Shown here: piece by piece, positions 1 through 64,000 of the stretch
How positions within the stretch are numbered: the first letter of the stretch is position 1
How the letters are laid out: each line of letters opens with the position of its first letter
Sequence record: MN642089.1
Source: Klebsiella phage N1M2
Strand: one strand, 5' to 3'
Length of the DNA stretch: 64,000 nt
Made by a program: the position numbers and the translations under genes
Notes under the pieces: model-generated
Told to the model about the DNA's origin: nothing
The model's input: only the letters and a program-made list of their open reading frames with translations
The model's database searches: none

Positions 1-5
1 TTAAC

Positions 6-383
6 TTGATGAAAGATTTAACAAGTTATACCGTTCAATACATCGGCTCTACAGAAACACTGGATGGTCAATTCAACTTACCATACATGATGTTAATGGA
101 TGGGGACTATTGGTTACCAGATGGGGAAACATCACTTGAGCATGATAATGACCTCGTGTTTATTCCTCTACATAACCACGGTATCCCTGAAGCATCATTA
201 ACAGCTAAAGAACTTACTGGGGAACTCCCTGGTGATAACTGGGGTACCGTTAATGCGGTATCAATAGGCTGTGGTAAAATTGATCTTCCTATGGTTCTTT
301 ATCGTGTCGAGACACTTCCTCAGGTATCTGTCAATCAGATTAATTCTGCAATGACATTGAGAGAAGCTAAAACTAATGGATAG
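6..383 (+). CDS. hypothetical protein (125 aa); frame may continue upstream of window edge
   Basis: ORF in tightly packed co-directional block; no recognisable motif. Confidence 0.4.
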   Translation: MMKDLTSYTVQYIGSTETLDGQFNLPYMMLMDGDYWLPDGETSLEHDNDLVFIPLHNHGIPEASLTAKELTGELPGDNWGTVNAVSIGCGKIDLPMVLYRVETLPQVSVNQINSAMTLREAKTNG

Positions 384-714
384 ACTCCTTAGACAATACC
401 CAAATGAACAACGGTTAGATGTGCTCGTAAATAATGAAACTAAACTTTTGTTATTACTCGATGCGCGACATGTTGAATATGAAAAACAGGATCTTTCATT
501 TATCAACAAACACTCCATCAAAACTGATATCAAAAATATCAGACCTTCCGATGTTGTGAGACTAGTACGTCCTTTGGGTGTTACTCTTTATTCAACCGAT
601 ATTGAATCGATCACTGAAGTTCCAGGTGGGTATGAAGTTAATATCCACCCTCATTGTTTGGTTCATTACGGTACCTTTAAAATCAAATATCGTGAATACG
701 TAAACGAAGGATAA
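376..714 (+). CDS. hypothetical protein (112 aa)
   Basis: ORF overlapping neighbour by 8 nt, same strand block. Confidence 0.4.
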   Translation: MDRLLRQYPNEQRLDVLVNNETKLLLLLDARHVEYEKQDLSFINKHSIKTDIKNIRPSDVVRLVRPLGVTLYSTDIESITEVPGGYEVNIHPHCLVHYGTFKIKYREYVNEG

Positions 715-720
715 TTCAGA

Positions 721-1653
721 ATGGCTAATGAAAGTGGGCGCGACTCCCAGAAACTTCCTAACCAGTTGGTAACTCCGAACGCGCTGGGTGTAATTATTAA
801 CGCCGCTGTTTCTACAGGGCAAACCGTAGATATCCCTAAATGGACTACGATGAACGAACTTTACGACATTCTGGCTGATGAGTCTGTTGGTCGTAAGAAC
901 GGTAAAGACTTTAAACTGGCTTACTACGGTATTGGTATTGGCGGTTCCCGTTCCATTGGTGTTGACTCTAATGGTCTGGAAGGTAGAAAAGTTTATCAAC
1001 ACAAAGCAACTGACTTCGGTGCTTTCTATCCTATTCCTTTTGTTATCCGTGAAATTGATGATGATATCGATCCAGTAATGCGTGATAACTACCGTATGCG
1101 TGTTGTTCGTAAAATCGGTGATAAGATCTACGTCATGTATTACCTGAAGTTGATTGGTTGGACTGAATTTGATCCAAGCATGAAAATTGGTGAGCGTGAT
1201 CCAGCAACTGGTAATGAAACCGAACGTCCGTACATTCCTGTTAAGGAAGACTTGACTCCTAAGCCTTATGAACTGTTGTCTACCAACAACATTCCAATTA
1301 CCAACACTTATGTGAACGGTACTGGTAAAATGGATCTGTCTCTGGACGGTAACGACCTGGAAGAAGTTCGTAACGTTTGTCGTGTTCTGTTCAACGATGC
1401 TGGTAAAGCAGCAATCAACGAAATGTATCTGGCTTACGGTATTGAATCTCGTAACACTGGTTCTATTGCCGGCGGCGGTACTGTTGAATATAAAGAACTA
1501 CAATCTGCTTGCGTTTCTTTCCAGATCACTGAAGCATATGCTCGTGATGCCAACTCCAACAGCAAAATGCCTTACTTCTTCTGGTACGGTAACTCCCTGC
1601 CGCTGCTGGTTGATCCATCTGCTGTTTCTCAGGGTGGTGCTGGTATCAAATAA
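721..1653 (+). CDS. abundant protein of unknown function (310 aa), candidate major virion/structural protein
   Basis: Very strong bias to E. coli optimal codons (cgt, ggt, ctg, aac, tac, ttc) compared with neighbours; GGA-type RBS 'cgaaggataattcagaATG'. Confidence 0.55.
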   Translation: MANESGRDSQKLPNQLVTPNALGVIINAAVSTGQTVDIPKWTTMNELYDILADESVGRKNGKDFKLAYYGIGIGGSRSIGVDSNGLEGRKVYQHKATDFGAFYPIPFVIREIDDDIDPVMRDNYRMRVVRKIGDKIYVMYYLKLIGWTEFDPSMKIGERDPATGNETERPYIPVKEDLTPKPYELLSTNNIPITNTYVNGTGKMDLSLDGNDLEEVRNVCRVLFNDAGKAAINEMYLAYGIESRNTGSIAGGGTVEYKELQSACVSFQITEAYARDANSNSKMPYFFWYGNSLPLLVDPSAVSQGGAGIK

Positions 1654-1672
1654 GCTTTAAGGGGATAAAGCA

Positions 1673-2290
1673 ATGACCGATCAACAAGTCCAGCTTACCC
1701 CACGTCATCTTAAACTTTCTAAATGGACCACGGTTTCGGCCGTGGTCAGTTCTATTTATGAAATGTACGGTGAACTCATCGACCCTCGTGAATTTGAAGA
1801 TCGTCATGCCTTTATAGACAAAGACGGTTTACTCACACTCCACTTGGTTGAGATAGGCACCGGTAAAGTACATTGGGTATTTAAGGACAGATATACAATA
1901 GAACGCGAGCTAAACCAAAACACCACACTGGGAAATCCTAAGGACTTCCCTTATCCAGAAGTGATGAAAAACTTTGGTATCACCGTTAATACGGAAAAGG
2001 AACTGGACTTCCTTAAAGGTTTGCCTTTAGATGTTTATTATGATTCAGGTAAGTTTAATGCAGATAAGTCACGTAAGTTGGCTGATCTTTTGAATCGTTA
2101 TGGTGTAGGTGACGGCTGGTCCGCTAACCCAAGTGGTGGGAACAGTACAGCTTACTTCATGTTGCGGTATTTTGGTCCGGGCGATAAAGCTCCGGATATT
2201 TATAACTTCAACCGAGATACTAGTCTTTTAGTTGTGGTGGAGTTAGCGATGTATGGGGGTTATAAAACCCATGCACTTTTTGTAGGATAA
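1673..2290 (+). CDS. hypothetical protein (205 aa)
   Basis: ORF with RBS 'aaggggataaagcaATG', packed between neighbours. Confidence 0.5.
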   Translation: MTDQQVQLTPRHLKLSKWTTVSAVVSSIYEMYGELIDPREFEDRHAFIDKDGLLTLHLVEIGTGKVHWVFKDRYTIERELNQNTTLGNPKDFPYPEVMKNFGITVNTEKELDFLKGLPLDVYYDSGKFNADKSRKLADLLNRYGVGDGWSANPSGGNSTAYFMLRYFGPGDKAPDIYNFNRDTSLLVVVELAMYGGYKTHALFVG

Positions 2291-2294
2291 GACT

Positions 2295-2888
2295 ATGACA
2301 GTACGCATACTAGGAATAGATCCAGGCATTACTAATCTTGGTGCGGCGGCATTGGAAGTAGACTGTTATGAAAGGAAACCGTTCAAACTTATTTATGCTG
2401 ACACATTACAGGGTGAGTATAATGAGTTTGGGGTAAGGCAGGATAACCCACAGCAAGTACGTGCACTTGGACTCACACGAGTCTATGGTCATGTGTTTGA
2501 GTTAATTGAACCTGCCGTAGTTTCTTGTGAGGATAACTTCTTAGGGATATCCCCTTCGAGTTTTAAACGCCTTATCGAAATAGTTTCTTTCATCCACCAG
2601 TACACTGTAACTAATCAGAAAGATGTTGCCTTTAGACAAGTTCTTCCTCGTCTAGCTAAAAAGATCGTTGATGCAGATTTCAGAGGGACAACTAAAGACG
2701 ATGTTACTAAAGGTCTATTGAAATGTCCTTTCTTAGATCTTAATGGTTTCGATCTGAATAAGTTAACTGAGCACGCTAATGACGCCATATTGTTAGGTCT
2801 TTATACTGCAGTTCAGTATTACCGAGATTTAGGCTGGGACGTGCTTGATGGAAAAGACATCGACAAAACAACCAAGTATCCAAAGTAA
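2295..2888 (+). CDS. RuvC-like Holliday junction resolvase
   Basis: N-terminus 'MTVRILGIDPGITNLGAA' matches the RuvC/YqgF 'ILGIDPG' catalytic Asp motif; internal 'VSCEDNF' and C-terminal 'EHANDAILLG' supply the further acidic residues. Confidence 0.6.
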   Translation: MTVRILGIDPGITNLGAAALEVDCYERKPFKLIYADTLQGEYNEFGVRQDNPQQVRALGLTRVYGHVFELIEPAVVSCEDNFLGISPSSFKRLIEIVSFIHQYTVTNQKDVAFRQVLPRLAKKIVDADFRGTTKDDVTKGLLKCPFLDLNGFDLNKLTEHANDAILLGLYTAVQYYRDLGWDVLDGKDIDKTTKYPK

Positions 2889-3498
2889 TGTTAATCATTG
2901 GGATAAATTCCCAATTGGTTTAAAAGCGATATCTGGGTTCAGCTCCTGTGTTACAGTTAACGCAGAAAGTGCTATTTTCATTCTATCCATTCACCTATCT
3001 GTTACTGCAGGTGTGGCGACATGGCCTGGAATTATTACAGCACTTATAATGATGGTCGGTCCGATTATCATTGCCTGGAACTTTGTTAACGCTAGAGCGA
3101 TCATAACAACTATTCTTACTCCTTCAGAAGAAGGTGGTAAGCCTGTGGAACAACAAGTTAAGGTACCACAAATACCTTCCATTGTTACTGCCACAGATTT
3201 TGCTATTGAACGTGAGTTAGTGGGACCTACCTCAGTTATCCTGAGAGCTATAGCTGGTGCCATTTCAACACATGTTATTTGTTTCTGCAGTTTGTTGTTT
3301 ACCTGGACGATACACGAGTCCATGATTGCAGGTAAACCACTACCAAGCAATACAGAATTGTTATTGGTTGTTATTGGACCTGTGGTGACGTCTTGGAACT
3401 TTGTTCGTGCAAGTGCCACTATTAATACTGTGATGCAAGGCGCTAATAAAATTGAGAAGTACCGTACTAAGCTGGCTAGTTGGATACAACCAAAATAA
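2848..3498 (+). CDS. membrane protein with internal tandem duplication (possible holin-like)
   Basis: Hydrophobic helices; duplicated unit 'GPIIIAWNFVNARAIITTI' / 'GPVVTSWNFVRASATINTV'; convergent with spanin operon; start uncertain (TTG 2845 / ATG 2848). Confidence 0.45.
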   Translation: MEKTSTKQPSIQSNVNHWDKFPIGLKAISGFSSCVTVNAESAIFILSIHLSVTAGVATWPGIITALIMMVGPIIIAWNFVNARAIITTILTPSEEGGKPVEQQVKVPQIPSIVTATDFAIERELVGPTSVILRAIAGAISTHVICFCSLLFTWTIHESMIAGKPLPSNTELLLVVIGPVVTSWNFVRASATINTVMQGANKIEKYRTKLASWIQPK

Positions 3499-3508
3499 AC
3501 AACATACA

Positions 3509-3541
3509 CCCCTACCCCTCCAATTAAGGATGGGGTAGGGG
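3509..3541. terminator. bidirectional rho-independent terminator
   Basis: 'cccctacccc'-loop-'ggggtagggg' with T-runs on both strands between convergent genes. Confidence 0.7.
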
Positions 3542-3550
3542 TTATGCTTA

Positions 3551-4036
3551 CTATTTGACCAATTTAAGAGAGAGTTTAGTTTTCTCTGTAGACCCATCAT
3601 CGAAGTTGTCAATAATGGCATTGATATTTCCTATTAATCTATCAACAACTTCATTGAGTCCATTGATACGATCATTAGAAGCATCTAACTCCTTAGTGGT
3701 GCCGATCAGCAGGAGTCGAGTATGTAAGTAACACATTTCAAAATCAGGGGAACTAAGGCAATCATTGGTAGCTAGGAATTGATCCAAGTTTCCAATCATA
3801 GGTCCGATAGGTTTCCAATCTTTATTATAGATGTTACTAGGGATGTCAGTTAGTGCCGGCTTTAGAGCTACTAGCTGGCTTTTGTACAGGGTTAGTTTTT
3901 GAAGTTCCGTCTTCGCTTCCACGTACGTCTCCGCTTCCGATATTTTCGGACCGGCGCAACCGGAGATCGTAAAGATCAGAAAGAGTCCCGCTATCCCTTT
4001 TAGGATCATACCCATATTTCTCATAAAGGTTTTCAT
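3551..4036 (-). CDS. o-spanin (Rz1-like outer-membrane lipoprotein), overlapped architecture
   Basis: Internal start 'MKTFMRNMGMILKGIAGLFLIFTISGC' gives signal peptide + lipobox ISGC preceded by GAAGG RBS; out-of-frame overlap with i-spanin; ORF track lists 3551..4108. Confidence 0.5.
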   Translation of the reverse strand: MKTFMRNMGMILKGIAGLFLIFTISGCAGPKISEAETYVEAKTELQKLTLYKSQLVALKPALTDIPSNIYNKDWKPIGPMIGNLDQFLATNDCLSSPDFEMCYLHTRLLLIGTTKELDASNDRINGLNEVVDRLIGNINAIIDNFDDGSTEKTKLSLKLVK

Positions 4037-4295
4037 AATCGCCTTCGCGTTTAAGATTATTAGCATAAGTAGACTTCTGTAAGTTTTCTGTCCACTCTCG
4101 TTGGGCATTGGCTGTCTTAGTCATATTCTCAGCAGTAACAGAGATACGGTCAACAGCAATAGTTAGTTTATCGATAGTATCTTTACTTACCGTACTATCT
4201 TGCTTAAAGATCAACCACCCACCAATGAATAAAACTAATATCCAAAGTGCAATGGTGTTCAAAGCAGCTAACTTATTTTTCAAAGCGTCATTCAT
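3846..4295 (-). CDS. i-spanin (Rz-like)
   Basis: 149 aa; N-terminal TM 'IALWILVLFIGGWLIF' then charged coiled-coil periplasmic domain; ATGA overlap with upstream gene; contains the lipoprotein gene in another frame. Confidence 0.6.
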   Translation of the reverse strand: MNDALKNKLAALNTIALWILVLFIGGWLIFKQDSTVSKDTIDKLTIAVDRISVTAENMTKTANAQREWTENLQKSTYANNLKREGDYENLYEKYGYDPKRDSGTLSDLYDLRLRRSENIGSGDVRGSEDGTSKTNPVQKPASSSKAGTN

Positions 4296-5521
4296 CTTGT
4301 CTTTCCTAGATCAACAGCGTGAATCTTAAACATCCACCCTTTCATTAATGTTCCTGGATCACCTGGGTTAATGCTGTCGTTTGGAACAACGTTACCATCA
4401 AGAGTACCAGTAGTTAACATGGGGTATTTGTTATAGACACGCAAGTCGTGAGACCAGAGACGTTGACCAATACCATACGTCCTGATGTATGGAACTGGGA
4501 ACATCCCATTATCCACTACTAAAGGATGTTGGAACTTCTCTTCAGTGTGGAGCACAGTCGGGTAATGGAAGGTAGTCATAGGACTGACATCCACACCCAC
4601 ACTAGGGTTATCGATTAACACGATGAAACTATTATCAGCCAAGAGAGCTTGCTGCTTGTAAGTATCGAACTTAGTGAGGTTCGTTAACTTAGGTGTTCTG
4701 GTGTAGTGTTGATAGTTGAAGTAATGATGGATAACATCAAAAGCTGTGAGATCAATAGAGATACGATCATCAGCAACTTTATAAACAATATCTGTATCAA
4801 CCATCAGCTGTCCATTAACGACAACATAAATGGTTTTAGCATTCAAGTCATCTTTTACTTTTACTTCCCAACGTTTATTAGAAGTAGTCGAGACTTCTTG
4901 AAGAATATCCTTAGTAATCGGGATCGTTTTAACTTTACCGATTTTCTGGAAATTGAGAGCGCCAATGCGCAGGTCTTTACGATTCTTAATATAATCAAGA
5001 CCAGCGCCTAATAAATAGATTCCATCTTTACGTCCAACCGACCGAGTAAAGACACCATTAACTTGGAACAATGCATGATCATTAATATGATTGTAATCGA
5101 TATTTTGATACCTGTATTGTTCTATTCTGATATCAGGTGCACCATCAGAAGTGAGTAGGTCCTGTCTATCATTTGCGAGGTTTATGTTAGCCGGATAGTG
5201 GAAGTAACCATAGGTGAAAATACGTTCCAACTTAACATAACGGTACTTATCACCAGGCATAACGTCAGATAAAGTCAAGACATCATTTACTTTGGTATCT
5301 AACCATTTCTGAATAGTTAATGTTGGATTTTTGGCGAAGTCAAGTCGGTAATCTTGAAGAGTTATACAAACCTTATCTTTGAACATACTGTCATCAATGA
5401 CAATATAAAGAAGGTCAAACAACTTCTCAAGATCAGCGACGCTATAGTCAGCAATATCAACTATGTGATAGCCTGGTCTATAGTCTCTGTATCGCCCCAC
5501 TGAGTATTTGTATGTATACAT
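4292..5521 (-). CDS. hypothetical protein (409 aa), first gene of spanin operon
   Basis: Stop overlaps i-spanin start (ATGA); no recognisable catalytic motif. Confidence 0.55.
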   Translation of the reverse strand: MYTYKYSVGRYRDYRPGYHIVDIADYSVADLEKLFDLLYIVIDDSMFKDKVCITLQDYRLDFAKNPTLTIQKWLDTKVNDVLTLSDVMPGDKYRYVKLERIFTYGYFHYPANINLANDRQDLLTSDGAPDIRIEQYRYQNIDYNHINDHALFQVNGVFTRSVGRKDGIYLLGAGLDYIKNRKDLRIGALNFQKIGKVKTIPITKDILQEVSTTSNKRWEVKVKDDLNAKTIYVVVNGQLMVDTDIVYKVADDRISIDLTAFDVIHHYFNYQHYTRTPKLTNLTKFDTYKQQALLADNSFIVLIDNPSVGVDVSPMTTFHYPTVLHTEEKFQHPLVVDNGMFPVPYIRTYGIGQRLWSHDLRVYNKYPMLTTGTLDGNVVPNDSINPGDPGTLMKGWMFKIHAVDLGKTR

Positions 5522-5550
5522 GTTCTAAACCTTATAGAGGAACATAGCTA

Positions 5551-6315
5551 ATGTCAAAAGATTCAAGGGTTCAAGTATCTGGCAAAATAGTTTATCCATG
5601 GAACCCGTTCCAGGATTTAGCTGATTGTCGTGTTACTGGAGAACCAGTACACGTTGAAGGTGGAAACAAAGGAGCAATTGTTGTTCCTCGTAATGGTCCA
5701 TTCTTCAGCCGTAACTTTGTTATTAAAAAGAAAGGGTCTGATCGCCCCCTTAGTATGGAAGCAGGTGAATATAGTTTCATCCATCCATTCGGTGCCTTCA
5801 TTAAACGTTACAACCGTTTAGCCTGGGGCGCTATTGTTATTAAGGGTGTTGCTACCCCTACTGATTACATTATTGAGTATGACACCATTGGTGGTGATTT
5901 TGTACTAAATGATGCAGCTTATGCGGAAGCAGTAGCTAATACTCTTACAGCCCCACGTACGATTGACTGGAACGATATTGTCAATCTACCTCTGGTATGG
6001 CCACCAGATCCACACGAACACCCAGCATCAGATACCATGAACTATGGTGACTTGATCGCTTGGATGCAATCTTACTTGGATGCCATCACAGATACCGACA
6101 CCAGTGTTAGTTTCGTATCTGAATTCAAGAAACACTTAGAAGCGGATCTTCAGGATGCCCACAAAGCAACCCTGGAGATGTTAGGTGTTGCGCATCTTAA
6201 AGACTGGGCGATGGCAGAGGTTAAAGATATCGAAGGTAACTCTACCGAACTGCTTGTTAACATCGCTGTCTTGAAAGAAGCCATTCGTGGGTATAGTCGT
6301 GGTGATTGGCGTTAA
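5551..6315 (+). CDS. tail-fibre family protein (254 aa; attachment/adaptor-like)
   Basis: Shares 'DWNDIVNLP...PHEHP' and 'AHKATLEMLGV' motifs with N-termini of downstream fibres; upstream 'cttatagagga' motif. Confidence 0.55.
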   Translation: MSKDSRVQVSGKIVYPWNPFQDLADCRVTGEPVHVEGGNKGAIVVPRNGPFFSRNFVIKKKGSDRPLSMEAGEYSFIHPFGAFIKRYNRLAWGAIVIKGVATPTDYIIEYDTIGGDFVLNDAAYAEAVANTLTAPRTIDWNDIVNLPLVWPPDPHEHPASDTMNYGDLIAWMQSYLDAITDTDTSVSFVSEFKKHLEADLQDAHKATLEMLGVAHLKDWAMAEVKDIEGNSTELLVNIAVLKEAIRGYSRGDWR

Positions 6316-6327
6316 ATGATATTCACC

Positions 6328-6355
6328 TTAACCGGAATCTTCGGGTTCCGGTTAA
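6328..6355 (+). terminator. hairpin terminator
   Basis: 'ttaaccggaa'-tcttcggg-'ttccggttaa' 10-bp stem. Confidence 0.5.
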
Positions 6356-6378
6356 ATATATGAAAAGGGTTATATCCA

Positions 6379-9300
6379 ATGATCAAAGAAGACATTCCTT
6401 TATATAAACTTGACTTAACCGGTGAAGATCGGTTTAACAAAGTTAATATGGAATACATGTATCGTCAGGATGTAAAGAATAATAACATCGTCATACCTAA
6501 TTTCGCTCCATTCTATCAGAAGTCAGTAAGACTTTATGATAAGAACAAGAAGCCATTGATTGAAGGTGATGACTATGAGTTCTACGGGATTATGGGTAAG
6601 CTAACCAAGTTTACCGGTAAGCCTGTTGGATTGTTTATTCGTATCTTGAAAGATGAGATTACCGATTGGTATATCGATTACCAAGTTGTCGGTAACTTTA
6701 ATAAAATCACCAATGAAATCCTCAATATGCTTAAGAGCATTCATGAGGATGACCGTTATGTTGATTGGGAAAATATTAAGAATAAGCCATTGTGGTTTAT
6801 TCCTGAAATTCACCAACATGACCTGGCATATCAGATTTATGGTTTCACTGACTTAGTCCGTGAACTTAATCGTATTGCTGAACTGCAAGCCACCATGATC
6901 TCTGCACAAGACTTCATGGTTCAGACATTAAAACAACACTTGTTAGTTTATGTCGAAGGTTACCGTAAAGTTATTTATGATTTGGTTGACTCCCACATCA
7001 ATAACAAACATGATGCGCATGGTAACTATAAAGACAAGATAGGATTACCACTTGTTGACAACATCCCAGCAGCGACTCTACAAGAGACTCTGGAAGGTGT
7101 TCGTGATGACCTTACAATAACTCCGTTTAATGCCAAGCGTGCTGCTATGGCCGCTTCTGGGACCAATGAAAGGTTATATCCTTCTGGTTCTTTACCTATC
7201 CTTCGTTACGGTTCAGATACATTCATTCCTCCAACTATTTCAGGTTCCTTTGAAGGTCTTGGTGGGTTGAATAGACAGTCTGGTGCGATTGTTGAAACAG
7301 ATGGTACCTTGCTGATGCTTCAACACCGTAATAACGGTAAGATTCGTGGATTGTACTTCATTCGCTCTATCAACTGGCGTTCGCAAGACCCAGATTATGA
7401 ATTCACCTCTTATCAATACATCCATCCAACAGCTATAGCTGATGGCGCGCAACTTGATACCATTGTAAATGGCTCCAACCGTTATATCATGGTGGTAGGT
7501 GACTCAGTTAAAAATATCTGGTACTGGTGTGAAACTAAAGGTACGTTTAACCCTAACCGACACATCCTCCACCGTATTACTGGTGAATGGGTGGATAGAG
7601 ATCTGGCGGATAGGCGTGGTGGTTGGATTGATTACCCTACTTCTAAAATGTGTCTATTGGCTGACTCCAATTATGCGAATACTTGGTGTATTGTGCAGGG
7701 ATTTAACCTTTGGCAATTTGAAGAACGTAGACAATTGGAACATCCTTCTAACTGGTATAACGTTCGTGGGTGTAACCTGGGTGAAGCTGGTTTCTCATTC
7801 CATGTCTTCCATAACCTTTCCAGTAAAGGGATACGAGCTAAGGTAGATTTCACCCATCCCGTTTTTGGTAACAAGAACGATCAGTACTTCACACCTTGGT
7901 GGCCGCAGTTTGGTAAAGACGGTGAAGAGGACTATGAGATTATTTCTCATTATGCCAAATATGAACCTCCGGTTAAGGTAGTTTGGGGGCACCGTAGTAT
8001 TTTCAGTTATTGGAAAAAAGATCCTAAAGAAGATATTTGGAACTTTAGACTCCAATTTACAACTGCTGAAAGTGATAAACCCGGTGGTTGGAATGGTTAT
8101 CACGCAAACTTCAGAGCCAAGTTAACATTTGACTTTAATGGCGATAATGTTACCGTTCACGTCAGACCTACTGAAGGTAACCAAAGACTTTATACCATCG
8201 ACCCTTATAACCGCAAACCTGGGGTTAAAGAGTACGATGAGTATTATAAATGGATCTTTACTAACAGTTATCCTGATGGTTGTGACTTGATTGGTCATGC
8301 AATGGTTGCAGATGACCTGATCATATTTGCAGATGGGGCGTCAAACGGGACATTCCCAAGTCCTTATTTTTTATTGCACGCGGACTGGTTAAAATCTGCT
8401 GAAAACTTCCTGATGCCCATGGGGCAGAGTAGTTATTACGATGGACCGAAAGGTCATTATCGTACCTTTGATGAGTTAAACCCTCTTGGGTTAAGCGCAG
8501 GTTTCGTTGGTAACTATTATTTCCCTATGAATAGTAACGATCCTAAGTCTGGTTGCATTATGACCAAACAACTCATTGTTAAAAATGGTCAAAGTGTACC
8601 AGAATGGGTGGGTCGTAAGACCGACATCTATAATGATGATTTCAGCTGCCGTAAACCACCACAAATCTCGAACTATGATGGGAATAATGTAGAGCACTAT
8701 CCTTACCTTTCAGAAGTACACCGCACCAACCTAGGTCAACAGGTTAGATTTAATAACATCTCTAAACCTGTAGGTGTTGCGAACCCATATAACAGACCAA
8801 ATATCTATGCGGTATCTATGATGGGTGCATCAGCGGGTACACGGTTAATGGGTAATGGGGATGGTGGGTTTGGATTTGTTGGTGATGGGTTGTTAGCTTG
8901 GGAAATGGAAACCAAGTTACAGGATGATATTATCACATTCACTCCCAAAGTTGTATTTGATCTGAATACATTCGTAAGAAACCAGTTGGTTCAAATATTC
9001 GCCCCTCTTGGGTTTACTGCCGAGCAGGTAAGAGATTCTTGGAACGTATCTCGCTTCGTTGATACGCGAGGATACATTAGAGAGATATTCGGGGTTTATC
9101 GTATTGATCCTAATGGTCATTGTATCACTGGGGTAGTTGTTGGAATGTTGGGTGGGTATTCGTCCCCTACCAATAAAGATGGATATACCTACTACCGGGA
9201 TGTTATTTGGAACCAAGCATCGCCACCTAAGAGTGTCCTTACTGACAAGTTGGGTGCTCCAGGCGGTGGAGACTATTGGTATAATTATTGGAATGCCCCA

Positions 9301-10098
9301 GGTGGTTCCAAAATTTATCAAGGCGCTTGCACTTCAATTCCATTTAAGAAACGTGACCCAGATACGGGACAGGTAACTGACAACTCCACGTATCTTATCA
9401 ATCTTCGTTTCGATGGTAAATATTCCGCCCTTTATGGGGATGGTCGACCCAATATCTTTATCGAGATGGATGCCGCTACACACGGTATTATTCAATTACA
9501 ACAGTCATTTGGAGCATACTGGAATCTTATCGGTTCTGTAGATCACATGCCTTGGTATGGAGTGATTAATACCACAAAAGGATTGAATCTATTTGAAACA
9601 GCTGGTAACGGTGGACAAGTTCTGAACCAATATAAAGGAGCTTGGGAAGCAGCCGCACCAAGTGACTACTCCGGACCTATGGCTGTTGGTGCGACGAACA
9701 TCATCACACCAGCCTATACAGTCTATTTCCAGAAAATGACCAACATACTGTTAGCAGGAAAGATGTACAATATCCCGGCTCAGTATATCGACATCCTTGA
9801 CCAAGATCCAGATCCGGCTAATAAGGTTTATTATATTTACCTTTATTATACCGGTGGTATGGCCAAATATGTCGTCACTAATGAAGTACGACCAGAAACA
9901 TCAAGTCAGTCATTAATCGCTACTGTTTATTGTGGACCTACCCAGATTGACAGAATCGTTCCTTATAACAGATTCTCTCTTGATGGCGCTTCCTTCACAA
10001 CCAACAGACAAGGTTCTTCTGTACTTGGTTCTACTGGTTCTGTATTTGAAATTGGTGATACGGATGCTATTTTGAAACCTGGTGACTTTATACCTTAA
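6379..10098 (+). CDS. tail fibre protein (1239 aa)
   Basis: N-terminal fibre anchor motifs 'VDWENIKNKP...IHQHD', 'HDAHGNYKDKIGLPLVDNIPAATLQE', 'IPPTISGSFEGLGG'; large Trp/Gly-rich distal part. Confidence 0.65.
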   Translation: MIKEDIPLYKLDLTGEDRFNKVNMEYMYRQDVKNNNIVIPNFAPFYQKSVRLYDKNKKPLIEGDDYEFYGIMGKLTKFTGKPVGLFIRILKDEITDWYIDYQVVGNFNKITNEILNMLKSIHEDDRYVDWENIKNKPLWFIPEIHQHDLAYQIYGFTDLVRELNRIAELQATMISAQDFMVQTLKQHLLVYVEGYRKVIYDLVDSHINNKHDAHGNYKDKIGLPLVDNIPAATLQETLEGVRDDLTITPFNAKRAAMAASGTNERLYPSGSLPILRYGSDTFIPPTISGSFEGLGGLNRQSGAIVETDGTLLMLQHRNNGKIRGLYFIRSINWRSQDPDYEFTSYQYIHPTAIADGAQLDTIVNGSNRYIMVVGDSVKNIWYWCETKGTFNPNRHILHRITGEWVDRDLADRRGGWIDYPTSKMCLLADSNYANTWCIVQGFNLWQFEERRQLEHPSNWYNVRGCNLGEAGFSFHVFHNLSSKGIRAKVDFTHPVFGNKNDQYFTPWWPQFGKDGEEDYEIISHYAKYEPPVKVVWGHRSIFSYWKKDPKEDIWNFRLQFTTAESDKPGGWNGYHANFRAKLTFDFNGDNVTVHVRPTEGNQRLYTIDPYNRKPGVKEYDEYYKWIFTNSYPDGCDLIGHAMVADDLIIFADGASNGTFPSPYFLLHADWLKSAENFLMPMGQSSYYDGPKGHYRTFDELNPLGLSAGFVGNYYFPMNSNDPKSGCIMTKQLIVKNGQSVPEWVGRKTDIYNDDFSCRKPPQISNYDGNNVEHYPYLSEVHRTNLGQQVRFNNISKPVGVANPYNRPNIYAVSMMGASAGTRLMGNGDGGFGFVGDGLLAWEMETKLQDDIITFTPKVVFDLNTFVRNQLVQIFAPLGFTAEQVRDSWNVSRFVDTRGYIREIFGVYRIDPNGHCITGVVVGMLGGYSSPTNKDGYTYYRDVIWNQASPPKSVLTDKLGAPGGGDYWYNYWNAPGGSKIYQGACTSIPFKKRDPDTGQVTDNSTYLINLRFDGKYSALYGDGRPNIFIEMDAATHGIIQLQQSFGAYWNLIGSVDHMPWYGVINTTKGLNLFETAGNGGQVLNQYKGAWEAAAPSDYSGPMAVGATNIITPAYTVYFQKMTNILLAGKMYNIPAQYIDILDQDPDPANKVYYIYLYYTGGMAKYVVTNEVRPETSSQSLIATVYCGPTQIDRIVPYNRFSLDGASFTTNRQGSSVLGSTGSVFEIGDTDAILKPGDFIP

Positions 10099-10113
10099 AA
10101 CTAAATAACTACT

Positions 10114-10135
10114 GGGGCGATCTTTTGATCGCTCC
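10114..10135 (+). terminator. hairpin terminator
   Basis: 'ggggcgatc'-tttt-'gatcgctcc'. Confidence 0.45.
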
Positions 10136-10158
10136 AATAGTTTATTATCGAGGTTGAA

Positions 10159-13100
10159 ATGAAAGATTTAGATATTGTCGATATCGATTACTCGGCTAAG
10201 AAAGCTGAGTTTAAGAAAGAAGACAAAGTAGATCTTGCTAAAATTTCTCCACCATGGATAGTACCAGAAGAAGGTCCGATGTATGGGGACAATACTCTTC
10301 GGGTTATCAGAGGTGGATTGGATTTAGTAAGAGGTAAGGATTGGGTTCCTGTAACGGACGTCCCAAAATTATCAGAGCTTACTGGTAAACCTGTTTATCT
10401 TTATATCGAATTAAAAGACCACGTCCTGGCAACAGGTGGTGAAGTAAGTGTTGTTTATCAGCGAGTGGGTAAACCAGTAATATCTGTTAAGACATTATTG
10501 GATATGCTTCAGCAAATGGTTATTGAAGGGAAACCAGTTGACTGGGAAACCCAGATCAATAACAAGCCAGACACTTACTACCCAGCGTGGCACTCTCACG
10601 ACATTCAAAACCCAAATGAGTTAGTTGGGTTTGGTGGTCTGGTTGAACTGTTTAGTATGTTTACTTACAGAGCAAAAGCCGACGGTGGGAAGGTTCGTGA
10701 GTTACTGGAAAAACTCCAGAAAGAAGTTTGGGATAAATTAAACTATACCCAGAAACTTCTTTGGGGTGTAATTATGGATCATAGCCGTAATTACCAAAAC
10801 CCACATAAGTTAAAGCCAGCCGATATCGATCTGGGTAATGTTGGGAACTTTGCAACTGCAACTCCTCAACAAGATGCCGACGCAATGCGTGATGATCTGT
10901 ACTCGACTCCAGCTGGTCTGAAAAGACTCACTGAAGAACTTGCGCCAGATACAGAAGACTTCATTGTTCAGTCCGAATTACCTTTCGGGTACTTTGGTTC
11001 TGGCATCTATATCCCGCCACCAATCACAGGTTCTTTCGAAGGACTGGGTGGTGACTATGAGAACTCGGCTTTCTGTCAGGAAGGGAATGGTTGGACTGTT
11101 GGGTTGTTAAGAGCATTTGATGGTCGTGTTAAGAACCTGTATTACATTTATAAGACAGATGTAAGAAACAGGGACGAGAAACTTGTTCCTTGGTTACACA
11201 CCTACGTCCAATACCAGCATCCAACAATTACTGCTGACGGCTTGGAACCTAACTACGTTATTAACGGTTCTAATAACGATATCATCATGTTGGGTGTTAG
11301 TGATAACCCGACAGAACAATTGAAAGCGGATGAGAAGTTTTATATAAGCTTATCCAACTCAACTTTCGATCCAAATAGCCATGAGTTTAAAGAAACCAAC
11401 TTTGCTGAATTAAGAGGTCCTGAGGATTTAGTTCCGGCCGCTGGTTATACCACAATAGCACATGTTGGTTCTTGGGTTTATCTGATTGTTTCTTATAACA
11501 CCAAAGAAGGATTCACCCAACCAGATGGTGTTGGTGTAACCAACTATCAGCAATGGTTCTATCGTGCTAAATACTCAGACATCAATAATAAAGATGTTGA
11601 CAAAGTAGTATTCCAGCAAGTTGATGTTACCTATGATAATGTCTCCAGAGTGAGAAAATCTGGTAAGGCAATGGCGATGATAGATTATCAGGCCAATGCT
11701 GCTGGCGAAATAACACGAGGGTTGGTTAACTACATCCCTTCTGTAACCACTGCAGAATCTCACAGACGTCGACAATTTATCATTGTTAACAATCCAAATA
11801 ACCCAGCTTTGTCACGGGTGAGGATACTAGCTATCTCATACGCGACCAAGACAACTCAAAACTCAGCGTATGCTGGTTGGGCGAACTTGATCGTCGATTA
11901 TGAATGGAACGGGGAAACGAATACCTGGACACTCTCTCCTCATTGGGAGTTTGGGACCTGGAGCGTTGAAACTGGGTCCATCATAAGTCCTACCAAAAGT
12001 TGGTTAGAATGGTGTAACGGGAATAATGAATCCCGATATCATTCTCAGTCATTCGCTATTAACGCCGGTAGTTATATTCCTGGGTTTGGTTTTGTTAGTA
12101 TCGGTTCTAGACAAACAGGTACACCGCCACTAATGGCGATATCTACGATCTATAACCGTGATGGTGATCCTCAACGCGATTATGAGTATATGGGTTTACC
12201 TCCTAACTGGACCACTGATTCTGGACTGTATAATGGTTGGTGGAACCAAATGGTATTAAGATCTCCATTTGGTGTATCTGGGTTCCCTCGTTTCTATGCT
12301 GACCTGTATCGCTTGGATGGTAAGATCAGACAAACCCCAATAGAAATATTCATGGCAGAAACTGAAGATCAGGATACTGCTAGTTTCTATCGTATTACTG
12401 AAGGTGGGGAAGGTGACAATTACGATAAACGTGATTCTCTCCAATCCAAATACATTCAGATGCCAATCTATGGTCGTAAAACAAACTCTAATTTTGGTAA
12501 GGTTAGTGGAACTCACTACGATGTGGCTACTGTTAACAGACCTAAGAAGAAGGATGTTAAAAGTAGAGAGACAGGTGTGTTTGGATATTTAAGACGCGGG
12601 ATCATTAAGAACCCTGGCGCACCATACATGTTCAGTCGTAAAACTTATGACGACGGAAGCATTAAAGAAATTGTTCAGGAAAATGATGGCAGTATTATTG
12701 TTAACCTGAACCTTAACTTTACAATGGAGCCACTGTCAAAAGTAATCTACGCCAAACCTATCGCTCAAGAGAAATTGAGAATACCTAAAGCAATTTGGGA
12801 AGGTGTGATTAAAACAGCTTTAGAAACCCACTATAGCAAAACTATAGATATGGGTGTCAGTTTCTATGTCTGTCAAGACCCAGGAACTAATGCTGACCAA
12901 CCATACTGCATGTTCTCAATTATTTACCACATCACCGACAATCCTAGGTTAACCAGATCTATCATTGGTCGGTTTAATTGGGATGTTGAGTCGGTAGGAG
13001 CGGATGGTATCAGAGTCATGAAGATGGGTGCTATTGATTATCCATTTAGTGGTTCTAACTACGCCAAGCAACGGTTAGTTCCTCCTTCTCAAAACCCAGA

Positions 13101-13923
13101 GAACGTTATCTCTTATAATGAACACCAAACTAATACTGATGGATCATGGGCTGGTTTGGAATATCGTTATGGTCTTAACATCTGTTATCCACATGTCGAA
13201 ATTCTTGACTTCCCAGAGGAAGGACCTAGAAATATGGAGATATGCTGGTTTACAGGAATACAGATTAAGACAACAGGTAACGCCACCACTCAACGTACAT
13301 TCTTAAGGGTGCGTAATAACCAAACCATCGAGGCTACTTCAGCCACTGGTAATGGTCAGTCCTTTAACGAATACTACTGGCAAGTCCAGGCCAACCCACA
13401 GTGGGGATGGTTGCAAGGTGTTCCTGCTGCTGAGTCTGGTGGTGCGATGGACTTGATGGTTCCATGGAAAGGTCCTGAGGGAAGTCTCCAAGCAGACCAA
13501 GACAAGTACGTTATGCTTGGCGCTACTTACGTTGAGGGTAACTGGTCTGTATTTATCAATGCCGATATTAATGTAACCTTTAATGGATACTCGATGCCGG
13601 CTAAGATGACCAACTGGGATTTGAGAGATCTTACCGATGTCTATCGTGATTCAACATTTTACCTTTACTGTGTCTCTGATGGTTCTGCTGCTCGGTATGA
13701 TATATCCAAGGTTTTAAGACACCATAACCCATCAGCTATTCTGGTTGGTGTCATTACGACAGATTCCTTTGGTATTGTTACCATTCAGCGTTATCAAAGT
13801 TTCACCATTAGTGGTTATCCTTTAACCCGTCAGCGTGATACAGGTGTGCCAGTATCTTCTGGAGCTATCACGGAACAAGGTACATATAAGTTCCTGAAAC
13901 GTAGCGAGTTGTATACAGGTTAA
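10159..13923 (+). CDS. tail fibre protein (1254 aa)
   Basis: Paralogous N-terminus 'VDWETQINNKP...HSHD', 'IPPPITGSFEGLGG'; followed by hairpin terminator. Confidence 0.65.
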   Translation: MKDLDIVDIDYSAKKAEFKKEDKVDLAKISPPWIVPEEGPMYGDNTLRVIRGGLDLVRGKDWVPVTDVPKLSELTGKPVYLYIELKDHVLATGGEVSVVYQRVGKPVISVKTLLDMLQQMVIEGKPVDWETQINNKPDTYYPAWHSHDIQNPNELVGFGGLVELFSMFTYRAKADGGKVRELLEKLQKEVWDKLNYTQKLLWGVIMDHSRNYQNPHKLKPADIDLGNVGNFATATPQQDADAMRDDLYSTPAGLKRLTEELAPDTEDFIVQSELPFGYFGSGIYIPPPITGSFEGLGGDYENSAFCQEGNGWTVGLLRAFDGRVKNLYYIYKTDVRNRDEKLVPWLHTYVQYQHPTITADGLEPNYVINGSNNDIIMLGVSDNPTEQLKADEKFYISLSNSTFDPNSHEFKETNFAELRGPEDLVPAAGYTTIAHVGSWVYLIVSYNTKEGFTQPDGVGVTNYQQWFYRAKYSDINNKDVDKVVFQQVDVTYDNVSRVRKSGKAMAMIDYQANAAGEITRGLVNYIPSVTTAESHRRRQFIIVNNPNNPALSRVRILAISYATKTTQNSAYAGWANLIVDYEWNGETNTWTLSPHWEFGTWSVETGSIISPTKSWLEWCNGNNESRYHSQSFAINAGSYIPGFGFVSIGSRQTGTPPLMAISTIYNRDGDPQRDYEYMGLPPNWTTDSGLYNGWWNQMVLRSPFGVSGFPRFYADLYRLDGKIRQTPIEIFMAETEDQDTASFYRITEGGEGDNYDKRDSLQSKYIQMPIYGRKTNSNFGKVSGTHYDVATVNRPKKKDVKSRETGVFGYLRRGIIKNPGAPYMFSRKTYDDGSIKEIVQENDGSIIVNLNLNFTMEPLSKVIYAKPIAQEKLRIPKAIWEGVIKTALETHYSKTIDMGVSFYVCQDPGTNADQPYCMFSIIYHITDNPRLTRSIIGRFNWDVESVGADGIRVMKMGAIDYPFSGSNYAKQRLVPPSQNPENVISYNEHQTNTDGSWAGLEYRYGLNICYPHVEILDFPEEGPRNMEICWFTGIQIKTTGNATTQRTFLRVRNNQTIEATSATGNGQSFNEYYWQVQANPQWGWLQGVPAAESGGAMDLMVPWKGPEGSLQADQDKYVMLGATYVEGNWSVFINADINVTFNGYSMPAKMTNWDLRDLTDVYRDSTFYLYCVSDGSAARYDISKVLRHHNPSAILVGVITTDSFGIVTIQRYQSFTISGYPLTRQRDTGVPVSSGAITEQGTYKFLKRSELYTG

Positions 13924-13929
13924 TAGAAT

Positions 13930-13945
13930 GGGGAGGAAACTCCCC
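13930..13945 (+). terminator. hairpin terminator
   Basis: 'ggggag'-gaaa-'ctcccc' + tttcttattt. Confidence 0.6.
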
Positions 13946-13966
13946 TTTCTTATTTAGGAGATTTTC

Positions 13967-16900
13967 ATGTTTGTAGATCCAGATAAACCCTTACCGCCTG
14001 CTGGTGCTAAGGTTGATACACTTGGTTCTGTTCTGGAAGCAATTATTGAAATTGGAAATGCTAAAGCTGTTAGCACCGGTGATGCGGTAGAGTTTGAAAA
14101 ACGTATTACTGAAGCATTACAGGAAACTGATAAAGTAATTGATGGTTTCAGACAAGACGCCACCAACAAAATTAAAGAACACACCGATAAAGAAGGTGCT
14201 GTTCATGGCGAGACCAAAGAAACTGCTGGTTTGGGTTTAAAAGAAAACTGGAAGATGGCGACACCCCAGGAACATTTGGATGGTGAATCACAAGAGAGCT
14301 TCTGTAACCCCCTTGGATTAGCTGCGTTAGTTAAACGCTACATGTCCATCGATCCAACCAACTATATTCGTTCTCGTCTGATGCCAATTGCATCAGGTGG
14401 TCAATTGGGTAATGTCCCTCAGTGGCCATTTAACTGGCGTGAAGGTGAGGTGGTAGAATCACCATTATCATCTATGGATTATTATACACAAACTCCTTGG
14501 CAGTTCTCTACAGACCAAGGTGTGCGTTTATATCCTTCTATGAACGGTTCAGATATCCTTACTCAGAAAAGACCTGACGTAGGGCGTGCTAGACGAGCTG
14601 TAACGCCTTGGGGCGGTACCGATGTTCGTATTTATAATAGCACCTTAGATATCCGTAGAACACGTCCTGGTGTCTTACGTGCAGAATCTAACATAGAACC
14701 AAATAACCAATTGTTAAAAGGTTCACCGCATCTTTTCGATAGACACAGCGTTTTCTACATAGAAAACCAAGATGTCAAGGTCAGAGCGTTTAACAAAATC
14801 AGATTGCCATTCGACACACTTAAGAATGATGGGGCGTTCGCTAAGAACTGGGATGGGATTGTGGAATCTAGAGAGTCCACTATCTATAACCCGGTAATTA
14901 CAATGCAACGTGGTAACTTAGGTGCTGGTGAAAGTATTTATCTTTCAATCAATCTGGATTTGTATAGCTTCACTGAGCATGGCACGGCTGCCAAAGACGG
15001 CCCTGGTAACCCAGCTGAAACAGTCGCCACACTAGGTGACAAATATGACACCATCAACTGGTTGGTGGGTAACAAGAAGTTCGTCATTTATAATCGTCCT
15101 AATGGAGCAGGTAAAGGTATTTTCCTTGACTTGAGAAGTATTCTTAATTTCACTCCTGCGCAATTGGATGGATTCTGGGTCAATGCTGACCATTCCCACG
15201 AACTTCATGTAGCGTTTACCTGGTTGAACAGACTCAAGGGTGAGTTCGCCATTCGTGTTCCATTGGGTTTCTACTCTAAAGACCGTAAATACTACATCAA
15301 CTACTACATGGACTTGTCATTCAAATCCAAAGAACTTGGTGATGGTAAGACAGCAACTATCACTATTGATTCACTGCGAGATATTGATACCAATATCCAG
15401 ACCTTGAATGATAACTTCCAGGTAGAACCAGACGGGCGTTTTGTTGAGTATCCTGCCGATGTCACTAACGATATCTTCCACCCACGTATTTTTGATGGGA
15501 TCTTTGAATCTCAGGGTGGGCATATCAAAACCTATACGTACTATAACCGTCAGTACGTTGGTTACTACCAACATAATGTTGGTGGGACTAAAGAGTGGAT
15601 CGCTAATGGTGATGAGATTAAACCTAAGTTGATTAAATACAACTACGGTCAAATCTCCACACTTAACCAAGACGGTCTGTATGGTGACCACCTAAGACAT
15701 ATCCCGCTGGGTGTAACTGGCGATACCGTCAACTATCTGACATTAACTCGTGATTGGTCAAACACCTATCGCTGGGGTATCGTGAATGCAGAACTGGATA
15801 ACAAGCCAGTTATGTATAGCAGTGCTGATCATGCATATGGTCCTTGGCGTAATACCTTGATCTGGGTAAACCCTAACTACACTAGAGTTCCAGACTTCTT
15901 AGTTGTGAATGAGGAAAACTCCTCCAACTTTGATGTGAACTGTATGGTGTTCAATACCCAGAATGAGTTTAAGGGTTATGCTCAATTCTCTTATAGTACT
16001 GCAGATAGTCAGTCTACTATAGAGGGTGTTGATCCAGTTGAGATAGATGACCAAATCCTGTCTTACATCGCTACCTTTGGTGGTGGTTGGACAAAGAACC
16101 ATCGACAGATGTTCTACTTCCAAAACAGACTGTACTTCTTTAGTCAGTGTCTGTCCATCCCAGAATGGCCGGCTGATGACGTTGACTGTTACTATGGTTG
16201 GATTAGCGGTGCTTACATCGACGTGACCGATGGCGTCAAAACCATCAAGATCAACGGTAATTTAAAAGATCAAACCGTAGCTAAACCGCTCAAAGTAAAT
16301 AACAAGAAGTCAGCAACTAACGATTGGAATAGCGTATTTGGACGAGATCGTTTCGACTCTACCGATACATACCTTATGTTGATGAACCGTAATGGTAACG
16401 TTTCCAAATACAAACTGATGGTTAACCTGGCGCCTCATAACAACTTCTACTTCGAATTTGAATTGGTCGTTGATGCGGGTAATGGAACTACCACTCTGCA
16501 ACCTGACCCTAGTGCTATCGATCCAGTGTTCCCATATGACCCTGCAAAAGGTTATGCGGTTGACTATGAAGCCGTCTCTGCATATGGCACATTAGTTCCA
16601 CACCACATGCACGTAAACTTCCAGTCCCCGGTAATGATGAAGAAATCTCTTTGGAGTTATCGCAAGACGCCTGGTGTTTATGGTGTGTTCTCAATGTCAG
16701 GGAAAACTACCATTGTTAATGGTGGGTTGATGAATGCCATTGAGGGAACTAACATTTATCCAATGGGATCGTTATTAACCATTGGTGGTGGTAACACACT
16801 AGTTAAAATTCCGGTAGATGCCAAAGATTCATTCTATCCTGCAAGTGATGAACTGTTTGTAAGACAGAACGGTACCATTCTTGAGTTGTATGGTCGTAAC

Positions 16901-19864
16901 TATAACCCTAACAACTACGAGACAGAACCTAACGCTGGTGTTGTTCCATGTGGGTTCTTGAAGAATGGAACATTTACTCATTACGACCCGGAAGGTTGGA
17001 GAAACGCATTACTCCCAGTTATTGATAGTTTAAGAATGAACTTTTATGGTTATGGTTCATCCTTCCCTGCCTTTATGGGTATTTATGGTGAAGGTAAACC
17101 AATTAACCGTTTCTTCTTGAACATCAAAGGGACTAAGTTGAAATGGGATACTGCGCAAGGTAGAGTAATACCTCTCAGTGGTTCCAACTCAATTAAAATC
17201 AACGATCAAGTTGTTCAGCCAAATGGTAGTGGGATTTATACAATACCTAATAACTATACTGGCGTATTGAACATTGAGATTTCAGGTTTGCTGGAATTGA
17301 AATGGGCTAAAGGTATGGTTGAATTGGTTGACATTGGTTCTAGTGTTAACAAGTTGAACTTTAAAGGTTCTACTGACTTCACTATCACTAGTGAATTACC
17401 TGGAAACATCGTCGATTTGGATTATGTCTTCGAAGGCGCTACCGGCTCTACTTATCCAGGTATCGAGAAATGGAATACGCAATACGTTCTGAGTATGGAA
17501 GGGACGTTTAAGAATACCGCCAACTTCAATGCCCCATTAGACTCATGGAACGTTAGTGGTTGTAAATCCATGAAAGAGATGTTCATGGGAACTAAGAAAT
17601 TTAATCAACCTATCAATAGTTGGGACGTATCCAATGTGACCACAATGGAATCTATGTTTGAAAACGCCGTGCTTTTCAATCAACCATTGAATAATTGGAA
17701 GTGCGAAAAACTCACTACCGCATCTAAAATGTTCAAAGGGACGATTTCATTTGATGGGGACATGACAGGCTGGTTAACAAAAACCACTTCTGATCTATCA
17801 GAGATGTTTATGAATACCCAGGCATTCACTGGGAAAAGCATTACCAAGTGGTATGTCCAATTTGTAACCGATGTCTCTAGTATGTTCAAAGGTTCCCAAA
17901 AGTTCATGACTAGCGGAGATTTGAGTTATTGGAGATTGGCTAGATGTAGTAATTTTAGTCGGATGTTTGAAGATTCTACTTTCAATGCCGCCGTTAACGG
18001 ATGGGTTTTTGGAAAGTTGTCTGATTGTAGTTATATGTTTAGCGGAACAACTAATTTTAACCGCCCACTTACACAATGGGAATTTGATAACGTTAAAATA
18101 GCCAAAGGAATGTTCCAACAATCTAAAGCTTTCAATCAGGACCTGAAAGATATTTTCTGGGTAAATTGTATTTCATTTAACTCGATGTTTTATGCCTCTA
18201 AGTTTAATGCCTCGGTTTCCGGCTGGATGTTCGCTAGAGAACAAGACCCGGCATCAAAAACAGGAATAGATATGAACTATATGTTCGCATTTACTTCTGA
18301 CTTTATAGGGGATGGATTGGAAACATGGAACACTGAATACGTGACAAGCATGGAAGGTATGTTTAAAAATTGCAACATCTTGGATAAAGACTTATCCATG
18401 TGGGATGTTTCTAAAGTTAAAAACATGGCCTATATGTTTACAGCTTGTAAAGTTTATAACCAATCGGTTAATGACTGGGATGTGAGTAATCTCCTGTACG
18501 CACGCTACATGTTCTCGGAAACAACCCTTTACAACCAGCCTATGGATAAATGGACTACTTCGTCACTCCAGACCATCCAAGGTATGTTCCGTGGCACTAA
18601 GGCATTCAACCAAGATATATCCATGTGGGATACTTCTAAAATTCGTGATATGTCAGAAGCATTTATGAAAGCTGAGAAGTTCAACTACGACTTATCTAGC
18701 TGGAATACTGATTCTGTAACCACGATGCGTGGAATGTTTGAAACCACAGGTGCGTTTGGTACCGGTGATAATAAGTTCTCACTGAGTAAATGGAATACCA
18801 CACAGGTTAGAGACGCGGGTAGAATGTTTGCTGAAAGTAAATATAATGCCAGTGTTGAAGGGTGCTCATGGAGTACTTCTGCTGACCTGACTGGGATGTT
18901 CCAGAATAACCCAGTGTTCAACCAGCCACTTACTGGTTGGGTAGTTAATAACGTTAGATACGTTAAGAATATGTTCTATGGAGCCACTTCCTTTAATAGT
19001 TCTCTTGAAGGACTAAACTGGGAAAAATGTGAAGACTTCAGTTCCATGTTTGAAGGCTGTACTTCCTTCAACCAAGACTTGGGATCTTGGCAGTTTAACA
19101 AATGGTTAAATGGATCTATTCTTTCATCCAACATGTTTAAGAACTGTTTCGCTTTCAAAGGGACCGGTCTTGAAAAATGGGATGGGCTTAACTTCACTAA
19201 CGTCGCTGGAATGTTTAACGGTTGTACCAAGTTTGCAGCAGACATTAGTGGTTGGAAAATCACTCGTATCACCAACTTGGTTAGTACATTTGAAGGATGT
19301 GCTTCGTTTAACTGTGACCTCACTAATTGGGATGTTTCCAAAGTAACATTGTTGACTTCTACCTTTAAAGGTTGTTCAATGTTTAATGGTGATATCAGTA
19401 ATTGGAATACTGGTCTCGTTACAGATATGAACGGAACATTCATGGATTGTACCAACTTCAAAGGTGACATTAGCAAGTGGAATGTTAGAAACGTTATCAG
19501 ATTTGTTGATACGTTCAATACAGCATCTTCATTCGCTGGTGATCTGTCTGGTTGGGATGTAACTACTTCCATTAACTTCTCTGGTATGTTTAAAGCCGCT
19601 GTATCGTTTAACTCTAATATCGGTAGCTGGAATACTGGACGTGCTGTTAATATGAATGACATGTTCAATGGTGCTGTTAAATTCAACCAACCTATCGGTG
19701 GGTGGAACACAAGTATCACTACTGACATGATTTCTATGTTCAATGGTGCATTGGCGTTCAACCAAGACTTGAGTAAGTGGGATGTTAAACGTGTTAACAA
19801 ACACGCTGACTTCGCTACGAACACTCCTTCTTGGGTTGCTCCAAAACCAAACTTTGTAGTATAA
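13967..19864 (+). CDS. tail fibre protein (1965 aa) with C-terminal DUF285/BspA-like repeat domain
   Basis: N-terminal 'AVHGETKETAGLGLKENWKMATPQE' fibre motif; last ~800 aa are ~30 tandem ~26-aa repeats 'FNQPL..WDVS.VT.M..MF'. Confidence 0.7.
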   Translation: MFVDPDKPLPPAGAKVDTLGSVLEAIIEIGNAKAVSTGDAVEFEKRITEALQETDKVIDGFRQDATNKIKEHTDKEGAVHGETKETAGLGLKENWKMATPQEHLDGESQESFCNPLGLAALVKRYMSIDPTNYIRSRLMPIASGGQLGNVPQWPFNWREGEVVESPLSSMDYYTQTPWQFSTDQGVRLYPSMNGSDILTQKRPDVGRARRAVTPWGGTDVRIYNSTLDIRRTRPGVLRAESNIEPNNQLLKGSPHLFDRHSVFYIENQDVKVRAFNKIRLPFDTLKNDGAFAKNWDGIVESRESTIYNPVITMQRGNLGAGESIYLSINLDLYSFTEHGTAAKDGPGNPAETVATLGDKYDTINWLVGNKKFVIYNRPNGAGKGIFLDLRSILNFTPAQLDGFWVNADHSHELHVAFTWLNRLKGEFAIRVPLGFYSKDRKYYINYYMDLSFKSKELGDGKTATITIDSLRDIDTNIQTLNDNFQVEPDGRFVEYPADVTNDIFHPRIFDGIFESQGGHIKTYTYYNRQYVGYYQHNVGGTKEWIANGDEIKPKLIKYNYGQISTLNQDGLYGDHLRHIPLGVTGDTVNYLTLTRDWSNTYRWGIVNAELDNKPVMYSSADHAYGPWRNTLIWVNPNYTRVPDFLVVNEENSSNFDVNCMVFNTQNEFKGYAQFSYSTADSQSTIEGVDPVEIDDQILSYIATFGGGWTKNHRQMFYFQNRLYFFSQCLSIPEWPADDVDCYYGWISGAYIDVTDGVKTIKINGNLKDQTVAKPLKVNNKKSATNDWNSVFGRDRFDSTDTYLMLMNRNGNVSKYKLMVNLAPHNNFYFEFELVVDAGNGTTTLQPDPSAIDPVFPYDPAKGYAVDYEAVSAYGTLVPHHMHVNFQSPVMMKKSLWSYRKTPGVYGVFSMSGKTTIVNGGLMNAIEGTNIYPMGSLLTIGGGNTLVKIPVDAKDSFYPASDELFVRQNGTILELYGRNYNPNNYETEPNAGVVPCGFLKNGTFTHYDPEGWRNALLPVIDSLRMNFYGYGSSFPAFMGIYGEGKPINRFFLNIKGTKLKWDTAQGRVIPLSGSNSIKINDQVVQPNGSGIYTIPNNYTGVLNIEISGLLELKWAKGMVELVDIGSSVNKLNFKGSTDFTITSELPGNIVDLDYVFEGATGSTYPGIEKWNTQYVLSMEGTFKNTANFNAPLDSWNVSGCKSMKEMFMGTKKFNQPINSWDVSNVTTMESMFENAVLFNQPLNNWKCEKLTTASKMFKGTISFDGDMTGWLTKTTSDLSEMFMNTQAFTGKSITKWYVQFVTDVSSMFKGSQKFMTSGDLSYWRLARCSNFSRMFEDSTFNAAVNGWVFGKLSDCSYMFSGTTNFNRPLTQWEFDNVKIAKGMFQQSKAFNQDLKDIFWVNCISFNSMFYASKFNASVSGWMFAREQDPASKTGIDMNYMFAFTSDFIGDGLETWNTEYVTSMEGMFKNCNILDKDLSMWDVSKVKNMAYMFTACKVYNQSVNDWDVSNLLYARYMFSETTLYNQPMDKWTTSSLQTIQGMFRGTKAFNQDISMWDTSKIRDMSEAFMKAEKFNYDLSSWNTDSVTTMRGMFETTGAFGTGDNKFSLSKWNTTQVRDAGRMFAESKYNASVEGCSWSTSADLTGMFQNNPVFNQPLTGWVVNNVRYVKNMFYGATSFNSSLEGLNWEKCEDFSSMFEGCTSFNQDLGSWQFNKWLNGSILSSNMFKNCFAFKGTGLEKWDGLNFTNVAGMFNGCTKFAADISGWKITRITNLVSTFEGCASFNCDLTNWDVSKVTLLTSTFKGCSMFNGDISNWNTGLVTDMNGTFMDCTNFKGDISKWNVRNVIRFVDTFNTASSFAGDLSGWDVTTSINFSGMFKAAVSFNSNIGSWNTGRAVNMNDMFNGAVKFNQPIGGWNTSITTDMISMFNGALAFNQDLSKWDVKRVNKHADFATNTPSWVAPKPNFVV
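17460..19800 (+). repeat. coding tandem repeat array (~30 x ~26-aa DUF285/BspA-type LRR units) inside fibre gene
   Basis: Periodic FNQ(P/D)L / W(D/N)VS / MF motif read directly from translation. Confidence 0.7.
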
Positions 19865-19874
19865 ACCATAAACT

Positions 19875-19903
19875 CCCTACCCTTCCTTTCGGAGGGGTAG
19901 GGG
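19875..19903. terminator. bidirectional terminator
   Basis: 'ccctaccc'...'gggtaggg' between convergent fibre and spike genes; same arm sequence as 3509-3541. Confidence 0.65.
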
Positions 19904-19914
19904 TTATGTTTACT

Positions 19915-20910
19915 TTATTGCGGTCCGGCAGAAGTATCACCACCAGATTTAACACCACCGTGTCTGTGACCAAGATAGGAAATCCCACCAATAGTCCAGT
20001 CACCTTCAGATGTACCAGTACCACCTTTCTGACTAAATCCACCATCAAGAGATTGATTACCTTTAATGGTGTAATTACCAGTCTGTTCGTAGTTACCGGT
20101 TTGCTTAGTGTTACCTTTGTGTGTGATGTCGCCTTCTATCATAATTGTTGGAGACTTCCAAGTAGTTGTCTGTGTTTCAATTGCGATAGAGTTATCAGCT
20201 TTGATCTTCAAATCTTTACACTGAAGATCTACATTGTTTTTGCCCTTTAACAACATACTGTCTTCACAGGACATTGTGATATTCTTTTTCTCAATATTCA
20301 AGAATGATTTTTCTTCATTGATAAATGAGAAGGCATGATCCATAGAGTTAATAGAAAGAATATTATTCTCACCATCCACTATACCAAATTGACCATTCCC
20401 TGTATCGAGAGAAAGACAATATGAAGTAGGTTCCCCATTACCTTGACCAGTAACTAACTGGATCATTTTTTTATGGGAAGATATCATGAATATGTAGTAG
20501 TTATCCGGTGTTACTGGGGTATTCGCATCAACATTGGGAGAAGAGGAAAATGCATAAATAACAGTTTCAAGTCTGAGGGTTCCGTCCATACCGAAATAAG
20601 TCCAACGGTATTTAGACTGACCCACAAACTTATAGACAACTACCTTACTACCATTTCTAACATCGGGTGCTGTCACACGGTTCGTATTCAAAGCCAACCA
20701 TGTCGCAGGAACTGTGTTAGAACTTAAAGTTGTACTGGAGCTGGTATCTCCTGTAGGTGTTCTGGTTGTTACGGTTTGTGTTTGGGTTTGGGTCGTGACC
20801 TCACCATCACCCTCAGGAAACATTGATGGGATATAAACTTGTATCTCATCAGTATTAGTTTCCTTATCCATAGCAACAATGCCGACACCCAGGCATTCTA
20901 ATACATTCAT
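19915..20910 (-). CDS. baseplate central spike (P2 gpV / phi92 gp138-like)
   Basis: 331 aa; Thr/Gln-rich linker then Gly-rich beta-helix-type repeats ending 'GGISYLGHRHGGVKSGG' (HxH apex motif as in iron-binding phage spikes). Confidence 0.5.
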   Translation of the reverse strand: MNVLECLGVGIVAMDKETNTDEIQVYIPSMFPEGDGEVTTQTQTQTVTTRTPTGDTSSSTTLSSNTVPATWLALNTNRVTAPDVRNGSKVVVYKFVGQSKYRWTYFGMDGTLRLETVIYAFSSSPNVDANTPVTPDNYYIFMISSHKKMIQLVTGQGNGEPTSYCLSLDTGNGQFGIVDGENNILSINSMDHAFSFINEEKSFLNIEKKNITMSCEDSMLLKGKNNVDLQCKDLKIKADNSIAIETQTTTWKSPTIMIEGDITHKGNTKQTGNYEQTGNYTIKGNQSLDGGFSQKGGTGTSEGDWTIGGISYLGHRHGGVKSGGDTSAGPQ

Positions 20911-20931
20911 ATTTGACCCTTTGAGGTTTCA

Positions 20932-23412
20932 ATGATTACTAAGCTAATTATTAAGAACAATGCGGCGTTATCTAAAAAGGGTGCAACGTACCTAGAGTTA
21001 GATACTAAAGATGTATTTAACATCATAGTGGGTAGAAACGGTTTTGGTAAAACCACCTTGATGGGTGAACTTACCATGCTTCCACCGGATAACGCAGATT
21101 ATTTACCAGGCGGTTATAAAGAAGTACATGCAGTAGTTGGTAAAGATACTTACATCGTTAAATCGACGACAGGTAAGTCCTCTGAACACTTCTTTATCCA
21201 TAATGGAAAAAACCTTAATGAAGGTAACACATTATTGGTTCAACGTGAATTAGTCAAGATTCACTTTGGTGTAACTCCGTTTATCAAGGACGTCATTACC
21301 GGTTTAGATGTGCGTAATCTATTCACCACATTATCAGCACCTAAGCGTAAAGATTTCTTAATGACAGTTAACCCAAATGACACCTCTTATGCTTTAAAGA
21401 TTCATGACAAGTTGAAGTCGAATCTTAATGCACTTAAAGGTGGGTTAAAAACTCAACGTCAGCGTTTAGCTGTTGAAGAAGGTCGTTTGGTACAACTGGC
21501 TTCTATGGATCCTGCAAAGCTCCAAGAAGAGATCAGGGTGATGGACGATCAGATTAAAAATGCTTTAATCATTCACGGTACTTTACAGAACGTTCAACGT
21601 AATGAGTTAACAGGACTTAAGAATGACATTGCAAATATCATTTCATTTTTAATGTCCTCTCATACTCAAGTTAAGCATTCCAAACCTACCTTACTAAAGT
21701 TAAAGATCCAATCAGAGTCCACGCTTGATTATTACAAAACTCGTGAAATCAAGTTAAGTTCTTTGTTGGGTGAATTAGCAAGTCAGTTATCTGGTTTGGA
21801 TTTGGCTAACAACAACCTGGAGACTTATCGTTCTCGCTTAGAACTGAATAACAGGGCTATTGAGATTAACAGGGAAGAACTTCATGCTTTAACACGCAAG
21901 TATGAAGAACATGAGCTGTTTAAGGGAGTCTATAACGATCCTGATTTCCAGGCTTCTGCTTCTGAGTTAGTTAACTATCTTCACGGTGTTAATAAGACCA
22001 ATGACCAGTCAATCACTTCTACGATTTACCAGTCTAAGCAGGAGAGAGCCAGAGAACTCGATAATGAACTTCAAGGGATTCGTCGTAAACTGTCAGATAT
22101 CCAACATCAGTTAGATCATTTTGAGAAAGCTGATTCAGTTGAGTGTCCTAAGTGTACAACTCGTTTCAAAGTTGGGATGGAGAAAGTTAATCCCCAACAA
22201 ATAAGAAATGAAGGAAACATCTTACAGGAACGTAAAGATGTGGTTGAGAAGGAACTGAAAGTTATTTCTGAATGGTTGGAAGATAACCAAGGTTGGTATG
22301 AGTCAATGGGATCTTTGACTCGTTATGCACGTCGTTTCTATAACCCACAGTTAATCATCAGCATGATTTCTGAGTATCGTATCGGTAAAGCTGATATTAG
22401 CATTCTTATCGATCTTATTCGGAGCACTGTGAATTATGGCGAGATCTCGAAAACACTTTCTGTCCTCGAAGAGGAAAATCAGAATGTCGAGAAGCAGATT
22501 AAATTTCTGGAGAGCAGTGATGTTGAAACATTGTTCAAAAGGGCACAGTTTGTGGAACGTGAGTTGGGCTCAGTCCAACGTTCGGTTCGCCGAGTGCTCA
22601 ATGAAATCAATGACTACGACATGCAACTCGATATCATCGAACTCGATGTCCAGAAAAGAGATCGACTTGGTTACCTGATTCAAGAACTGGAAGATAAGTT
22701 AATCGAGAACGGACAATGGCGTATTAAGGTAAGAGTAGAAGAGATCATCCAGGATTTAACCCCTCGTAAAGATCAGCTCATCTCTAACTTGATTCGTTCA
22801 GAATCGCTTAACTCAGTTATCGAATCTATCAAAGAAAATATCGCAGATATGGAACGCCGTGAAAAGCACACTGCTTTGTTACTCGATGGACTATCACCTG
22901 TTAAGGGATTGATTGGTTATTTGATGAATGACTTTCTTAAGTCAGTTGTTGCTAACGTCAACGCTATCATTCAACCTATCTGGACAAACCGTTTACACGT
23001 ACTCAACTGCTCCACCAGTAAAACAGAAGAAGATGTAGATTTAAATTACAGCTTCCCTGTACTTACTGGTTCATCTGATAAACCTAATAAGGATATTGGT
23101 AACTGTAGTGGCGGTGAACGTGAGATCATTAACTTTGCATTCCGTTTAGTCTTACACCGTTATCTTGGAAAACGAACTTGTCTTCCTTTGATGATGGATG
23201 AAGTGGGTGTTGCATTTGATGAACTTCACCGTGGGCGATTCAATGCATATATAGCCGAACAAATCAGACTGGATAAACTACCCCAGACATTTATGATTTC
23301 CCATAGTCATAAAGAGATCTGTTCAGCTGTTCAAACAGCAAACTTCATAGCCTTGAACACTGAAGGTTTGAGACTTGGTTTTGAAATGAACAAGAAGTCA
23401 GTTATTCGTTAA
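20932..23412 (+). CDS. Rad50/SbcC/T4 gp46-like SMC-family ATPase
   Basis: Walker A 'IVGRNGFGKTTL' at N-terminus, ~600 aa coiled-coil with central 'CPKC' (zinc-hook-like), C-terminal ABC signature 'NCSGGEREI' and D-loop 'LMMDEVGVAFD'. Confidence 0.65.
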   Translation: MITKLIIKNNAALSKKGATYLELDTKDVFNIIVGRNGFGKTTLMGELTMLPPDNADYLPGGYKEVHAVVGKDTYIVKSTTGKSSEHFFIHNGKNLNEGNTLLVQRELVKIHFGVTPFIKDVITGLDVRNLFTTLSAPKRKDFLMTVNPNDTSYALKIHDKLKSNLNALKGGLKTQRQRLAVEEGRLVQLASMDPAKLQEEIRVMDDQIKNALIIHGTLQNVQRNELTGLKNDIANIISFLMSSHTQVKHSKPTLLKLKIQSESTLDYYKTREIKLSSLLGELASQLSGLDLANNNLETYRSRLELNNRAIEINREELHALTRKYEEHELFKGVYNDPDFQASASELVNYLHGVNKTNDQSITSTIYQSKQERARELDNELQGIRRKLSDIQHQLDHFEKADSVECPKCTTRFKVGMEKVNPQQIRNEGNILQERKDVVEKELKVISEWLEDNQGWYESMGSLTRYARRFYNPQLIISMISEYRIGKADISILIDLIRSTVNYGEISKTLSVLEEENQNVEKQIKFLESSDVETLFKRAQFVERELGSVQRSVRRVLNEINDYDMQLDIIELDVQKRDRLGYLIQELEDKLIENGQWRIKVRVEEIIQDLTPRKDQLISNLIRSESLNSVIESIKENIADMERREKHTALLLDGLSPVKGLIGYLMNDFLKSVVANVNAIIQPIWTNRLHVLNCSTSKTEEDVDLNYSFPVLTGSSDKPNKDIGNCSGGEREIINFAFRLVLHRYLGKRTCLPLMMDEVGVAFDELHRGRFNAYIAEQIRLDKLPQTFMISHSHKEICSAVQTANFIALNTEGLRLGFEMNKKSVIR

Positions 23413-23430
23413 CCCCGGAAACGGGGTTTT
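23413..23430 (+). terminator. hairpin terminator
   Basis: 'ccccg'-gaaa-'cgggg'-tttt. Confidence 0.65.
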
Positions 23431-23450
23431 ATTCATTAAGGAATTTAATC

Positions 23451-24008
23451 ATGAAAAAGCTTTTCCCACTCGCCAATAAAGAAACTCGTTCTCTGTTCGT
23501 TCACCCATCCATTTGTCAGGCATGGGAAATTGGTAGCGAGCATGAAGGTTATGGCCCAGAGCACGAAACCAGTTTCCTGAAACCTGGATTGGTTCCTAAC
23601 CTGGCTAAGCTGTGTAAACCTGATAATGTTTACTTCACGGTAACCGAGGAACCTAATCCAGATACCATGACCATTGATGAACTCCTTATCGGGATCAAAG
23701 ATAAAGAAGGATTCTGGCATAATGTAACACTGTCCAACCTGGAAGTTAAGTTAGAACGTCTTAATGCAGCTCAGTGGGGCATTGATGGCGTTGTTTCTGT
23801 TCCAGTAGATGAAGACCTCACTTGCCGATATGATGGTACCTATATCCATTTGGGCGAAACCAAAGTTATCAACGTTCCTATCAAACTTCGTTATGACCGT
23901 GCTACTCGTGCTCTGTCTTTCTCCAGTCCTATCAGTTATGACGTCGAAGGAATGGAACTTTTAGGTATGGTTCTCGATATTGACTGGCGTGACGCTAAAT
24001 CAGTATAA
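23451..24008 (+). CDS. hypothetical protein (185 aa)
   Basis: RBS 'taaggaatttaatcATG'; own terminator; no phosphoesterase motifs. Confidence 0.5.
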   Translation: MKKLFPLANKETRSLFVHPSICQAWEIGSEHEGYGPEHETSFLKPGLVPNLAKLCKPDNVYFTVTEEPNPDTMTIDELLIGIKDKEGFWHNVTLSNLEVKLERLNAAQWGIDGVVSVPVDEDLTCRYDGTYIHLGETKVINVPIKLRYDRATRALSFSSPISYDVEGMELLGMVLDIDWRDAKSV

Positions 24009-24018
24009 TACATGATAC

Positions 24019-24058
24019 CCCTCAGACTTCCTAGGTGAAAGCCTAAGAGGTCTGAGGG
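24019..24058 (+). terminator. hairpin terminator
   Basis: 'ccctcagac'...'gtctgaggg'-ttt. Confidence 0.6.
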
Positions 24059-24149
24059 TTTGGTAATATGATTTATTGTTTGTTTCAATACTTTGCTAAC
24101 ACACAGCGTATACGCCGTCTAACAACGGTTGTATAACTTTATTACTGTC

Positions 24150-24225
24150 ACATATTTTCAGGCAGATATTATCATTATGTAAAAGTAAAACTTTTATTCT
24201 TTTTAACAACTTATAGGTAATAAAA
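24150..24225 (+). promoter_or_regulatory. conserved promoter/5'-leader module (copy 1 of 3)
   Basis: 'gcagatattatca..tgtaaaag..ttttt..aacttatag' ~60 nt upstream of ATG; TATTAT -10-like hexamer. Confidence 0.45.
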
Positions 24226-25035
24226 ATGAACAGTAAGACCCAGACCAACCTAATGAGTATCTTTTTATTACTCATGTCACTTGTATGGATCTCCACTGTT
24301 TCGACTGCATATGCATCCGTCGGAGCTAATCCAAACGAGTACACTACCAAAATAGTGATGAAACGTTTTGATGGTTTGAAGGAGCATCTCTATGAAGCTT
24401 CTAAAGTAAGTGGGATGGATATGGCTGACTTAGTCGCTATATCGAGTATCGAATCCACCTTACGTACCAATACCCGTTCAAAGTTTTCAAGTGCATCCGG
24501 TGTAATGCAATACACCCGTTCAACTTGGAAACAAGATCGTAAGTTGTATGCTAAACAACTAGGTCTTTCAGAATCGGCTAATGTTTTAAATCCAAGAGCT
24601 AATCTCTTGATCGGTGCCACATCGCTAAACAACCTTAAGCAATTCCTCATAGAAAAATCACACTTGACCGACAAAACTGTCCGTGTAGGTGATCTTTATA
24701 TGAGCCATTTGGTTGGGGCCAACGGTGCACTAGCTGTTATTAACTCTAACAGCAACAAACCAATCAATAAGATCTTAAGAGTTACTAAAGGTAATTATTC
24801 CATGTACTACAAGCCGAATGGTCAGATTCGTACTGCCCGTGAATTCCGCTCTTATATGGATTACCTTGTAAAACGTGAACGCAGCTTCTATGAAAAAGAA
24901 GTAAGACGTTTCCAGATTGCCAAAGTAACTGCCCCTATTATTCGTCCGATCGAAGAAAACTTGTGGGGTAAGCAGTTAGCCATAGCTATCGCAAACACCA
25001 CTAAGTATGTCGGATATAACGATTTAAATAGTTAA
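24226..25035 (+). CDS. secreted lytic transglycosylase (SLT domain)
   Basis: Signal peptide 'MNSKTQTNLMSIFLLLMSLVWISTVSTAYA'; SLT core 'AISSIESTLR...ASGVMQYTRSTW'. Confidence 0.7.
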   Translation: MNSKTQTNLMSIFLLLMSLVWISTVSTAYASVGANPNEYTTKIVMKRFDGLKEHLYEASKVSGMDMADLVAISSIESTLRTNTRSKFSSASGVMQYTRSTWKQDRKLYAKQLGLSESANVLNPRANLLIGATSLNNLKQFLIEKSHLTDKTVRVGDLYMSHLVGANGALAVINSNSNKPINKILRVTKGNYSMYYKPNGQIRTAREFRSYMDYLVKRERSFYEKEVRRFQIAKVTAPIIRPIEENLWGKQLAIAIANTTKYVGYNDLNS

Positions 25036-25057
25036 TATCTACGCACGTGATGATGTT

Positions 25058-25360
25058 GTGATAGGAACAATAATTTTCACAACGAGAACAGTTCACATGA
25101 ATACTAAACAAATTCACTGTCTTTGTGATCAGCAACTTGTGCTGACACCTTCGATGGTTCAAGGTCCGAATAGCATTATCGTTAATGTCCAATACCAACA
25201 AACTCAAGCTTCTGGTAAAACAGCAGTTGTTAGTTGGGGTGGTGGAGTAAGAGCATTCATTACTTTTGATCCCACTGGCAATCAGGTGCTTAGTTACACT
25301 CTGGCTGTTCAGGACTACGCCACACAACAATCGATTGAAAACATCATCAGTGCACTTTAA
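25058..25360 (+). CDS. hypothetical protein (100 aa; alternative start 25097)
   Basis: ORF followed by strong 14-bp-stem terminator; weak RBS. Confidence 0.4.
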   Translation: MIGTIIFTTRTVHMNTKQIHCLCDQQLVLTPSMVQGPNSIIVNVQYQQTQASGKTAVVSWGGGVRAFITFDPTGNQVLSYTLAVQDYATQQSIENIISAL

Positions 25361-25369
25361 TATGAAAAC

Positions 25370-25403
25370 CTAACTAGGACTGGTTAACACCAGTCCTAGT
25401 TAA
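25370..25403 (+). terminator. hairpin terminator
   Basis: 14-bp perfect stem 'ttaactaggactgg'/'ccagtcctagttaa' + T-rich tail. Confidence 0.7.
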
Positions 25404-25426
25404 CCTATGTTTATTTGGAGAAACCA

Positions 25427-26149
25427 ATGAACTTTGAAAGCAGTATCATCTTCACTGAAGGTCCGTTACAGGTAACTTTAAAAGGTCTGTATCCGACAAA
25501 AGGTAAGAAAAGGGAAAAACTAATTATCGATCATGTAGGACATCCTGTAATAGAGTGGTCGGTAGAAGGAGAAGGGTTGGAACCAATCAGTAGCCGCCAA
25601 ACTGTTATTCGTGCTTTAGGTGTCTGTGCTAATGACATGTTTAATGGATTCCCTGAATGTCATAAGGACTATAAACGTTCTTGGCATATGTTGATTCAGA
25701 AGTTAGGTAAACGTTCTTATGCTTCAACTCTACAGGCCGAACTTGATCGTTATCGTTCAGAAATGAAACCATCTTATCATTCCGAGCCGACATTCAAAGT
25801 GAGGGAAAGAGATGCTGTTATTACTCTGTTTAAACCTGATACGGGCGACGATGAATTTAAACTCAGCTTTAAGGTTAGCAAACCAAGTCACTACAGTGTG
25901 CACGGTAATATCGCGATCCGTTGCAATGGGGTTATTCGCCGTATTACTTACGCTCGTGATTTTGGGGTAGATAACATTCCTTACTTACTCAACCAAATTA
26001 AAGAGTGGTTGGATATCGCCGCTGAATCACATCGTTTAGATAAATCGCGTGTCAACATTATGTTGAACAACATAGAAGGTTATCTGAACAAGAAAGAACC
26101 AGCAATTAATTACTTGCTTAGCAATCTTAATGCTGGCAATAATCTATAG
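25427..26149 (+). CDS. hypothetical protein (240 aa)
   Basis: GGAG RBS 6 nt upstream of ATG; ends just before ligase start. Confidence 0.5.
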   Translation: MNFESSIIFTEGPLQVTLKGLYPTKGKKREKLIIDHVGHPVIEWSVEGEGLEPISSRQTVIRALGVCANDMFNGFPECHKDYKRSWHMLIQKLGKRSYASTLQAELDRYRSEMKPSYHSEPTFKVRERDAVITLFKPDTGDDEFKLSFKVSKPSHYSVHGNIAIRCNGVIRRITYARDFGVDNIPYLLNQIKEWLDIAAESHRLDKSRVNIMLNNIEGYLNKKEPAINYLLSNLNAGNNL

Positions 26150-26156
26150 GTTAAAT

Positions 26157-28130
26157 ATGGATACTGAAAAATTACGTCGTATACTTGATTTGGAAGCTAA
26201 GATCAAATATCACGATTACATGTACTTCAATCAAGACATGCCAGTTATCTCTGATGCTGAGTATGATGATCTGGTTAGAGAATATAAAGAACTTCTTGAA
26301 CAGGTGCCTGATTATAAATCTCAACTGCGTGTTGGGTTTGTTGAAGTCGATTCTAAACTTTCTACTGTGGAAATCACTGAACCAATGATTTCTATTAGTA
26401 AGAAGAAAACCCCTAAGGACTTTAAAGTATGGATAGCAAGAAATGCTCATGCCAATGAAGTCTACGAAGATAAGCTCGATGGTGTTGCAATACGTCTTGT
26501 ATACACTAACGGCGTGCTTACTGCTGGTCATACCCGTGGTCGTGGAGATATAGGTGAAGATGTAACTCACCGCATGGGTCTGGTTGTTAATATCCCAACT
26601 GAAATTGAAGCTTATAAAGGTTTCGAGAAACGTACAGTTACTGGTGAATGTTTCTGTTTGTTCACAGACTTTGACGAGTATTTAAAACGTCACAGTTTAG
26701 ACCCTAAAGAAACCGACACCCGTTCCCTGGTCTCTGGCTTACTTCGCCGTCAAACACCTGGTGACCGTGAAGACCTACCTATTCAGTTCAAGGTATATAA
26801 CACAGACCTGGAAACTCGTAAAGGCTTTAAGACCTACGATGAACTAATGGGGCATCTTTGTTCTATTGGGTTCGATATCCCTAAACGGTTCACTGAACAA
26901 GAAGTTGAAGAAATGTTATCTTTAGCTTCTAAACCTGTTGGGGAATATCCTATCGACGGGATAGTGGTTAAGATTAACGATCTTCGTGAGTGGGAGAAAG
27001 AACAAACTGGCGAGTATTATACTTATGCCACTTGTTATAAGTTCCCCACATTAAGTTATGAAACTAAAGTCACTGGGATTGATTGGTCTTTAAGTAATGA
27101 AGGTCAATTGATCGGTACATTGATGTACGAATCAGTTGAGTATGATGGAACCAAACTTACACGTTGTAAGTTGGATTACGCAGGAAGTTATTTCGAGAAA
27201 GGGTTGCGAATGGGATCTATCATTCGTATCACCAAGGCTAATGAAATCATTCCTAACTTAGTAGGATTGGTTGACCCAGGTGATGGTGAACGTTTGCACT
27301 ATCCTGAGAACTGTCCTTTCTGTAACAAACCTGTTGAATATTATCAGCTATATGGAACAGCTTATTGTAAGAACGATAGTTGTGAAGGTCAGCTGATAAA
27401 ACAACTTACACGTTTAGTTTCTAAACAAGGTCTGAATATCAAAGGTCTTGGAGATGAACGTGTTCAATCGTTAGTAGATAACGGGTTCTTATCTCAACCT
27501 GCAGATCTGTTTAAACTAACAGAATCTGATTTCATTAACTCTGGTATTGGTAAAGGTGATGCGGAAAATATCCTCAATCAAATCAGTCGGGCTTCTGACC
27601 GGGATATTGTCCATTGGTTATTTGGTCTGGCTATCCCTGGACTTGGACTCGTACGTGCTGCGGATATTAGCAATCTGGCTGCGACCAACGGGTTAAATGA
27701 TGGCTTGCAGTTACACGATGCCAAGTCATTCGTAACGGTACTCAGTGACGCCAAATACATGTCCGACATGTTTGGTCTCGATGGGTTACCTATGGTAACC
27801 CATGTTAAGAAACATGCTGATGAAATATTGGACTTCTTAAGTCATTATGATTTTAACAGGCAGAGTGTTGTTAAAGAAGTTGGGATTCCAATTGCTATTA
27901 CTGGTGCTTGGGCTGCCCTACCTCGTAGCATGATGGAAGAAGGTTTGGCTAATGCTGGATATACAGTAACTGATTCTGTTACTAAGAGTTCTAAGTGTTT
28001 GTTGATTGGTGACAAACCAGGAGCTTCCAAACTAGAGAAAGCAAACCGGTACGGTATCCCTAAGTACAACATTACTCAGGTTCATACCATGAATGGCTTA
28101 ATCGCTTTAATTGAAAGTAAACCACAGTAA
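26157..28130 (+). CDS. ligA: NAD-dependent DNA ligase
   Basis: Adenylation motif 'EDKLDGVAIRLVY' (KxDG), Zn-finger 'CPFCNKP...YCKNDSCEGQ', HhH and C-terminal BRCT-like region; N-terminus 'ISDAEYDDL' as in LigA. Confidence 0.85.
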   Translation: MDTEKLRRILDLEAKIKYHDYMYFNQDMPVISDAEYDDLVREYKELLEQVPDYKSQLRVGFVEVDSKLSTVEITEPMISISKKKTPKDFKVWIARNAHANEVYEDKLDGVAIRLVYTNGVLTAGHTRGRGDIGEDVTHRMGLVVNIPTEIEAYKGFEKRTVTGECFCLFTDFDEYLKRHSLDPKETDTRSLVSGLLRRQTPGDREDLPIQFKVYNTDLETRKGFKTYDELMGHLCSIGFDIPKRFTEQEVEEMLSLASKPVGEYPIDGIVVKINDLREWEKEQTGEYYTYATCYKFPTLSYETKVTGIDWSLSNEGQLIGTLMYESVEYDGTKLTRCKLDYAGSYFEKGLRMGSIIRITKANEIIPNLVGLVDPGDGERLHYPENCPFCNKPVEYYQLYGTAYCKNDSCEGQLIKQLTRLVSKQGLNIKGLGDERVQSLVDNGFLSQPADLFKLTESDFINSGIGKGDAENILNQISRASDRDIVHWLFGLAIPGLGLVRAADISNLAATNGLNDGLQLHDAKSFVTVLSDAKYMSDMFGLDGLPMVTHVKKHADEILDFLSHYDFNRQSVVKEVGIPIAITGAWAALPRSMMEEGLANAGYTVTDSVTKSSKCLLIGDKPGASKLEKANRYGIPKYNITQVHTMNGLIALIESKPQ

Positions 28131-28135
28131 TGATT

Positions 28136-28157
28136 AGGAGAGGGGAAACTCTCTCCT
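28136..28157 (+). terminator. hairpin terminator
   Basis: 'aggagag'...'ctctcct' + tttttgttt. Confidence 0.55.
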
Positions 28158-28189
28158 ACATTTTTGTTTATATAACTGGAGATAATAAA

Positions 28190-28513
28190 ATGGTTTCAAC
28201 TATAGCTAAAACTATCCTGACCTTTAAACGCCGTATGGGCGAAGCTACCATTTCTGTTATTGAAGAAATTGTGGAACGTCACGATGGTATTATGTTAATC
28301 AACATGAACTCCCATTCCGTTGAACTGGCATGTGATACAAGCCTCACTAATGATATCAACAGCATTGTCCGTCAGATTGCTGACCGTCAACGTGTTCGTA
28401 TCGACCGTGTTTGGTTTGATGAAGCCAGCAACACTACTTATGTTCCATTTATTTCTATTGTTGACTCCGGTCTTCAGGGAACTGCAGCCAATAAGATTAA
28501 GGAACTGTTCTAA
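28190..28513 (+). CDS. hypothetical protein (107 aa)
   Basis: RBS 'ggagataataaaATG' after ligase terminator. Confidence 0.45.
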   Translation: MVSTIAKTILTFKRRMGEATISVIEEIVERHDGIMLINMNSHSVELACDTSLTNDINSIVRQIADRQRVRIDRVWFDEASNTTYVPFISIVDSGLQGTAANKIKELF

Positions 28514-29088
28514 TGTTAGTAGCTAATGGAAATGATTGGCACTTTGGTCCTGATGTTACCATTTGTCAAACCCACCAAACAGTAAAACGTAATCTGGGTA
28601 GTGGCGAATACAGTGATGATATCTATGGTTCTAAAATCATCACCTCGGAAGGTGGGACCTCTATCAAAATCAACAACCCTAAAGAACCAAATATCGAAAT
28701 GAGTTTGGTTAATATTCTCAAACTTCATAAACAGCAATGCGATTATTTTGCTGTGATTGTTCCTGGTGAATATAGTCCAATCCCTCAAACTCTCACTGAT
28801 ATCCTGGTTTATCTGGGCGAAGAACCACATTCCCATATTCGTGGTTGGTCTCCTATCGTATTCATTGACGGTCACTGGGAGCATTGTGAGAACGGTCTCC
28901 GGTTTACTCTCGAACGTAAGTATGGGGGTGGTTGGTTTACCCGTATAACCGCTACTAAAGAACACGACAGAATTAAACCTAATAACGGCTGCCAGTTCCT
29001 GACAACCAGTTCTGATATCAGAACACTGTTCTCCACTACTGTAGCACCAGTTAGCTTTGAAGATGTGAAACGTCTATACGACATGTAA
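28513..29088 (+). CDS. hypothetical protein (191 aa)
   Basis: ATGTTAG start overlapping previous stop; strong terminator downstream. Confidence 0.5.
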   Translation: MLVANGNDWHFGPDVTICQTHQTVKRNLGSGEYSDDIYGSKIITSEGGTSIKINNPKEPNIEMSLVNILKLHKQQCDYFAVIVPGEYSPIPQTLTDILVYLGEEPHSHIRGWSPIVFIDGHWEHCENGLRFTLERKYGGGWFTRITATKEHDRIKPNNGCQFLTTSSDIRTLFSTTVAPVSFEDVKRLYDM

Positions 29089-29094
29089 CGGAGT

Positions 29095-29122
29095 ACCTAG
29101 AGAGGGAATTCCCTCTCTAGGA
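29095..29122 (+). terminator. hairpin terminator
   Basis: 12-bp palindrome 'tcctagagaggg-aatt-ccctctctagga' + T-rich tail. Confidence 0.7.
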
Positions 29123-29190
29123 CTTTATATTGTTTATTTTTATTACACGTTAAATACTAAGTACGGAGTTTAATATCCTGGAGAAAATGT

Positions 29191-29712
29191 GTGGTCTATG
29201 AGATATTTACTGATGGTAGTTGTTTAGACAACAACCCAGCAGGTGGTCCAGGTGGATTAGCTTGGGTTGCTACTTACGGAGATATCCGAGCTGAACATAG
29301 CAGAGGGTTCTTTAAATCAACTAACAACCGAATGGAGATTATGGCGGTAGTGGATGCTTTATCTAGCATTCAAGAAAAGTCTGTTGTTAAGATTTATACT
29401 GATAGTCAATACACTATTGATGGTGCTACAAAGTGGGTGTGGGGCTGGATTAAAAATGGATGGGTAAGAAAGACCCAATTTGGTGCGACCGAAGATGTTA
29501 AGAACAAAGATCTGTTCCAACGTCTTCATGCACTCACTCGCTTTCATAAAGTTGAATTCATTAAAGTAAAGGCGCACTGTGGTATTCCTGATAACGAACG
29601 TTGTGATGTGTTAGCTAAATTAGCAGCCGCAAATCCCAACGAAATAGATGAAGGATTTATCCCCACAGTGAAAGATCCAAACAAACCAAAGTTTAATTAT
29701 TGGCGTAAATAA
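29191..29712 (+). CDS. rnhA: ribonuclease H (RNase HI type)
   Basis: 'MVYEIFTDGSCLDNNPAGGPGG', 'MEIMAVVDAL', 'KIYTDSQY', 'GWIKNGW' conserved RNase H motifs; GTG start with GGAG RBS. Confidence 0.85.
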   Translation: MVYEIFTDGSCLDNNPAGGPGGLAWVATYGDIRAEHSRGFFKSTNNRMEIMAVVDALSSIQEKSVVKIYTDSQYTIDGATKWVWGWIKNGWVRKTQFGATEDVKNKDLFQRLHALTRFHKVEFIKVKAHCGIPDNERCDVLAKLAAANPNEIDEGFIPTVKDPNKPKFNYWRK

Positions 29713-29762
29713 AGGATAATATGAGAAGGACGCTGGGTAATGCCTTCGTCCTTTATCCTTTC
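29711..29762 (+). terminator. compound hairpin terminator
   Basis: outer 'aaaggataa'/'ttatccttt', inner 'aaggacg'/'cgtcctt'. Confidence 0.5.
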
Positions 29763-29781
29763 TTATATAAGTGAGTTAAAC

Positions 29782-31539
29782 ATGCAATTAGTTTTCTCTG
29801 TGTTCCCAGGTGGTGGAAAATCCACTATCTGTAATCGTGCTGGGCAGTATGGGATGAAACATGTTGGTGTTTCTGCTGAAGGCTTTGTTGAGCCAGTACC
29901 GGTCCCTGCTGGAACTGTTCCAGTATTTGATTCAGATAGTTCTTTATTCGATAAAGAATATTTTCCAGGTAATTATGTCGAACACATTAAGGAAGTTCTT
30001 AGTAACTACCCTAATGTTGTCATCATGGTGTCTAGCCATGACAACGTCCGTAAGGCTATGGCCGAAGCGGGTATCCCGTACACTCTTGTTTATCCACAGC
30101 GTGAACTCAAGGGTGAATACCTAGAACGTTATGAAGGACGTGGTTCTCCAGAAGCGTTTGTTAACATGATGGACAATAAGTGGAACGACTTTATCGATTC
30201 CTCTGAGTCAGATCCTACTCAGGATCGCATCGTTTTATCCGAGGGGGAATATCTCGTGGATAGAATTTCTGATCGTATTAAACAAGCTGTTGAAGCAGCC
30301 CAAGAAACTCCAGTTGTTGCTGATCCAGTTGAAACTACCGCAGCTATTGTTGATGTTGTTGCTGATTTTCAAGACCCAGTGCAAATTCCTGCTGAACCTG
30401 ATGGTGGTGTCGTTGTCGCTGTTCTGGATACTCCAGAGACTGGCGATGGTGCAACTGTAGATGCACCAGGTAATGTTGATGGTCAGCCGGCTGTAGATGC
30501 ATCTACCGTTGACGATTCAGCTTTAGGCCCTCAGGATCCAGCTGAACCAACTCCAGTTACTGATGATCGTTATGAGATGATCGAAGCTAAATTCGATATG
30601 CAGAATGATATCGAAATGCTGGATAAAGTTATCGTAGTTGCCAAAGATCCAGAACAAGCTGGATTTGAATCACTGGCGGATAATAGTGAGATGATGGTTT
30701 CCATCGCTACTGACATCAAAGATCGCTATGACGTCGAAGTAGAACCTACCGTTTCCGGTATGGAAGGATTCGTTGAAACTCTGAAAGAAGCCTATGACAA
30801 ACTCAAAGAGAAAGTCAAAGGTATTCCTTCTAAGAAGGTCAACGCTCAGATCATCAAAAACATGGAAGATGCTGGTAAACAATTCGCTGAATATGACAGT
30901 GAAGAGTGGCAGTCAGAGCAGAAGTTTAAGAACGTAGGTAAGGTTAAACTCCAAACCCCTAAAGCGTTCAATGAAGTCAACTCTATCTCTGATGTTAAAA
31001 CCATCATTAAGATGACTACTCAGCGTGCAGTAGATATCTATGATCGTCACCACACCAACGCTCAAGCTCGTCTGGTCCCAGCAATGAAAGTATTCAATGC
31101 TTTCAAAGATAAACCTGCTGATACCCCGATCTCTGAAGTTGATGAAATGCTTCCGATCAAACCTGATCTGCTGACAGGTGGTCTAGTTGATTCCGGCGTT
31201 AAGGATTTCGATACCACTCTCGAACCTGTAGAACTTCCGGTCTTAACGAAAGCTGATATCAAAGAAGCAAAAGGTATCATTGATTATATCCTTGATACTC
31301 AGATCTACTTCATTCATGAAGAAGAGAAGTATTACGATCATTCTGCTGATGAAGATGCTTTCTTTAATAGCAAGTTCTGGGATGCGCATCTTAAGTCAGA
31401 ACAAGCTAAACAAGTTTGGAATGCCACCGAGTATCATTCTGTCATCGATCAGATGGATGAAATCGAAGACACTTACCGTGACAAAGTTCTTAATGTCGCT
31501 AAGTTCCTGCAACGTTGGGTGCTGTCTTCCATTAAGTAA
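29782..31539 (+). CDS. P-loop kinase-like N-terminal domain + acidic low-complexity linker + C-terminal domain of unknown function
   Basis: 'LVFSVFPGGGKSTI' Walker A followed by 'VFDSDSS' (PNK/AAA_33-like); 'PVVADPVETTAAIVDVVADFQDPVQ...DGQPAVDASTVDD' acidic repeats; highly optimised codons. Confidence 0.55.
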   Translation: MQLVFSVFPGGGKSTICNRAGQYGMKHVGVSAEGFVEPVPVPAGTVPVFDSDSSLFDKEYFPGNYVEHIKEVLSNYPNVVIMVSSHDNVRKAMAEAGIPYTLVYPQRELKGEYLERYEGRGSPEAFVNMMDNKWNDFIDSSESDPTQDRIVLSEGEYLVDRISDRIKQAVEAAQETPVVADPVETTAAIVDVVADFQDPVQIPAEPDGGVVVAVLDTPETGDGATVDAPGNVDGQPAVDASTVDDSALGPQDPAEPTPVTDDRYEMIEAKFDMQNDIEMLDKVIVVAKDPEQAGFESLADNSEMMVSIATDIKDRYDVEVEPTVSGMEGFVETLKEAYDKLKEKVKGIPSKKVNAQIIKNMEDAGKQFAEYDSEEWQSEQKFKNVGKVKLQTPKAFNEVNSISDVKTIIKMTTQRAVDIYDRHHTNAQARLVPAMKVFNAFKDKPADTPISEVDEMLPIKPDLLTGGLVDSGVKDFDTTLEPVELPVLTKADIKEAKGIIDYILDTQIYFIHEEEKYYDHSADEDAFFNSKFWDAHLKSEQAKQVWNATEYHSVIDQMDEIEDTYRDKVLNVAKFLQRWVLSSIK

Positions 31540-31562
31540 TTCGTAAAACAAAACTAAGATAG

Positions 31563-31593
31563 GGAATAGATGGGGGAAACCCTGTCTATTCCT
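31563..31593 (+). terminator. hairpin terminator
   Basis: 'ggaataga..ggg-gaaa-ccc..tctattcc' + T-rich. Confidence 0.6.
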
Positions 31594-31675
31594 ACTTTGT
31601 TGTCTATTTGCAAAGTCTGAAAATACCGAGCCTAATTGCTCCGTTAAAATCACGCTTATTAAGGAAATATTTTAA

Positions 31676-32989
31676 ATGTCTCGTACTTCCGATATTCGTC
31701 ACTACATGGTTTCTCAGTACCCGTATATGTCTTATAGTCAAATGCTTGGTCAGGTTAAACGCATCCAAGACGAATTCAAAGTAGAAATAAATAAGGGTAA
31801 TGAAGTTGGTGACAGTTACACCTATGGTCTTATTGGCGACTCTTATGGTCGCGTTATGTTTAAGATCAAATCCAATACTGAATTTAGTGCTTTAGATGCG
31901 GATGCCAATTTCACGGCCTCTAATCTGAATGCATTCATCATCGAGTTGGAAGCACTTGTCAAACTAAATAAAGAAGGTCACTTCTATGACATGATCATTC
32001 CGCGTACTGGGGATATCATGTATGCTTTTGGTAACAACCTGGAAGACATCGCTAACTTGAACGCAATGCTTTATTCTTACCTGACTCGCCGCCACGCTAA
32101 CCGCGGTCGTAAGGGTTCGGATAACGATATTAAATTTAAGATGAAGTTCACTGAAGGGGCCATCGGTGAATTCTGGGTGAGAAACATTGAGTTCACAGAC
32201 AAGATGGTTTCTTTCAAAGTAGGTTGTGAGTTTGAAATTATCCATAATGCATTTAAGAGCATGTATGATTTTGTAATTGTCACGCCTGCTCTGGGTCAGG
32301 CAGTTAATCCGATCAAAGCCCTGAAAGAAAAGGAAGTTAAACCTAAGAAGGAAAAGAAAGCTATCAATACTTTTGACGAACTAGTCAATGATATTGCTAA
32401 CGAACCTAAATTATGTATTTCTAAATTCTTAGCAGTGAAGATGCTAGAAACTGGAATTAGAAGTTTAGGTAAAACTGAAGGATTAGTTAATGTAGGAAAC
32501 GTTAGTCATGCTGGGATTCAATTTGAATTGAGAAAATACGGTCAAGAAGGACCGATGATGCTCTATGTGGAAGTTGATGAGAATCTAGTATTTAGTGCTT
32601 CCATTATTAGTTTCAAACGCATCAGCAATGACATGGATAAATCAGTTACAGCAAAACAGATCACTGAGCAATCGATTATTCGTCATGACTTCATGGAATG
32701 GCTGGAGGAGTACGTTGGTGATGATTACATCCACAATGTATGTAAATGGCTGGCTGGTAAGGAAAGCGGTGTAGCTGGTGCCGTTAATAGCGAATATCAA
32801 TGGGACCAGTACACCTATGGTGACTTCAGTATTTTGATTGAAGTATCTCCTAGTGGTGGGTTTGACGTCACTGTTAAATGTGATGACACTACTGTTGCCT
32901 CCCCGTTCCCGTTTGAGATGGAACATGTGGTGGAAACATTAAAGCCTCGTGGTTTCTTAACTCGTCTACTTTCTGTATTCTCCTGGTAA
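31676..32989 (+). CDS. hypothetical protein (437 aa), codon-optimised
   Basis: RBS 'ttaaggaaatattttaaATG'; flanked by strong terminators. Confidence 0.55.
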   Translation: MSRTSDIRHYMVSQYPYMSYSQMLGQVKRIQDEFKVEINKGNEVGDSYTYGLIGDSYGRVMFKIKSNTEFSALDADANFTASNLNAFIIELEALVKLNKEGHFYDMIIPRTGDIMYAFGNNLEDIANLNAMLYSYLTRRHANRGRKGSDNDIKFKMKFTEGAIGEFWVRNIEFTDKMVSFKVGCEFEIIHNAFKSMYDFVIVTPALGQAVNPIKALKEKEVKPKKEKKAINTFDELVNDIANEPKLCISKFLAVKMLETGIRSLGKTEGLVNVGNVSHAGIQFELRKYGQEGPMMLYVEVDENLVFSASIISFKRISNDMDKSVTAKQITEQSIIRHDFMEWLEEYVGDDYIHNVCKWLAGKESGVAGAVNSEYQWDQYTYGDFSILIEVSPSGGFDVTVKCDDTTVASPFPFEMEHVVETLKPRGFLTRLLSVFSW

Positions 32990-32996
32990 TATAATT

Positions 32997-33024
32997 CCTA
33001 ACACTTCCGCAAGGGAGTGTTAGG
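32997..33024 (+). terminator. hairpin terminator with GCAA tetraloop
   Basis: 'cctaacacttcc'-gcaa-'gggagtgttagg' + long T-run. Confidence 0.7.
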
Positions 33025-33039
33025 GTTATTATCTTATTT

Positions 33040-33131
33040 TTTATTTTGCATTTGCATATAAGTTTAAGCAGATATTATCACAGTGTAGAAGTTAGAACAA
33101 TTTTTCATACACTTATAGAAGGAATTAAAAT
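33040..33131 (+). promoter_or_regulatory. conserved promoter/5'-leader module (copy 2 of 3)
   Basis: TTTGCA-16-TATTAT then 'cagtgtagaag...aacaatttttca..acttatagaagga'. Confidence 0.45.
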
Positions 33132-33878
33132 ATGTTTAATCAAGCAACTATCGAACAACTGGGTTACTACGTTTACTCCCTGACTGATCCACGTACCAAT
33201 AAAGTTTTCTACATTGGTAAAGGTTGCGGACAACGTGTTTATATGCACGTTCAGGACGCAGTTAAATCCCCACGTAAATCTGACAAGCTGGACACCATTC
33301 GTGATATTCACGCTGCTGGTTTAGAAGTTGAACATTGTATTATCCGTCACGGTATGTCTGAAGAAGCCGCTTTTGAAGTAGAAGCCGCCATGATCGACAT
33401 GCATCTAGATCTTACTAACATTGTTAAAGGTCATGGTGTTTATCGTGGACCTCAGTCTGCAGAAGAATTAGATATTCGTTATGCGGCTGAAGAAGCCGAC
33501 TTTGGTGATCTGAAAGTCATGATGATTAAGATCAACAATACTTATGGTAAAATGGATACTTGGGACGCTACTCGTTTTGCATGGACTGTTAATCCTAATG
33601 TTGCCATGTGTGCTGATGTAGTTGTTGGTGTAGCCAATGGTATTATCCGTGGCGTGTACATTCCAGAAGGTTGGGTTAAATCCATTATGGAAGAAGAACC
33701 TGAACTGTATGCTTACCACAATCTTACTCAGAAAGACCATAAGAACCGTAAAGTACTGGTTGGTCATCCAGCCCCTGCAGAACTGCAAGAACGTCTGTTA
33801 AACAAACAGATCCCAGCTGAATACTCCATGAAGGGTACTCAAATATCTTTCCGTTACAACTTTGTAAAAAGGAAGTAA
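33132..33878 (+). CDS. GIY-YIG family endonuclease (homing-endonuclease-like) with C-terminal domain of unknown function
   Basis: 'GYYVYSLTDPRTNKVFYIGKGCGQRVYMH' GIY-YIG core with downstream conserved Arg/Glu. Confidence 0.7.
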   Translation: MFNQATIEQLGYYVYSLTDPRTNKVFYIGKGCGQRVYMHVQDAVKSPRKSDKLDTIRDIHAAGLEVEHCIIRHGMSEEAAFEVEAAMIDMHLDLTNIVKGHGVYRGPQSAEELDIRYAAEEADFGDLKVMMIKINNTYGKMDTWDATRFAWTVNPNVAMCADVVVGVANGIIRGVYIPEGWVKSIMEEEPELYAYHNLTQKDHKNRKVLVGHPAPAELQERLLNKQIPAEYSMKGTQISFRYNFVKRK

Positions 33879-34171
33879 TGATTATGTCAATGGCACCAAC
33901 TCACAATGTCGATAAGATATCGAAAGCTTTGCTGCCGGTCGTTATTAAAGAAATTAACAAACGTACCAAAGAAACATCTGGTCGTGAAGTAGCAAAAGAG
34001 TTAGGAATCAGCACCAACACTATTAGTCGACTTAAGAACTACGGCGGGTTAAACATCTCCCTAGATACCATCATTGGCATTTATGTCAAACTAGGCGGAA
34101 CAGTAACCATTTCCGGAACGTTGGGTAATAAGAAAACACAAGCAGAATTTGGAGCGAAACAACATGGCTAA
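33878..34171 (+). CDS. XRE-family HTH DNA-binding protein (97 aa)
   Basis: 'SGREVAKELGISTNTISRLKNYG' HTH; TAATG coupling to GIY-YIG gene. Confidence 0.55.
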   Translation: MIMSMAPTHNVDKISKALLPVVIKEINKRTKETSGREVAKELGISTNTISRLKNYGGLNISLDTIIGIYVKLGGTVTISGTLGNKKTQAEFGAKQHG

Positions 34172-34529
34172 GTATAACAATGCAGCGGTATTGAAAGCTA
34201 AAAACTTATTAGTATGTCGTTTGTCTTACGTAATTCATAGTAAGCTTCAATATACTAGTCAGCGAGTGTTAGCAGAACGCCTTGGGATGTCCGCTAACAT
34301 CATTTCCAAGGTCAAACGTGAAATCCATAAGGGTGTTAGTTTCGATGCCCTGTTGGAGCTTGCACGACGTCTGGACGTCACCATGAAACTTTACATCGAA
34401 GTTAATGGATTGAAAGACAGTTCAGTCGAAATTGAAATGAGTGCTGTTCCACCATTTAAAGCTAATAAAGGTTTAACTGCGTGGGAAGTTCAAACCATCT
34501 ATGAACCATCTTCCCGTTTCAAACACTAA
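34164..34529 (+). CDS. XRE-family HTH DNA-binding protein (121 aa)
   Basis: 'SQRVLAERLGMSANIISKVKR' HTH; overlaps previous gene. Confidence 0.5.
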   Translation: MAKYNNAAVLKAKNLLVCRLSYVIHSKLQYTSQRVLAERLGMSANIISKVKREIHKGVSFDALLELARRLDVTMKLYIEVNGLKDSSVEIEMSAVPPFKANKGLTAWEVQTIYEPSSRFKH

Positions 34530-34546
34530 TCTAGAAGGAAATCAAA

Positions 34547-35530
34547 ATGTCTCGTAAAAAGAAACGTAACAGCTTCAACCCTGCAGTAAAGAAAACAGTA
34601 GCTGCTATTCCTCATGATGTTCCAATACAAACTAAAATGGTTGATACCAGCGTCTTTGATTTCTATCAAAATGATGAAGTCCGCGAAGAAGACTACCGTA
34701 TCAACTATTCGCCATTTATCTCTGGTGTTTCAGTTAACTATACTGGATTCCGTTTTAAACAGAATCATGTCATCAAGTTGAAGACTGGCGAAATCACTCG
34801 TGGGCGTCCTAATGCGGATGCGTGGTATCTGGAAGACGGGCGTACAGTTTACGATCCTGAAGTAGAACGTATCTCTTTGATTCCAGATGGGCTCGATCGT
34901 AAATACTCCTTCACTGGTGAAGGTCGTGTAGTTCGTGACATCCAAATGTTCGGAACCAAATATCCCGTTTATTGTGGTGAGACTTTCTATTACCCTTCAC
35001 AGATTCCCGAAGATAAAAAGATTGTCGTATTCGGTGCATTTGCCTATCGTTATCAGAGCGGGGTTAAATTCAAGATCATCCCGGTGACAGGAATGATTGT
35101 TGATAAAGATGATCCTCGTCCTGGGTTAGATGTTCTTCTCAAATATGAAGAAGTTGACATTAACCTGATGTGGGGTGAACACACCGGTCATATCCTGAAT
35201 ACGGAAGAACTCATTAACCGGATCAAGTGGGTTCATCGTATCAAGGAACTGGAAAGAAACCGTCCTGATGACTTTGCAAGGGCTGTTAAGTTGGCTAAAG
35301 AGAATGGAATACCTGAAGCTTCCTATACTCTTTATATCCCGGCACTAATGGACATGCCAGTTGATAAAGTTATGGAAACTTATAACTTAATGAATGCTCC
35401 ACTGGATAAGGGTGCTATCTATCCTACCGATCCCATGGAGGGTGCTAAGCGCGCTAACCGTGGACCTTACACTTTAGGTCAACATGATTACATCGCTGGT
35501 AAAGTATTTGAAGTTATTAAGGAGCAGTGA
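34547..35530 (+). CDS. hypothetical protein (327 aa)
   Basis: RBS 'gaaggaaatcaaaATG'. Confidence 0.5.
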   Translation: MSRKKKRNSFNPAVKKTVAAIPHDVPIQTKMVDTSVFDFYQNDEVREEDYRINYSPFISGVSVNYTGFRFKQNHVIKLKTGEITRGRPNADAWYLEDGRTVYDPEVERISLIPDGLDRKYSFTGEGRVVRDIQMFGTKYPVYCGETFYYPSQIPEDKKIVVFGAFAYRYQSGVKFKIIPVTGMIVDKDDPRPGLDVLLKYEEVDINLMWGEHTGHILNTEELINRIKWVHRIKELERNRPDDFARAVKLAKENGIPEASYTLYIPALMDMPVDKVMETYNLMNAPLDKGAIYPTDPMEGAKRANRGPYTLGQHDYIAGKVFEVIKEQ

Positions 35531-35889
35531 TGAAAGGTATTACAACCAGAGTTAAATCACATGCTAGTCTGAGCGGAGCTATACAGATCGACATGAGCAA
35601 TAGTTACGCCAAAGGTATAACTATCGAACGTTTACGTAAAGAGTTCTCAGAATGCGATCAGAGAGCTTTTGGAGGTATTGTTGATTGGTTGACTGCAAAT
35701 GAAAGTCAACTGGTTAAACCAGAAGCTTTCAGGGAAGCGGTAAGGGCAGCAATGTATGAAGTAGTCAAATTGATTCACCCAAATACATCGTTAGCTTTAT
35801 CAACTAACTTTAATGTTCTTTATGAACTGGTTATGGATTTCATTAAAGAACGTGACGCCAAAATTGCAGCTTATCAGAGGAACAAGTAA
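35527..35889 (+). CDS. hypothetical protein (120 aa)
   Basis: ATGA overlap coupling. Confidence 0.45.
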   Translation: MMKGITTRVKSHASLSGAIQIDMSNSYAKGITIERLRKEFSECDQRAFGGIVDWLTANESQLVKPEAFREAVRAAMYEVVKLIHPNTSLALSTNFNVLYELVMDFIKERDAKIAAYQRNK

Positions 35890-36581
35890 TGAATGACCGC
35901 ATGAAGAAACTGTTTGAAGAATGTAGTCAGCTGGCTAAAGACAAAAACATCAATATCGTCTTACCGACATCGGGTGGTCCATCAAAATTAATGGTTGATG
36001 GAATTGAATATCTTGATGGCGGGACGGTTAAGGCCAATGTCATTAAAGGTCGCACTGTTGGAGGTTCTTTCCAGTTCAAGTTCGAACCTGGTTCGCCGAT
36101 GGCTAAGCTCAAAGAAATGAATGTTCCTCATGAAGCTTTCCAAGAGTTTCGTTTAGGGGCAGTTGCGGGATTGGTTAATCATGGGATCCCTATCGATGAG
36201 CAACTAAAATCATTAGTTGAAAGAATTGAAGCAGCTAACGGAAACTGGACCAAGTTCATCCGTACTCCTTCTGAAATCACTCCGATTTATAATGAGCATT
36301 TTGAACTGACTCTGACTAAGGCGGTTTATAACGCACTGGCTCAGAGCTATTCAGCAACTATGTCATTCAGACTGACAATTGCATCAAAAGAGTTGATTAA
36401 GGAAATCACTGAGCAGTACCTGAAGAAAAATAAAGCGCAAGTCGAAGTGACAGGGTGTGGAGTATATGTCCACTACGATACGGTTAAAGAGCTGGGTAAA
36501 GATATCACTAACGACAAGCCTTTTAATCCTGATGACCTAGTATTTACTATCATCCCTGGATCTACCATCAAACTGTCTTAA
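35889..36581 (+). CDS. hypothetical protein (230 aa)
   Basis: TAATG coupling. Confidence 0.5.
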   Translation: MNDRMKKLFEECSQLAKDKNINIVLPTSGGPSKLMVDGIEYLDGGTVKANVIKGRTVGGSFQFKFEPGSPMAKLKEMNVPHEAFQEFRLGAVAGLVNHGIPIDEQLKSLVERIEAANGNWTKFIRTPSEITPIYNEHFELTLTKAVYNALAQSYSATMSFRLTIASKELIKEITEQYLKKNKAQVEVTGCGVYVHYDTVKELGKDITNDKPFNPDDLVFTIIPGSTIKLS

Positions 36582-36608
36582 TTAACAAATACTTAACTTT
36601 AGAGAGAA

Positions 36609-37376
36609 ATGAAAATGGATAATGTAAAAGTAACTGGTAATGGCCGTGTATTCCTTAGTGGCGAAGAACTTGATCGTAAGAAGATTATCGACATGATCAC
36701 TTTCAATAGTCGTCATGGTGCGATGTCTTCTTCTGATCTCCGTCCTGAAGGTGAACTTACTGTGGAGCAAATTCTTCAATGGGACGACATGTTCCCTGAA
36801 GTAGAATACAGTGAACAAATATTGGGGAAATATCAGGGTTCTGGTTATCTAACACCAGTCCAGGCTTTCTCAATTGACATCTCTGTTTTCGTCAAAGATA
36901 AAGGTTGGTTGCATCCACGTCACTGGCGTTATAATTATAATACTGGCATCATTGTGTTCCTTTGTCACGATCTGTTGGTTGGTGAAAAGATCATAATGAA
37001 TGTCAGCAGCCGTTCTAGTATCTTAGCCCGCAGATACATGGACAAATTTGAACGTGAAGGTATTGTGGGTGGTATTCGTCGTGGGATCTTTAACATGCTT
37101 GATTCTACAACTGAAACTAATAAGACTAGGATTAGTTTGATAGGTGGGCAACCGATCAAATCTGGCTGTTGGAAAGAAATGCTTGCCGAAATCAAAGGCG
37201 TCGCCATTACTCAGTTCCCTAATGGTTTAGGTTATCCGGCTGGACTCCATTCTGGTTACATGGAGTTGGATGACGATCGTCCTATGACTGTTCGTGGAAA
37301 TGGTCGCCAGAAGTTGATTGATAATGGTAAAGGTAAAATGTGGCCTGAAGCCCGTACTCGTAAAGGACGTAAATAA
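36609..37376 (+). CDS. hypothetical protein (255 aa; alternative start 36615)
   Basis: 'tagagagaaa' motif upstream; basic C-terminus. Confidence 0.5.
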   Translation: MKMDNVKVTGNGRVFLSGEELDRKKIIDMITFNSRHGAMSSSDLRPEGELTVEQILQWDDMFPEVEYSEQILGKYQGSGYLTPVQAFSIDISVFVKDKGWLHPRHWRYNYNTGIIVFLCHDLLVGEKIIMNVSSRSSILARRYMDKFEREGIVGGIRRGIFNMLDSTTETNKTRISLIGGQPIKSGCWKEMLAEIKGVAITQFPNGLGYPAGLHSGYMELDDDRPMTVRGNGRQKLIDNGKGKMWPEARTRKGRK

Positions 37377-37663
37377 TGAAATGGTTATCATATCCCTTGG
37401 TGTTTCTCTGCTCTATGCTGCTTAGCTCTTGCTGGGTTCCTGAAACAGTTAATCTTCCAGATGACCAAATTGTAACCGTGCTGGAATTACGCGGTTATCA
37501 TGACATCGTACTGGAGAAAACTGTTAAAAACTTAGGGGAAGGTATCTTTGGTCCTTGCCGAACATTCAGTGCCGTGTCGCCCAATGATGAAATAGTTAAG
37601 GGTGGGTATTGCACTCCGCAGTACATGGACCGGACAATCAACATAACCTATCGGGGTAAATAA
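37376..37663 (+). CDS. small lipoprotein (95 aa)
   Basis: 'MKWLSYPLVFLCSMLLSSC' signal peptide with lipobox LSSC. Confidence 0.5.
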   Translation: MKWLSYPLVFLCSMLLSSCWVPETVNLPDDQIVTVLELRGYHDIVLEKTVKNLGEGIFGPCRTFSAVSPNDEIVKGGYCTPQYMDRTINITYRGK

Positions 37664-37675
37664 CAGGTTTTTGAT

Positions 37676-37897
37676 ATGACTTCTTTTCTAACCAAATACA
37701 GCTCAGGATTTTTATCCCTAGCTTATTTTATCATGGTTGCTGCAACAGTAACATCCTTGATTATCAATAACGAGATATCCCGATTCGATAGGGTCATCTC
37801 TTTCATCATCGTTGTATGCGCATCAATAGTTAGTTATTGGTTTGCATATGAGCAATGTAAACTTAACCGCCTCCGTAGACAAGGATTGAGTAAATGA
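37676..37897 (+). CDS. small membrane protein (73 aa, 2 TM)
   Basis: Two hydrophobic helices, basic C-terminus. Confidence 0.45.
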   Translation: MTSFLTKYSSGFLSLAYFIMVAATVTSLIINNEISRFDRVISFIIVVCASIVSYWFAYEQCKLNRLRRQGLSK

Positions 37898-38316
37898 ACA
37901 AATTGACATTTCCTAATGAGTTCTCACGCTTCCATGCAACTGGTACTAAACCAGAGGTAGAGATCAAAGGTGTGGAATTGAAAAAGCCCAAAGATACTTC
38001 GCTTATTCCTGGTAAGAGCGTCAAGATCATCAATGAGACAGAAGGACTCATCAGCCGAATCGAGATGCTCTGCGTGTTTGGTAAATTCAACCGCGGTAAG
38101 TTATTATCTCTTTCTAAGCGCCGCAAGAAAATAGCTTTAGTGCGCGGTACGATGTTCTATGAAACAGCTACTGGTAAATTGGTAGATGCCAAGCATCGTT
38201 TTAAACCAGGTATATCTTCCATCCCGGTCATGGTTGAATGGGTAGAAAAAGAAGGACCCTCATTCACTAACTTTATGAACGAATGGGCCAAATACATTGC
38301 TGAAGGGGCGGAATAA
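37894..38316 (+). CDS. hypothetical protein (140 aa)
   Basis: ATGA coupling. Confidence 0.45.
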   Translation: MNKLTFPNEFSRFHATGTKPEVEIKGVELKKPKDTSLIPGKSVKIINETEGLISRIEMLCVFGKFNRGKLLSLSKRRKKIALVRGTMFYETATGKLVDAKHRFKPGISSIPVMVEWVEKEGPSFTNFMNEWAKYIAEGAE

Positions 38317-38543
38317 TGACTATTGATCTAATCGTTAACTTCATCATTATTTCTACTTTATTTATTACCTTCGGATTAATGAGCGTCATTGAAGGAATGA
38401 AAGCCCTTCGTAAATACTGGGACGATAAATCTAAGTTAGACAAAGAACTAACTAAGGTTAAGCGTTCCCTCTGGATAAATGTGTTTGTGTTTATTGGGTT
38501 GGTTATGCTACATCTCTTTATAGCGGATGTTCCCATTTGGTAA
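38316..38543 (+). CDS. small membrane protein (75 aa, 2 TM)
   Basis: Two hydrophobic helices flanking charged loop. Confidence 0.45.
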   Translation: MTIDLIVNFIIISTLFITFGLMSVIEGMKALRKYWDDKSKLDKELTKVKRSLWINVFVFIGLVMLHLFIADVPIW

Positions 38544-38566
38544 TCCTTTGTTAAAGGAGACTACCA

Positions 38567-38706
38567 TGCCAAGTGTATCTGAAAAACAAGCTAAGTTTAT
38601 GCGTGCAGTTGCTCATTCCCCTGAGTTTGCCAAGAAAGTTGGTGTTCCTCAATCTGTGGGTAAAGAGTTTAATGACGCTGACAAAGCAAAAGAAAAGAAA
38701 AAGTAA
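38567..38706 (+). CDS. small basic protein (46 aa), not in ORF track
   Basis: 'aaaggagactaccATG' strong RBS; 'MPSVSEKQAKFMRAVAHSPEFAKKVGVPQSVGKEF'; hairpin terminator follows. Confidence 0.35.
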
Positions 38707-38714
38707 ACCATAAT

Positions 38715-38744
38715 AGAGAACCTACCGATTAAGGTAGGTTCTCT
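38715..38744 (+). terminator. hairpin terminator
   Basis: 'agagaacctacc'-gattaa-'ggtaggttctct'. Confidence 0.5.
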
Positions 38745-38765
38745 TAAACTATAGAGGGTATCAAC

Positions 38766-39125
38766 ATGAGTAAGAAAAGTTATCTCCCAGAATCAATCAA
38801 CGCCAATGAAATTGATTGGACTGGTGCTAAAAACCTTGATCTGTCTACAGCCACTTTAGAGGTCAGGAATGGTTTAGCTAAACTGACTATCAAAGGTCAT
38901 GCTTTCCATTTTGAAAAGATTCCTATGCCGATTGATTGGGCTGGTTTCCAATACGGTATTAAAGACCGTGAACCACAACCCATTCATCGGGATACCGATT
39001 ATATACGGGAAGGTTATCTGGACACTCGTAGTTTCGGTAATAAGTTCATCATCAACTTCATTACCGATAATCGCAGTGAGCGACCATTTGTTATTCGTGT
39101 AGGAGACGTTAATGCCAAATGTTAA
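38766..39125 (+). CDS. hypothetical protein (119 aa)
   Basis: 'ctatagagggtatcaacATG' upstream motif. Confidence 0.45.
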   Translation: MSKKSYLPESINANEIDWTGAKNLDLSTATLEVRNGLAKLTIKGHAFHFEKIPMPIDWAGFQYGIKDREPQPIHRDTDYIREGYLDTRSFGNKFIINFITDNRSERPFVIRVGDVNAKC

Positions 39126-39453
39126 AGAGCTAGATTTCTTTCGCATGAAGTTGCAGAATAATAAAGCTGCAGCTTTCTATGTGCGTGATGGTAAGGCATT
39201 CTATTATGTCGGTCCTGATCGTTTCGATGTTGACTCTGCGGCTAATGCTGTTAATTACGGTAAGAAAGCTCTGGAAGAGAATTTCGATTACGATGAAGAA
39301 TTCAAAACAATGGATCTGTCAAAAGACTTATTGCTTAAAGGCAAAATGAATCTGTTGCAGATTCAAGAATACTTCATATTGATGTTTATCGATTCCAGTA
39401 AACAACATTGTCCTATTGTGATTCGTGCTGGAAATGCTTTGGAGAACTTATGA
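39112..39453 (+). CDS. hypothetical protein (113 aa), C-terminus paralogous to previous
   Basis: 'CPIVIRAGNAL' vs 'RPFVIRVGDVN'. Confidence 0.45.
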   Translation: MPNVKELDFFRMKLQNNKAAAFYVRDGKAFYYVGPDRFDVDSAANAVNYGKKALEENFDYDEEFKTMDLSKDLLLKGKMNLLQIQEYFILMFIDSSKQHCPIVIRAGNALENL

Positions 39454-39734
39454 TTAAAAAGTATAAACTTATTTGGGTGTACATTGTAGCCGGGTTATCT
39501 GTGTTAGCTCTCCTGGCAACCACAATGAGTTGGTTAGAAAAAGAACCCAATCGTAAACTGGAGCAATTGGGTTATTCCCAGGTAAAGATCTTAGGAACTA
39601 CACCTGGTTGTAAAGATGGTCGAGGTTATACATTCGTAGCCACTGGTCCTACTGGAGGGTATCGGGTTGGTGTACTGTGTATTTACCAAGATCATTTATC
39701 TGTGACCATTACTGGTCGTCGTAACTTTAATTAA
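39450..39734 (+). CDS. membrane-anchored small protein (94 aa)
   Basis: GGAGAA RBS; N-terminal TM 'LIWVYIVAGLSVLALLATTM'. Confidence 0.4.
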   Translation: MIKKYKLIWVYIVAGLSVLALLATTMSWLEKEPNRKLEQLGYSQVKILGTTPGCKDGRGYTFVATGPTGGYRVGVLCIYQDHLSVTITGRRNFN

Positions 39735-39744
39735 GGAATGAATT

Positions 39745-40203
39745 ATGTTTAAAGCAATCATCAATGGTATCAAATGGTTCTTCGGTCAGCCAGAAGAAGA
39801 GAAACAAAAACTGGCACGTAAACATCGTCACGCTACTTTTAATCCAGCTACTAAAACTGGCCCCGTTAAAGTACGTGGTATTCCAACCATCCCTGATGAA
39901 GGTACTGGGATCAAGGATAGTTACATGAAGTTGGTTGAAATGGCGGGTATTGACGAATCCCTGGTAATCGAAGAAGCTAAGGCTCGTATTCTGATGCCTA
40001 TGGATTTCTCTGATCGCCATATTGAACATGCCCTGCAATGTTGCGGTTTCCAAAAGGAACCTAAACGTTCAGGCGGTATGGCATACGACCCTCGTTTGAT
40101 TCAAGCAGTTAAACTGAGTGTCAATATGTATTCTACCGGTGTTCAGACTCGCATTGAGGAAGTCCAGAAGAGACTGGAAGAAGCTCTCAAAGAAGATGAA
40201 TAA
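39745..40203 (+). CDS. hypothetical protein (152 aa)
   Basis: RBS 'taaggaatgaattATG'. Confidence 0.45.
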   Translation: MFKAIINGIKWFFGQPEEEKQKLARKHRHATFNPATKTGPVKVRGIPTIPDEGTGIKDSYMKLVEMAGIDESLVIEEAKARILMPMDFSDRHIEHALQCCGFQKEPKRSGGMAYDPRLIQAVKLSVNMYSTGVQTRIEEVQKRLEEALKEDE

Positions 40204-40281
40204 CTACCTTCGTTAAACTAAACTAGAAAATGAATCAGGTGTCCAGAAATGGATGCCTGATTTGTTAGGAGTTATTTATTT

Positions 40282-40500
40282 ATGTTGAAAAAGTTGGTTG
40301 TTGGGGAAACCTACCTGAATGAATCGGGTACTCCATTCAAGGTATTTGGTATCGGCTATTACGGTAAGAAATATCGCACGCCAATGGTCCTGCATCAGAA
40401 TCTGGAGATAACTGATGTCTTACCTGAGAAGTTCACTCCTTGTGTACTCACTCAAAAACAATTCATGAAAACTTTTAAAGAGGTTCCAAGCAATGACTAA
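40282..40500 (+). CDS. hypothetical protein (72 aa)
   Basis: AGGAG RBS. Confidence 0.4.
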   Translation: MLKKLVVGETYLNESGTPFKVFGIGYYGKKYRTPMVLHQNLEITDVLPEKFTPCVLTQKQFMKTFKEVPSND

Positions 40501-41872
40501 GAAAGTAAAGAACAATACCCAAGCTGGCACTAAAGTAACTCCTGCTATGAAGAAGGAAGTGGAAATGCCAACTCTGGAACAAATTGAAGCATCTGAGTTG
40601 CCAGCTTCTTATGTAGACTCAGATTCCTTTGAAGTAGCAGAGCCAGATCAAATGGAACCACTGGCTCCAACTAAGTTTGTGATTATGGGTCGCGAAGGTG
40701 AACTGATGCGTCCAGATCGTATTACCGATATGCCTCTGGTCATCATTGCCGGTGATAAGATCGAGCTGAAAGAATGTAAAGATCTTCCTATTGATAAATA
40801 CTGCGTGCCTGTGGGAGTACAGTTAGGTGCTACTCGTGATAGCATGAAACTTTATAAAGACAAAGACCAAGCCCTGTTGTCTAAAATGAAGTGGTATACT
40901 TTCACCACAGCTGGTCTGGAAGTTATTATCAGTAGTGGTTCTACTCTGGTAGTTCGTGAATGTTTGTCTGTTAACGACTACTGGTATGAAGAAGATGAAC
41001 CGCGTGGTAAGTCTAAGCTTATCATGGCTGGTGCGATGCTGGAAACTTCTAACCTGGTAGTTCGCGGTACAGCGACAGTGAATAACAGTTCTCTGATTGC
41101 TCAGAATCACGTAGAGCTGGTTAGTTCCAATATCACTACCACGATGATTAGCTCAGGTAGTAACATTACCGTTCGGGATAGTGTATTAACTGATTGCGGT
41201 TTCCTTAACCACACCCAGTCCTATACTTCACTTATCAAATGTCGTATGACTGGCGCTAAGATTAGCGGTTTTAAACGTGTTAACCTTAACCGTGTGGAAG
41301 CCTACGAACATTCTCGCTTTAATCTGAATGGCTGGGCGCGTGGAAGCGATACAGGTGCTTCTTTGGAAATCAAAGATATCACTTTGAACACCATGAATGG
41401 TCATTTCGGTTCTATTAATGAAGCACTGAGCAATTGGACTGACGTTTCTAATAGCTGGGCCGAACCAACCATTAATATCTCTCGTCGTATTGACTATGGT
41501 CAGTTCTCTAGTCTGGAAATGATTCCATTTGCCCGTGTCGGGAAATTCGACTTGTTGGTTGGTGGTGAAGTATTCCTGGCTACTGATTTCTTCCCTGTTG
41601 ATAAAGGTGAAACATATCCTGTCCCTAGTAAACAAGTACAGGTTCCTGGATTGAGTGGTGATTACACAGCTAACTACGGGATCGGTCTTTTAAATACTGG
41701 TGCCCATTATCGTGGAACTATGGTATGGAACCGCGCAGCTAAAATTATTTTCGGTTACCAATATGGTAAACAACCTATCGGTAAAACTGGCGAAGCAATG
41801 GTCAACACTTTAGTTGAGCAAATCAAATCACGTATCGGTATCTACGTGGAGTTATCAAATCTGTCAATGTAA
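40493..41872 (+). CDS. hypothetical beta-rich repeat protein (459 aa)
   Basis: Ser/Thr/Asn-rich alternating pattern suggestive of beta-solenoid. Confidence 0.5.
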   Translation: MTKKVKNNTQAGTKVTPAMKKEVEMPTLEQIEASELPASYVDSDSFEVAEPDQMEPLAPTKFVIMGREGELMRPDRITDMPLVIIAGDKIELKECKDLPIDKYCVPVGVQLGATRDSMKLYKDKDQALLSKMKWYTFTTAGLEVIISSGSTLVVRECLSVNDYWYEEDEPRGKSKLIMAGAMLETSNLVVRGTATVNNSSLIAQNHVELVSSNITTTMISSGSNITVRDSVLTDCGFLNHTQSYTSLIKCRMTGAKISGFKRVNLNRVEAYEHSRFNLNGWARGSDTGASLEIKDITLNTMNGHFGSINEALSNWTDVSNSWAEPTINISRRIDYGQFSSLEMIPFARVGKFDLLVGGEVFLATDFFPVDKGETYPVPSKQVQVPGLSGDYTANYGIGLLNTGAHYRGTMVWNRAAKIIFGYQYGKQPIGKTGEAMVNTLVEQIKSRIGIYVELSNLSM

Positions 41873-41883
41873 TAGGTAAGTGT

Positions 41884-42576
41884 ATGGGAACAACAACTGC
41901 TGTTATAAATGCACATATCAGTGAGCAACTCACTGGGTTGATGCATTCATTCGGTAACTTGTTCGTTCACGTATCGGGGGAAGGGAAGGTTGACTTCCGT
42001 GCCCCTGGTATGGGTTCAGGCTGGTTAGGGATGATCAAAGTTATTCTGTCTGGTGATGTTGGGTGTATGAAACCATATAAAGGTTACGACACTTGTGCAT
42101 TTGACCAAGCGATTGAATACTTGATGGACCTGGATATGGCTCCACATTTGAACAGCTCTATTAACGAAGAGTATCTCGTTGACCGCGAGACTTGGGTTAA
42201 GTTTATCCAAGGTATCAAGGAAGAATGTTCATTTGTGGGTAAGCCATTACCGAAGTATACCTTCGAGCTTAAAACCGCTGATGAGAAACACGTCATTACA
42301 ACTATTGTTCTGGAACCTATGTGCAATGGTTTTGTAGTGGGTGAATACCAAGCTTCTAAAGAAGCTGAGTATATCGGCATTATCGAAGATTACGACCAAC
42401 CTAAAATCGATGCCTGTTTTATTCAGTGTGAAGGCAAAGAGTACGAAATTGAATTGGATAAACTGGTTCACTATCGTCATCGTAAATACCAACCTCGTAA
42501 AGGGGATTACCTGTTGTTTAATAACGACAAAGGTGTTTACGTAATCCTTCCTCAGGAAGACTACTCGATTCATTAA
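41884..42576 (+). CDS. hypothetical protein (230 aa)
   Basis: Followed by strong terminator. Confidence 0.5.
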   Translation: MGTTTAVINAHISEQLTGLMHSFGNLFVHVSGEGKVDFRAPGMGSGWLGMIKVILSGDVGCMKPYKGYDTCAFDQAIEYLMDLDMAPHLNSSINEEYLVDRETWVKFIQGIKEECSFVGKPLPKYTFELKTADEKHVITTIVLEPMCNGFVVGEYQASKEAEYIGIIEDYDQPKIDACFIQCEGKEYEIELDKLVHYRHRKYQPRKGDYLLFNNDKGVYVILPQEDYSIH

Positions 42577-42587
42577 TAGTTAATGTT

Positions 42588-42615
42588 CCTCTTACTCCTT
42601 AACGGGAGTAAGAGG
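42588..42615 (+). terminator. hairpin terminator
   Basis: 'cctcttactcc'-ttaac-'gggagtaagagg' + T-rich. Confidence 0.65.
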
Positions 42616-42624
42616 TTCATATTC

Positions 42625-42703
42625 ATTTGTATTTATTTTTGGACTTATATTATCTAAGTGTATAAGGAAACAATTTTTAATTAACTTGTAGAAGGAGTAA
42701 TTT
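42625..42703 (+). promoter_or_regulatory. conserved promoter/5'-leader module (copy 3 of 3)
   Basis: 'acttatattatctaagtgtataagg aaacaatttttaattaacttgtagaaggag'. Confidence 0.45.
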
Positions 42704-43018
42704 ATGTCTGGTGATTTCTTACCTACTAAAATGTTTTCCAAACTGGCTGGAGAAGAACAGAAGTTGGGTAGCCATTATCATAATCAAAACAATGTAAGTC
42801 ACCAGCATCGCTTACTGACGATGACTCGTGAAGAACGTATCACCGACCTGGAAGATAAACTGGAAAAAGCCATGAACTATGACTTTGACCTTGTTGAAAC
42901 CATTCAGGAAAAAATCGATCTTTATCAAGGCATGACCGACGAGGAGTACAAGTCTTATATCCGTATCAAGATGTTGTATACTCGTAACGCTATCAAACCA
43001 ATCATCCCAACTAAATAA
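42704..43018 (+). CDS. hypothetical protein (104 aa)
   Basis: Preceded by conserved promoter/leader module and AGGAG RBS. Confidence 0.45.
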   Translation: MSGDFLPTKMFSKLAGEEQKLGSHYHNQNNVSHQHRLLTMTREERITDLEDKLEKAMNYDFDLVETIQEKIDLYQGMTDEEYKSYIRIKMLYTRNAIKPIIPTK

Positions 43019-43047
43019 CCAACCCTTTAATTATAGAGAGAAACAAA

Positions 43048-43533
43048 ATGACTAACTCAATCGCTGCAGCTTCTGAATTCCACAACACCATCCCTTTCCA
43101 GCAGATGATGTCGACCAAACATTACATCCCTACTACTAAGGCTAAACCTGAGCGTCGTAAATACAAAGTTCGGGGTGAGGATATCTCATTCAGCATCTCC
43201 GGTGATACACCAGCTCAGATTCGCGATATCGCCTGTCAGTTGCTTCAACGACTGGAAGAAATCAAGGGCTTGAAACTCTATGGTCTTCCTCACCTGATCG
43301 AGTGGGAAACTCATCATGTCAACCTGAAACCGTTGAATGAATATCGTCTGTGTTCTCCGGTTAAGAACATTACTCTGGAAATTGCAGAGTTTAAAGATGG
43401 TGAACGCATTATCATACAGATGTTCGAACACTATGGTCATCGTACCTCATTTACTTTCAAATCTAACGAGCGCAATGTTAGTGCAGTTATCGATACACTG
43501 CGTGGCATTCAACAGCGCCTGGCAGGTAAATGA
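43048..43533 (+). CDS. hypothetical protein (161 aa)
   Basis: 'tatagagagaaacaaaATG'. Confidence 0.5.
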   Translation: MTNSIAAASEFHNTIPFQQMMSTKHYIPTTKAKPERRKYKVRGEDISFSISGDTPAQIRDIACQLLQRLEEIKGLKLYGLPHLIEWETHHVNLKPLNEYRLCSPVKNITLEIAEFKDGERIIIQMFEHYGHRTSFTFKSNERNVSAVIDTLRGIQQRLAGK

Positions 43534-43745
43534 TGGGCGAACGTTTAACTAAAACACTTTTTATCATGCAGCTCAGACATGGCATGAGAAAGATGGTCCT
43601 TCCGAAGATGAAGGAAATGATCGAGTTAGAAATTAACAAGATCGAAAAGATGTCTGAAGAAGAATTTGATCAGTACGTTTTAAAGACGGCTGGTAAACCA
43701 AATGAAATCAACCCGAACAAAACCAAGTTCAAAACTCATCGTTAA
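43530..43745 (+). CDS. hypothetical protein (71 aa)
   Basis: ATGA coupling. Confidence 0.4.
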   Translation: MMGERLTKTLFIMQLRHGMRKMVLPKMKEMIELEINKIEKMSEEEFDQYVLKTAGKPNEINPNKTKFKTHR

Positions 43746-43755
43746 GGAGAAACAA

Positions 43756-43995
43756 ATGAAAGCGCAATTCCGTATCACTCGTCGTAAACTGATTGAAGAA
43801 ATGAAGAATCTTCGTAAGATGCGTGCTGCCGCCAAAGGTAATCCTGATATGAAAGATCGTTATCGGGAACTGGGTGAGCGCATTGTGGAAACGCAAACTA
43901 AGATCGACCAGTTGAACGTTGCTCTGGGTATTCCGGTAATGACCAATAAAGGTTTTGCCAAACATCACGGCGTAGGTAAAGTAGACCGCAAATAA
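43756..43995 (+). CDS. hypothetical basic protein (79 aa)
   Basis: AAGGAG RBS 'taaggagaaacaaATG'. Confidence 0.4.
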   Translation: MKAQFRITRRKLIEEMKNLRKMRAAAKGNPDMKDRYRELGERIVETQTKIDQLNVALGIPVMTNKGFAKHHGVGKVDRK

Positions 43996-44044
43996 CTTAG
44001 CGGTACTACCTCATTTATAAACTATTTGAATAGAGAGAAATAAA

Positions 44045-44674
44045 ATGGCTAGTAAGAAACCTCGTAACAAGAAGTTCAACCCACTCCGTACTCGTACCAA
44101 ACATATCCAGAACGTTTTGAATAACGCGATCAATAAGTTTTACATGATCGGAGATATGAACCACGATCCAATGTCTTTCCATGTTTCTGATATCAAGATG
44201 CAACTGAAAGGTGGTGACCTGGGAATTGCGTTGAGTGAGTTGACTAAATTCTTCTATGGGGAGAAACGCCATTGGGCTATCGGCATTTACCACTTCTTTA
44301 AGATCGATGATAAACTGGAGGTTGTTCCGACTATTGTTAAGTTGGATGAAGTTGATCTTCGTGAAGTTGCAGAAGTTGTTGATGTGAATGTCAAGCTCGC
44401 TAAAGAAGCCATCCTGGATCCAGAGGAAGGCTTTACAGAAGAGAATCATATCTTCTATGGTTATTACATCAACTATGGTAATAACTTATCCTGGGACGCT
44501 ATGGAAGCCGATATCATTAAAGCATTCATGAAAGTCAATCAGGATTTTGAAAACATCAAACCTGAAATCTGCGAATGTACTGCTGAGAAAGTTCTGCAGG
44601 CAATTGCAGGTGAGAAATTCAGCGTAGCTGATTCTAATCGACTGAAAACTTCAATGGTAGAGGAAACTAAATAA
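44045..44674 (+). CDS. hypothetical protein (209 aa)
   Basis: 'atagagagaaataaaATG'. Confidence 0.5.
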   Translation: MASKKPRNKKFNPLRTRTKHIQNVLNNAINKFYMIGDMNHDPMSFHVSDIKMQLKGGDLGIALSELTKFFYGEKRHWAIGIYHFFKIDDKLEVVPTIVKLDEVDLREVAEVVDVNVKLAKEAILDPEEGFTEENHIFYGYYINYGNNLSWDAMEADIIKAFMKVNQDFENIKPEICECTAEKVLQAIAGEKFSVADSNRLKTSMVEETK

Positions 44675-45009
44675 TGTCCAAGATGAAATTAGTATTTACT
44701 GAGTATCAAGAAAACTGGGATGCACACACTGTCCACGTTGTTGTTAAAGCAACATTAAACGGAACTCCATTAGAAGGGATTTCGTTGGACATGTCCCACA
44801 AGCGTGCAACTACTGAAGTAGTTAACCGTGCAGCTGCAAACCAAATCCTGGATGTAGTGGAACAGTCCATTAAACGTCTGGGTATGCAACCAAGTGATTA
44901 CGATCGCGATCTTAAATCCATGTTGAAAGAGTTCGACGTATTCCTGCATCAAACATTCAGAGATCAATGTTCCGAATTTGAAATTCCGTTCAAGCATCTG
45001 ATAAATTAA
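44674..45009 (+). CDS. hypothetical protein (111 aa)
   Basis: TAATG coupling. Confidence 0.45.
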   Translation: MSKMKLVFTEYQENWDAHTVHVVVKATLNGTPLEGISLDMSHKRATTEVVNRAAANQILDVVEQSIKRLGMQPSDYDRDLKSMLKEFDVFLHQTFRDQCSEFEIPFKHLIN

Positions 45010-45039
45010 TCCGATCATTTTAATATAGAGAGAACTATC

Positions 45040-45387
45040 ATGAAACCAGTACTGACCTTTACCGATCTGATCATTAACGACGAAGATGGCAAATACAGCA
45101 TCGAAATGGTTGCCACGATCAATCGTGAGATCGTCAAGAAGATAACTCGCCCGATTATCAACCCTTCTGCTGAAATGCGCCAGAGCGTCTTCCAGAGCGC
45201 TTTAGATGGTATCTGTTTAGCGGCGGCTTGTGTAATGGATAACCGTGTTGAAGGTTTCCACTACCCAGCCGGTATGAACCTGGTAGAAAAGCTGTCTCTG
45301 TTTGATATCAAACAAACAGTTACCATGGCCAACGATCTGCGTGCTGCAGGTTTTGATACCAACATTATCATGGCGGCTATCTGGTAA
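45040..45387 (+). CDS. hypothetical protein (115 aa)
   Basis: 'atatagagagaactatcATG'. Confidence 0.45.
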   Translation: MKPVLTFTDLIINDEDGKYSIEMVATINREIVKKITRPIINPSAEMRQSVFQSALDGICLAAACVMDNRVEGFHYPAGMNLVEKLSLFDIKQTVTMANDLRAAGFDTNIIMAAIW

Positions 45388-45713
45388 TGCTTCTAAGCCT
45401 ATTAGAAAGAATCAAGGGTTGGGTAAAACCAACCCCCAAACAACCTACCATTGAGTTTGTTTCACTTACCTCAATTTCTACAACTGAATGTATGGGATGG
45501 GTGAAAGTTTACCATAACAAATTGGTAATCAGGGTCAATGGTGTAACTCGTATTAAACGAACTAAGACGAACTCACAATTAACTTGTCATTCGTTTAGAA
45601 GAATGTTCGAGATGTGTATTGGGACAGGTGAAACATTACACATCGCAAGAAGTAAATACAAAATCGTCCTATCTGCTAAATTCAAAGCAGGTATTGGTAA
45701 AAACTTTATTTAA
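45387..45713 (+). CDS. hypothetical basic protein (108 aa)
   Basis: TAATG coupling. Confidence 0.4.
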   Translation: MLLSLLERIKGWVKPTPKQPTIEFVSLTSISTTECMGWVKVYHNKLVIRVNGVTRIKRTKTNSQLTCHSFRRMFEMCIGTGETLHIARSKYKIVLSAKFKAGIGKNFI

Positions 45714-45726
45714 GGAACTTATAGAA

Positions 45727-47034
45727 ATGACTAAATCTAAAGAAGTAGTAATCGCTCGATTCGATGAAGTTGAAGGTACTGAAATTCTGATCACTTCCGT
45801 TGATGGTCATCAGGGTCGTTCACCTAACATGCTGGAAGCCATCCAGAAGTTAGTTTGCGATAAGTATGGGGAGGATTGGAAATCAGTAAATGCCATTTGT
45901 CGTCTTCCTTTCAAGGACCTGGTCAAGCGATATGGTATTGTTCGTAAAGCAGGTGTTCATTTACCTGTTGGTTATCCAGGCGGTGTTTATGAGGAGATCA
46001 AAGAACGCTCTCCGATTATCATCACTTACCACTCCGCAGCACAGGGTTACCCAAGTGGTGCGCTGTACAGTTACACTGCCGTATACGGTGATCAAAAAGT
46101 ATCTGTAACCCGTGGTAGTTCTTATCTGGGTATTCTTGATATCCTTACCGAACTGGGTTTTGAAGTAGAGCGTGGCAGGACCATCGAGTATCTGGTTGCT
46201 GAACATGACATTCGTTTAGAAACCAAACTTGATCCTTCCGCGGTGATCGATAAAGATCTTAAAGAAGTATTAACTCCTATTAACGACAACACTCCTGATG
46301 AGGAACCTAAAGTGACCAAACAAAAAGAACAGCGTATCAAACTGAACATTATCGACATCGAACCTAATGGCGCTGGAGACTGGGTCTTTACCATTGATGG
46401 CGTCGGTACTCGCGGTGAAGTAATTCCGCGTACTAAGTTCATCGTAACTAGCCGTAATAATTCATCCAACTCTCTGCGTACGGATCCTCGTATTGTGATC
46501 GCTGCAGTTCTTCCATCTATCTGCAGTCTGACTGATGATCAACTGATCGCTCTGCGTACCGATGATCCTGCTAAGTTTATTAGCAACATTGATTGGGCCG
46601 TTGGAGATACTCTTAAACGTGGATTCCCTAAAAACAATGCAGGGGCTGCGATCCTGAACTTCCTGGGTGAAATTGAAAAGGCATCCGGTGGTGATATTCT
46701 GGACACTCTGGTTGCATTTATGTTCAACCAAGAACTGAAGTGGGACCCAGATATGCAGATGGTTCGTAACATGTCTGGGGTGACGTCGGAAGGTGCTGAA
46801 ACTCGGTTCCGTGTTGTTCATGCTGTTGGTGGGTTCTTCGCTGAAGGCGCTATTGAAATGCGCAAGATTCGTATCTTCAAAGATCACTCCACTGTACAGA
46901 TCTACACCACTCCACACACGCATAAGTTCGATAAAGAAACTCATTGCAAGACCTTCACCACGAACCACCCAGAGCAGGTTCTGGAGTTCCTGCGTGGTAT
47001 CTCAGAAGTACAAACTCACAAGTTCTCTAAATAA
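45727..47034 (+). CDS. hypothetical protein (435 aa)
   Basis: 'aaggaacttatagaaATG' start context; ORF track lists longer 45619 start. Confidence 0.5.
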   Translation: MTKSKEVVIARFDEVEGTEILITSVDGHQGRSPNMLEAIQKLVCDKYGEDWKSVNAICRLPFKDLVKRYGIVRKAGVHLPVGYPGGVYEEIKERSPIIITYHSAAQGYPSGALYSYTAVYGDQKVSVTRGSSYLGILDILTELGFEVERGRTIEYLVAEHDIRLETKLDPSAVIDKDLKEVLTPINDNTPDEEPKVTKQKEQRIKLNIIDIEPNGAGDWVFTIDGVGTRGEVIPRTKFIVTSRNNSSNSLRTDPRIVIAAVLPSICSLTDDQLIALRTDDPAKFISNIDWAVGDTLKRGFPKNNAGAAILNFLGEIEKASGGDILDTLVAFMFNQELKWDPDMQMVRNMSGVTSEGAETRFRVVHAVGGFFAEGAIEMRKIRIFKDHSTVQIYTTPHTHKFDKETHCKTFTTNHPEQVLEFLRGISEVQTHKFSK

Positions 47035-47064
47035 CTTTAATTGACACCTACAGAGGTAATATAA

Positions 47065-47412
47065 ATGAAACGCGCTTTAGTTCTTGTATTTGGTCTGGTA
47101 TGTTTGGTTGGTGGTCTGTTGATTGATTCTCCTACTGTTCAGGCTAAGAACTCTGGTGATCATTTTGTAAAAGGGAAGATCGTAGCTTTAGAAGGATGTT
47201 ATTCTAAAGAGACATCGGTTGAATCAATATGCCTTGGGGTTGTTGAAACGGCACTCGGTCATAGATCAGGTAAAATCGTTGGGGATGTTTATATCGGGAA
47301 GAACGTTTATCAGGAATGTGTTAGTAATTCTGTTGAAACTAAATGTTCTAAGGTATGGCGAGCCTCTGTAGGTGAAAGTTATTTAGTTGGTGGTGAACTC
47401 ACTGAGATGTAA
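47065..47412 (+). CDS. small secreted Cys-containing protein (115 aa)
   Basis: Signal peptide 'MKRALVLVFGLVCLVGGLLIDSPTVQA'; strong terminator follows. Confidence 0.5.
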   Translation: MKRALVLVFGLVCLVGGLLIDSPTVQAKNSGDHFVKGKIVALEGCYSKETSVESICLGVVETALGHRSGKIVGDVYIGKNVYQECVSNSVETKCSKVWRASVGESYLVGGELTEM

Positions 47413-47422
47413 ATGAATAATA

Positions 47423-47450
47423 GCTACTCTACCCAAACGGGTAGAGTAGC
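47423..47450 (+). terminator. hairpin terminator
   Basis: 'gctactctaccc'-aaac-'gggtagagtagc' + tttatttttttat. Confidence 0.7.
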
Positions 47451-47472
47451 TAGTTCATATTACTTTATTTTT

Positions 47473-47661
47473 TTATGACTTTATTTTGAAAACAACTGAA
47501 CCCTTATAGATAGTTCCATCTGGGTGTTCAACATAAGTATATTGAACAGAAGGACTTTCTATATTGTTGGTTGTCAAATCTGGTCTAGAGACACCTTCAT
47601 AGAAAGCTTTGAATGGTATCTGTCCAGTTTGACCTTGTAGAATATCTATCTTCTTGGCCAT
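47473..47661 (-). CDS. small hypothetical protein (62 aa)
   Basis: Sits between two terminators in convergent zone; AAGG upstream of ATG. Confidence 0.3.
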   Translation of the reverse strand: MAKKIDILQGQTGQIPFKAFYEGVSRPDLTTNNIESPSVQYTYVEHPDGTIYKGSVVFKIKS

Positions 47662-47713
47662 TACAATATTACCTTATTATAGTTAGGACATAGAATCCTT
47701 TAAACAAAATAAA

Positions 47714-47743
47714 GAGTATCTACCCCTGGTGGGGTAGATACTC
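47714..47743 (-). terminator. hairpin terminator for minus-strand structural operon
   Basis: 'gagtatctacccc'-tggt-'ggggtagatactc'; T-run on minus strand side. Confidence 0.65.
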
Positions 47744-47754
47744 AATGATGAAGT

Positions 47755-49923
47755 TTATAAAATTTCTACTTTAAATCGGTCAGTAGGGATACCTTTACTA
47801 TTAGCTTTTGTTTCTAAATCAACAGAAGCTTTAAGTGCGAAATCTGTTTCATTGTATTTAACATTGAAAGTCAATTCTGCTGTATCTGTGATGACATCTT
47901 TTTCATCAGCAGTCACAGATTTGAATGCCCACTTACCGTCTTCAGTTTGAATAAATTCAAAGTCAGCTTTGATAGCTTCAGCATTATCACAAACTACAGA
48001 AGTTACATTAGCAGTAACATCTTCACCACCTACCTTTATTGTATAAACTAAAGGCGCAACGTCCCAAAGTTCCATTGTGTATTTGGTTGTTAGATCGGTG
48101 ATTCTTGGTTTGGTTGGTGCAGTAACATCAAGCTCTGCGGAGACACCTGTCCAAGACATAGGGAACCCATTATAATCTTCAGTGAGTTCAAACTCTATGC
48201 TGGCTTTGGAGTTCTCTTTATTGGATCTCACCTTACCTTTAAATACCAGACCTGTTTCATCTGTGGCAACAAAGTTATCAATAATGGTAACATCTGTCGG
48301 AGTAGCAGAAGTAATATCAACTTTAATAGCTGATGGTTCTGTTGCACCCAAAGTACGTAATTGAAGGAATCTCAATTCAACATCAGTTTGATCGTAAGGT
48401 TCTAACTTATTAGGAGTTAGTTGTGCAGTAACTGGTGTACCTGGATTACTATACGACTTAACTGGTATTTCAAATAAAGGCTCATCTTTATCTGGATAAC
48501 CCAGAACCATTGTGATATTAAATACACCTTTATTGTAAGAGGTCGTGACAACAACACCATAGTCACCAGGCTCAGCGCCAGGTTGAATATTGTTGCTATA
48601 TCCATTTATGACAGCATTTGGAGCTTTAACCTTAAGGCTCTTGAATACTAATCCAGATACTGGTTGACCAGCGGCATCTTTAACACTGAATGAAATCTCA
48701 TTCCGACCCATTGGGTTGATATCGGAATCCTGAGTTTTCCATTCCACACTGGCTGTTGGTTCAGACATGGAAATGACTTTCTGAACAAACTCCCCAACTT
48801 GTGTTTGATATTTGATATCAACTTGTTGAGTGAGTTCTACATCAGCACCAGTTTTATTTTCTTTAGTGATTTCCCAGGTAATTTCAGTGGCTGTTTTGCC
48901 AACCAACTTAATGATAGACTCGTCAGCAACAGTTACTTCCAAATCTTCATTAGATACTGCAACCCCATCATACTCTACGGACAGTTTAACTGAATGAGTA
49001 GAACCTTGCAGACCTTTTATTTCCTGTGGGATTTCTTTAATGGCAAGACCGCCAATATAAACCGAACCAGGTAAAGTGGTGGTTACTATGTTAACATTCT
49101 CAACAACACCTTCAGTGTCATCACCGATAACTATAGTAACGTCACCAGTGCCAGCCTGAGGCTTACTGTTAAGAACAATAGTTAGTGCATCCACATTGTT
49201 TACGATGCTGTCACCAAATGTGAATGGACCACCATTAGAGGACTCAGAACGCAATTTAAGAGCTTTAGCTGGTTCAGGTAGACCTTTGTACCAAACATTA
49301 AATACGGTGGTGGTAGTGCCTCCTATAGGGGCTTTACACTCGGTAGCTGTGGTTGTTGCTTTAAGAGCTACACCGTCATAAGGTTCGGCGTTAATGGTCC
49401 CTTCAAAAGTTTTAACCGTTTGGTCAGGATCATATTCAGCAGGTAACTTATAAGTCCAGTTTGCTTTGAAAGCTTTGGCTTCAGCAAAGCTAGCATCAGA
49501 CACGATATACCACTTGGTATTATCCCAAGGTCCCAATTGAATATTGGCAGTAGGAGTTAGTTTAACATCTACCAACTGACTAGTGATATCCTGACCATTG
49601 GCCATTACTTTAAATGGCAATGTCGTTCCACTATCCCATACCTTAGAACTAATAGGTGTGTCAACAGTCTCTAGTACCAATTTAGCTTTCTGCTTTAATG
49701 ATAGAGGGACTGTTAACTTGTACTTGTCTTTATATATGAATGTGAGGTTTGGTGTGTGAGTGGTATCCTGGGCAACTTCGCCCAGGAATTTATAGGTAAT
49801 AGAATCAGCGGTCTTACTCTCGATTTCAACTTTAGAAGTATCGTCGAGAGTAATAACCATTTCTGGATCTAAGTTACTCAACACCTCCCCATCAACAGCC
49901 ATTGCGTTTCTAACTGTTGCCAT
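47755..49923 (-). CDS. Ig-like-repeat virion protein (722 aa)
   Basis: Thr/Val/Gly/Lys-rich beta-sandwich-type repeats, optimised codons, terminator at 47714-47743. Confidence 0.6.
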   Translation of the reverse strand: MATVRNAMAVDGEVLSNLDPEMVITLDDTSKVEIESKTADSITYKFLGEVAQDTTHTPNLTFIYKDKYKLTVPLSLKQKAKLVLETVDTPISSKVWDSGTTLPFKVMANGQDITSQLVDVKLTPTANIQLGPWDNTKWYIVSDASFAEAKAFKANWTYKLPAEYDPDQTVKTFEGTINAEPYDGVALKATTTATECKAPIGGTTTTVFNVWYKGLPEPAKALKLRSESSNGGPFTFGDSIVNNVDALTIVLNSKPQAGTGDVTIVIGDDTEGVVENVNIVTTTLPGSVYIGGLAIKEIPQEIKGLQGSTHSVKLSVEYDGVAVSNEDLEVTVADESIIKLVGKTATEITWEITKENKTGADVELTQQVDIKYQTQVGEFVQKVISMSEPTASVEWKTQDSDINPMGRNEISFSVKDAAGQPVSGLVFKSLKVKAPNAVINGYSNNIQPGAEPGDYGVVVTTSYNKGVFNITMVLGYPDKDEPLFEIPVKSYSNPGTPVTAQLTPNKLEPYDQTDVELRFLQLRTLGATEPSAIKVDITSATPTDVTIIDNFVATDETGLVFKGKVRSNKENSKASIEFELTEDYNGFPMSWTGVSAELDVTAPTKPRITDLTTKYTMELWDVAPLVYTIKVGGEDVTANVTSVVCDNAEAIKADFEFIQTEDGKWAFKSVTADEKDVITDTAELTFNVKYNETDFALKASVDLETKANSKGIPTDRFKVEIL

Positions 49924-49937
49924 GGGTATTTCTATCC

Positions 49938-52900
49938 TTATTTAGTTGGGTTCTTAACTGCTTGAGTTAGTACGATAGTATCGGTACCTTCACCACTAGT
50001 TTGGAATCCATCGACCATTTCTAATTTTTCATAGAAAGGTACGTGTTGGAAACTAAAGCTAGTATTCGCAGTTTGTTTGACATTCTTAGGATCAACATAA
50101 GTGATTGTCAAACCAACATTGTTTCCAATGTAAGTAACATCGGTATCTTCGGTGAATCTCAGTTTCAAACCATTTTTGGTGATTGAACCAGGAACTATTT
50201 CAATACGCGGATCCGTAGGTTTAGAAATAGTCACTTTAGGATCATTCAATGCAACCTGCTTATCATTATAATAAGCAATTATTTCCATTGGCATTTCGTC
50301 ACCAAGCTTACCGGTAACGCGCCCAGGAACTGTATCTGAAACAATGAATGGTTTATTGGAATCAACCAAGGTCAGTCTGAATCTTGCAGGACCACCATTG
50401 ACGTTAGTAATGATCTCGTTATTAGGAGTGCCTTTCAGTTTGAGGTTAACAATGACTTCTGTATAAGCGACACCAACTTTAGCAAAATCAAATCGCATTG
50501 TGCTTCTGCCTGATGCATTATCATAAGTCATAGCACCACTAGGAGTGCAGTAACCACTACCAACTGGCATACTAACGAAATCTAAAGCCCCTACTGGAAC
50601 GCCTCTCAGCTTACCTGAGAATTGCATACTGGAGAACCCGCCAGAATACATGATCCATTCGCCGCTCTCACCTCTGTAGTTAGGAGGGACTTCTGCGGTC
50701 AATACCAGTTCTTTACCATCATACTCATTAATGGTAAATGGAACTTCAACATTAACTTCTGGCGTATCTGCGGCGTACTTATAAGTATAAGAAACATTTT
50801 GTTTAGTTGTAGGGATAGCCTTATCAGAGATAATCTGATAACCGCCCTTAAGACCATTATGTTTAACCAAACTGGTCTCAACAAAACTAATTGCATTTAC
50901 ACTAGAGGTAACGTCTTTATCACCCAACATGAATTTAAGTGGTGGGTTGGCGGTACTGAACCAAACATCAACTTTAGGTTCCAATACTGTTACAACTAAG
51001 GCACCGGTTAAAGTAACATTAATAGTAGTTTCTGTTTTGAGACCTTTGGAACTGACTTGGACCTTAACAGGAACTACCTGGTCATAAGGAACTTCCTTAT
51101 CAATTTGAACGACCATTGTATCTGCAGTTACTGAAACCTTACTAATGGTATCAGCTGGATCGAAGGACCATGCTACAGAACTATCATCAAACTTAAAGTT
51201 AGTTTCACCATTGGTTAGGGAACCAGTTAAGGTAATCCGATCGCCCTTCTTACCAGAGATATCAGTAGGTGTCAAATCAAGTTTGAAATTACTCGAATCT
51301 ATAACACCATAGATAGGTTCCAATGGTACCTGGTTTTCAGTTGTTCCATCAGATAAGAAGAAGGTGACAAAGCCCTTACCTTCATGCCCACCACCGACCA
51401 CCACCACACTATAAACCCCATCACCGATCTCTTTGAAGTCCTTAGCAGACGCGGGGGCACCACCTGTTGCAATTCCGCCTTTAGATACCACAACACCAGT
51501 AACTGGCTTACCGGTTAGGGTAACTTTGAACTTCATCTCAGTTTCAGCACCTTCAACACCATTGAATTCGGTATCGATTGGTTCAGCAATCAATGTGGCT
51601 TTAGGTATTGCCAATCCATCTGCTATTACTGGTATTCCAGTAACTCCCTTAGCTGTTATCCCACCTCTAACATAGACATTTCCACTTACAGTGGTTGCGG
51701 TGAATTTAATTATTAGATATTTATTGTCGTTGGGATCCACGGAAACAGAGAACTCTTTGGTCGTATCGATACAGTTCTCAGGAACTGGGACCAGTTTACC
51801 AGTGAGTAGTTTCATATCCTCTAACAGCGTTCCGTTATTAGATACTCTACATCTGATAGTATTTTCTATACCTGGTTTAACTTCACCAGGTTGGTATAGT
51901 GTTAGCAAAGGAGCTTCGGTGGAGGTTGTTGGGTTTACCCAGAAATTATTTCTAGTTACACATTTATATTGATCATTCACCCCACCTTCTTTATACAACA
52001 TCGCCCATGGTGAGTAGTACTGATGGTTGGTATCAGTGATATTCAATCTTGGTTTAGTGATTCTGACATATAAGGTGGTATCATCTCCACCTATGTAACT
52101 AAAGGCATTTGCTTTAATGGAAGGGCTACTGATATTATTACCATTATCAAGGAAATAAACTGATAAGTTATAGTCATTTAAAGATATTCTTTCACCATTA
52201 ATATAGACATAAACTTCAGCTGTCCCGGAGCTTCCAACAAATGCACCCAATGCCCCATAAGGTCCACCGACTTTTTCTATGGTTCCATAAAGAGCTAAAT
52301 AGTCTCCATTGGAGAATAGCTTGGCATTTAGATGAACTACATCTATATTTTCATTAGCCCCTGGAGAATCCTTAAGTTTATACCCTATCCCATTAACAGT
52401 AGTAATAGGGTTATATACATCTTTAGACCCGTTAACTACAGTTGCCTTGATAGTAATCGTAAGCTCGGTATTATCTTCGGATGGTGTTAACTTAGTTACT
52501 ATAAATCCTGGATTAGTGGGAAGGATAACTTCTATCCTATCTGCAATTGGTTCTTTCTTATATTTAGGTTTAATTACATAAGTGGTTTCTTTTAGAGGGC
52601 TAGCCCCAATGATTCCATCTGTTTCAATTTCTAGGGCTTTACCACTCCAAGCCGCTATTCGATAAGTACCATAGGCTACTTTAGGTTTCCAGTTGCCACC
52701 AACATTAACTTCAAAAGTAAAGAATGTGGATTTACTAGCTCCCGCATTTGGAGCTGTGTCCACAGTCCATTTAGTTGGGTCTTCTGGGTCGACAATGATA
52801 TATTCATTGGGGATCAGTTTAACATTTCTAATCTCACTGGTTACATCTGTCCCGGCCAGAACGACACTAAATGGTACAGCGTCCAGTTGATCCCAGACTT

Positions 52901-54557
52901 TAACATCAATAGTCTTAGGTGTGATTACAACAAGATCATTACCACTAATAAGTAGCTTCTTGTTATATTTGTAAACACGATTCTCAGGAGCAGGTCCCGT
53001 GATATCCGCAGTTACAAGTATCTCACCATTATTACCATTGGTGATGGCATTGATGACAAAACTACCATCGAGATTTTTAGATGGAGCAGAGGCACTAGTT
53101 AATGGTCCAGTTGCTTTAAAGTTAGAAATAGTGTTGCCGGAGAACTTGTTTTCACCTTGTTCCTTGATACCGATGATGACATAGTTATCACCTTTATTAT
53201 TCAACTTCTCAAATGGCATTGCATAAGAATCATAACTACCTTCTGGAACAGGAATAGAGAGTTCTTGGCAAGCGACCGGAGTGACGCCATAGATAGGACC
53301 GTTGTAGTACCTTGGACAACCCAGCACGCCACTGGCTATAACCAATTTTTGTTCAACACCAGTGGTAGTTATTTCCTGGATATATCTATTTAGTTGATCT
53401 GGGGTTAACCCAGTTATATCAATTGTGGTTATTGTAGTGTTATTAGAAGCCACACGTAATGAGGCAAATCCAGAAATAAATTTAGCACCTTCAGTGATCC
53501 AATAAGACCAATTCACCCCAGCTGCAATGGAAGCTGTAAACATGGCCTTTTGTAGAGAATTGGGAACTAGATCTTTGATCGATGTTAACAGAATGGCTTT
53601 GGGTTCCTGACCAACATCCAATAATGCAACCCCACCATAATCGTAAGTCTGACCAGCTCTACCAAATCTCCATGTGAATCCCAATGATTCGTCAGATGCA
53701 ACTGGACTATCATTAGTTATTACATATCCAATGTACTCTGGTGTAACTTCCGTAATTGAAAATTTAGATGCACCCTTTTGCTTTTTAACTGCTATGTTGA
53801 CTGGACTTATTGTTATACCTTGAGTGTTGAGTGGCGTTATAACCCCACTTAAAGTGATAATGGGATATAATCTACCTTTAGCGTCTTTAGGTCCTTTCGG
53901 GTTACTATCAAACCCGGTTGGGAAAGTCACAAAGAACCCACTCTTAAAAGTCATAAGAATATTAATAGCCGCCCAACCATCACCTTCTTTGGTACTGTCA
54001 TCAGCTTCATTTCTCAATATTCTTATTCTGACAGTTTCACCCAGAGCTTCTGCAGTTGGAGTATAGTAGACTCTGACTGTTAAATTATCAGGGAGTTTCT
54101 CTTGTTTATTAAACTCGGCCTTGCCGTTGAACTCATTAGATCCTGACAGGAACTGAAATTTTGTATTACTTAAAGGCTGACCTTGATATTTGGCTTGAAT
54201 ATCAAAGTAGCTTTGCTGGTTGGGAACACCAGTAATAATTCTACCATTATTGGTAATGATTGTTGCTTCTAACGTACCTTTTGGATACGCCTTTATATTG
54301 ACCTTACTCTCTGCTTCCAGGGAGTAGGTCTGTCCTAAGTCTTCGACGTCAAACTTGAATACTGCGTCGACCAAGGTATCTTTATCTTGGTCGGCATTAA
54401 TTACTGTGAAAGTATCGTTATCATTAGCTTTGAAGAAGGGGACCGGAGTCCCCCCTTTTACATCAACTTCTTTTAACTTGATATTCTCAGTAATGTCAGT
54501 ACCAGTTTGGACGCTTCTAACCCTGAATGGAACTACAGCTGACTGTTTGTTATCCAC
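49938..54557 (-). CDS. Ig-like-repeat virion protein (1539 aa), GTG start
   Basis: Repeated ~90-100-aa Ig/BIG-like units; AAGGA RBS upstream of GTG. Confidence 0.6.
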   Translation of the reverse strand: MDNKQSAVVPFRVRSVQTGTDITENIKLKEVDVKGGTPVPFFKANDNDTFTVINADQDKDTLVDAVFKFDVEDLGQTYSLEAESKVNIKAYPKGTLEATIITNNGRIITGVPNQQSYFDIQAKYQGQPLSNTKFQFLSGSNEFNGKAEFNKQEKLPDNLTVRVYYTPTAEALGETVRIRILRNEADDSTKEGDGWAAINILMTFKSGFFVTFPTGFDSNPKGPKDAKGRLYPIITLSGVITPLNTQGITISPVNIAVKKQKGASKFSITEVTPEYIGYVITNDSPVASDESLGFTWRFGRAGQTYDYGGVALLDVGQEPKAILLTSIKDLVPNSLQKAMFTASIAAGVNWSYWITEGAKFISGFASLRVASNNTTITTIDITGLTPDQLNRYIQEITTTGVEQKLVIASGVLGCPRYYNGPIYGVTPVACQELSIPVPEGSYDSYAMPFEKLNNKGDNYVIIGIKEQGENKFSGNTISNFKATGPLTSASAPSKNLDGSFVINAITNGNNGEILVTADITGPAPENRVYKYNKKLLISGNDLVVITPKTIDVKVWDQLDAVPFSVVLAGTDVTSEIRNVKLIPNEYIIVDPEDPTKWTVDTAPNAGASKSTFFTFEVNVGGNWKPKVAYGTYRIAAWSGKALEIETDGIIGASPLKETTYVIKPKYKKEPIADRIEVILPTNPGFIVTKLTPSEDNTELTITIKATVVNGSKDVYNPITTVNGIGYKLKDSPGANENIDVVHLNAKLFSNGDYLALYGTIEKVGGPYGALGAFVGSSGTAEVYVYINGERISLNDYNLSVYFLDNGNNISSPSIKANAFSYIGGDDTTLYVRITKPRLNITDTNHQYYSPWAMLYKEGGVNDQYKCVTRNNFWVNPTTSTEAPLLTLYQPGEVKPGIENTIRCRVSNNGTLLEDMKLLTGKLVPVPENCIDTTKEFSVSVDPNDNKYLIIKFTATTVSGNVYVRGGITAKGVTGIPVIADGLAIPKATLIAEPIDTEFNGVEGAETEMKFKVTLTGKPVTGVVVSKGGIATGGAPASAKDFKEIGDGVYSVVVVGGGHEGKGFVTFFLSDGTTENQVPLEPIYGVIDSSNFKLDLTPTDISGKKGDRITLTGSLTNGETNFKFDDSSVAWSFDPADTISKVSVTADTMVVQIDKEVPYDQVVPVKVQVSSKGLKTETTINVTLTGALVVTVLEPKVDVWFSTANPPLKFMLGDKDVTSSVNAISFVETSLVKHNGLKGGYQIISDKAIPTTKQNVSYTYKYAADTPEVNVEVPFTINEYDGKELVLTAEVPPNYRGESGEWIMYSGGFSSMQFSGKLRGVPVGALDFVSMPVGSGYCTPSGAMTYDNASGRSTMRFDFAKVGVAYTEVIVNLKLKGTPNNEIITNVNGGPARFRLTLVDSNKPFIVSDTVPGRVTGKLGDEMPMEIIAYYNDKQVALNDPKVTISKPTDPRIEIVPGSITKNGLKLRFTEDTDVTYIGNNVGLTITYVDPKNVKQTANTSFSFQHVPFYEKLEMVDGFQTSGEGTDTIVLTQAVKNPTK

Positions 54558-54578
54558 GGTTATTGGTCCTTATCAGTA

Positions 54579-57500
54579 TTAACGAGGAGAAATGACTTTG
54601 AATGGTGCAGCGTAAGACTTGCTGTATTCAACGTCTATCTGTGTGATATCGGTCACATATGGCGTAGTCGGAGAAGCTGACTGCGTTAACGTGATGTCTA
54701 CAATATATTCACTTCTTCCTTTATAAGTGAACTTCAACTTGAACTTATGAATAACTTCTTCAGTAGAGTCGTTAGTGAATTTGTATCCGATAGTCTTATC
54801 ACTGAGAGTCCCGATGGTAACTGCTGGGTAATCAACGATTTGAATAATCAAATTCTCATCGGTGTTAGCCAATGCGGTCGAACCAAGGAGCACACTCTGA
54901 ATAAGAGTAGGTAACTCATAGTAGTTACCAGTTCCAGTAGTTTGGAAACCACTAGCCGGAGTGAGTTCCGTAGGTAGGATTTCAACCTTAGGTCTCAGGT
55001 CAATATAGTCAGAACCAATGTTACCGTTACCAGTATCATGGACAGACTTCAATCTGATCTTCAGGTCTCCATTACCAACATTCCCACCTGTTACTTTAAT
55101 TACTAAAGTCCCATCGCTACCTGGGCTCATGTTACCAAAGGTAATCAATCCAGCAGGAATAGAAATACTGCTTGACTTATCGAAAGTAACATTACCAACT
55201 AAAGGCTCGCCAGAGTAATCGCCTTTGATAGTGATGAATCCTTGTTCACCTGTCATCAGGATTACGTCATCAGCCGTTGCATTAATCTCTTTTCCGTTAT
55301 AACCATAAACAGTGAAAGTAACTTCTTGTTTGATGGTAAATGTAACGTTGTCCAGAGTAATATCAACTTCGAAGGTAGGCATTACTTTAGTAGTCTGAAC
55401 ATCAGCGTGACTAATTACCCATCCTTTATCTTTGATGCTCACGTATGAGTTATCAGAGATTCTCACGGCAGAAATCTGATCAGTTACATCATTACCTTTC
55501 CAATCCAATTTGAATGGCAGAGGTCCGCTCTCATTAATATGAGCAGTGATTTCTGATGTCAGATTAGTTACAGTTGGTTTAGGAACCGTAGATACCTGAG
55601 TAACTTTGAATGGTATTTTCAACTGACGGTCTGGCGGAATGTTAGTATCTTTATTCCAAGCCGCTACCACATCTGAGGTAAGTTCCCCAACATCAATGTC
55701 ATTAGCGAACTTAAACTGGAAGTATCCACCTGCGATGTAAGTTGTCGTCACAACGTTAGGTGTAAATACTGCCCTGTTAAAGTCTGTGGATAGGATACGA
55801 GCTTCATCAATGCCTTTCCTGTACTTGACATCCATTCTCATCACAGGCCCGCCAAACTGACCAGTAAACTCTTCTGGGTCGGCAGAGATCAGATAATAGC
55901 CATCGACATAGTACGTTTGAACTGGAACTTTCACATAAGTGAAATCCACGCCTTCCACTGCATCAGGGAGATACATTCTGGATTTAAGACCAACACAGAG
56001 GTAACCTTCTTGAGGTTCCTTCATATCAGTCGCTAGCGCTTGCCAGTTAAAGTAAATGTTTTTGGAGTTATTATCAGGACCTTGGTTATAGATGTTTTCA
56101 GCAAACCCTGGGAGCTTAGAACGAGCGGAGTCTATTTCAAATAGGCTATAATCGCTAATAGCTACTTTACGATATTCGCCTGAAACAGTACCGCGGAATA
56201 TAGCATTCGTTTGACCCATTATCCCGTTATTAAACTGGCTAGGGTTATTAAACTTAAAGCTCAGGGCTTGACCATCATACCCTTCGATGTTGAATACAAC
56301 ATCCTGTTCAATTTCCCAAACACGAGGACCCTGAACGACCGTAACAATAAATGTACCAGTCTTGGTAGTTGCTTCAGGTTCACCATCAATAACAGTATAG
56401 CCATCAGTGAGTTTAGGACCCATCTCCAACCAATCTTTATCTTTATCAGCTGCTTTGATATTAGTAACTGAAGAAGTATCGGCCGGATAATCCACACCAT
56501 CAATAGCTAGTTTAAATGGCAGACCTGTGTTCTTTTTCCAAACGCTCGTGTTAACTTCTTGAACATCTGTAACTGTAAGAACTGGATCTGTCGCACCTTC
56601 TTTAGCTTTGAAGATGATAGGTTGATCGTAACTAAAGGTATACTCTTTATTGTTGTTAGGGTTTTTGAATCTGATATTAAAAGTGAAGTAACTTGTAACA
56701 TCAGTAGCGCCAGGTTTAACAGCAGCTGGACTAATTTTGTAAGACTTAGCGGTCCAGTTGAATCGATTAGTCCCCTGAACATTAGATGCCCCAAAGAGTG
56801 TTGCGATACCTAGGTCGTGTGTTAGACCAACCGAGATAACTTCATTGGTTAGGTTGAGATTAACAGCAAGAGCACCCCAAACTAAATCGCACGGGACATC
56901 GACCACTGTCGTACTTCCGGCAGGGACAATGATAGGCTCAGGTACGAATCCTTCCCTGAAGGTAATTTTATCTTCGAACATATTCCAGATAACTGGCATG
57001 TTATCGAAGTTTTTACCAGGAGTGCCGGCAGGGTAACCGTTAGGTCCATTAGCCTCAGTACCATTATACTGTAATGGGACTTTACCTTTGTATTTACCCA
57101 ACTTGTCAGGTATCACCCTAACACTCACCTCATTGGCATTACTACCACCGCCAGAAGTCCAATGTATGGCTGTTGGATCTTCCGACTCAATACGGTTGAT
57201 TGTTGAATATCCAGACCGGTTTGTTCCAATAGGGTATGTTTTATTTTTCAACATTGCCCTAAAGAAGAAAGTGTAGAAGTTATTAGTGAAAGGTATGTTG
57301 ATAACGAAGCCATCACCTTCTTCCGTAATAACTGGTGCACTAACACCATTCTTGTTTACCGGTTCGCCCCAGAACTCAATCCCATCCCAAGCTGAGATAT
57401 TAACAGTTATCTTACCAGTAAGAACAACATTACCAGTAGATGCAGGAGTCGAGTATGTGAATTCTACTTCTACCGTCTTAGGTGTTGGGTCCGCATTTAT

Positions 57501-60500
57501 ACACTGTACAGTTGCACTTGGACCAGCTTCAAAGTAATTTGAACTGATCGCAGTGATACTACATTGTGTAGTAATATCGGTTTCACCACTAAAGACTTTG
57601 AATGGAGTGAATTTACCCCAAATATCGACATCCACAGGGTCGGTATTAGGTTCTAATCTCGGACCTTGGAAAGCCTTAAGTTGAACCTTACCACGTTGGT
57701 GCAGGTCATTGGTTCCATCATAACCCACGACATCCCAGACAAAGTTAAATACAGCAAAGAACGAATTAAGCCCTTTGTATTTAACCACCAGTTCATCTCC
57801 ATCAGGTTCGACAGAAAGAACTTCGAAGAAGGCGCTATTCTGAGTTTGTTCTTGATTCAATGTCAGAGCCGTAGTAGGTAAACCGCGGTTAGTCATTTTG
57901 AATCTCAACTCACCTTCTTTATCTTTGGTAAGTTCAAATGGATTCGGCGCGCCGGTACCTTGGATCCATCCAGCATGAGTAGGTCTAGAAGCTACTAGTG
58001 TTGTTAATTCTACATCAGGTATCTGTATCGTGGACCCTCTAAATGGAACCTCAATAACCCATGAAGTTCTAACATTATGGTTTCCGGTATTCCCGATGTA
58101 GTTATCAATACACCACATCCAGTCCTTGTTAGGATTTTCATCATCAGGAATGATGAGAATGCCTTGGGCGTCAGCATCCAATGTTTCCATACTCACTGGA
58201 GTACATTGAGTAGTTAGATCGGTACCGCCAACCATCACTTTAAAGATCTGAGGACCTCTAACCCTGTTGAATGGTTCAACACTAACTCTGATTGGTGTGA
58301 TTACCGGATAATCCGCAGGGACGACAATCTCAAATGGCTGAGTGTATTCACCAGTATGGGTTGTTCCAGTATTTGGGTCTGTATAACTCAAGGAAACTTT
58401 AATTTCCCGTTTACCCAATTCAGCATCGATAGGTGCGATGACCTCATACTGATACTGAGTTTGGTTAGATCCAGTGATCTTAATAATATCATCAGGATCA
58501 AGAGTTATTTTCAAGTCAGGGTTATCAAGTAGTATATTACGACCTCTGAGAGTGACTCTTAAAGGCATGTTACCTTTATCACCATTCCCGCCCTTAAGAC
58601 CAGCATTCCAACCAGTTACCAATAATGGAGGTTGTTTGAAATCCGCACCAATAACCAGACTACACCAATCCAGGAACTCAACACCAGGTTTAGCTCCACC
58701 AGGTCTTCTCAAGATGAGTTTGATATCACCTTTAAATTCCTTAGTAGGAGTTACACTATATCTGGCTCGCGCCTCAGACCCACCACCGATTGGACCAGTG
58801 AACTCAATATCCATCGCGTCACGGAAATCAGTTTCCAAATAGTCAATTATGTCAGTGTTGTTAAAGTTAGGGATTAACTTGTAAACAGTCTGCATATCAA
58901 CAGTTGTTACATCTCCCACTTCCATTACTAGAGGGTAGGTGTTATCAGGATAATGTTCAGGTGGATTTCTGTGCATCCAGAAGGACTCTAAAGTTCTCTG
59001 GTTCCAGGCTGCAATGTTGAACACCACATCAGCTTCACCTTTCCATGTCCAGTTACGGTAGATACCGTTATAGATCATTTTCAGTGTGAGTGACTTATTG
59101 GTCTCATCTGCTTTCACTACCGTAAAGCTACGGAGAGAAACAGTGATGTATCCATTAGGTTGTTCTTCATCTAATTCACAGTTCATCCAACCACTTTCAG
59201 CAGGAGCTGGAAGACTAGATGCTGTCAGTGAGACATCTCCACAAGTCGCCGATCCGATACCGAGGGATTGGGTATCAAACATCTTACATGCAACTGGAGA
59301 ACGAGGAACAACTACTACTGGTGCGGAAGTATACAGTTCAGGTATTTCTACTCTTCTGCTGTAATTATTTCCACCATAAGTATATGTGATGTTAATGAAG
59401 TCAGAAACTGTGATTTCACGTCCTGGGGCCACAACGCCTGCAAGAGAGTAATTGAATGATTCAGATTCCCAACTACCGATGCTGAGAACACCAGCGTTAG
59501 GAGAAGCACCTTCACCTTTCTCTACAGTTACCCGCAGACTACCATTAGCCATTTCCTGTTTAGCATCGATAGGAATCCCACCAAACAGAATCTGGAGTTT
59601 GTACTCTCCAGTGTCTCCGTCCTTACCAGTCAGCAGGTTATCACGATCACCGATCTCAACACCCAACTCACCCATAACTTTAGTCGGAACTTTACCAGTC
59701 CAAACGTCATAAGGAGCTGGATCTGTACCAGCAGCAGGAGACCAGAACACCAGGTCCATTTCCCCAAGCCCGGCTTCAACACCTTCAAAGGTCAATACGA
59801 AATCAACTCCATCCATCGAGCTACTAACGTATTTAACAGATTTAGGGAAAGTACTCAATTCAGGTTTGAATGTCGCACTTGCACCTACTTCCTTATCTTT
59901 GTAAATTGGGCGAACCTTCAGGGTATTTTGTTCACCAACAGCTGTTTCCAATTTATTAGGCGTGACGGTACATTTGAATCTAGTTGTATCCTGAGCACCT
60001 TGGATTCGGAATGTCGCATCAAACTCAAGTGACTGAACTTCTGGAACTTCATCTACCTTATACAGAACCTGCATCTTGATAGTCTTATCGCTCTGAACTT
60101 TCTCAGCGCCGATAATTTCCCAGCCACGTGGTGCGATGAACTCGACCCATTGGTTGTCCGGTTCGTTGGTCTTATAACCCTGAACAGTATTTAAAGGGTT
60201 ATCGCCCATTTTAATACCTTGAGTAAATGACCCACGATCCCAAATCTTACCGTTGATTGGATCGTTGTTCGTGATCTCTACTTTACCCATCTGGATACTA
60301 ACCTGGGTAGAAATCGTTCCTTCTTTAGGCGCAGGAGCACCAACTTCATAGGTGACTTTAATATCTTCAGGATAAACAGTCAAGGCTTCACTGACGTTAG
60401 AACGAATGGCCTGAATAACAACACCATTGCTAACTCCACCCACGATACGAATCGAGTGTGCTTTGCCATTATCTACCAGTTCATATTTCAGCCCTGGTGT

Positions 60501-63500
60501 ATTACCAGGAATTCCATATTCCCCATATTTAAGGGCCAGTACGATGGTTGCTGTTTCCATCCAAGGAATCGTAATCGCTGGGGTTTTGGATTCAACAGTA
60601 AAGACTTCATCAGAAGACTGAGTGATAACTTTAACTACGGCAACTGCATAGTCATCATTGACAACTGGCGGATTGGTAGCATTCTCTCTCACGAATACTA
60701 ATCTGAGAGTGTCTTCTGCTTGACCCAACAATGTGTAAGGTACATCACCATCTGGAGTGATCTCACCCAGTACGATGTTTTTAGGTATAGTACTCTTACC
60801 TAAATCAATACTTACATTCTTGGCAACATCACCGGCATACTTAAAGCGGAACTTCATTGTTCCAGGTGTACCAGCTTTACCTTCAACTTCTTCTGGACCT
60901 TCAGTGATAACGAATTTCTTACCGTCATATTTGGCGATATTGAAATCGGTTTCAGTATCCATCTGGTAGGTATTCCCACCCATGGAGTATTGAGCAGAAA
61001 GTCTCAGAGTGGTAGTAATGGAAGTAGATTGGCTACCGCCAGTAACGTACCATTTATTTGGTTCAGTGAAAGTGATATACGGGTTAGTTCCACGAGGAGT
61101 CAGACTTTCGATTGGAACAGGTCGACCTTGATCATCAACCAAAGTAATTCCAACGACGCCGCGATCCCATACGTTAACGTTAAATGAAGGGTTAGCTCCA
61201 ATTCTAACATCAGGAATATGGATGACTACCGGTACGGTATTTTCATTGGTCCAGGTTTTTCCATTAGGGTCAACGTACTCGACATTGATTTTGAAATCAT
61301 AGTCGTAGTCTTCGCCTTTCTCCCCACCTTTAGCAAGTTTAACAGTCAAGGACTCGTCATTGATCTTAACAAGTTCTACTGGCTCGCCATCACCTGAAGT
61401 GGCAGTGAGTTTTAACTTAGGATCATTCAGGGTTAATGGAATACCATCCCAGTTATAGACTAACTCGATAGTTGCTTCGGCATTCCAGATGCCTTTAACA
61501 GAAGGAGTGATCTTAACTAGGTTCAGTTCATGGGGCCATGCAATCTCAGTCGGAATATCAGCCTGGATCGTTCTACCACTTGGTGTGTGGCGATAGATCA
61601 GGGTCATTAAGTAATCACCACCACGAGTGGTTTCGTACCCAATAACTACACCTTCACCATCCACGTTAGAACTTACACCCATGATGAAAGTTTCTGGGAT
61701 AGTGGAAGCAGCTTTATCCACAACTACATCAGCGTTAGCCGGTTTACCTTTATAAACAAAGTTACCCGTTATTGTACCATTAGTTCTGGAATCTGCTTTG
61801 ATAGACTTAGGTTCCCAATCACCGCCGAAAGTGATCTGGTCCCAAGGCTCCAAATTAAAGACAACTTCAGTAATGAACTTGCGATCTTTAGCTTTGCCTA
61901 CGGTCCATTTAATTTCTAACGGAATCGTAATGGTGGTTGCTTCTTTCTCAGCCCAAATCACTTCCCAGTTAAGTTTATTGAAAGCAATATACTCATTATC
62001 CTGGATAGATTTGACGCTAGTAATCGCACCAGTCCAGTTGGTATTACCAGCCATGAGAGTGAAAGGCAATAGTCCAGTATCCCAAATAGCTGCATCGATA
62101 GGTGCGGCTGGGGTACCTTCTAAACGCATTTCTGGATATACAGTGAAGACAGGTAAAGTGAACTTAACGTTAGTTTGTTTACCGTCTCTTGGGTCTGTAT
62201 AGATGTACTCTAATTCCAAACCAGATTGACGAGTCTCACCGATGTATTCCCAAACGTTGTCAACAACCTCGACACCATTGTCTTTAACGTCAACGATACG
62301 GACGTTAGATTTGTCAGTACGCTTATACGTTAAGTTAGGATCGGTCAGTGGAACGACTTTACCAGCAAAGGTCAGAGTGATCTTAGCTAATGCTGAAGAA
62401 CCACCTACTTCAACTGTGGTTTCTTTATCGTAATCCTTAAGTACCAGTACACGAGACTGTTTAACGTCAGTGCTAACGTGAACAAGTGCGATATCTTCAG
62501 GTTTAGGATCTTCGATACCAGGGCGTTGAATATAAACTTTACCAGGCTCAGTAGTAGGTTGAAGTTTACTGTAGTTGGCACGAATAACATTTCGTTCTTC
62601 TATATAAACGAAAGAGTTGAAAGTAATCCCTGCTGGGGTTACTAACTTATCTTTCATTATTTCTGCTGTGGCGGTAATGTCTTCTGACAAGTGGTATACT
62701 TGGAATTCAAAGTAACCTGTTTCATCAGACAGACCGTCGATCAGTGCAGAAGAAGGAACGGCTACAGTTTTGGTGTTAATCCCAGGTTCTGTTGTACCAG
62801 GATCTTGTTCCCAAGCATTAACATTGAAAGTTTGATCGTAAGTAAACTGACGCCAAACACCATCAATAGTGTAACGGAACTTAAATGGAACTGTGGTGCT
62901 TTCTGCCGGAGCAGGAACATCTGGAGCATTACCAACGAACCATTGATCCGCATTACCTTTCTTAGGAATGATGAAACCTTTCTCATCTTCAAAAGTATAA
63001 TCACTAATTTTCTTAGTGACATCAACGCCGTTCACAATCAGTTTAAATGGATAGTCACCAAACTGATACTTATTAACCACGAGAGGGTTAGAGAGAACAG
63101 GAACCAGTTCAACTGTGGAGACCTGCGCTACAATTACACGGACCTTACGAGTGATGACGTATCTTACACCAGTTGGCGCAATCCAACGGAATACTTGATC
63201 ATAGTCATCTTCAATTTCTTCGCCGGGTTTGTTGGCGTCTTTGATGATGGTGTAATTAACACCTAACTGATCAACTGAATTATATTCGATCAGTTCTTTC
63301 TCACCTTTCTTACCTGTGCGGATATCAAGATCGGTAGGAGAAATAGGTTCATCATTATAAAAAGCACCAACAGTCAAAAGACCTTTATCGCCTTTATGAC
63401 CACGGATAACAGCTGGGAAACTACGAATCTCAAACTTAGGACCGGTATCTGGACGAGTAAGAACTACGTTCACATACGCCGGAGCTTTAGAAGTAATATC

Positions 63501-64000
63501 ACCTTCGTTATATACAAACTCAGCGGTATAGAGCCCACCGACTTGTTCAACGGTGTTCGGGAAGTTAGTGCTTAAATGACCTTCATAGATCATCGCGTCA
63601 TTTTCATCCCAGGTAGTAAACTTCATTGCACCGAAGTTACCTTGCTGGAGTAACGCAGATGGAGGAGCACTAATTCTTACCTTATTGCCTTTATAGAAAG
63701 CAGTGATCTTAACCTGTACATCTGAACCTGATGGCGCGGTAACGGTTTCTGGATCAATTACGAAAGTAAGATCGAAACTGTTATCCTTTTCGATAACCAC
63801 ATTGATTCTGAACGTTTTCTTAACAGGTCGACCTTGCCACATATAAGTGACACGCACGATGATCTCATCACGGACTTCTTTTTCAGAAGAACCATAAATG
63901 GTTTCACCAATGATGAAGTTTCCGTCTTCAGAACGTTTAGGAATGGTGTAACCAGAACCAGTACTGATTTCGATCAAAGCTTCATGTGTGATGTCAATAG
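54579..64000 (-). CDS. giant Ig-like-repeat protein (>3140 aa), 5' end beyond window
   Basis: Frame stays open to window edge; dozens of Ig/FN3-like units. Confidence 0.6.
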   Translation of the reverse strand, partial: IDITHEALIEISTGSGYTIPKRSEDGNFIIGETIYGSSEKEVRDEIIVRVTYMWQGRPVKKTFRINVVIEKDNSFDLTFVIDPETVTAPSGSDVQVKITAFYKGNKVRISAPPSALLQQGNFGAMKFTTWDENDAMIYEGHLSTNFPNTVEQVGGLYTAEFVYNEGDITSKAPAYVNVVLTRPDTGPKFEIRSFPAVIRGHKGDKGLLTVGAFYNDEPISPTDLDIRTGKKGEKELIEYNSVDQLGVNYTIIKDANKPGEEIEDDYDQVFRWIAPTGVRYVITRKVRVIVAQVSTVELVPVLSNPLVVNKYQFGDYPFKLIVNGVDVTKKISDYTFEDEKGFIIPKKGNADQWFVGNAPDVPAPAESTTVPFKFRYTIDGVWRQFTYDQTFNVNAWEQDPGTTEPGINTKTVAVPSSALIDGLSDETGYFEFQVYHLSEDITATAEIMKDKLVTPAGITFNSFVYIEERNVIRANYSKLQPTTEPGKVYIQRPGIEDPKPEDIALVHVSTDVKQSRVLVLKDYDKETTVEVGGSSALAKITLTFAGKVVPLTDPNLTYKRTDKSNVRIVDVKDNGVEVVDNVWEYIGETRQSGLELEYIYTDPRDGKQTNVKFTLPVFTVYPEMRLEGTPAAPIDAAIWDTGLLPFTLMAGNTNWTGAITSVKSIQDNEYIAFNKLNWEVIWAEKEATTITIPLEIKWTVGKAKDRKFITEVVFNLEPWDQITFGGDWEPKSIKADSRTNGTITGNFVYKGKPANADVVVDKAASTIPETFIMGVSSNVDGEGVVIGYETTRGGDYLMTLIYRHTPSGRTIQADIPTEIAWPHELNLVKITPSVKGIWNAEATIELVYNWDGIPLTLNDPKLKLTATSGDGEPVELVKINDESLTVKLAKGGEKGEDYDYDFKINVEYVDPNGKTWTNENTVPVVIHIPDVRIGANPSFNVNVWDRGVVGITLVDDQGRPVPIESLTPRGTNPYITFTEPNKWYVTGGSQSTSITTTLRLSAQYSMGGNTYQMDTETDFNIAKYDGKKFVITEGPEEVEGKAGTPGTMKFRFKYAGDVAKNVSIDLGKSTIPKNIVLGEITPDGDVPYTLLGQAEDTLRLVFVRENATNPPVVNDDYAVAVVKVITQSSDEVFTVESKTPAITIPWMETATIVLALKYGEYGIPGNTPGLKYELVDNGKAHSIRIVGGVSNGVVIQAIRSNVSEALTVYPEDIKVTYEVGAPAPKEGTISTQVSIQMGKVEITNNDPINGKIWDRGSFTQGIKMGDNPLNTVQGYKTNEPDNQWVEFIAPRGWEIIGAEKVQSDKTIKMQVLYKVDEVPEVQSLEFDATFRIQGAQDTTRFKCTVTPNKLETAVGEQNTLKVRPIYKDKEVGASATFKPELSTFPKSVKYVSSSMDGVDFVLTFEGVEAGLGEMDLVFWSPAAGTDPAPYDVWTGKVPTKVMGELGVEIGDRDNLLTGKDGDTGEYKLQILFGGIPIDAKQEMANGSLRVTVEKGEGASPNAGVLSIGSWESESFNYSLAGVVAPGREITVSDFINITYTYGGNNYSRRVEIPELYTSAPVVVVPRSPVACKMFDTQSLGIGSATCGDVSLTASSLPAPAESGWMNCELDEEQPNGYITVSLRSFTVVKADETNKSLTLKMIYNGIYRNWTWKGEADVVFNIAAWNQRTLESFWMHRNPPEHYPDNTYPLVMEVGDVTTVDMQTVYKLIPNFNNTDIIDYLETDFRDAMDIEFTGPIGGGSEARARYSVTPTKEFKGDIKLILRRPGGAKPGVEFLDWCSLVIGADFKQPPLLVTGWNAGLKGGNGDKGNMPLRVTLRGRNILLDNPDLKITLDPDDIIKITGSNQTQYQYEVIAPIDAELGKREIKVSLSYTDPNTGTTHTGEYTQPFEIVVPADYPVITPIRVSVEPFNRVRGPQIFKVMVGGTDLTTQCTPVSMETLDADAQGILIIPDDENPNKDWMWCIDNYIGNTGNHNVRTSWVIEVPFRGSTIQIPDVELTTLVASRPTHAGWIQGTGAPNPFELTKDKEGELRFKMTNRGLPTTALTLNQEQTQNSAFFEVLSVEPDGDELVVKYKGLNSFFAVFNFVWDVVGYDGTNDLHQRGKVQLKAFQGPRLEPNTDPVDVDIWGKFTPFKVFSGETDITTQCSITAISSNYFEAGPSATVQCINADPTPKTVEVEFTYSTPASTGNVVLTGKITVNISAWDGIEFWGEPVNKNGVSAPVITEEGDGFVINIPFTNNFYTFFFRAMLKNKTYPIGTNRSGYSTINRIESEDPTAIHWTSGGGSNANEVSVRVIPDKLGKYKGKVPLQYNGTEANGPNGYPAGTPGKNFDNMPVIWNMFEDKITFREGFVPEPIIVPAGSTTVVDVPCDLVWGALAVNLNLTNEVISVGLTHDLGIATLFGASNVQGTNRFNWTAKSYKISPAAVKPGATDVTSYFTFNIRFKNPNNNKEYTFSYDQPIIFKAKEGATDPVLTVTDVQEVNTSVWKKNTGLPFKLAIDGVDYPADTSSVTNIKAADKDKDWLEMGPKLTDGYTVIDGEPEATTKTGTFIVTVVQGPRVWEIEQDVVFNIEGYDGQALSFKFNNPSQFNNGIMGQTNAIFRGTVSGEYRKVAISDYSLFEIDSARSKLPGFAENIYNQGPDNNSKNIYFNWQALATDMKEPQEGYLCVGLKSRMYLPDAVEGVDFTYVKVPVQTYYVDGYYLISADPEEFTGQFGGPVMRMDVKYRKGIDEARILSTDFNRAVFTPNVVTTTYIAGGYFQFKFANDIDVGELTSDVVAAWNKDTNIPPDRQLKIPFKVTQVSTVPKPTVTNLTSEITAHINESGPLPFKLDWKGNDVTDQISAVRISDNSYVSIKDKGWVISHADVQTTKVMPTFEVDITLDNVTFTIKQEVTFTVYGYNGKEINATADDVILMTGEQGFITIKGDYSGEPLVGNVTFDKSSSISIPAGLITFGNMSPGSDGTLVIKVTGGNVGNGDLKIRLKSVHDTGNGNIGSDYIDLRPKVEILPTELTPASGFQTTGTGNYYELPTLIQSVLLGSTALANTDENLIIQIVDYPAVTIGTLSDKTIGYKFTNDSTEEVIHKFKLKFTYKGRSEYIVDITLTQSASPTTPYVTDITQIDVEYSKSYAAPFKVISPR

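Follow-up and report, generated by a model that had tools for sequence, protein, structure and literature searches.

The 64-kb stretch of DNA analysed here (the window) carries three promoter-leader modules. They most likely contain the early promoters of a jumbo phage in the phiKZ-like family Chimalliviridae, and every promoter is joined to an A/U-rich, unstructured leader that would favour translation. The modules most likely represent the early-promoter class expected of a chimallivirus, with a signal known from phiKZ-type phages, in a lineage for which it has had no written description so far, and they call for no new mechanism. The features concerned are as follows, with relatives named where a feature is kept in them.

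24019..24058, + strand: terminator-like stable hairpin at the end of the preceding unit, 5' of promoter copy 1 (-29.3 kcal/mol, z -5.71, a stability reached by 0 of 200 shuffles; kept in Serratia phages Sureiya and Yubaba)
24147..24185, + strand: probable early promoter, copy 1, about -32 to +7, with the core ATATTAT at 24166-24172 and the predicted start at G24179 (exact pattern match; 40.7 bits)
24179..24225, + strand: predicted 47-nt 5' leader of the SLT transcript, its start placed by ATATTAT-(6N)-G, with a putative ribosome-binding-site element, AACTTATAGG, at 24208-24217 (unstructured, z +0.84)
24226..25035, + strand: first gene of unit 1, lytic transglycosylase with an SLT domain, 269 aa (PF01464, E 1.8e-6; phrog_4067 transglycosylase, E 1.3e-43)
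32996..33025, + strand: terminator-like stable hairpin 5' of promoter copy 2, a 13-bp stem followed by a T-rich tail (-21.4 kcal/mol, z -6.84)
33053..33091, + strand: probable early promoter, copy 2, with the core at 33072-33078 and the predicted start at G33085 (exact match; 42.0 bits)
33085..33131, + strand: predicted 47-nt leader with a putative ribosome-binding-site element, ACTTATAGAAGGA, at 33111-33123 (unstructured, z +0.96; 76% identity to the 42704 leader)
33132..33878, + strand: first gene of unit 2, GIY-YIG nuclease, 248 aa (PF22945, E 4.9e-16)
42588..42615, + strand: terminator-like stable hairpin 5' of promoter copy 3, with a 12-bp stem (-22.9 kcal/mol, z -7.03)
42628..42666, + strand: probable early promoter, copy 3, with the core at 42647-42653 and the predicted start at G42660 (exact match; 46.2 bits, the best in the window)
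42660..42703, + strand: predicted 44-nt leader with TTAACTTGTAGAAGGAG at 42681-42697, resembling the T7 gene 10 epsilon enhancer plus Shine-Dalgarno sequence (unstructured, z +1.03; aligned to the T7 leader TTAACTTTAAGAAGGAG)
42704..43018, + strand: first gene of unit 3, encoding a protein of 104 aa (75-78% aa identity to its Yubaba and Sureiya orthologues, with a variable N-terminus)

A search of the window with the pattern ATATTATCNNNNTGTANAAG (15 specified bases) returned exact matches at 24166, 33072 and 42647, all on the + strand, which confirms the three modules at the places given in a preliminary description of this DNA. No matches beyond these three appeared in the window when 2 mismatches were allowed, and shuffled sequences searched with up to 2 mismatches gave a mean of 0.39 matches, with none of 100 shuffles containing three or more. 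The 8-mer ATATTATC alone was not significant in the window (6 found vs 3.8 expected). The preliminary description regarded the modules as near-identical and as built from the same ordered elements at the same spacing. The first two elements, 'cAGATATTATC' and 'TGTAnAAG', were indeed found at identical spacing in all three copies, but the third and fourth, 'aaCAATTTTT' and 'ACTTrTAGAAGGA', are good only in the copies at 33132 and 42704 and partial in that at 24226, where just 'TTCTTTTT' and 'ACTTATAGGTAA' were seen. The pairwise identity among the copies was 68-71% for the promoter and 62-76% for the leader; "near-identical" is thus too strong, although the recurrence itself is non-random. Both of the gene calls made in that description, SLT (PF01464) and GIY-YIG (PF22945), were right.

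Homologues of the GIY-YIG nuclease occur in 22 phage records, for the most part of jumbo phages, while the 104-aa protein (42704..43018) had no match among Pfam or PHROG families. A lytic transglycosylase, for which the Yubaba annotation reads endolysin, would not be expected among early genes, an observation that speaks against the early class. Rfam and tRNA scans of the window gave no matches.

The window is about 80% identical to, and syntenic with, the Serratia phages vB_SmaM-Sureiya and vB_SmaM-Yubaba (both about 256 kb), which belong to the genus Petsuvirus in the family Chimalliviridae (phiKZ-like, nucleus-forming jumbo phages). In comparison with Sureiya, the three intergenic modules showed 88-90% identity, as against 61-83% for the flanking coding sequence. 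Promoter copy 1 differs by one base in Sureiya and Yubaba, copy 3 shows no base changes in these two phages, and copy 2 is kept in both and also in Pantoea phage Survivor, including the -30 element TTTTGCAT. Although Survivor is syntenic, it is more distantly related (51% identity between its GIY-YIG protein and that of the window), and the core was found at all three orthologous positions of its genome. Core and flanks of copy 1 are kept there 5' of the Survivor endolysin, and the region from -35 to +1 is kept for copy 3. The Survivor alignment as a whole showed conservation of the segment from about -32 to +7, not of the middle of the leader, and in part of the ribosome-binding-site region. 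Serratia phage Moabite, which belongs to another genus, has the ATATTACT variant of the core. We also scanned IMG/VR with an exact 20-nt pattern and rescored the matches with a weight matrix. The pattern matches were rejected as a set of relatives, being mostly single chance matches on unrelated AT-rich contigs; after rescoring, only four were likely relatives, and two of these lie on contigs of about 260 kb.

The genome-wide distribution of the motif was assessed in Sureiya, the closest complete genome and about 80% identical, the phage of the window being represented by 64 kb. A 46-nt weight matrix, trained iteratively on Sureiya, identified 27 sites in that genome scoring 29-48 bits, as compared with 13 bits for the next best site and 0-1 sites per shuffled genome at a threshold of 10. 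The cores of all 27 sites are intergenic, in a genome of 264 annotated coding sequences in which intergenic DNA makes up 6.1%, and every site is co-oriented with its downstream gene, on the strand that bears 223 of the 264 genes. The start codons lie 9-120 nt past the predicted start, with a median predicted leader of 47 nt. The motif is therefore strongly intergenic, which is the genome-wide enrichment that the preliminary description had proposed to check, and the 27 intergenic, co-oriented copies bear out its view that promoter-leader modules head co-regulated transcription units. An enrichment analysis of 7-mers in the 119 upstream intergenic regions of Sureiya, which was not biased toward the motif, recovered the same core, with TATTATC in 19 regions vs 2.75 expected; it also recovered pieces of hairpins and a TATAGAG/TAGAGAG ribosome-binding-site class. 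When applied to the window, the Sureiya-trained matrix found only the three sites, at 41-46 bits (40.7, 42.0 and 46.2). A weak match of 11.9 bits was seen at 20481 of the window, within coding sequence.

For phiKZ, 28-32 early promoters have been reported (PMC8244752, PMC13282480), a number close to the 27 copies of Sureiya. One Sureiya copy lies 25 nt 5' of a homologue of PHIKZ071 (E 3e-35 to 7OGP chain C) and another heads an operon with a homologue of PHIKZ055 (E 6e-33), both being homologues of non-virion polymerase subunits. Since these copies precede non-virion polymerase genes, the polymerase that reads them must already be present at injection. The Sureiya record assigns RNA polymerase beta subunits to genes 00950 and 00960, which lie amid structural genes; they gave only a sub-threshold Pfam match to Rpb2 and no match to a solved structure, and the matrix scan placed no motif copy near these putative virion polymerase genes. 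Behind the copy at 13483 lies SUREIYA_00130 (638 aa), in a position like that of PHIKZ054, beside the PHIKZ055 homologue. As a candidate chimallin, this protein showed no detectable similarity to solved chimallins, Pfam families, phiKZ gp54 or the Moabite shell protein.

An information profile of the 27 Sureiya sites, numbered from the first A of the core, resolved the anatomy of the promoter. From 5' to 3', it consists of an invariant A at -16 (-29 from the predicted start) inside T-S-Y-A; TTyARRYAk at -9 to -1 (-23 to -14 from the predicted start); ATATTATY at 1-8 (-13 to -6), which is invariant or nearly so in the 27 Sureiya and the three window sites; rTG at 12-14, with G14 in 26 of the 27 Sureiya sites and in all three of the window; and A at 16. 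Scant information lies past position 20, and the leader beyond about +7 carries little. The conserved block, about -32 to +7, is ATATTAT-(6N)-G. With G14 taken as +1, the sequence predicts starts at 24179, 33085 and 42660, and leaders of 47, 47 and 44 nt. In two of the Survivor copies, position 14 is A, still a purine, so the exact start base is uncertain.

This architecture agrees with that of early promoters in phiKZ-like jumbo phages. The mapped early consensus of AR9 is AAATATATATTAT-(6N)-G+1, and the starts of phiKZ and phiR1-37 also lie 6 nt 3' of their consensus (PMC5312081); the early promoters of phiKZ and 201phi2-1 have conserved -10, -20 and -30 blocks (PMC11512511, PMC8244752). According to a review, jumbo phages that encode RNA polymerases each have a highly conserved AT-rich motif of about 10 nt centred near -10, which can be found bioinformatically upstream of early operons and has proved to be an early promoter wherever tested (PMC7598289). 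In the first 50 kb of phiKZ, we found seven TATATTAC sites, all on the + strand and intergenic, with 'aaACAG' on the 5' side and 6N then G on the 3' side; one of them lies upstream of the shell gene PHIKZ054. The phiKZ pattern ATATTAC-(6N)-G and the window pattern ATATTAT-(6N)-G thus share a core at -13 to -7 and a conserved purine, the predicted start, 6 nt further on, and 'CAG' directly 5' of the core is common to phiKZ and the window/Sureiya motif. The modules also share with the type of phiKZ, 201phi2-1, AR9 and phiR1-37 a complement of about 27-40 intergenic copies per genome, placed before operons of small genes and before non-virion polymerase genes. Two differences were seen: the core in the window ends in T followed by C or T, whereas phiKZ has C instead, and the -30 element is T-S-Y-A in the window group, in contrast to TTCAAA in phiKZ. 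Our literature search found no published description of promoters for this phage group, and the paper on Sureiya and Yubaba is silent on them.

The part of the module 3' of the promoter was examined by folding each leader together with the first 20 nt beyond the ATG, against shuffled controls, with the predicted start as the 5' end. All three leaders were less stable than their shuffles (z +0.84 to +1.03). The leader pairs of Sureiya had a median identity of 56%, as compared with 50% for shuffled leaders, and the Sureiya orthologues of the 33132 and 42704 leaders were the most similar pair in that genome (78%). The shared leader of about 45 nt noted in the preliminary description is thus an impression due to one pair, that of 33132 and 42704, which are alike (76%), but leaders are not conserved genome-wide. 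What does recur across leaders is the 5' end GUAUAAG, contiguous with the promoter, and 'TATAG-purine', located 13-18 nt before the ATG, the G of which opens the purine run of the Shine-Dalgarno sequence. In Sureiya, TATAG within 32 nt of the ATG was found at 10 of 27 promoter-proximal genes vs 14 of 237 others (Fisher 1.8e-5). TATAG-purine is also present at internal genes of early operons that have no promoter of their own (Sureiya 151134, 152986, 156991 and 158883; window 38766, 43048 and 45040), suggesting that it is a part of the translation initiation region and not of the promoter. We had considered TATAG as a second promoter, read by the non-virion polymerase (compare the TATG of phiKZ), an idea prompted by a copy directly 3' of a hairpin (window 38745-38765); its anchoring relative to the ATG and the purine run led us to take it as a part of the ribosome binding site. 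AACA-(6N)-TA/G, the late motif of AR9, did not fit the leader.

By analogy with phage T7, we take the leader to be a ribosome binding site of the enhancer type, A/U-rich and free of structure. Epsilon of T7, UUAACUUUA, located directly 5' of a strong Shine-Dalgarno sequence, is employed to enhance translation (PMC9590205). The T7 gene 10 leader segment TTAACTTTAAGAAGGAG (NC_001604) and TTAACTTGTAGAAGGAG of the window (42681-42697) are identical at 15 of 17 positions, and an AAnAATTTT run precedes the element in both, as seen in the longer stretches AATAATTTTGTTTAACTTTAAGAAGGAG of T7 (NC_001604) and AACAATTTTTAATTAACTTGTAGAAGGAG of the 42704 leader. In comparison with epsilon itself, 7 of 9 bases match (TTAACTTGT, 42681-42689), followed by AGAAGGAG, and the other copies match less well. 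The leaders of T7 gene 10 and of the window are both A/U-rich and unstructured, and both stand before phage genes of enterobacterial hosts that are, or in the window would be, highly expressed, although the phages and their polymerases are unrelated. Only the copies at 42704 and 33132 match T7 well; other early leaders retain only 'TATAG-purine' or 'TAGAGAG'. In the 33132 leader, ATAGAAGGAAT is retained in Survivor, whereas the middle of the leader is not.

A different function for the shared leader, and one that the preliminary description had favoured in the form of a common RegA/gp32-type RNA operator, is that of a binding site for a phage translational repressor or endoribonuclease (T4 RegA, gp32 or RegB-like) acting in early shut-off. 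The enrichment of TATAG-purine beside the Shine-Dalgarno sequence of early-promoter genes given above would fit such a site, as would the clustering of the element in early operons and the place of TATAGAG and TAGAGAG among the most over-represented intergenic 7-mers; AR9 early 5' UTRs, moreover, contain a predicted motif of unexplained function (PMC5312081). We nevertheless consider an operator improbable, as the leaders have no conserved structure, their identity across the genome hardly exceeds that of shuffled leaders, information is low past +7, the middle of the leader is not conserved in Survivor, and no candidate repressor emerged from the analysis. RegA sites overlie the AUG. The conserved piece of the window leaders, however, lies 5' of the Shine-Dalgarno sequence, and the copies have no common sequence between the Shine-Dalgarno sequence and the AUG or in the first codons, so a start-codon overlap of the RegA type was not found. 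Like T4 RegA operators, the window element is an A/U-rich, unstructured sequence near the ribosome binding site of many early mRNAs; unlike them, it is absent from most early leaders and is not kept as a block across genera. Its likeness to a known translation enhancer is the simpler account. A related idea, which we regard as unlikely, is that the 'AACUUAUAG-purine' box at the Shine-Dalgarno sequence, together with the conserved 5' end GUAUAAG, might be a class mark of early mRNAs, recognised by a phage factor that times early protein synthesis, and so might do more than bind ribosomes strongly; this factor could be a RegA/RegB-like repressor or RNase, or a protein associated with ribosomes or with export, whose targets would be transcripts on their way out of the early infection vesicle.

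As to the polymerase that reads the modules, the -35-like hexamers reported in the preliminary description are present: TTTGCA at 33051-33056 and TTTGTA at 42626-42631, each 16 nt 5' of TATTAT, with CTGTCA in the remaining copy. If TATTAT is taken as a -10 and TTTGCA/TTTGTA as a -35 at 16-nt spacing, the modules would be early promoters for host sigma-70. A sigma-70 consensus scan did list 24145-24172 (CTGTCA/TATTAT) and 33051-33078 (TTTGCA/TATTAT), with 9 of 12 matches each; in the -10 hexamer the A at position 2 and the T at position 6 are invariant, and two of the three copies would pass for sigma-70 promoters, having TATTAT with a TTGCA-like hexamer 16 nt 5' of it. However, 9 of 12 is the minimum of the scan, the copy that the scan did not list fails it, and sigma-70-like sites are rarer in the region than in shuffles (37 vs 50.9). 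Conservation extends to the spacer block, to rTG in the start region and to A at -29, which is invariant, and none of these is a sigma-70 feature. Furthermore, phiKZ and AR9 have early promoters that match the motif, and in those phages early transcription is insensitive to rifampicin and independent of protein synthesis (PMC7598289, PMC5312081, PMC13282480), and in chimalliviruses the injected DNA shares a vesicle with the virion polymerase (PMC13282480). Host sigma-70 is therefore a very unlikely reader, and the -10/-35 interpretation calls for revision; on this view the "-35-like" TTTGCA/TTTGTA is the -30 element of the phage promoter.

Chimalliviruses transcribe their genes independently of the host: a multisubunit RNA polymerase packaged in the virion reads the early genes, and a non-virion polymerase, made early, reads the rest (PMC7598289, PMC13282480). 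We favour the virion polymerase as the reader of the three modules because of the conserved spacer and start region, the membership in Chimalliviridae and the match to the AR9/phiKZ pattern. In the mechanism we propose, the virion-packaged multisubunit polymerase would enter the cell together with the DNA and recognise a signal of about 39 bp, composed of the -30 element (T-S-Y-A), the -20 block (TTyARRYAk) and the -10-like core (ATATTAT). It would initiate at the conserved purine 6 nt past the core (G24179, G33085 and G42660) and transcribe the operon up to a strong hairpin, while a like hairpin 5' of each promoter would insulate it from the preceding unit. The resulting 44-47 nt leaders, predicted to lack stable structure, would end in a T7 gene 10 epsilon-like 'AACTTATAG' fused to the Shine-Dalgarno sequence, and this end probably acts as a strong translation initiation region common to genes of the early region, rather than as a repressor site. 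We infer the polymerase, the start sites and the timing from homology of the motif; likewise predicted are the exact start nucleotide, the ending of transcripts at the hairpins and the part that the leader would play in translation.

The comparison yields a usable early-promoter consensus, tttcAGrcAG-ATATTATY-nnrTG, for Petsuvirus-like jumbo phages of Serratia, Pantoea and related hosts. By this consensus, Sureiya would have about 27 early transcription units and the window three, with starts placed to about one nucleotide. The consensus could serve in annotation, in the choice of early genes (anti-defence, host takeover) and in phage engineering. It also adds a data point for conservation of the ATATTA-(6N)-purine core of virion-polymerase promoters across Bacillus phage AR9, Pseudomonas phage phiKZ and the chimalliviruses of enterobacteria.

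A very stable hairpin was found 5' of each of the three modules (z -5.7 to -7.0), a feature absent from the preliminary description. The distance from hairpin to module is about 21-27 nt for copies 2 and 3, and 88 nt for copy 1. A hairpin scan 5' of the 27 Sureiya promoters at -12 kcal/mol detected hairpins at 16 of 27, which was not separated from random windows (24 of 60), and our claim accordingly covers the three window hairpins only. The layout recalls the PeSLs of T4-type phages, which are likewise repeated units, placed among small early genes, of a stem-loop terminator and a strong early promoter (PMC2839356). The host polymerase reads PeSL promoters, which are of sigma-70-like type, whereas we do not interpret the window promoters in this way, and PeSLs mark junctions of insertion, deletion or replacement between close relatives, which were not seen at the window modules. 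That the modules are mobile terminator-promoter cassettes of the PeSL type, the repetition of which reflects and drives recombinational shuffling of early genes, is hardly credible, even though PeSLs have the same composite layout of a hairpin and then an early promoter 25-90 nt on (PMC2839356), the two most similar leaders of the genome are 9.5 kb apart and phiKZ has two near-identical promoter-leader cassettes before different genes, since the flanking genes are orthologous at all three sites in the window, Sureiya, Yubaba and Survivor, and no insertion or deletion bounded by the cassettes was seen in these four phages. A mosaic junction or gene swap behind copy 3, an impression gained from the DNA alignment, was rejected, as the proteins are orthologous, with 75-88% identity and a variable N-terminus.

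Repetition of promoter-leader modules, which the preliminary description had noticed in the window, is also seen in the type phage phiKZ, since two of its early cassettes, one ahead of PHIKZ006 and the other ahead of PHIKZ010.1, have nearly the same sequence throughout promoter and leader. The features concerned here and in the two following paragraphs are:

phiKZ (L131) 2635-2720, early promoter-leader cassette ahead of PHIKZ006
phiKZ (L131) 4486-4570, early promoter-leader cassette ahead of PHIKZ010.1
Window 33132-33878, GIY-YIG nuclease gene
L129 6406-7170, homologue of the GIY-YIG nuclease gene
Window 25371-25402, perfect hairpin of 14-15 bp with a terminator score on both strands

Homologues of the GIY-YIG nuclease were found in many chimalliviruses. 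Since these lie at non-syntenic locations and the OBP homologue is annotated as a homing nuclease, the comparison suggests that the gene encodes a mobile, free-standing homing endonuclease, with its own early promoter in the window. In Moabite, a Serratia phage of another genus, the homologue is found near the terminase gene.

The N-terminus of the SLT-domain protein (24226-25035), which lies behind motif copy 1, is hydrophobic (MNSKTQTNLMSIFLLLMSLVWIST...), and in the Serratia phage Yubaba the protein carries an endolysin annotation. An early-type promoter ahead of this gene represents an unexpected timing for a lysis enzyme. The short SLT unit is separated from the ligase gene cluster by the hairpin at 25371-25402. 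The interval of approximately 90 nt between a hairpin and promoter copy 1 (24059-24146) is 90-96% conserved among the window, Yubaba and the related phage Sureiya, and the flanking genes are less conserved.

Internal genes of both early operons have ribosome binding sites of one stereotyped form, 'TTAAT(A)TAGAGAGAAA-N4-5-ATG', and TATAGAG and TAGAGAG rank among the most enriched intergenic 7-mers of Sureiya. This site and the remaining features are as follows:

Window 36609, 38766, 43048, 44045 and 45040, starts with the ribosome binding site in the 20-25 nt upstream
Window 31612-31667, intergenic element AAAGTCTGAA..CCGAGCCTAATTGCTCCG..CACGCTTATTAAGGAAA, 5' of the 437-aa ORF at 31676
Window 20481-20500, weak motif copy ATATCATGAATATGTAGTAG within a coding region, 11.9 bits against the Sureiya-trained matrix
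Window ~38566-38706, small ORF of ~46 aa, positional orthologue of Sureiya gene 01760

Because the ribosome binding site at 38745-38765 stands directly 3' of a hairpin, its sequence context leaves room for a second role, in which the element may double as a promoter for the non-virion polymerase. The intergenic element at 31612-31667, from which the early-promoter motif is absent, is kept in Sureiya and, beyond the genus, in the Pantoea phage Survivor; it may act as an RNA element or as a promoter of a non-early class. The weak motif copy at 20481-20500 is conserved in Sureiya (at 175935) and is probably non-functional. The small ORF, which falls under the 60-aa threshold of the ORF listing, occupies an apparent 222-nt gap in the window.

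Follow-up and report, generated by a model that had tools for sequence, protein, structure and literature searches.

We analysed a 64,000-nt stretch (the window) of the genome of Klebsiella phage N1M2 (MN642089.1), a nucleus-forming jumbo phage (chimallivirus) of the OBP/pEt-SU clade. Three back-to-back open reading frames lie on its minus strand: Gene A (47755..49923; 722 aa, ATG start), Gene B (49938..54557; 1539 aa, GTG start) and Gene C (54579..64000), the partial gene of a giant protein. A preliminary description of this DNA had given gaps of 14 and 21 nt between them, which are exact in the sequence, and sizes of 722, 1539 and more than 3132 aa, which were borne out. Reading from position 63998, Gene C has 3139 in-frame codons and is stop-free to the window edge, so the frame is open there and the count is a minimum. 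The giant protein of a close relative (P0012; 3375 aa) is 98% identical to Gene C, and the part in the window corresponds to residues 237-3375 of the full protein (offset 236 relative to P0012). The start of Gene B was called 201 codons upstream of that of GenBank N1M2_161, and Gene B orthologues (1523-1563 aa) begin at the residue where Gene B begins here.

On direct reading of the DNA, the 21-nt C-B junction (54558..54578, minus strand) carries an AAGGA ribosome-binding site 9 nt ahead of the GTG, while in the 14-nt B-A junction (49924..49937, minus strand) an AAGGA site overlaps the Gene B stop codon. An intrinsic terminator (47714..47743, minus strand; 13-bp stem with 7 GC pairs, then TTTATTTTGT) was found 12 nt past the Gene A stop. 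The operon is tightly coupled, with ribosome-binding sites in its two gaps, and has a strong terminator at its end. Between this terminator and a 62-aa ORF lies a candidate late-type promoter element, GATTCTATGTCC (47686..47697, minus strand), which contains TATG, as does the phiKZ late-promoter motif (PMC4666361). This 12-mer is found again, unaltered and in a like setting, in the related L006, ahead of the 938-aa and 155-aa genes, and has no second copy in the window. These exact intergenic copies are suggestive only; GATTCTATGTCC was rejected as a general promoter, its mismatch-tolerant frequency being no higher than chance. The published early-promoter motif was absent from the cluster and the 10 kb upstream in a close relative, where intergenic regions have TATG-containing motifs.

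The 62-aa ORF (47473..47661, minus strand) is a truncated remnant of the cluster's last gene, which elsewhere encodes 491-507 aa (Yubaba and OBP) or 155 plus at least 360 aa (L006). Its N-terminus pairs with those of OBP_203 (43% over 30 aa) and Yub_491, start codon against start codon, and DNA homology to L006 stops within it, at 47551. A bidirectional terminator hairpin (47421..47452; 14-bp stem, scored on both strands) closes the cluster against convergent plus-strand genes.

The three proteins are rich in Thr (9.6-11.5%), Val (9.3-10.1%), Gly (6.2-8.9%) and Lys (6.1-8.0%), as the preliminary description had it. Its claim of codon usage typical of abundant proteins did not hold: Fop (0.47-0.54) and Nc (45-47) are those of the window average (range 0.43-0.70), and the CGT/Arg value in the 1539-aa gene is merely 0.09.

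Fold and repeat architecture

The predicted products of Genes A, B and C are Ig/cadherin-like beta-sandwich domains strung into long chains, with some 50 domains over all three (~7 in A, ~14 in B and ~29 in C). The proteins had been described as built of repeated 90-100-aa units. Beta-sandwich repeats do exist, but domain mapping led us to drop a simple tandem model of ~95 aa for a super-repeat of ~310 aa, made of three related domains (D1, D2 and D3) and interrupted by non-repeat cassettes. In the giant protein, D1 recurs at aa 306, 634, 939, 1248, 1569, 1803, 2122, 2482 and 2817; between repeats there are segments that match none of the D1, D2 or D3 profiles. The D3 and D1 profiles also match within Gene A.

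One complete super-repeat (61164..62144, minus strand; Gene C aa 619-945) was modelled with AF2 from an 18-sequence alignment. The 327-aa model has a pLDDT of 89.1 and consists of three consecutive beta-sandwiches (model residues ~5-98, 106-202 and 207-309). Foldseek matched it to cadherin/protocadherin EC arrays, S-layer EA1/Sap and NPC gp210 in the PDB with probability 1.0 and E values of 3e-9 to 1e-7, at ~10% identity. A second model, of Gene B aa 96-1010 (915 aa), is likewise all-beta (pLDDT 69), and between them the two models matched cadherin, titin, DSCAM, contactin and S-layer arrays with probability 1.0. Cassette 2 of Gene B was modelled with low confidence. Where viral models were matched, they were of 'Ig' and tail proteins, some of them from Y3 and JA11, which are hairy jumbo phages. 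None of the 1242 modelled residues belongs to an enzymatic or alpha/beta domain. The two all-beta models and their matches thus uphold a beta-sandwich fold. The Ig-like assignment stands at this level of fold and does not extend to a named sequence family (Big_2, FN3, I-set or Cadherin; Pfam at E<=1).

With hmmscan against Pfam at E<=1, the three proteins matched just DUF1579 and YtkA, both sub-threshold and at chance level. The Pfam HMMs Big_1, Big_2, Big_3, I-set, fn3, Cadherin and Invasin_D3 had no significant match in them, and none of the 41 homologues carries a precomputed Pfam domain. PHROG scans of the three proteins, with tail-fibre families included, and of the N-terminal anchor domain of the giant protein gave no match. 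Pfam and PHROG searches of six neighbouring cluster proteins (Yubaba, OBP, Kc263) and of the Survivor homologues returned nothing usable; OBP_205 has a sub-threshold Invasin_D3 match. The UniRef label 'PA14 domain-containing' on a Survivor homologue was not reproduced by Pfam and was set aside. A PDB sequence search with the three proteins, two upstream Yubaba proteins and an anchor-domain profile found no relatives, which rules out a sequence link to solved phiKZ parts; nor was there similarity between cluster proteins and solved capsid proteins. For DUF7941 there was no Pfam match of any kind and no PDB sequence match, although the Pfam copy used may be without DUF7941. Searching 1.84 billion proteins exhaustively with a profile gave no more than 43 relatives, every one from N1M2's own phage lineage. 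The D1-D2-D3 super-repeat would define a new Ig-like domain family.

Relatives, conservation and cassette exchange

Gene C aligned with 27 proteins of 3308-5283 aa at 28-98% identity and 82-100% coverage. Gene order beside the ribonucleotide reductase (RNR) beta gene is conserved in six phages, and in close relatives six genes follow one another (1035 aa, 938 aa, 3375 aa, ~1540 aa, 722 aa and a small terminal gene). Genes C, B and A are best explained as the distal genes of an operon, six genes long and specific to the lineage, in OBP/pEt-SU-type chimalliviruses. By full-length orthology, synteny and the N-terminal domain present in P0012, Gene C can be assigned from its sequence to the giant protein family of this clade.

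OBP gp205-208, pEt-SU gp132/133, Kc263 gp020/021, Yubaba 00790-00840 and the proteins of Survivor, SXP01 and AH04 are true homologues, which share with N1M2 the gene order beside RNR beta, the N-terminal anchor domain and the D1-D2-D3 super-repeats. They differ in having two to six genes with shifted boundaries and a largest protein of 3308-5283 aa; in N1M2 the third gene is short, at 722 aa, and the terminal gene is reduced to the 62-aa remnant. After the giant gene, Yubaba has 3111 aa in three genes (1549, 1071 and 491 aa) and pEt-SU a single 3124-aa gene (gp132), homology between the two being shown for part of this stretch only. Kc263 gp021 is annotated as 'attaching and effacing protein'. 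Across the clade, whose hosts are Klebsiella, Serratia, Edwardsiella, Pantoea, Kosakonia, Shewanella and Pseudomonas, the operon takes up 16-25 kb, up to ~9% of the genome. Such clusters were already known as deposited hypothetical proteins in no Pfam or PHROG family. The triad, earlier called exceptional, is so in a relative sense, since the syntenic clusters of pEt-SU, OBP and Kc263 encode proteins of up to 5119 aa. The operon adjoins ribonucleotide reductase and other nucleotide-metabolism genes, not baseplate or tail genes, and a separate set of large tail-type proteins is encoded at 6379-19864 of the window.

The N-terminal ~330 aa of the giant protein, which lie mostly beyond the window and are present in P0012, are 60-66% identical across the clade, against 28-34% overall. 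A ~200-aa N-terminal domain of this protein also heads the 1035-aa protein and makes up a stand-alone protein of 201 aa. In sliding comparisons with orthologues, Gene C is 50-90% identical in its N-terminal two thirds and lower distally; identity declines toward its C-terminus and also in B and A. The distal variable zone (55599..57398, minus strand) contains two divergence hot spots, at aa 2201-2300 (57099-57398; 10-36% identity) and aa 2601-2800 (55599-56198; 16-44%), stretches for the most part unmatched by the D1-D3 profiles. A and B each have a short N-terminal module that is much better conserved than the remainder of the protein. That of B (~100 aa) is a D1-type domain; that of A (79 aa, 49687-49923) shares 58% identity with Yubaba/Sureiya and 57% with OBP_205. 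The C-terminal ~120 aa of A (47758-48117) are 40-44% identical and its middle 8-36%.

Within Gene B, a 2.7-kb cassette (51290..53980, minus strand; ~aa 193-1089) differs from that of L006. The DNA is 95.7% identical to L006 up to 53980 and 92.9% identical from 51290 onward; inside the cassette the sole alignable DNA is a 0.9-kb piece at 67%. At the protein level, identity is 10-40% in the cassette and 94-100% in the flanks, and aa 651-1000 of the cassette are 68-92% identical to a Sureiya-type allele. Judged from these alignments, the cassette has been exchanged between phages whose sequences flanking it are 93-96% identical, and it is the putative specificity-determining part of the protein. 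A conserved N-terminus of the virion-proximal type with a variable, recombining distal part is the pattern expected of a phage fibre, and the cluster follows it.

Proposed function and alternative explanations

Host recognition is the least understood aspect of nucleus-forming jumbo phages, and in the recent Goslar structure the tail fibres were left unresolved. We consider it somewhat probable that the products of Genes A, B and C serve as flexible adhesin fibres, anchored to the virion, by which host specificity is set; the fold comes from the models, and the virion location and binding are what we infer. The N-terminal ~200-330 aa of the giant protein, which are very conserved and not Ig-like, would hold it on the virion, its bead chain projecting outward as a thin, flexible fibre of roughly 100 nm. 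Each of the 1539-aa and 722-aa proteins would enter the assembly by the conserved Ig-like module at its own N-terminus. Contact with host surface structures would fall to the cassettes that are poorly conserved and recombine, found in the distal third of the giant protein and, above all, in mid-chain of the 1539-aa protein; it would allow a reversible adhesion at first contact and supply some of the host specificity.

Three lines of evidence point to such fibres. The all-beta bead-chain models match the Ig-like arrays of adhesion proteins and S-layers. The proteins evolve as fibres do, with a conserved N-terminus, distal divergence, a swapped cassette and differing gene boundaries. The operon structure, with tight coupling, a strong terminator and no early-promoter motif, fits as well. 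The 'giant fibre/adhesin complex' of the preliminary description accords with the gradient in conservation, the swapped cassette and the well-conserved modules at the N-termini. Counting against fibres are the negative-stain images of N1M2, which show no tail fibres, the RNR-gene neighbourhood, the lack of a PHROG tail-fibre match, the other large tail-type set in the window, the average codon usage and the low-confidence model of cassette 2, together with the finding of no lectin, enzyme or other recognisable binding domain.

Ig-like domains occur on phage surfaces, in T4 Hoc and in tail and decoration proteins, as exposed bead chains proposed to adhere weakly. They were reportedly described there by Fraser et al. 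in 2006 and Barr et al. in 2013. The N1M2 proteins share with these the beta-sandwich Ig-like fold, the bead chains and the proposed adhesion role, but have no Big_2, I-set, FN3 or Hoc sequence match and 10-50x more domains per protein. Unlike those proteins, the N1M2 ones form a system spread over an operon of several genes, which includes an N-terminal domain of non-Ig type dedicated to it and cassettes that recombine. The best structural matches are the long tandem beta-sandwich adhesion rods of invasin/intimin, RTX/Bap-type adhesins and protocadherins. In contrast to giant bacterial adhesins and cadherins, to which identity is ~10%, the N1M2 proteins are without RTX, T1SS, autotransporter or LysM modules (Pfam found neither RTX repeats nor a T1SS signal nor a beta-barrel anchor in the three proteins). 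They are phage-encoded and without secretion signals, unlike bacterial adhesins, and the invariant columns of their repeats hold no Ca2+-binding linker motifs, unlike cadherins.

Goslar and phiKZ carry accessory fibres: a DUF7941 'fibre cloud', gp126 collar filaments and a whisker ring (preprint 10.64898/2026.04.21.720040). Like these, the N1M2 cluster is a clade-specific extra system proposed to lengthen reach for host capture; the former are polymers of small subunits, whereas the N1M2 fibres would be single giant polypeptides, and Pfam and PDB searches found no link in sequence. Hairy jumbo myoviruses (Erwinia phage Y3, Dickeya JA11, Atu_ph07) have a large, Ig-rich 'putative major tail protein' whose models are among the nearest viral structural neighbours outside the family, though the likeness does not go beyond the fold (E ~1e-9, 12-14% identity) and the lineages are unrelated. 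Hairs have not been reported for N1M2.

These neighbours, together with the Ig-like domains, the monomeric bead chains typical of decoration proteins and an N1M2 baseplate without visible fibres, could also fit a Hoc-type decoration of capsid or tail sheath, in which many-copy Ig chains adhere weakly and non-specifically to polysaccharide or mucus, or stabilise the particle, with no role in host range. We regard this as unlikely, as cassette swaps and a steep proximal-to-distal gradient are expected of specificity determinants rather than generic decoration, 3375-5283 aa greatly exceeds known decoration proteins and codon usage does not point to many copies. It seems very unlikely that these are conventional long tail fibres, trimeric as in T4 gp34-37, whose Ig-like look would be an artefact of monomer prediction. 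Intertwined trimers usually model badly as monomers, and here the monomer model is of compact, self-contained beta-sandwiches with a pLDDT of 89; coiled-coil, beta-helix and collagen-like segments were not found in the cluster proteins, and tail-fibre and fibre-chaperone families (PHROG, Pfam) are absent from the cluster and its relatives. The serial genes, the conserved N-terminal junction modules and the variable distal parts do agree with trimers, as do the visible tail fibres of Kc263, which has the same cluster.

The products might also act off the virion, made in the cell or freed at lysis as a scaffold, a receptor or defence decoy, a biofilm/matrix binder or for superinfection exclusion. 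The operon's place beside nucleotide-metabolism genes rather than structural modules is consistent with this. So is the published record: virion proteomics for cluster proteins was found in none of the N1M2, Kc263, SXP01, ZPAH34 and AerS_266 papers, EM or genetic evidence placing a family member in the virion was likewise not found, and tail fibres are not visible on negatively stained N1M2 (PMC7058600), where an Ig chain of 2-3 nm could evade detection. Such a role is nevertheless quite unlikely: no signal peptide or membrane segment suggests a function in the cell envelope, the cluster lacks the early promoter, OBP-like relatives keep 16-25 kb of coding DNA in synteny, and conservation is fibre-like, with a strongly conserved N-terminal anchor common to paralogues.

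A further and rather doubtful possibility is a 'fishing-line' organelle of OBP-type chimalliviruses. Here at least three giant monomeric Ig-bead proteins would form a non-covalent, end-to-end chain, anchored to the virion by the N-terminal domain and re-programmed in specificity by kilobase-cassette swaps in the middle protein. Fully extended, this chain would reach ~200 nm (~120 + 60 + 30 nm), exceeding the 158-nm tail, and, if true, would represent titin-like host capture unlike any solved phage fibre. Should the proteins be adhesion fibres, the swapped cassette of the 1539-aa gene would be a concrete host-range determinant for candidate therapy phages.

Giant reading frames and their repeats

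We found three very large open reading frames back to back on the minus strand at 47755-64000, as the preliminary description had proposed. These are gene A (47755-49923, 722 aa, ATG start), gene B (49938-54557, 1539 aa, GTG start) and gene C, which runs from 54579 to the window edge. Gene C has 3139 codons without a stop in the frame from 63998, so it continues past the edge; since the protein of a 98%-identical relative has 3375 aa, 236 N-terminal residues lie outside the window. A 9.4-kb open frame cannot arise by chance at 41% G+C, and conserved homologues were found for all three genes. The C-B and B-A gaps (21 and 14 nt) both carry an AAGGA ribosome-binding site, and a strong intrinsic terminator lies downstream of gene A. 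All three proteins are high in Thr, Val, Gly, Lys and Ile and low in Cys and His.

The gene B product matches N1M2_161 of Klebsiella phage N1M2 with 100% identity. The GenBank model of N1M2_161 has 1338 aa, its Met being residue 202 of the B reading frame, so that 53955-54557 (minus strand) is left out. B orthologues (1523-1563 aa) have their first residue where the GTG lies, and the first 100 aa are conserved (68-100% identical). The GenBank start is thus 201 codons too late, and the GTG at 54557, giving 1539 aa, is supported as the true start.

Repeat units were defined by iterated profile searches inside the family. Domains of ~80-90 aa recur in a D1-D2-D3 order. A plain ~95-aa tandem repeat was rejected, as the family profiles gave a D1 period of about 310-330 aa in C. 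D1 (~90 aa, motif W-D-x3-LPFK-x3-G-x-DVT) is found in C at aa 306, 634, 939, 1248, 1569, 1803, 2122, 2482 and 2817, with three further copies in B and two in A. In the best-preserved units it is followed by D2 (~80 aa) and D3 (~87 aa), and profile searches showed the three to be distant relatives of one another. Segments matching none of these profiles were found chiefly in mid-B and the distal third of C. Taking ~105 aa per domain, C, B and A hold ~30, 15 and 7 domains; if each adds 4 nm, as we assumed, the fully extended proteins would reach about 120, 60 and 30 nm.

Predicted fold

Sequence searches of Pfam (even at E<=1), PHROG and the PDB gave no match for A, B or C. AlphaFold2 modelled one super-repeat (C 619-945, 18-sequence alignment) as three consecutive all-beta domains with pLDDT 89.1. 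Foldseek searches of the PDB matched it to cadherin/protocadherin EC arrays, Bacillus S-layer proteins, nuclear-pore gp210 and Ig-like domains from a GH107 enzyme (probability 1.0, E 3e-9 to 1e-7, identity about 10%). A model of B 96-1010 (915 residues, spanning both variable cassettes) was all-beta from end to end, with a pLDDT of just 69 and cassette 2 partly weak; no alpha/beta enzyme-like domain was seen in it. It resembled DSCAM, titin, contactin, gp210, S-layer and invasin arrays. Its best matches among viral models, own family aside, were 'Ig' proteins of uncultured phages and, from the hairy jumbo phages Y3 and JA11, large proteins named 'putative major tail protein'. The earlier Ig-like assignment therefore holds for the fold but not for any named family.

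Relatives, gene order and expression

Of the genomes in the phage collection, those of Serratia phages Yubaba and Sureiya were closest (~80% nucleotide identity across conserved parts), followed by SXP01, OBP, pEt-SU, Survivor and Kc263. Yubaba, Sureiya, OBP and pEt-SU are assigned to the genus Petsuvirus, which NCBI taxonomy lists under Chimalliviridae, the nucleus-forming jumbo phages. Only 43 of 1.84 billion representative proteins matched the super-repeat profile at E<=1e-3, mostly of 1,000-5,300 aa with a few fragments of 300-800 aa. By tblastn the family was present in 31 phage records, with full-length matches in OBP-like phages that infect Serratia, Shewanella, Kosakonia, Erwinia, Pseudomonas, Pantoea and Edwardsiella; for jumbo phages of Aeromonas the match was limited to the first ~600 aa of the in-window part of C (full-protein residues 237 onward). 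Homologues had been deposited but are uncharacterised; all are annotated as hypothetical, the exceptions being an 'adhesin' and an 'attaching and effacing protein'. This analysis defined the three-domain super-repeat, the 'anchor' domain common to several N-termini and the exchange of a cassette.

In L006, DNA of a close relative, the operon reads RNR small subunit (HNH-split), 1035, 938, 3375, 1523, 722, 155 and at least 360 aa. The corresponding Yubaba genes encode 1035/942/3373/1549/1071/491 aa, OBP has gp209-203 with one product of 4079 aa, pEt-SU has 5119 and 3124 aa and Kc263 has 3577 and 1249 aa. Gene boundaries vary among relatives, since Yubaba has three genes (1549+1071+491 = 3111 aa) in the position of the single 3124-aa gene of pEt-SU, homology being seen for part only. 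In close relatives, the RNR small-subunit gene directly upstream is interrupted by an HNH/HTH homing-endonuclease gene (L006 1636-3778; L003 1-1620). At the other end, a 62-aa reading frame (47473-47661, minus strand) is flanked by two terminators. Over 30 residues from its start, it can be aligned start-to-start with the gene that ends the cluster in OBP (gp203) and in Yubaba (491 aa), and DNA homology to L006 ends within it, at 47551; most of this terminal gene seems to have been lost in N1M2.

An early-promoter motif has been published for N1M2/OBP (PMC7058600). The window's only matches, all on the plus strand, were at 24156 and 33062, 45-50 nt upstream of start codons (reading frames at 24226 and 33132), and at 42637, ~390 nt before the next listed reading frame (43048); none was found in 47.7-64 kb or before the operon in L006. 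Every longer intergenic region of the operon contains a hairpin and then a TATG-containing motif. One 12-mer, GATTCTATGTCC, occurs without mismatch at three intergenic sites (47686-47697, minus strand; L006 7034-7045 and 26961-26972), 3' of the hairpin and ~25-40 nt ahead of a start codon, both before the 938-aa gene and before the small gene that ends the operon. As the late-promoter core of phiKZ is TATG (PMC4666361), these motifs weakly hint at non-early transcription. YTATGTYC-like contexts were also observed upstream of reading frames at 4292 (minus) and 28513 (plus), and ahead of 6379 (plus) there is a hairpin and then TATG. Codon usage of A, B and C was average for the window, so the abundance previously argued from it was not borne out. 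The strongest codon bias by far (Fop 0.70, Nc 35.7) was that of a DUF7208 protein (PF23838, E 6e-107) at 721-1653 (plus strand), which is more likely to be abundant than the giant proteins are.

Conservation pattern and proposed function

Across the whole clade, the giant protein is 60-66% identical over its first 330 aa, against 28-34% overall. The first ~200 aa hold helix-like sequence and are thus not Ig-like. This segment has paralogues (33-37%) at the N-terminus of the 1035-aa protein and in a separate 201-aa protein, which is this 'anchor' domain alone (37% identity; L001 38093-38698, minus strand; Yubaba YUBABA_00980). Identity in C declines toward the C-terminus, with divergence hot spots at aa 2201-2300 and 2601-2800. 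At the N-termini of A and B, ~80 aa (57-58% identity, OBP_205 included) and ~100 aa, respectively, are far more conserved than the remainder. N1M2 and L006 share 95.7% DNA identity across 64000-53980 and 92.9% across 51290-47551; the intervening 2.7 kb, in mid-B, has been replaced. In the protein, the two ends of B are 94-100% identical and its central part 10-40%; within that part, aa 651-1000 instead show 68-92% identity to the Sureiya-type allele.

Receptor-binding fibres of phages classically combine conserved proximal anchor and junction modules with recombining distal cassettes, and by analogy the pattern in A, B and C would be the signature of such a fibre. The best-supported mechanism, which we hold with slightly better than even confidence, is that the three proteins form a flexible, multi-protein adhesin fibre fixed to the virion, whose specificity would be set by exchangeable cassettes. 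It competes with a Hoc-like decoration, with conventional trimeric fibres and with roles outside the virion. We found no proteomic or imaging evidence for family members. The N1M2 study (PMC7058600) included no mass spectrometry and no tail fibres were seen in it; those visible on Kc263 are unlinked to particular genes. According to a Goslar preprint (10.64898/2026.04.21.720040), chimallivirus tail fibres are still unresolved and accessory fibres specific to clades exist.

A second triad of large adjacent genes lies at 6379-19864 (plus strand; 1239, 1254 and 1965 aa). Its products share an N-terminal module matching PHROG families of two kinds, 'virion structural protein' and 'minor tail protein', and DUF285 is repeated nine times in the 1965-aa protein (PF03382, E 7e-201). 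The triad probably represents the conventional baseplate or fibre paralogues of chimalliviruses, in which case the Ig-like operon would be an additional system.
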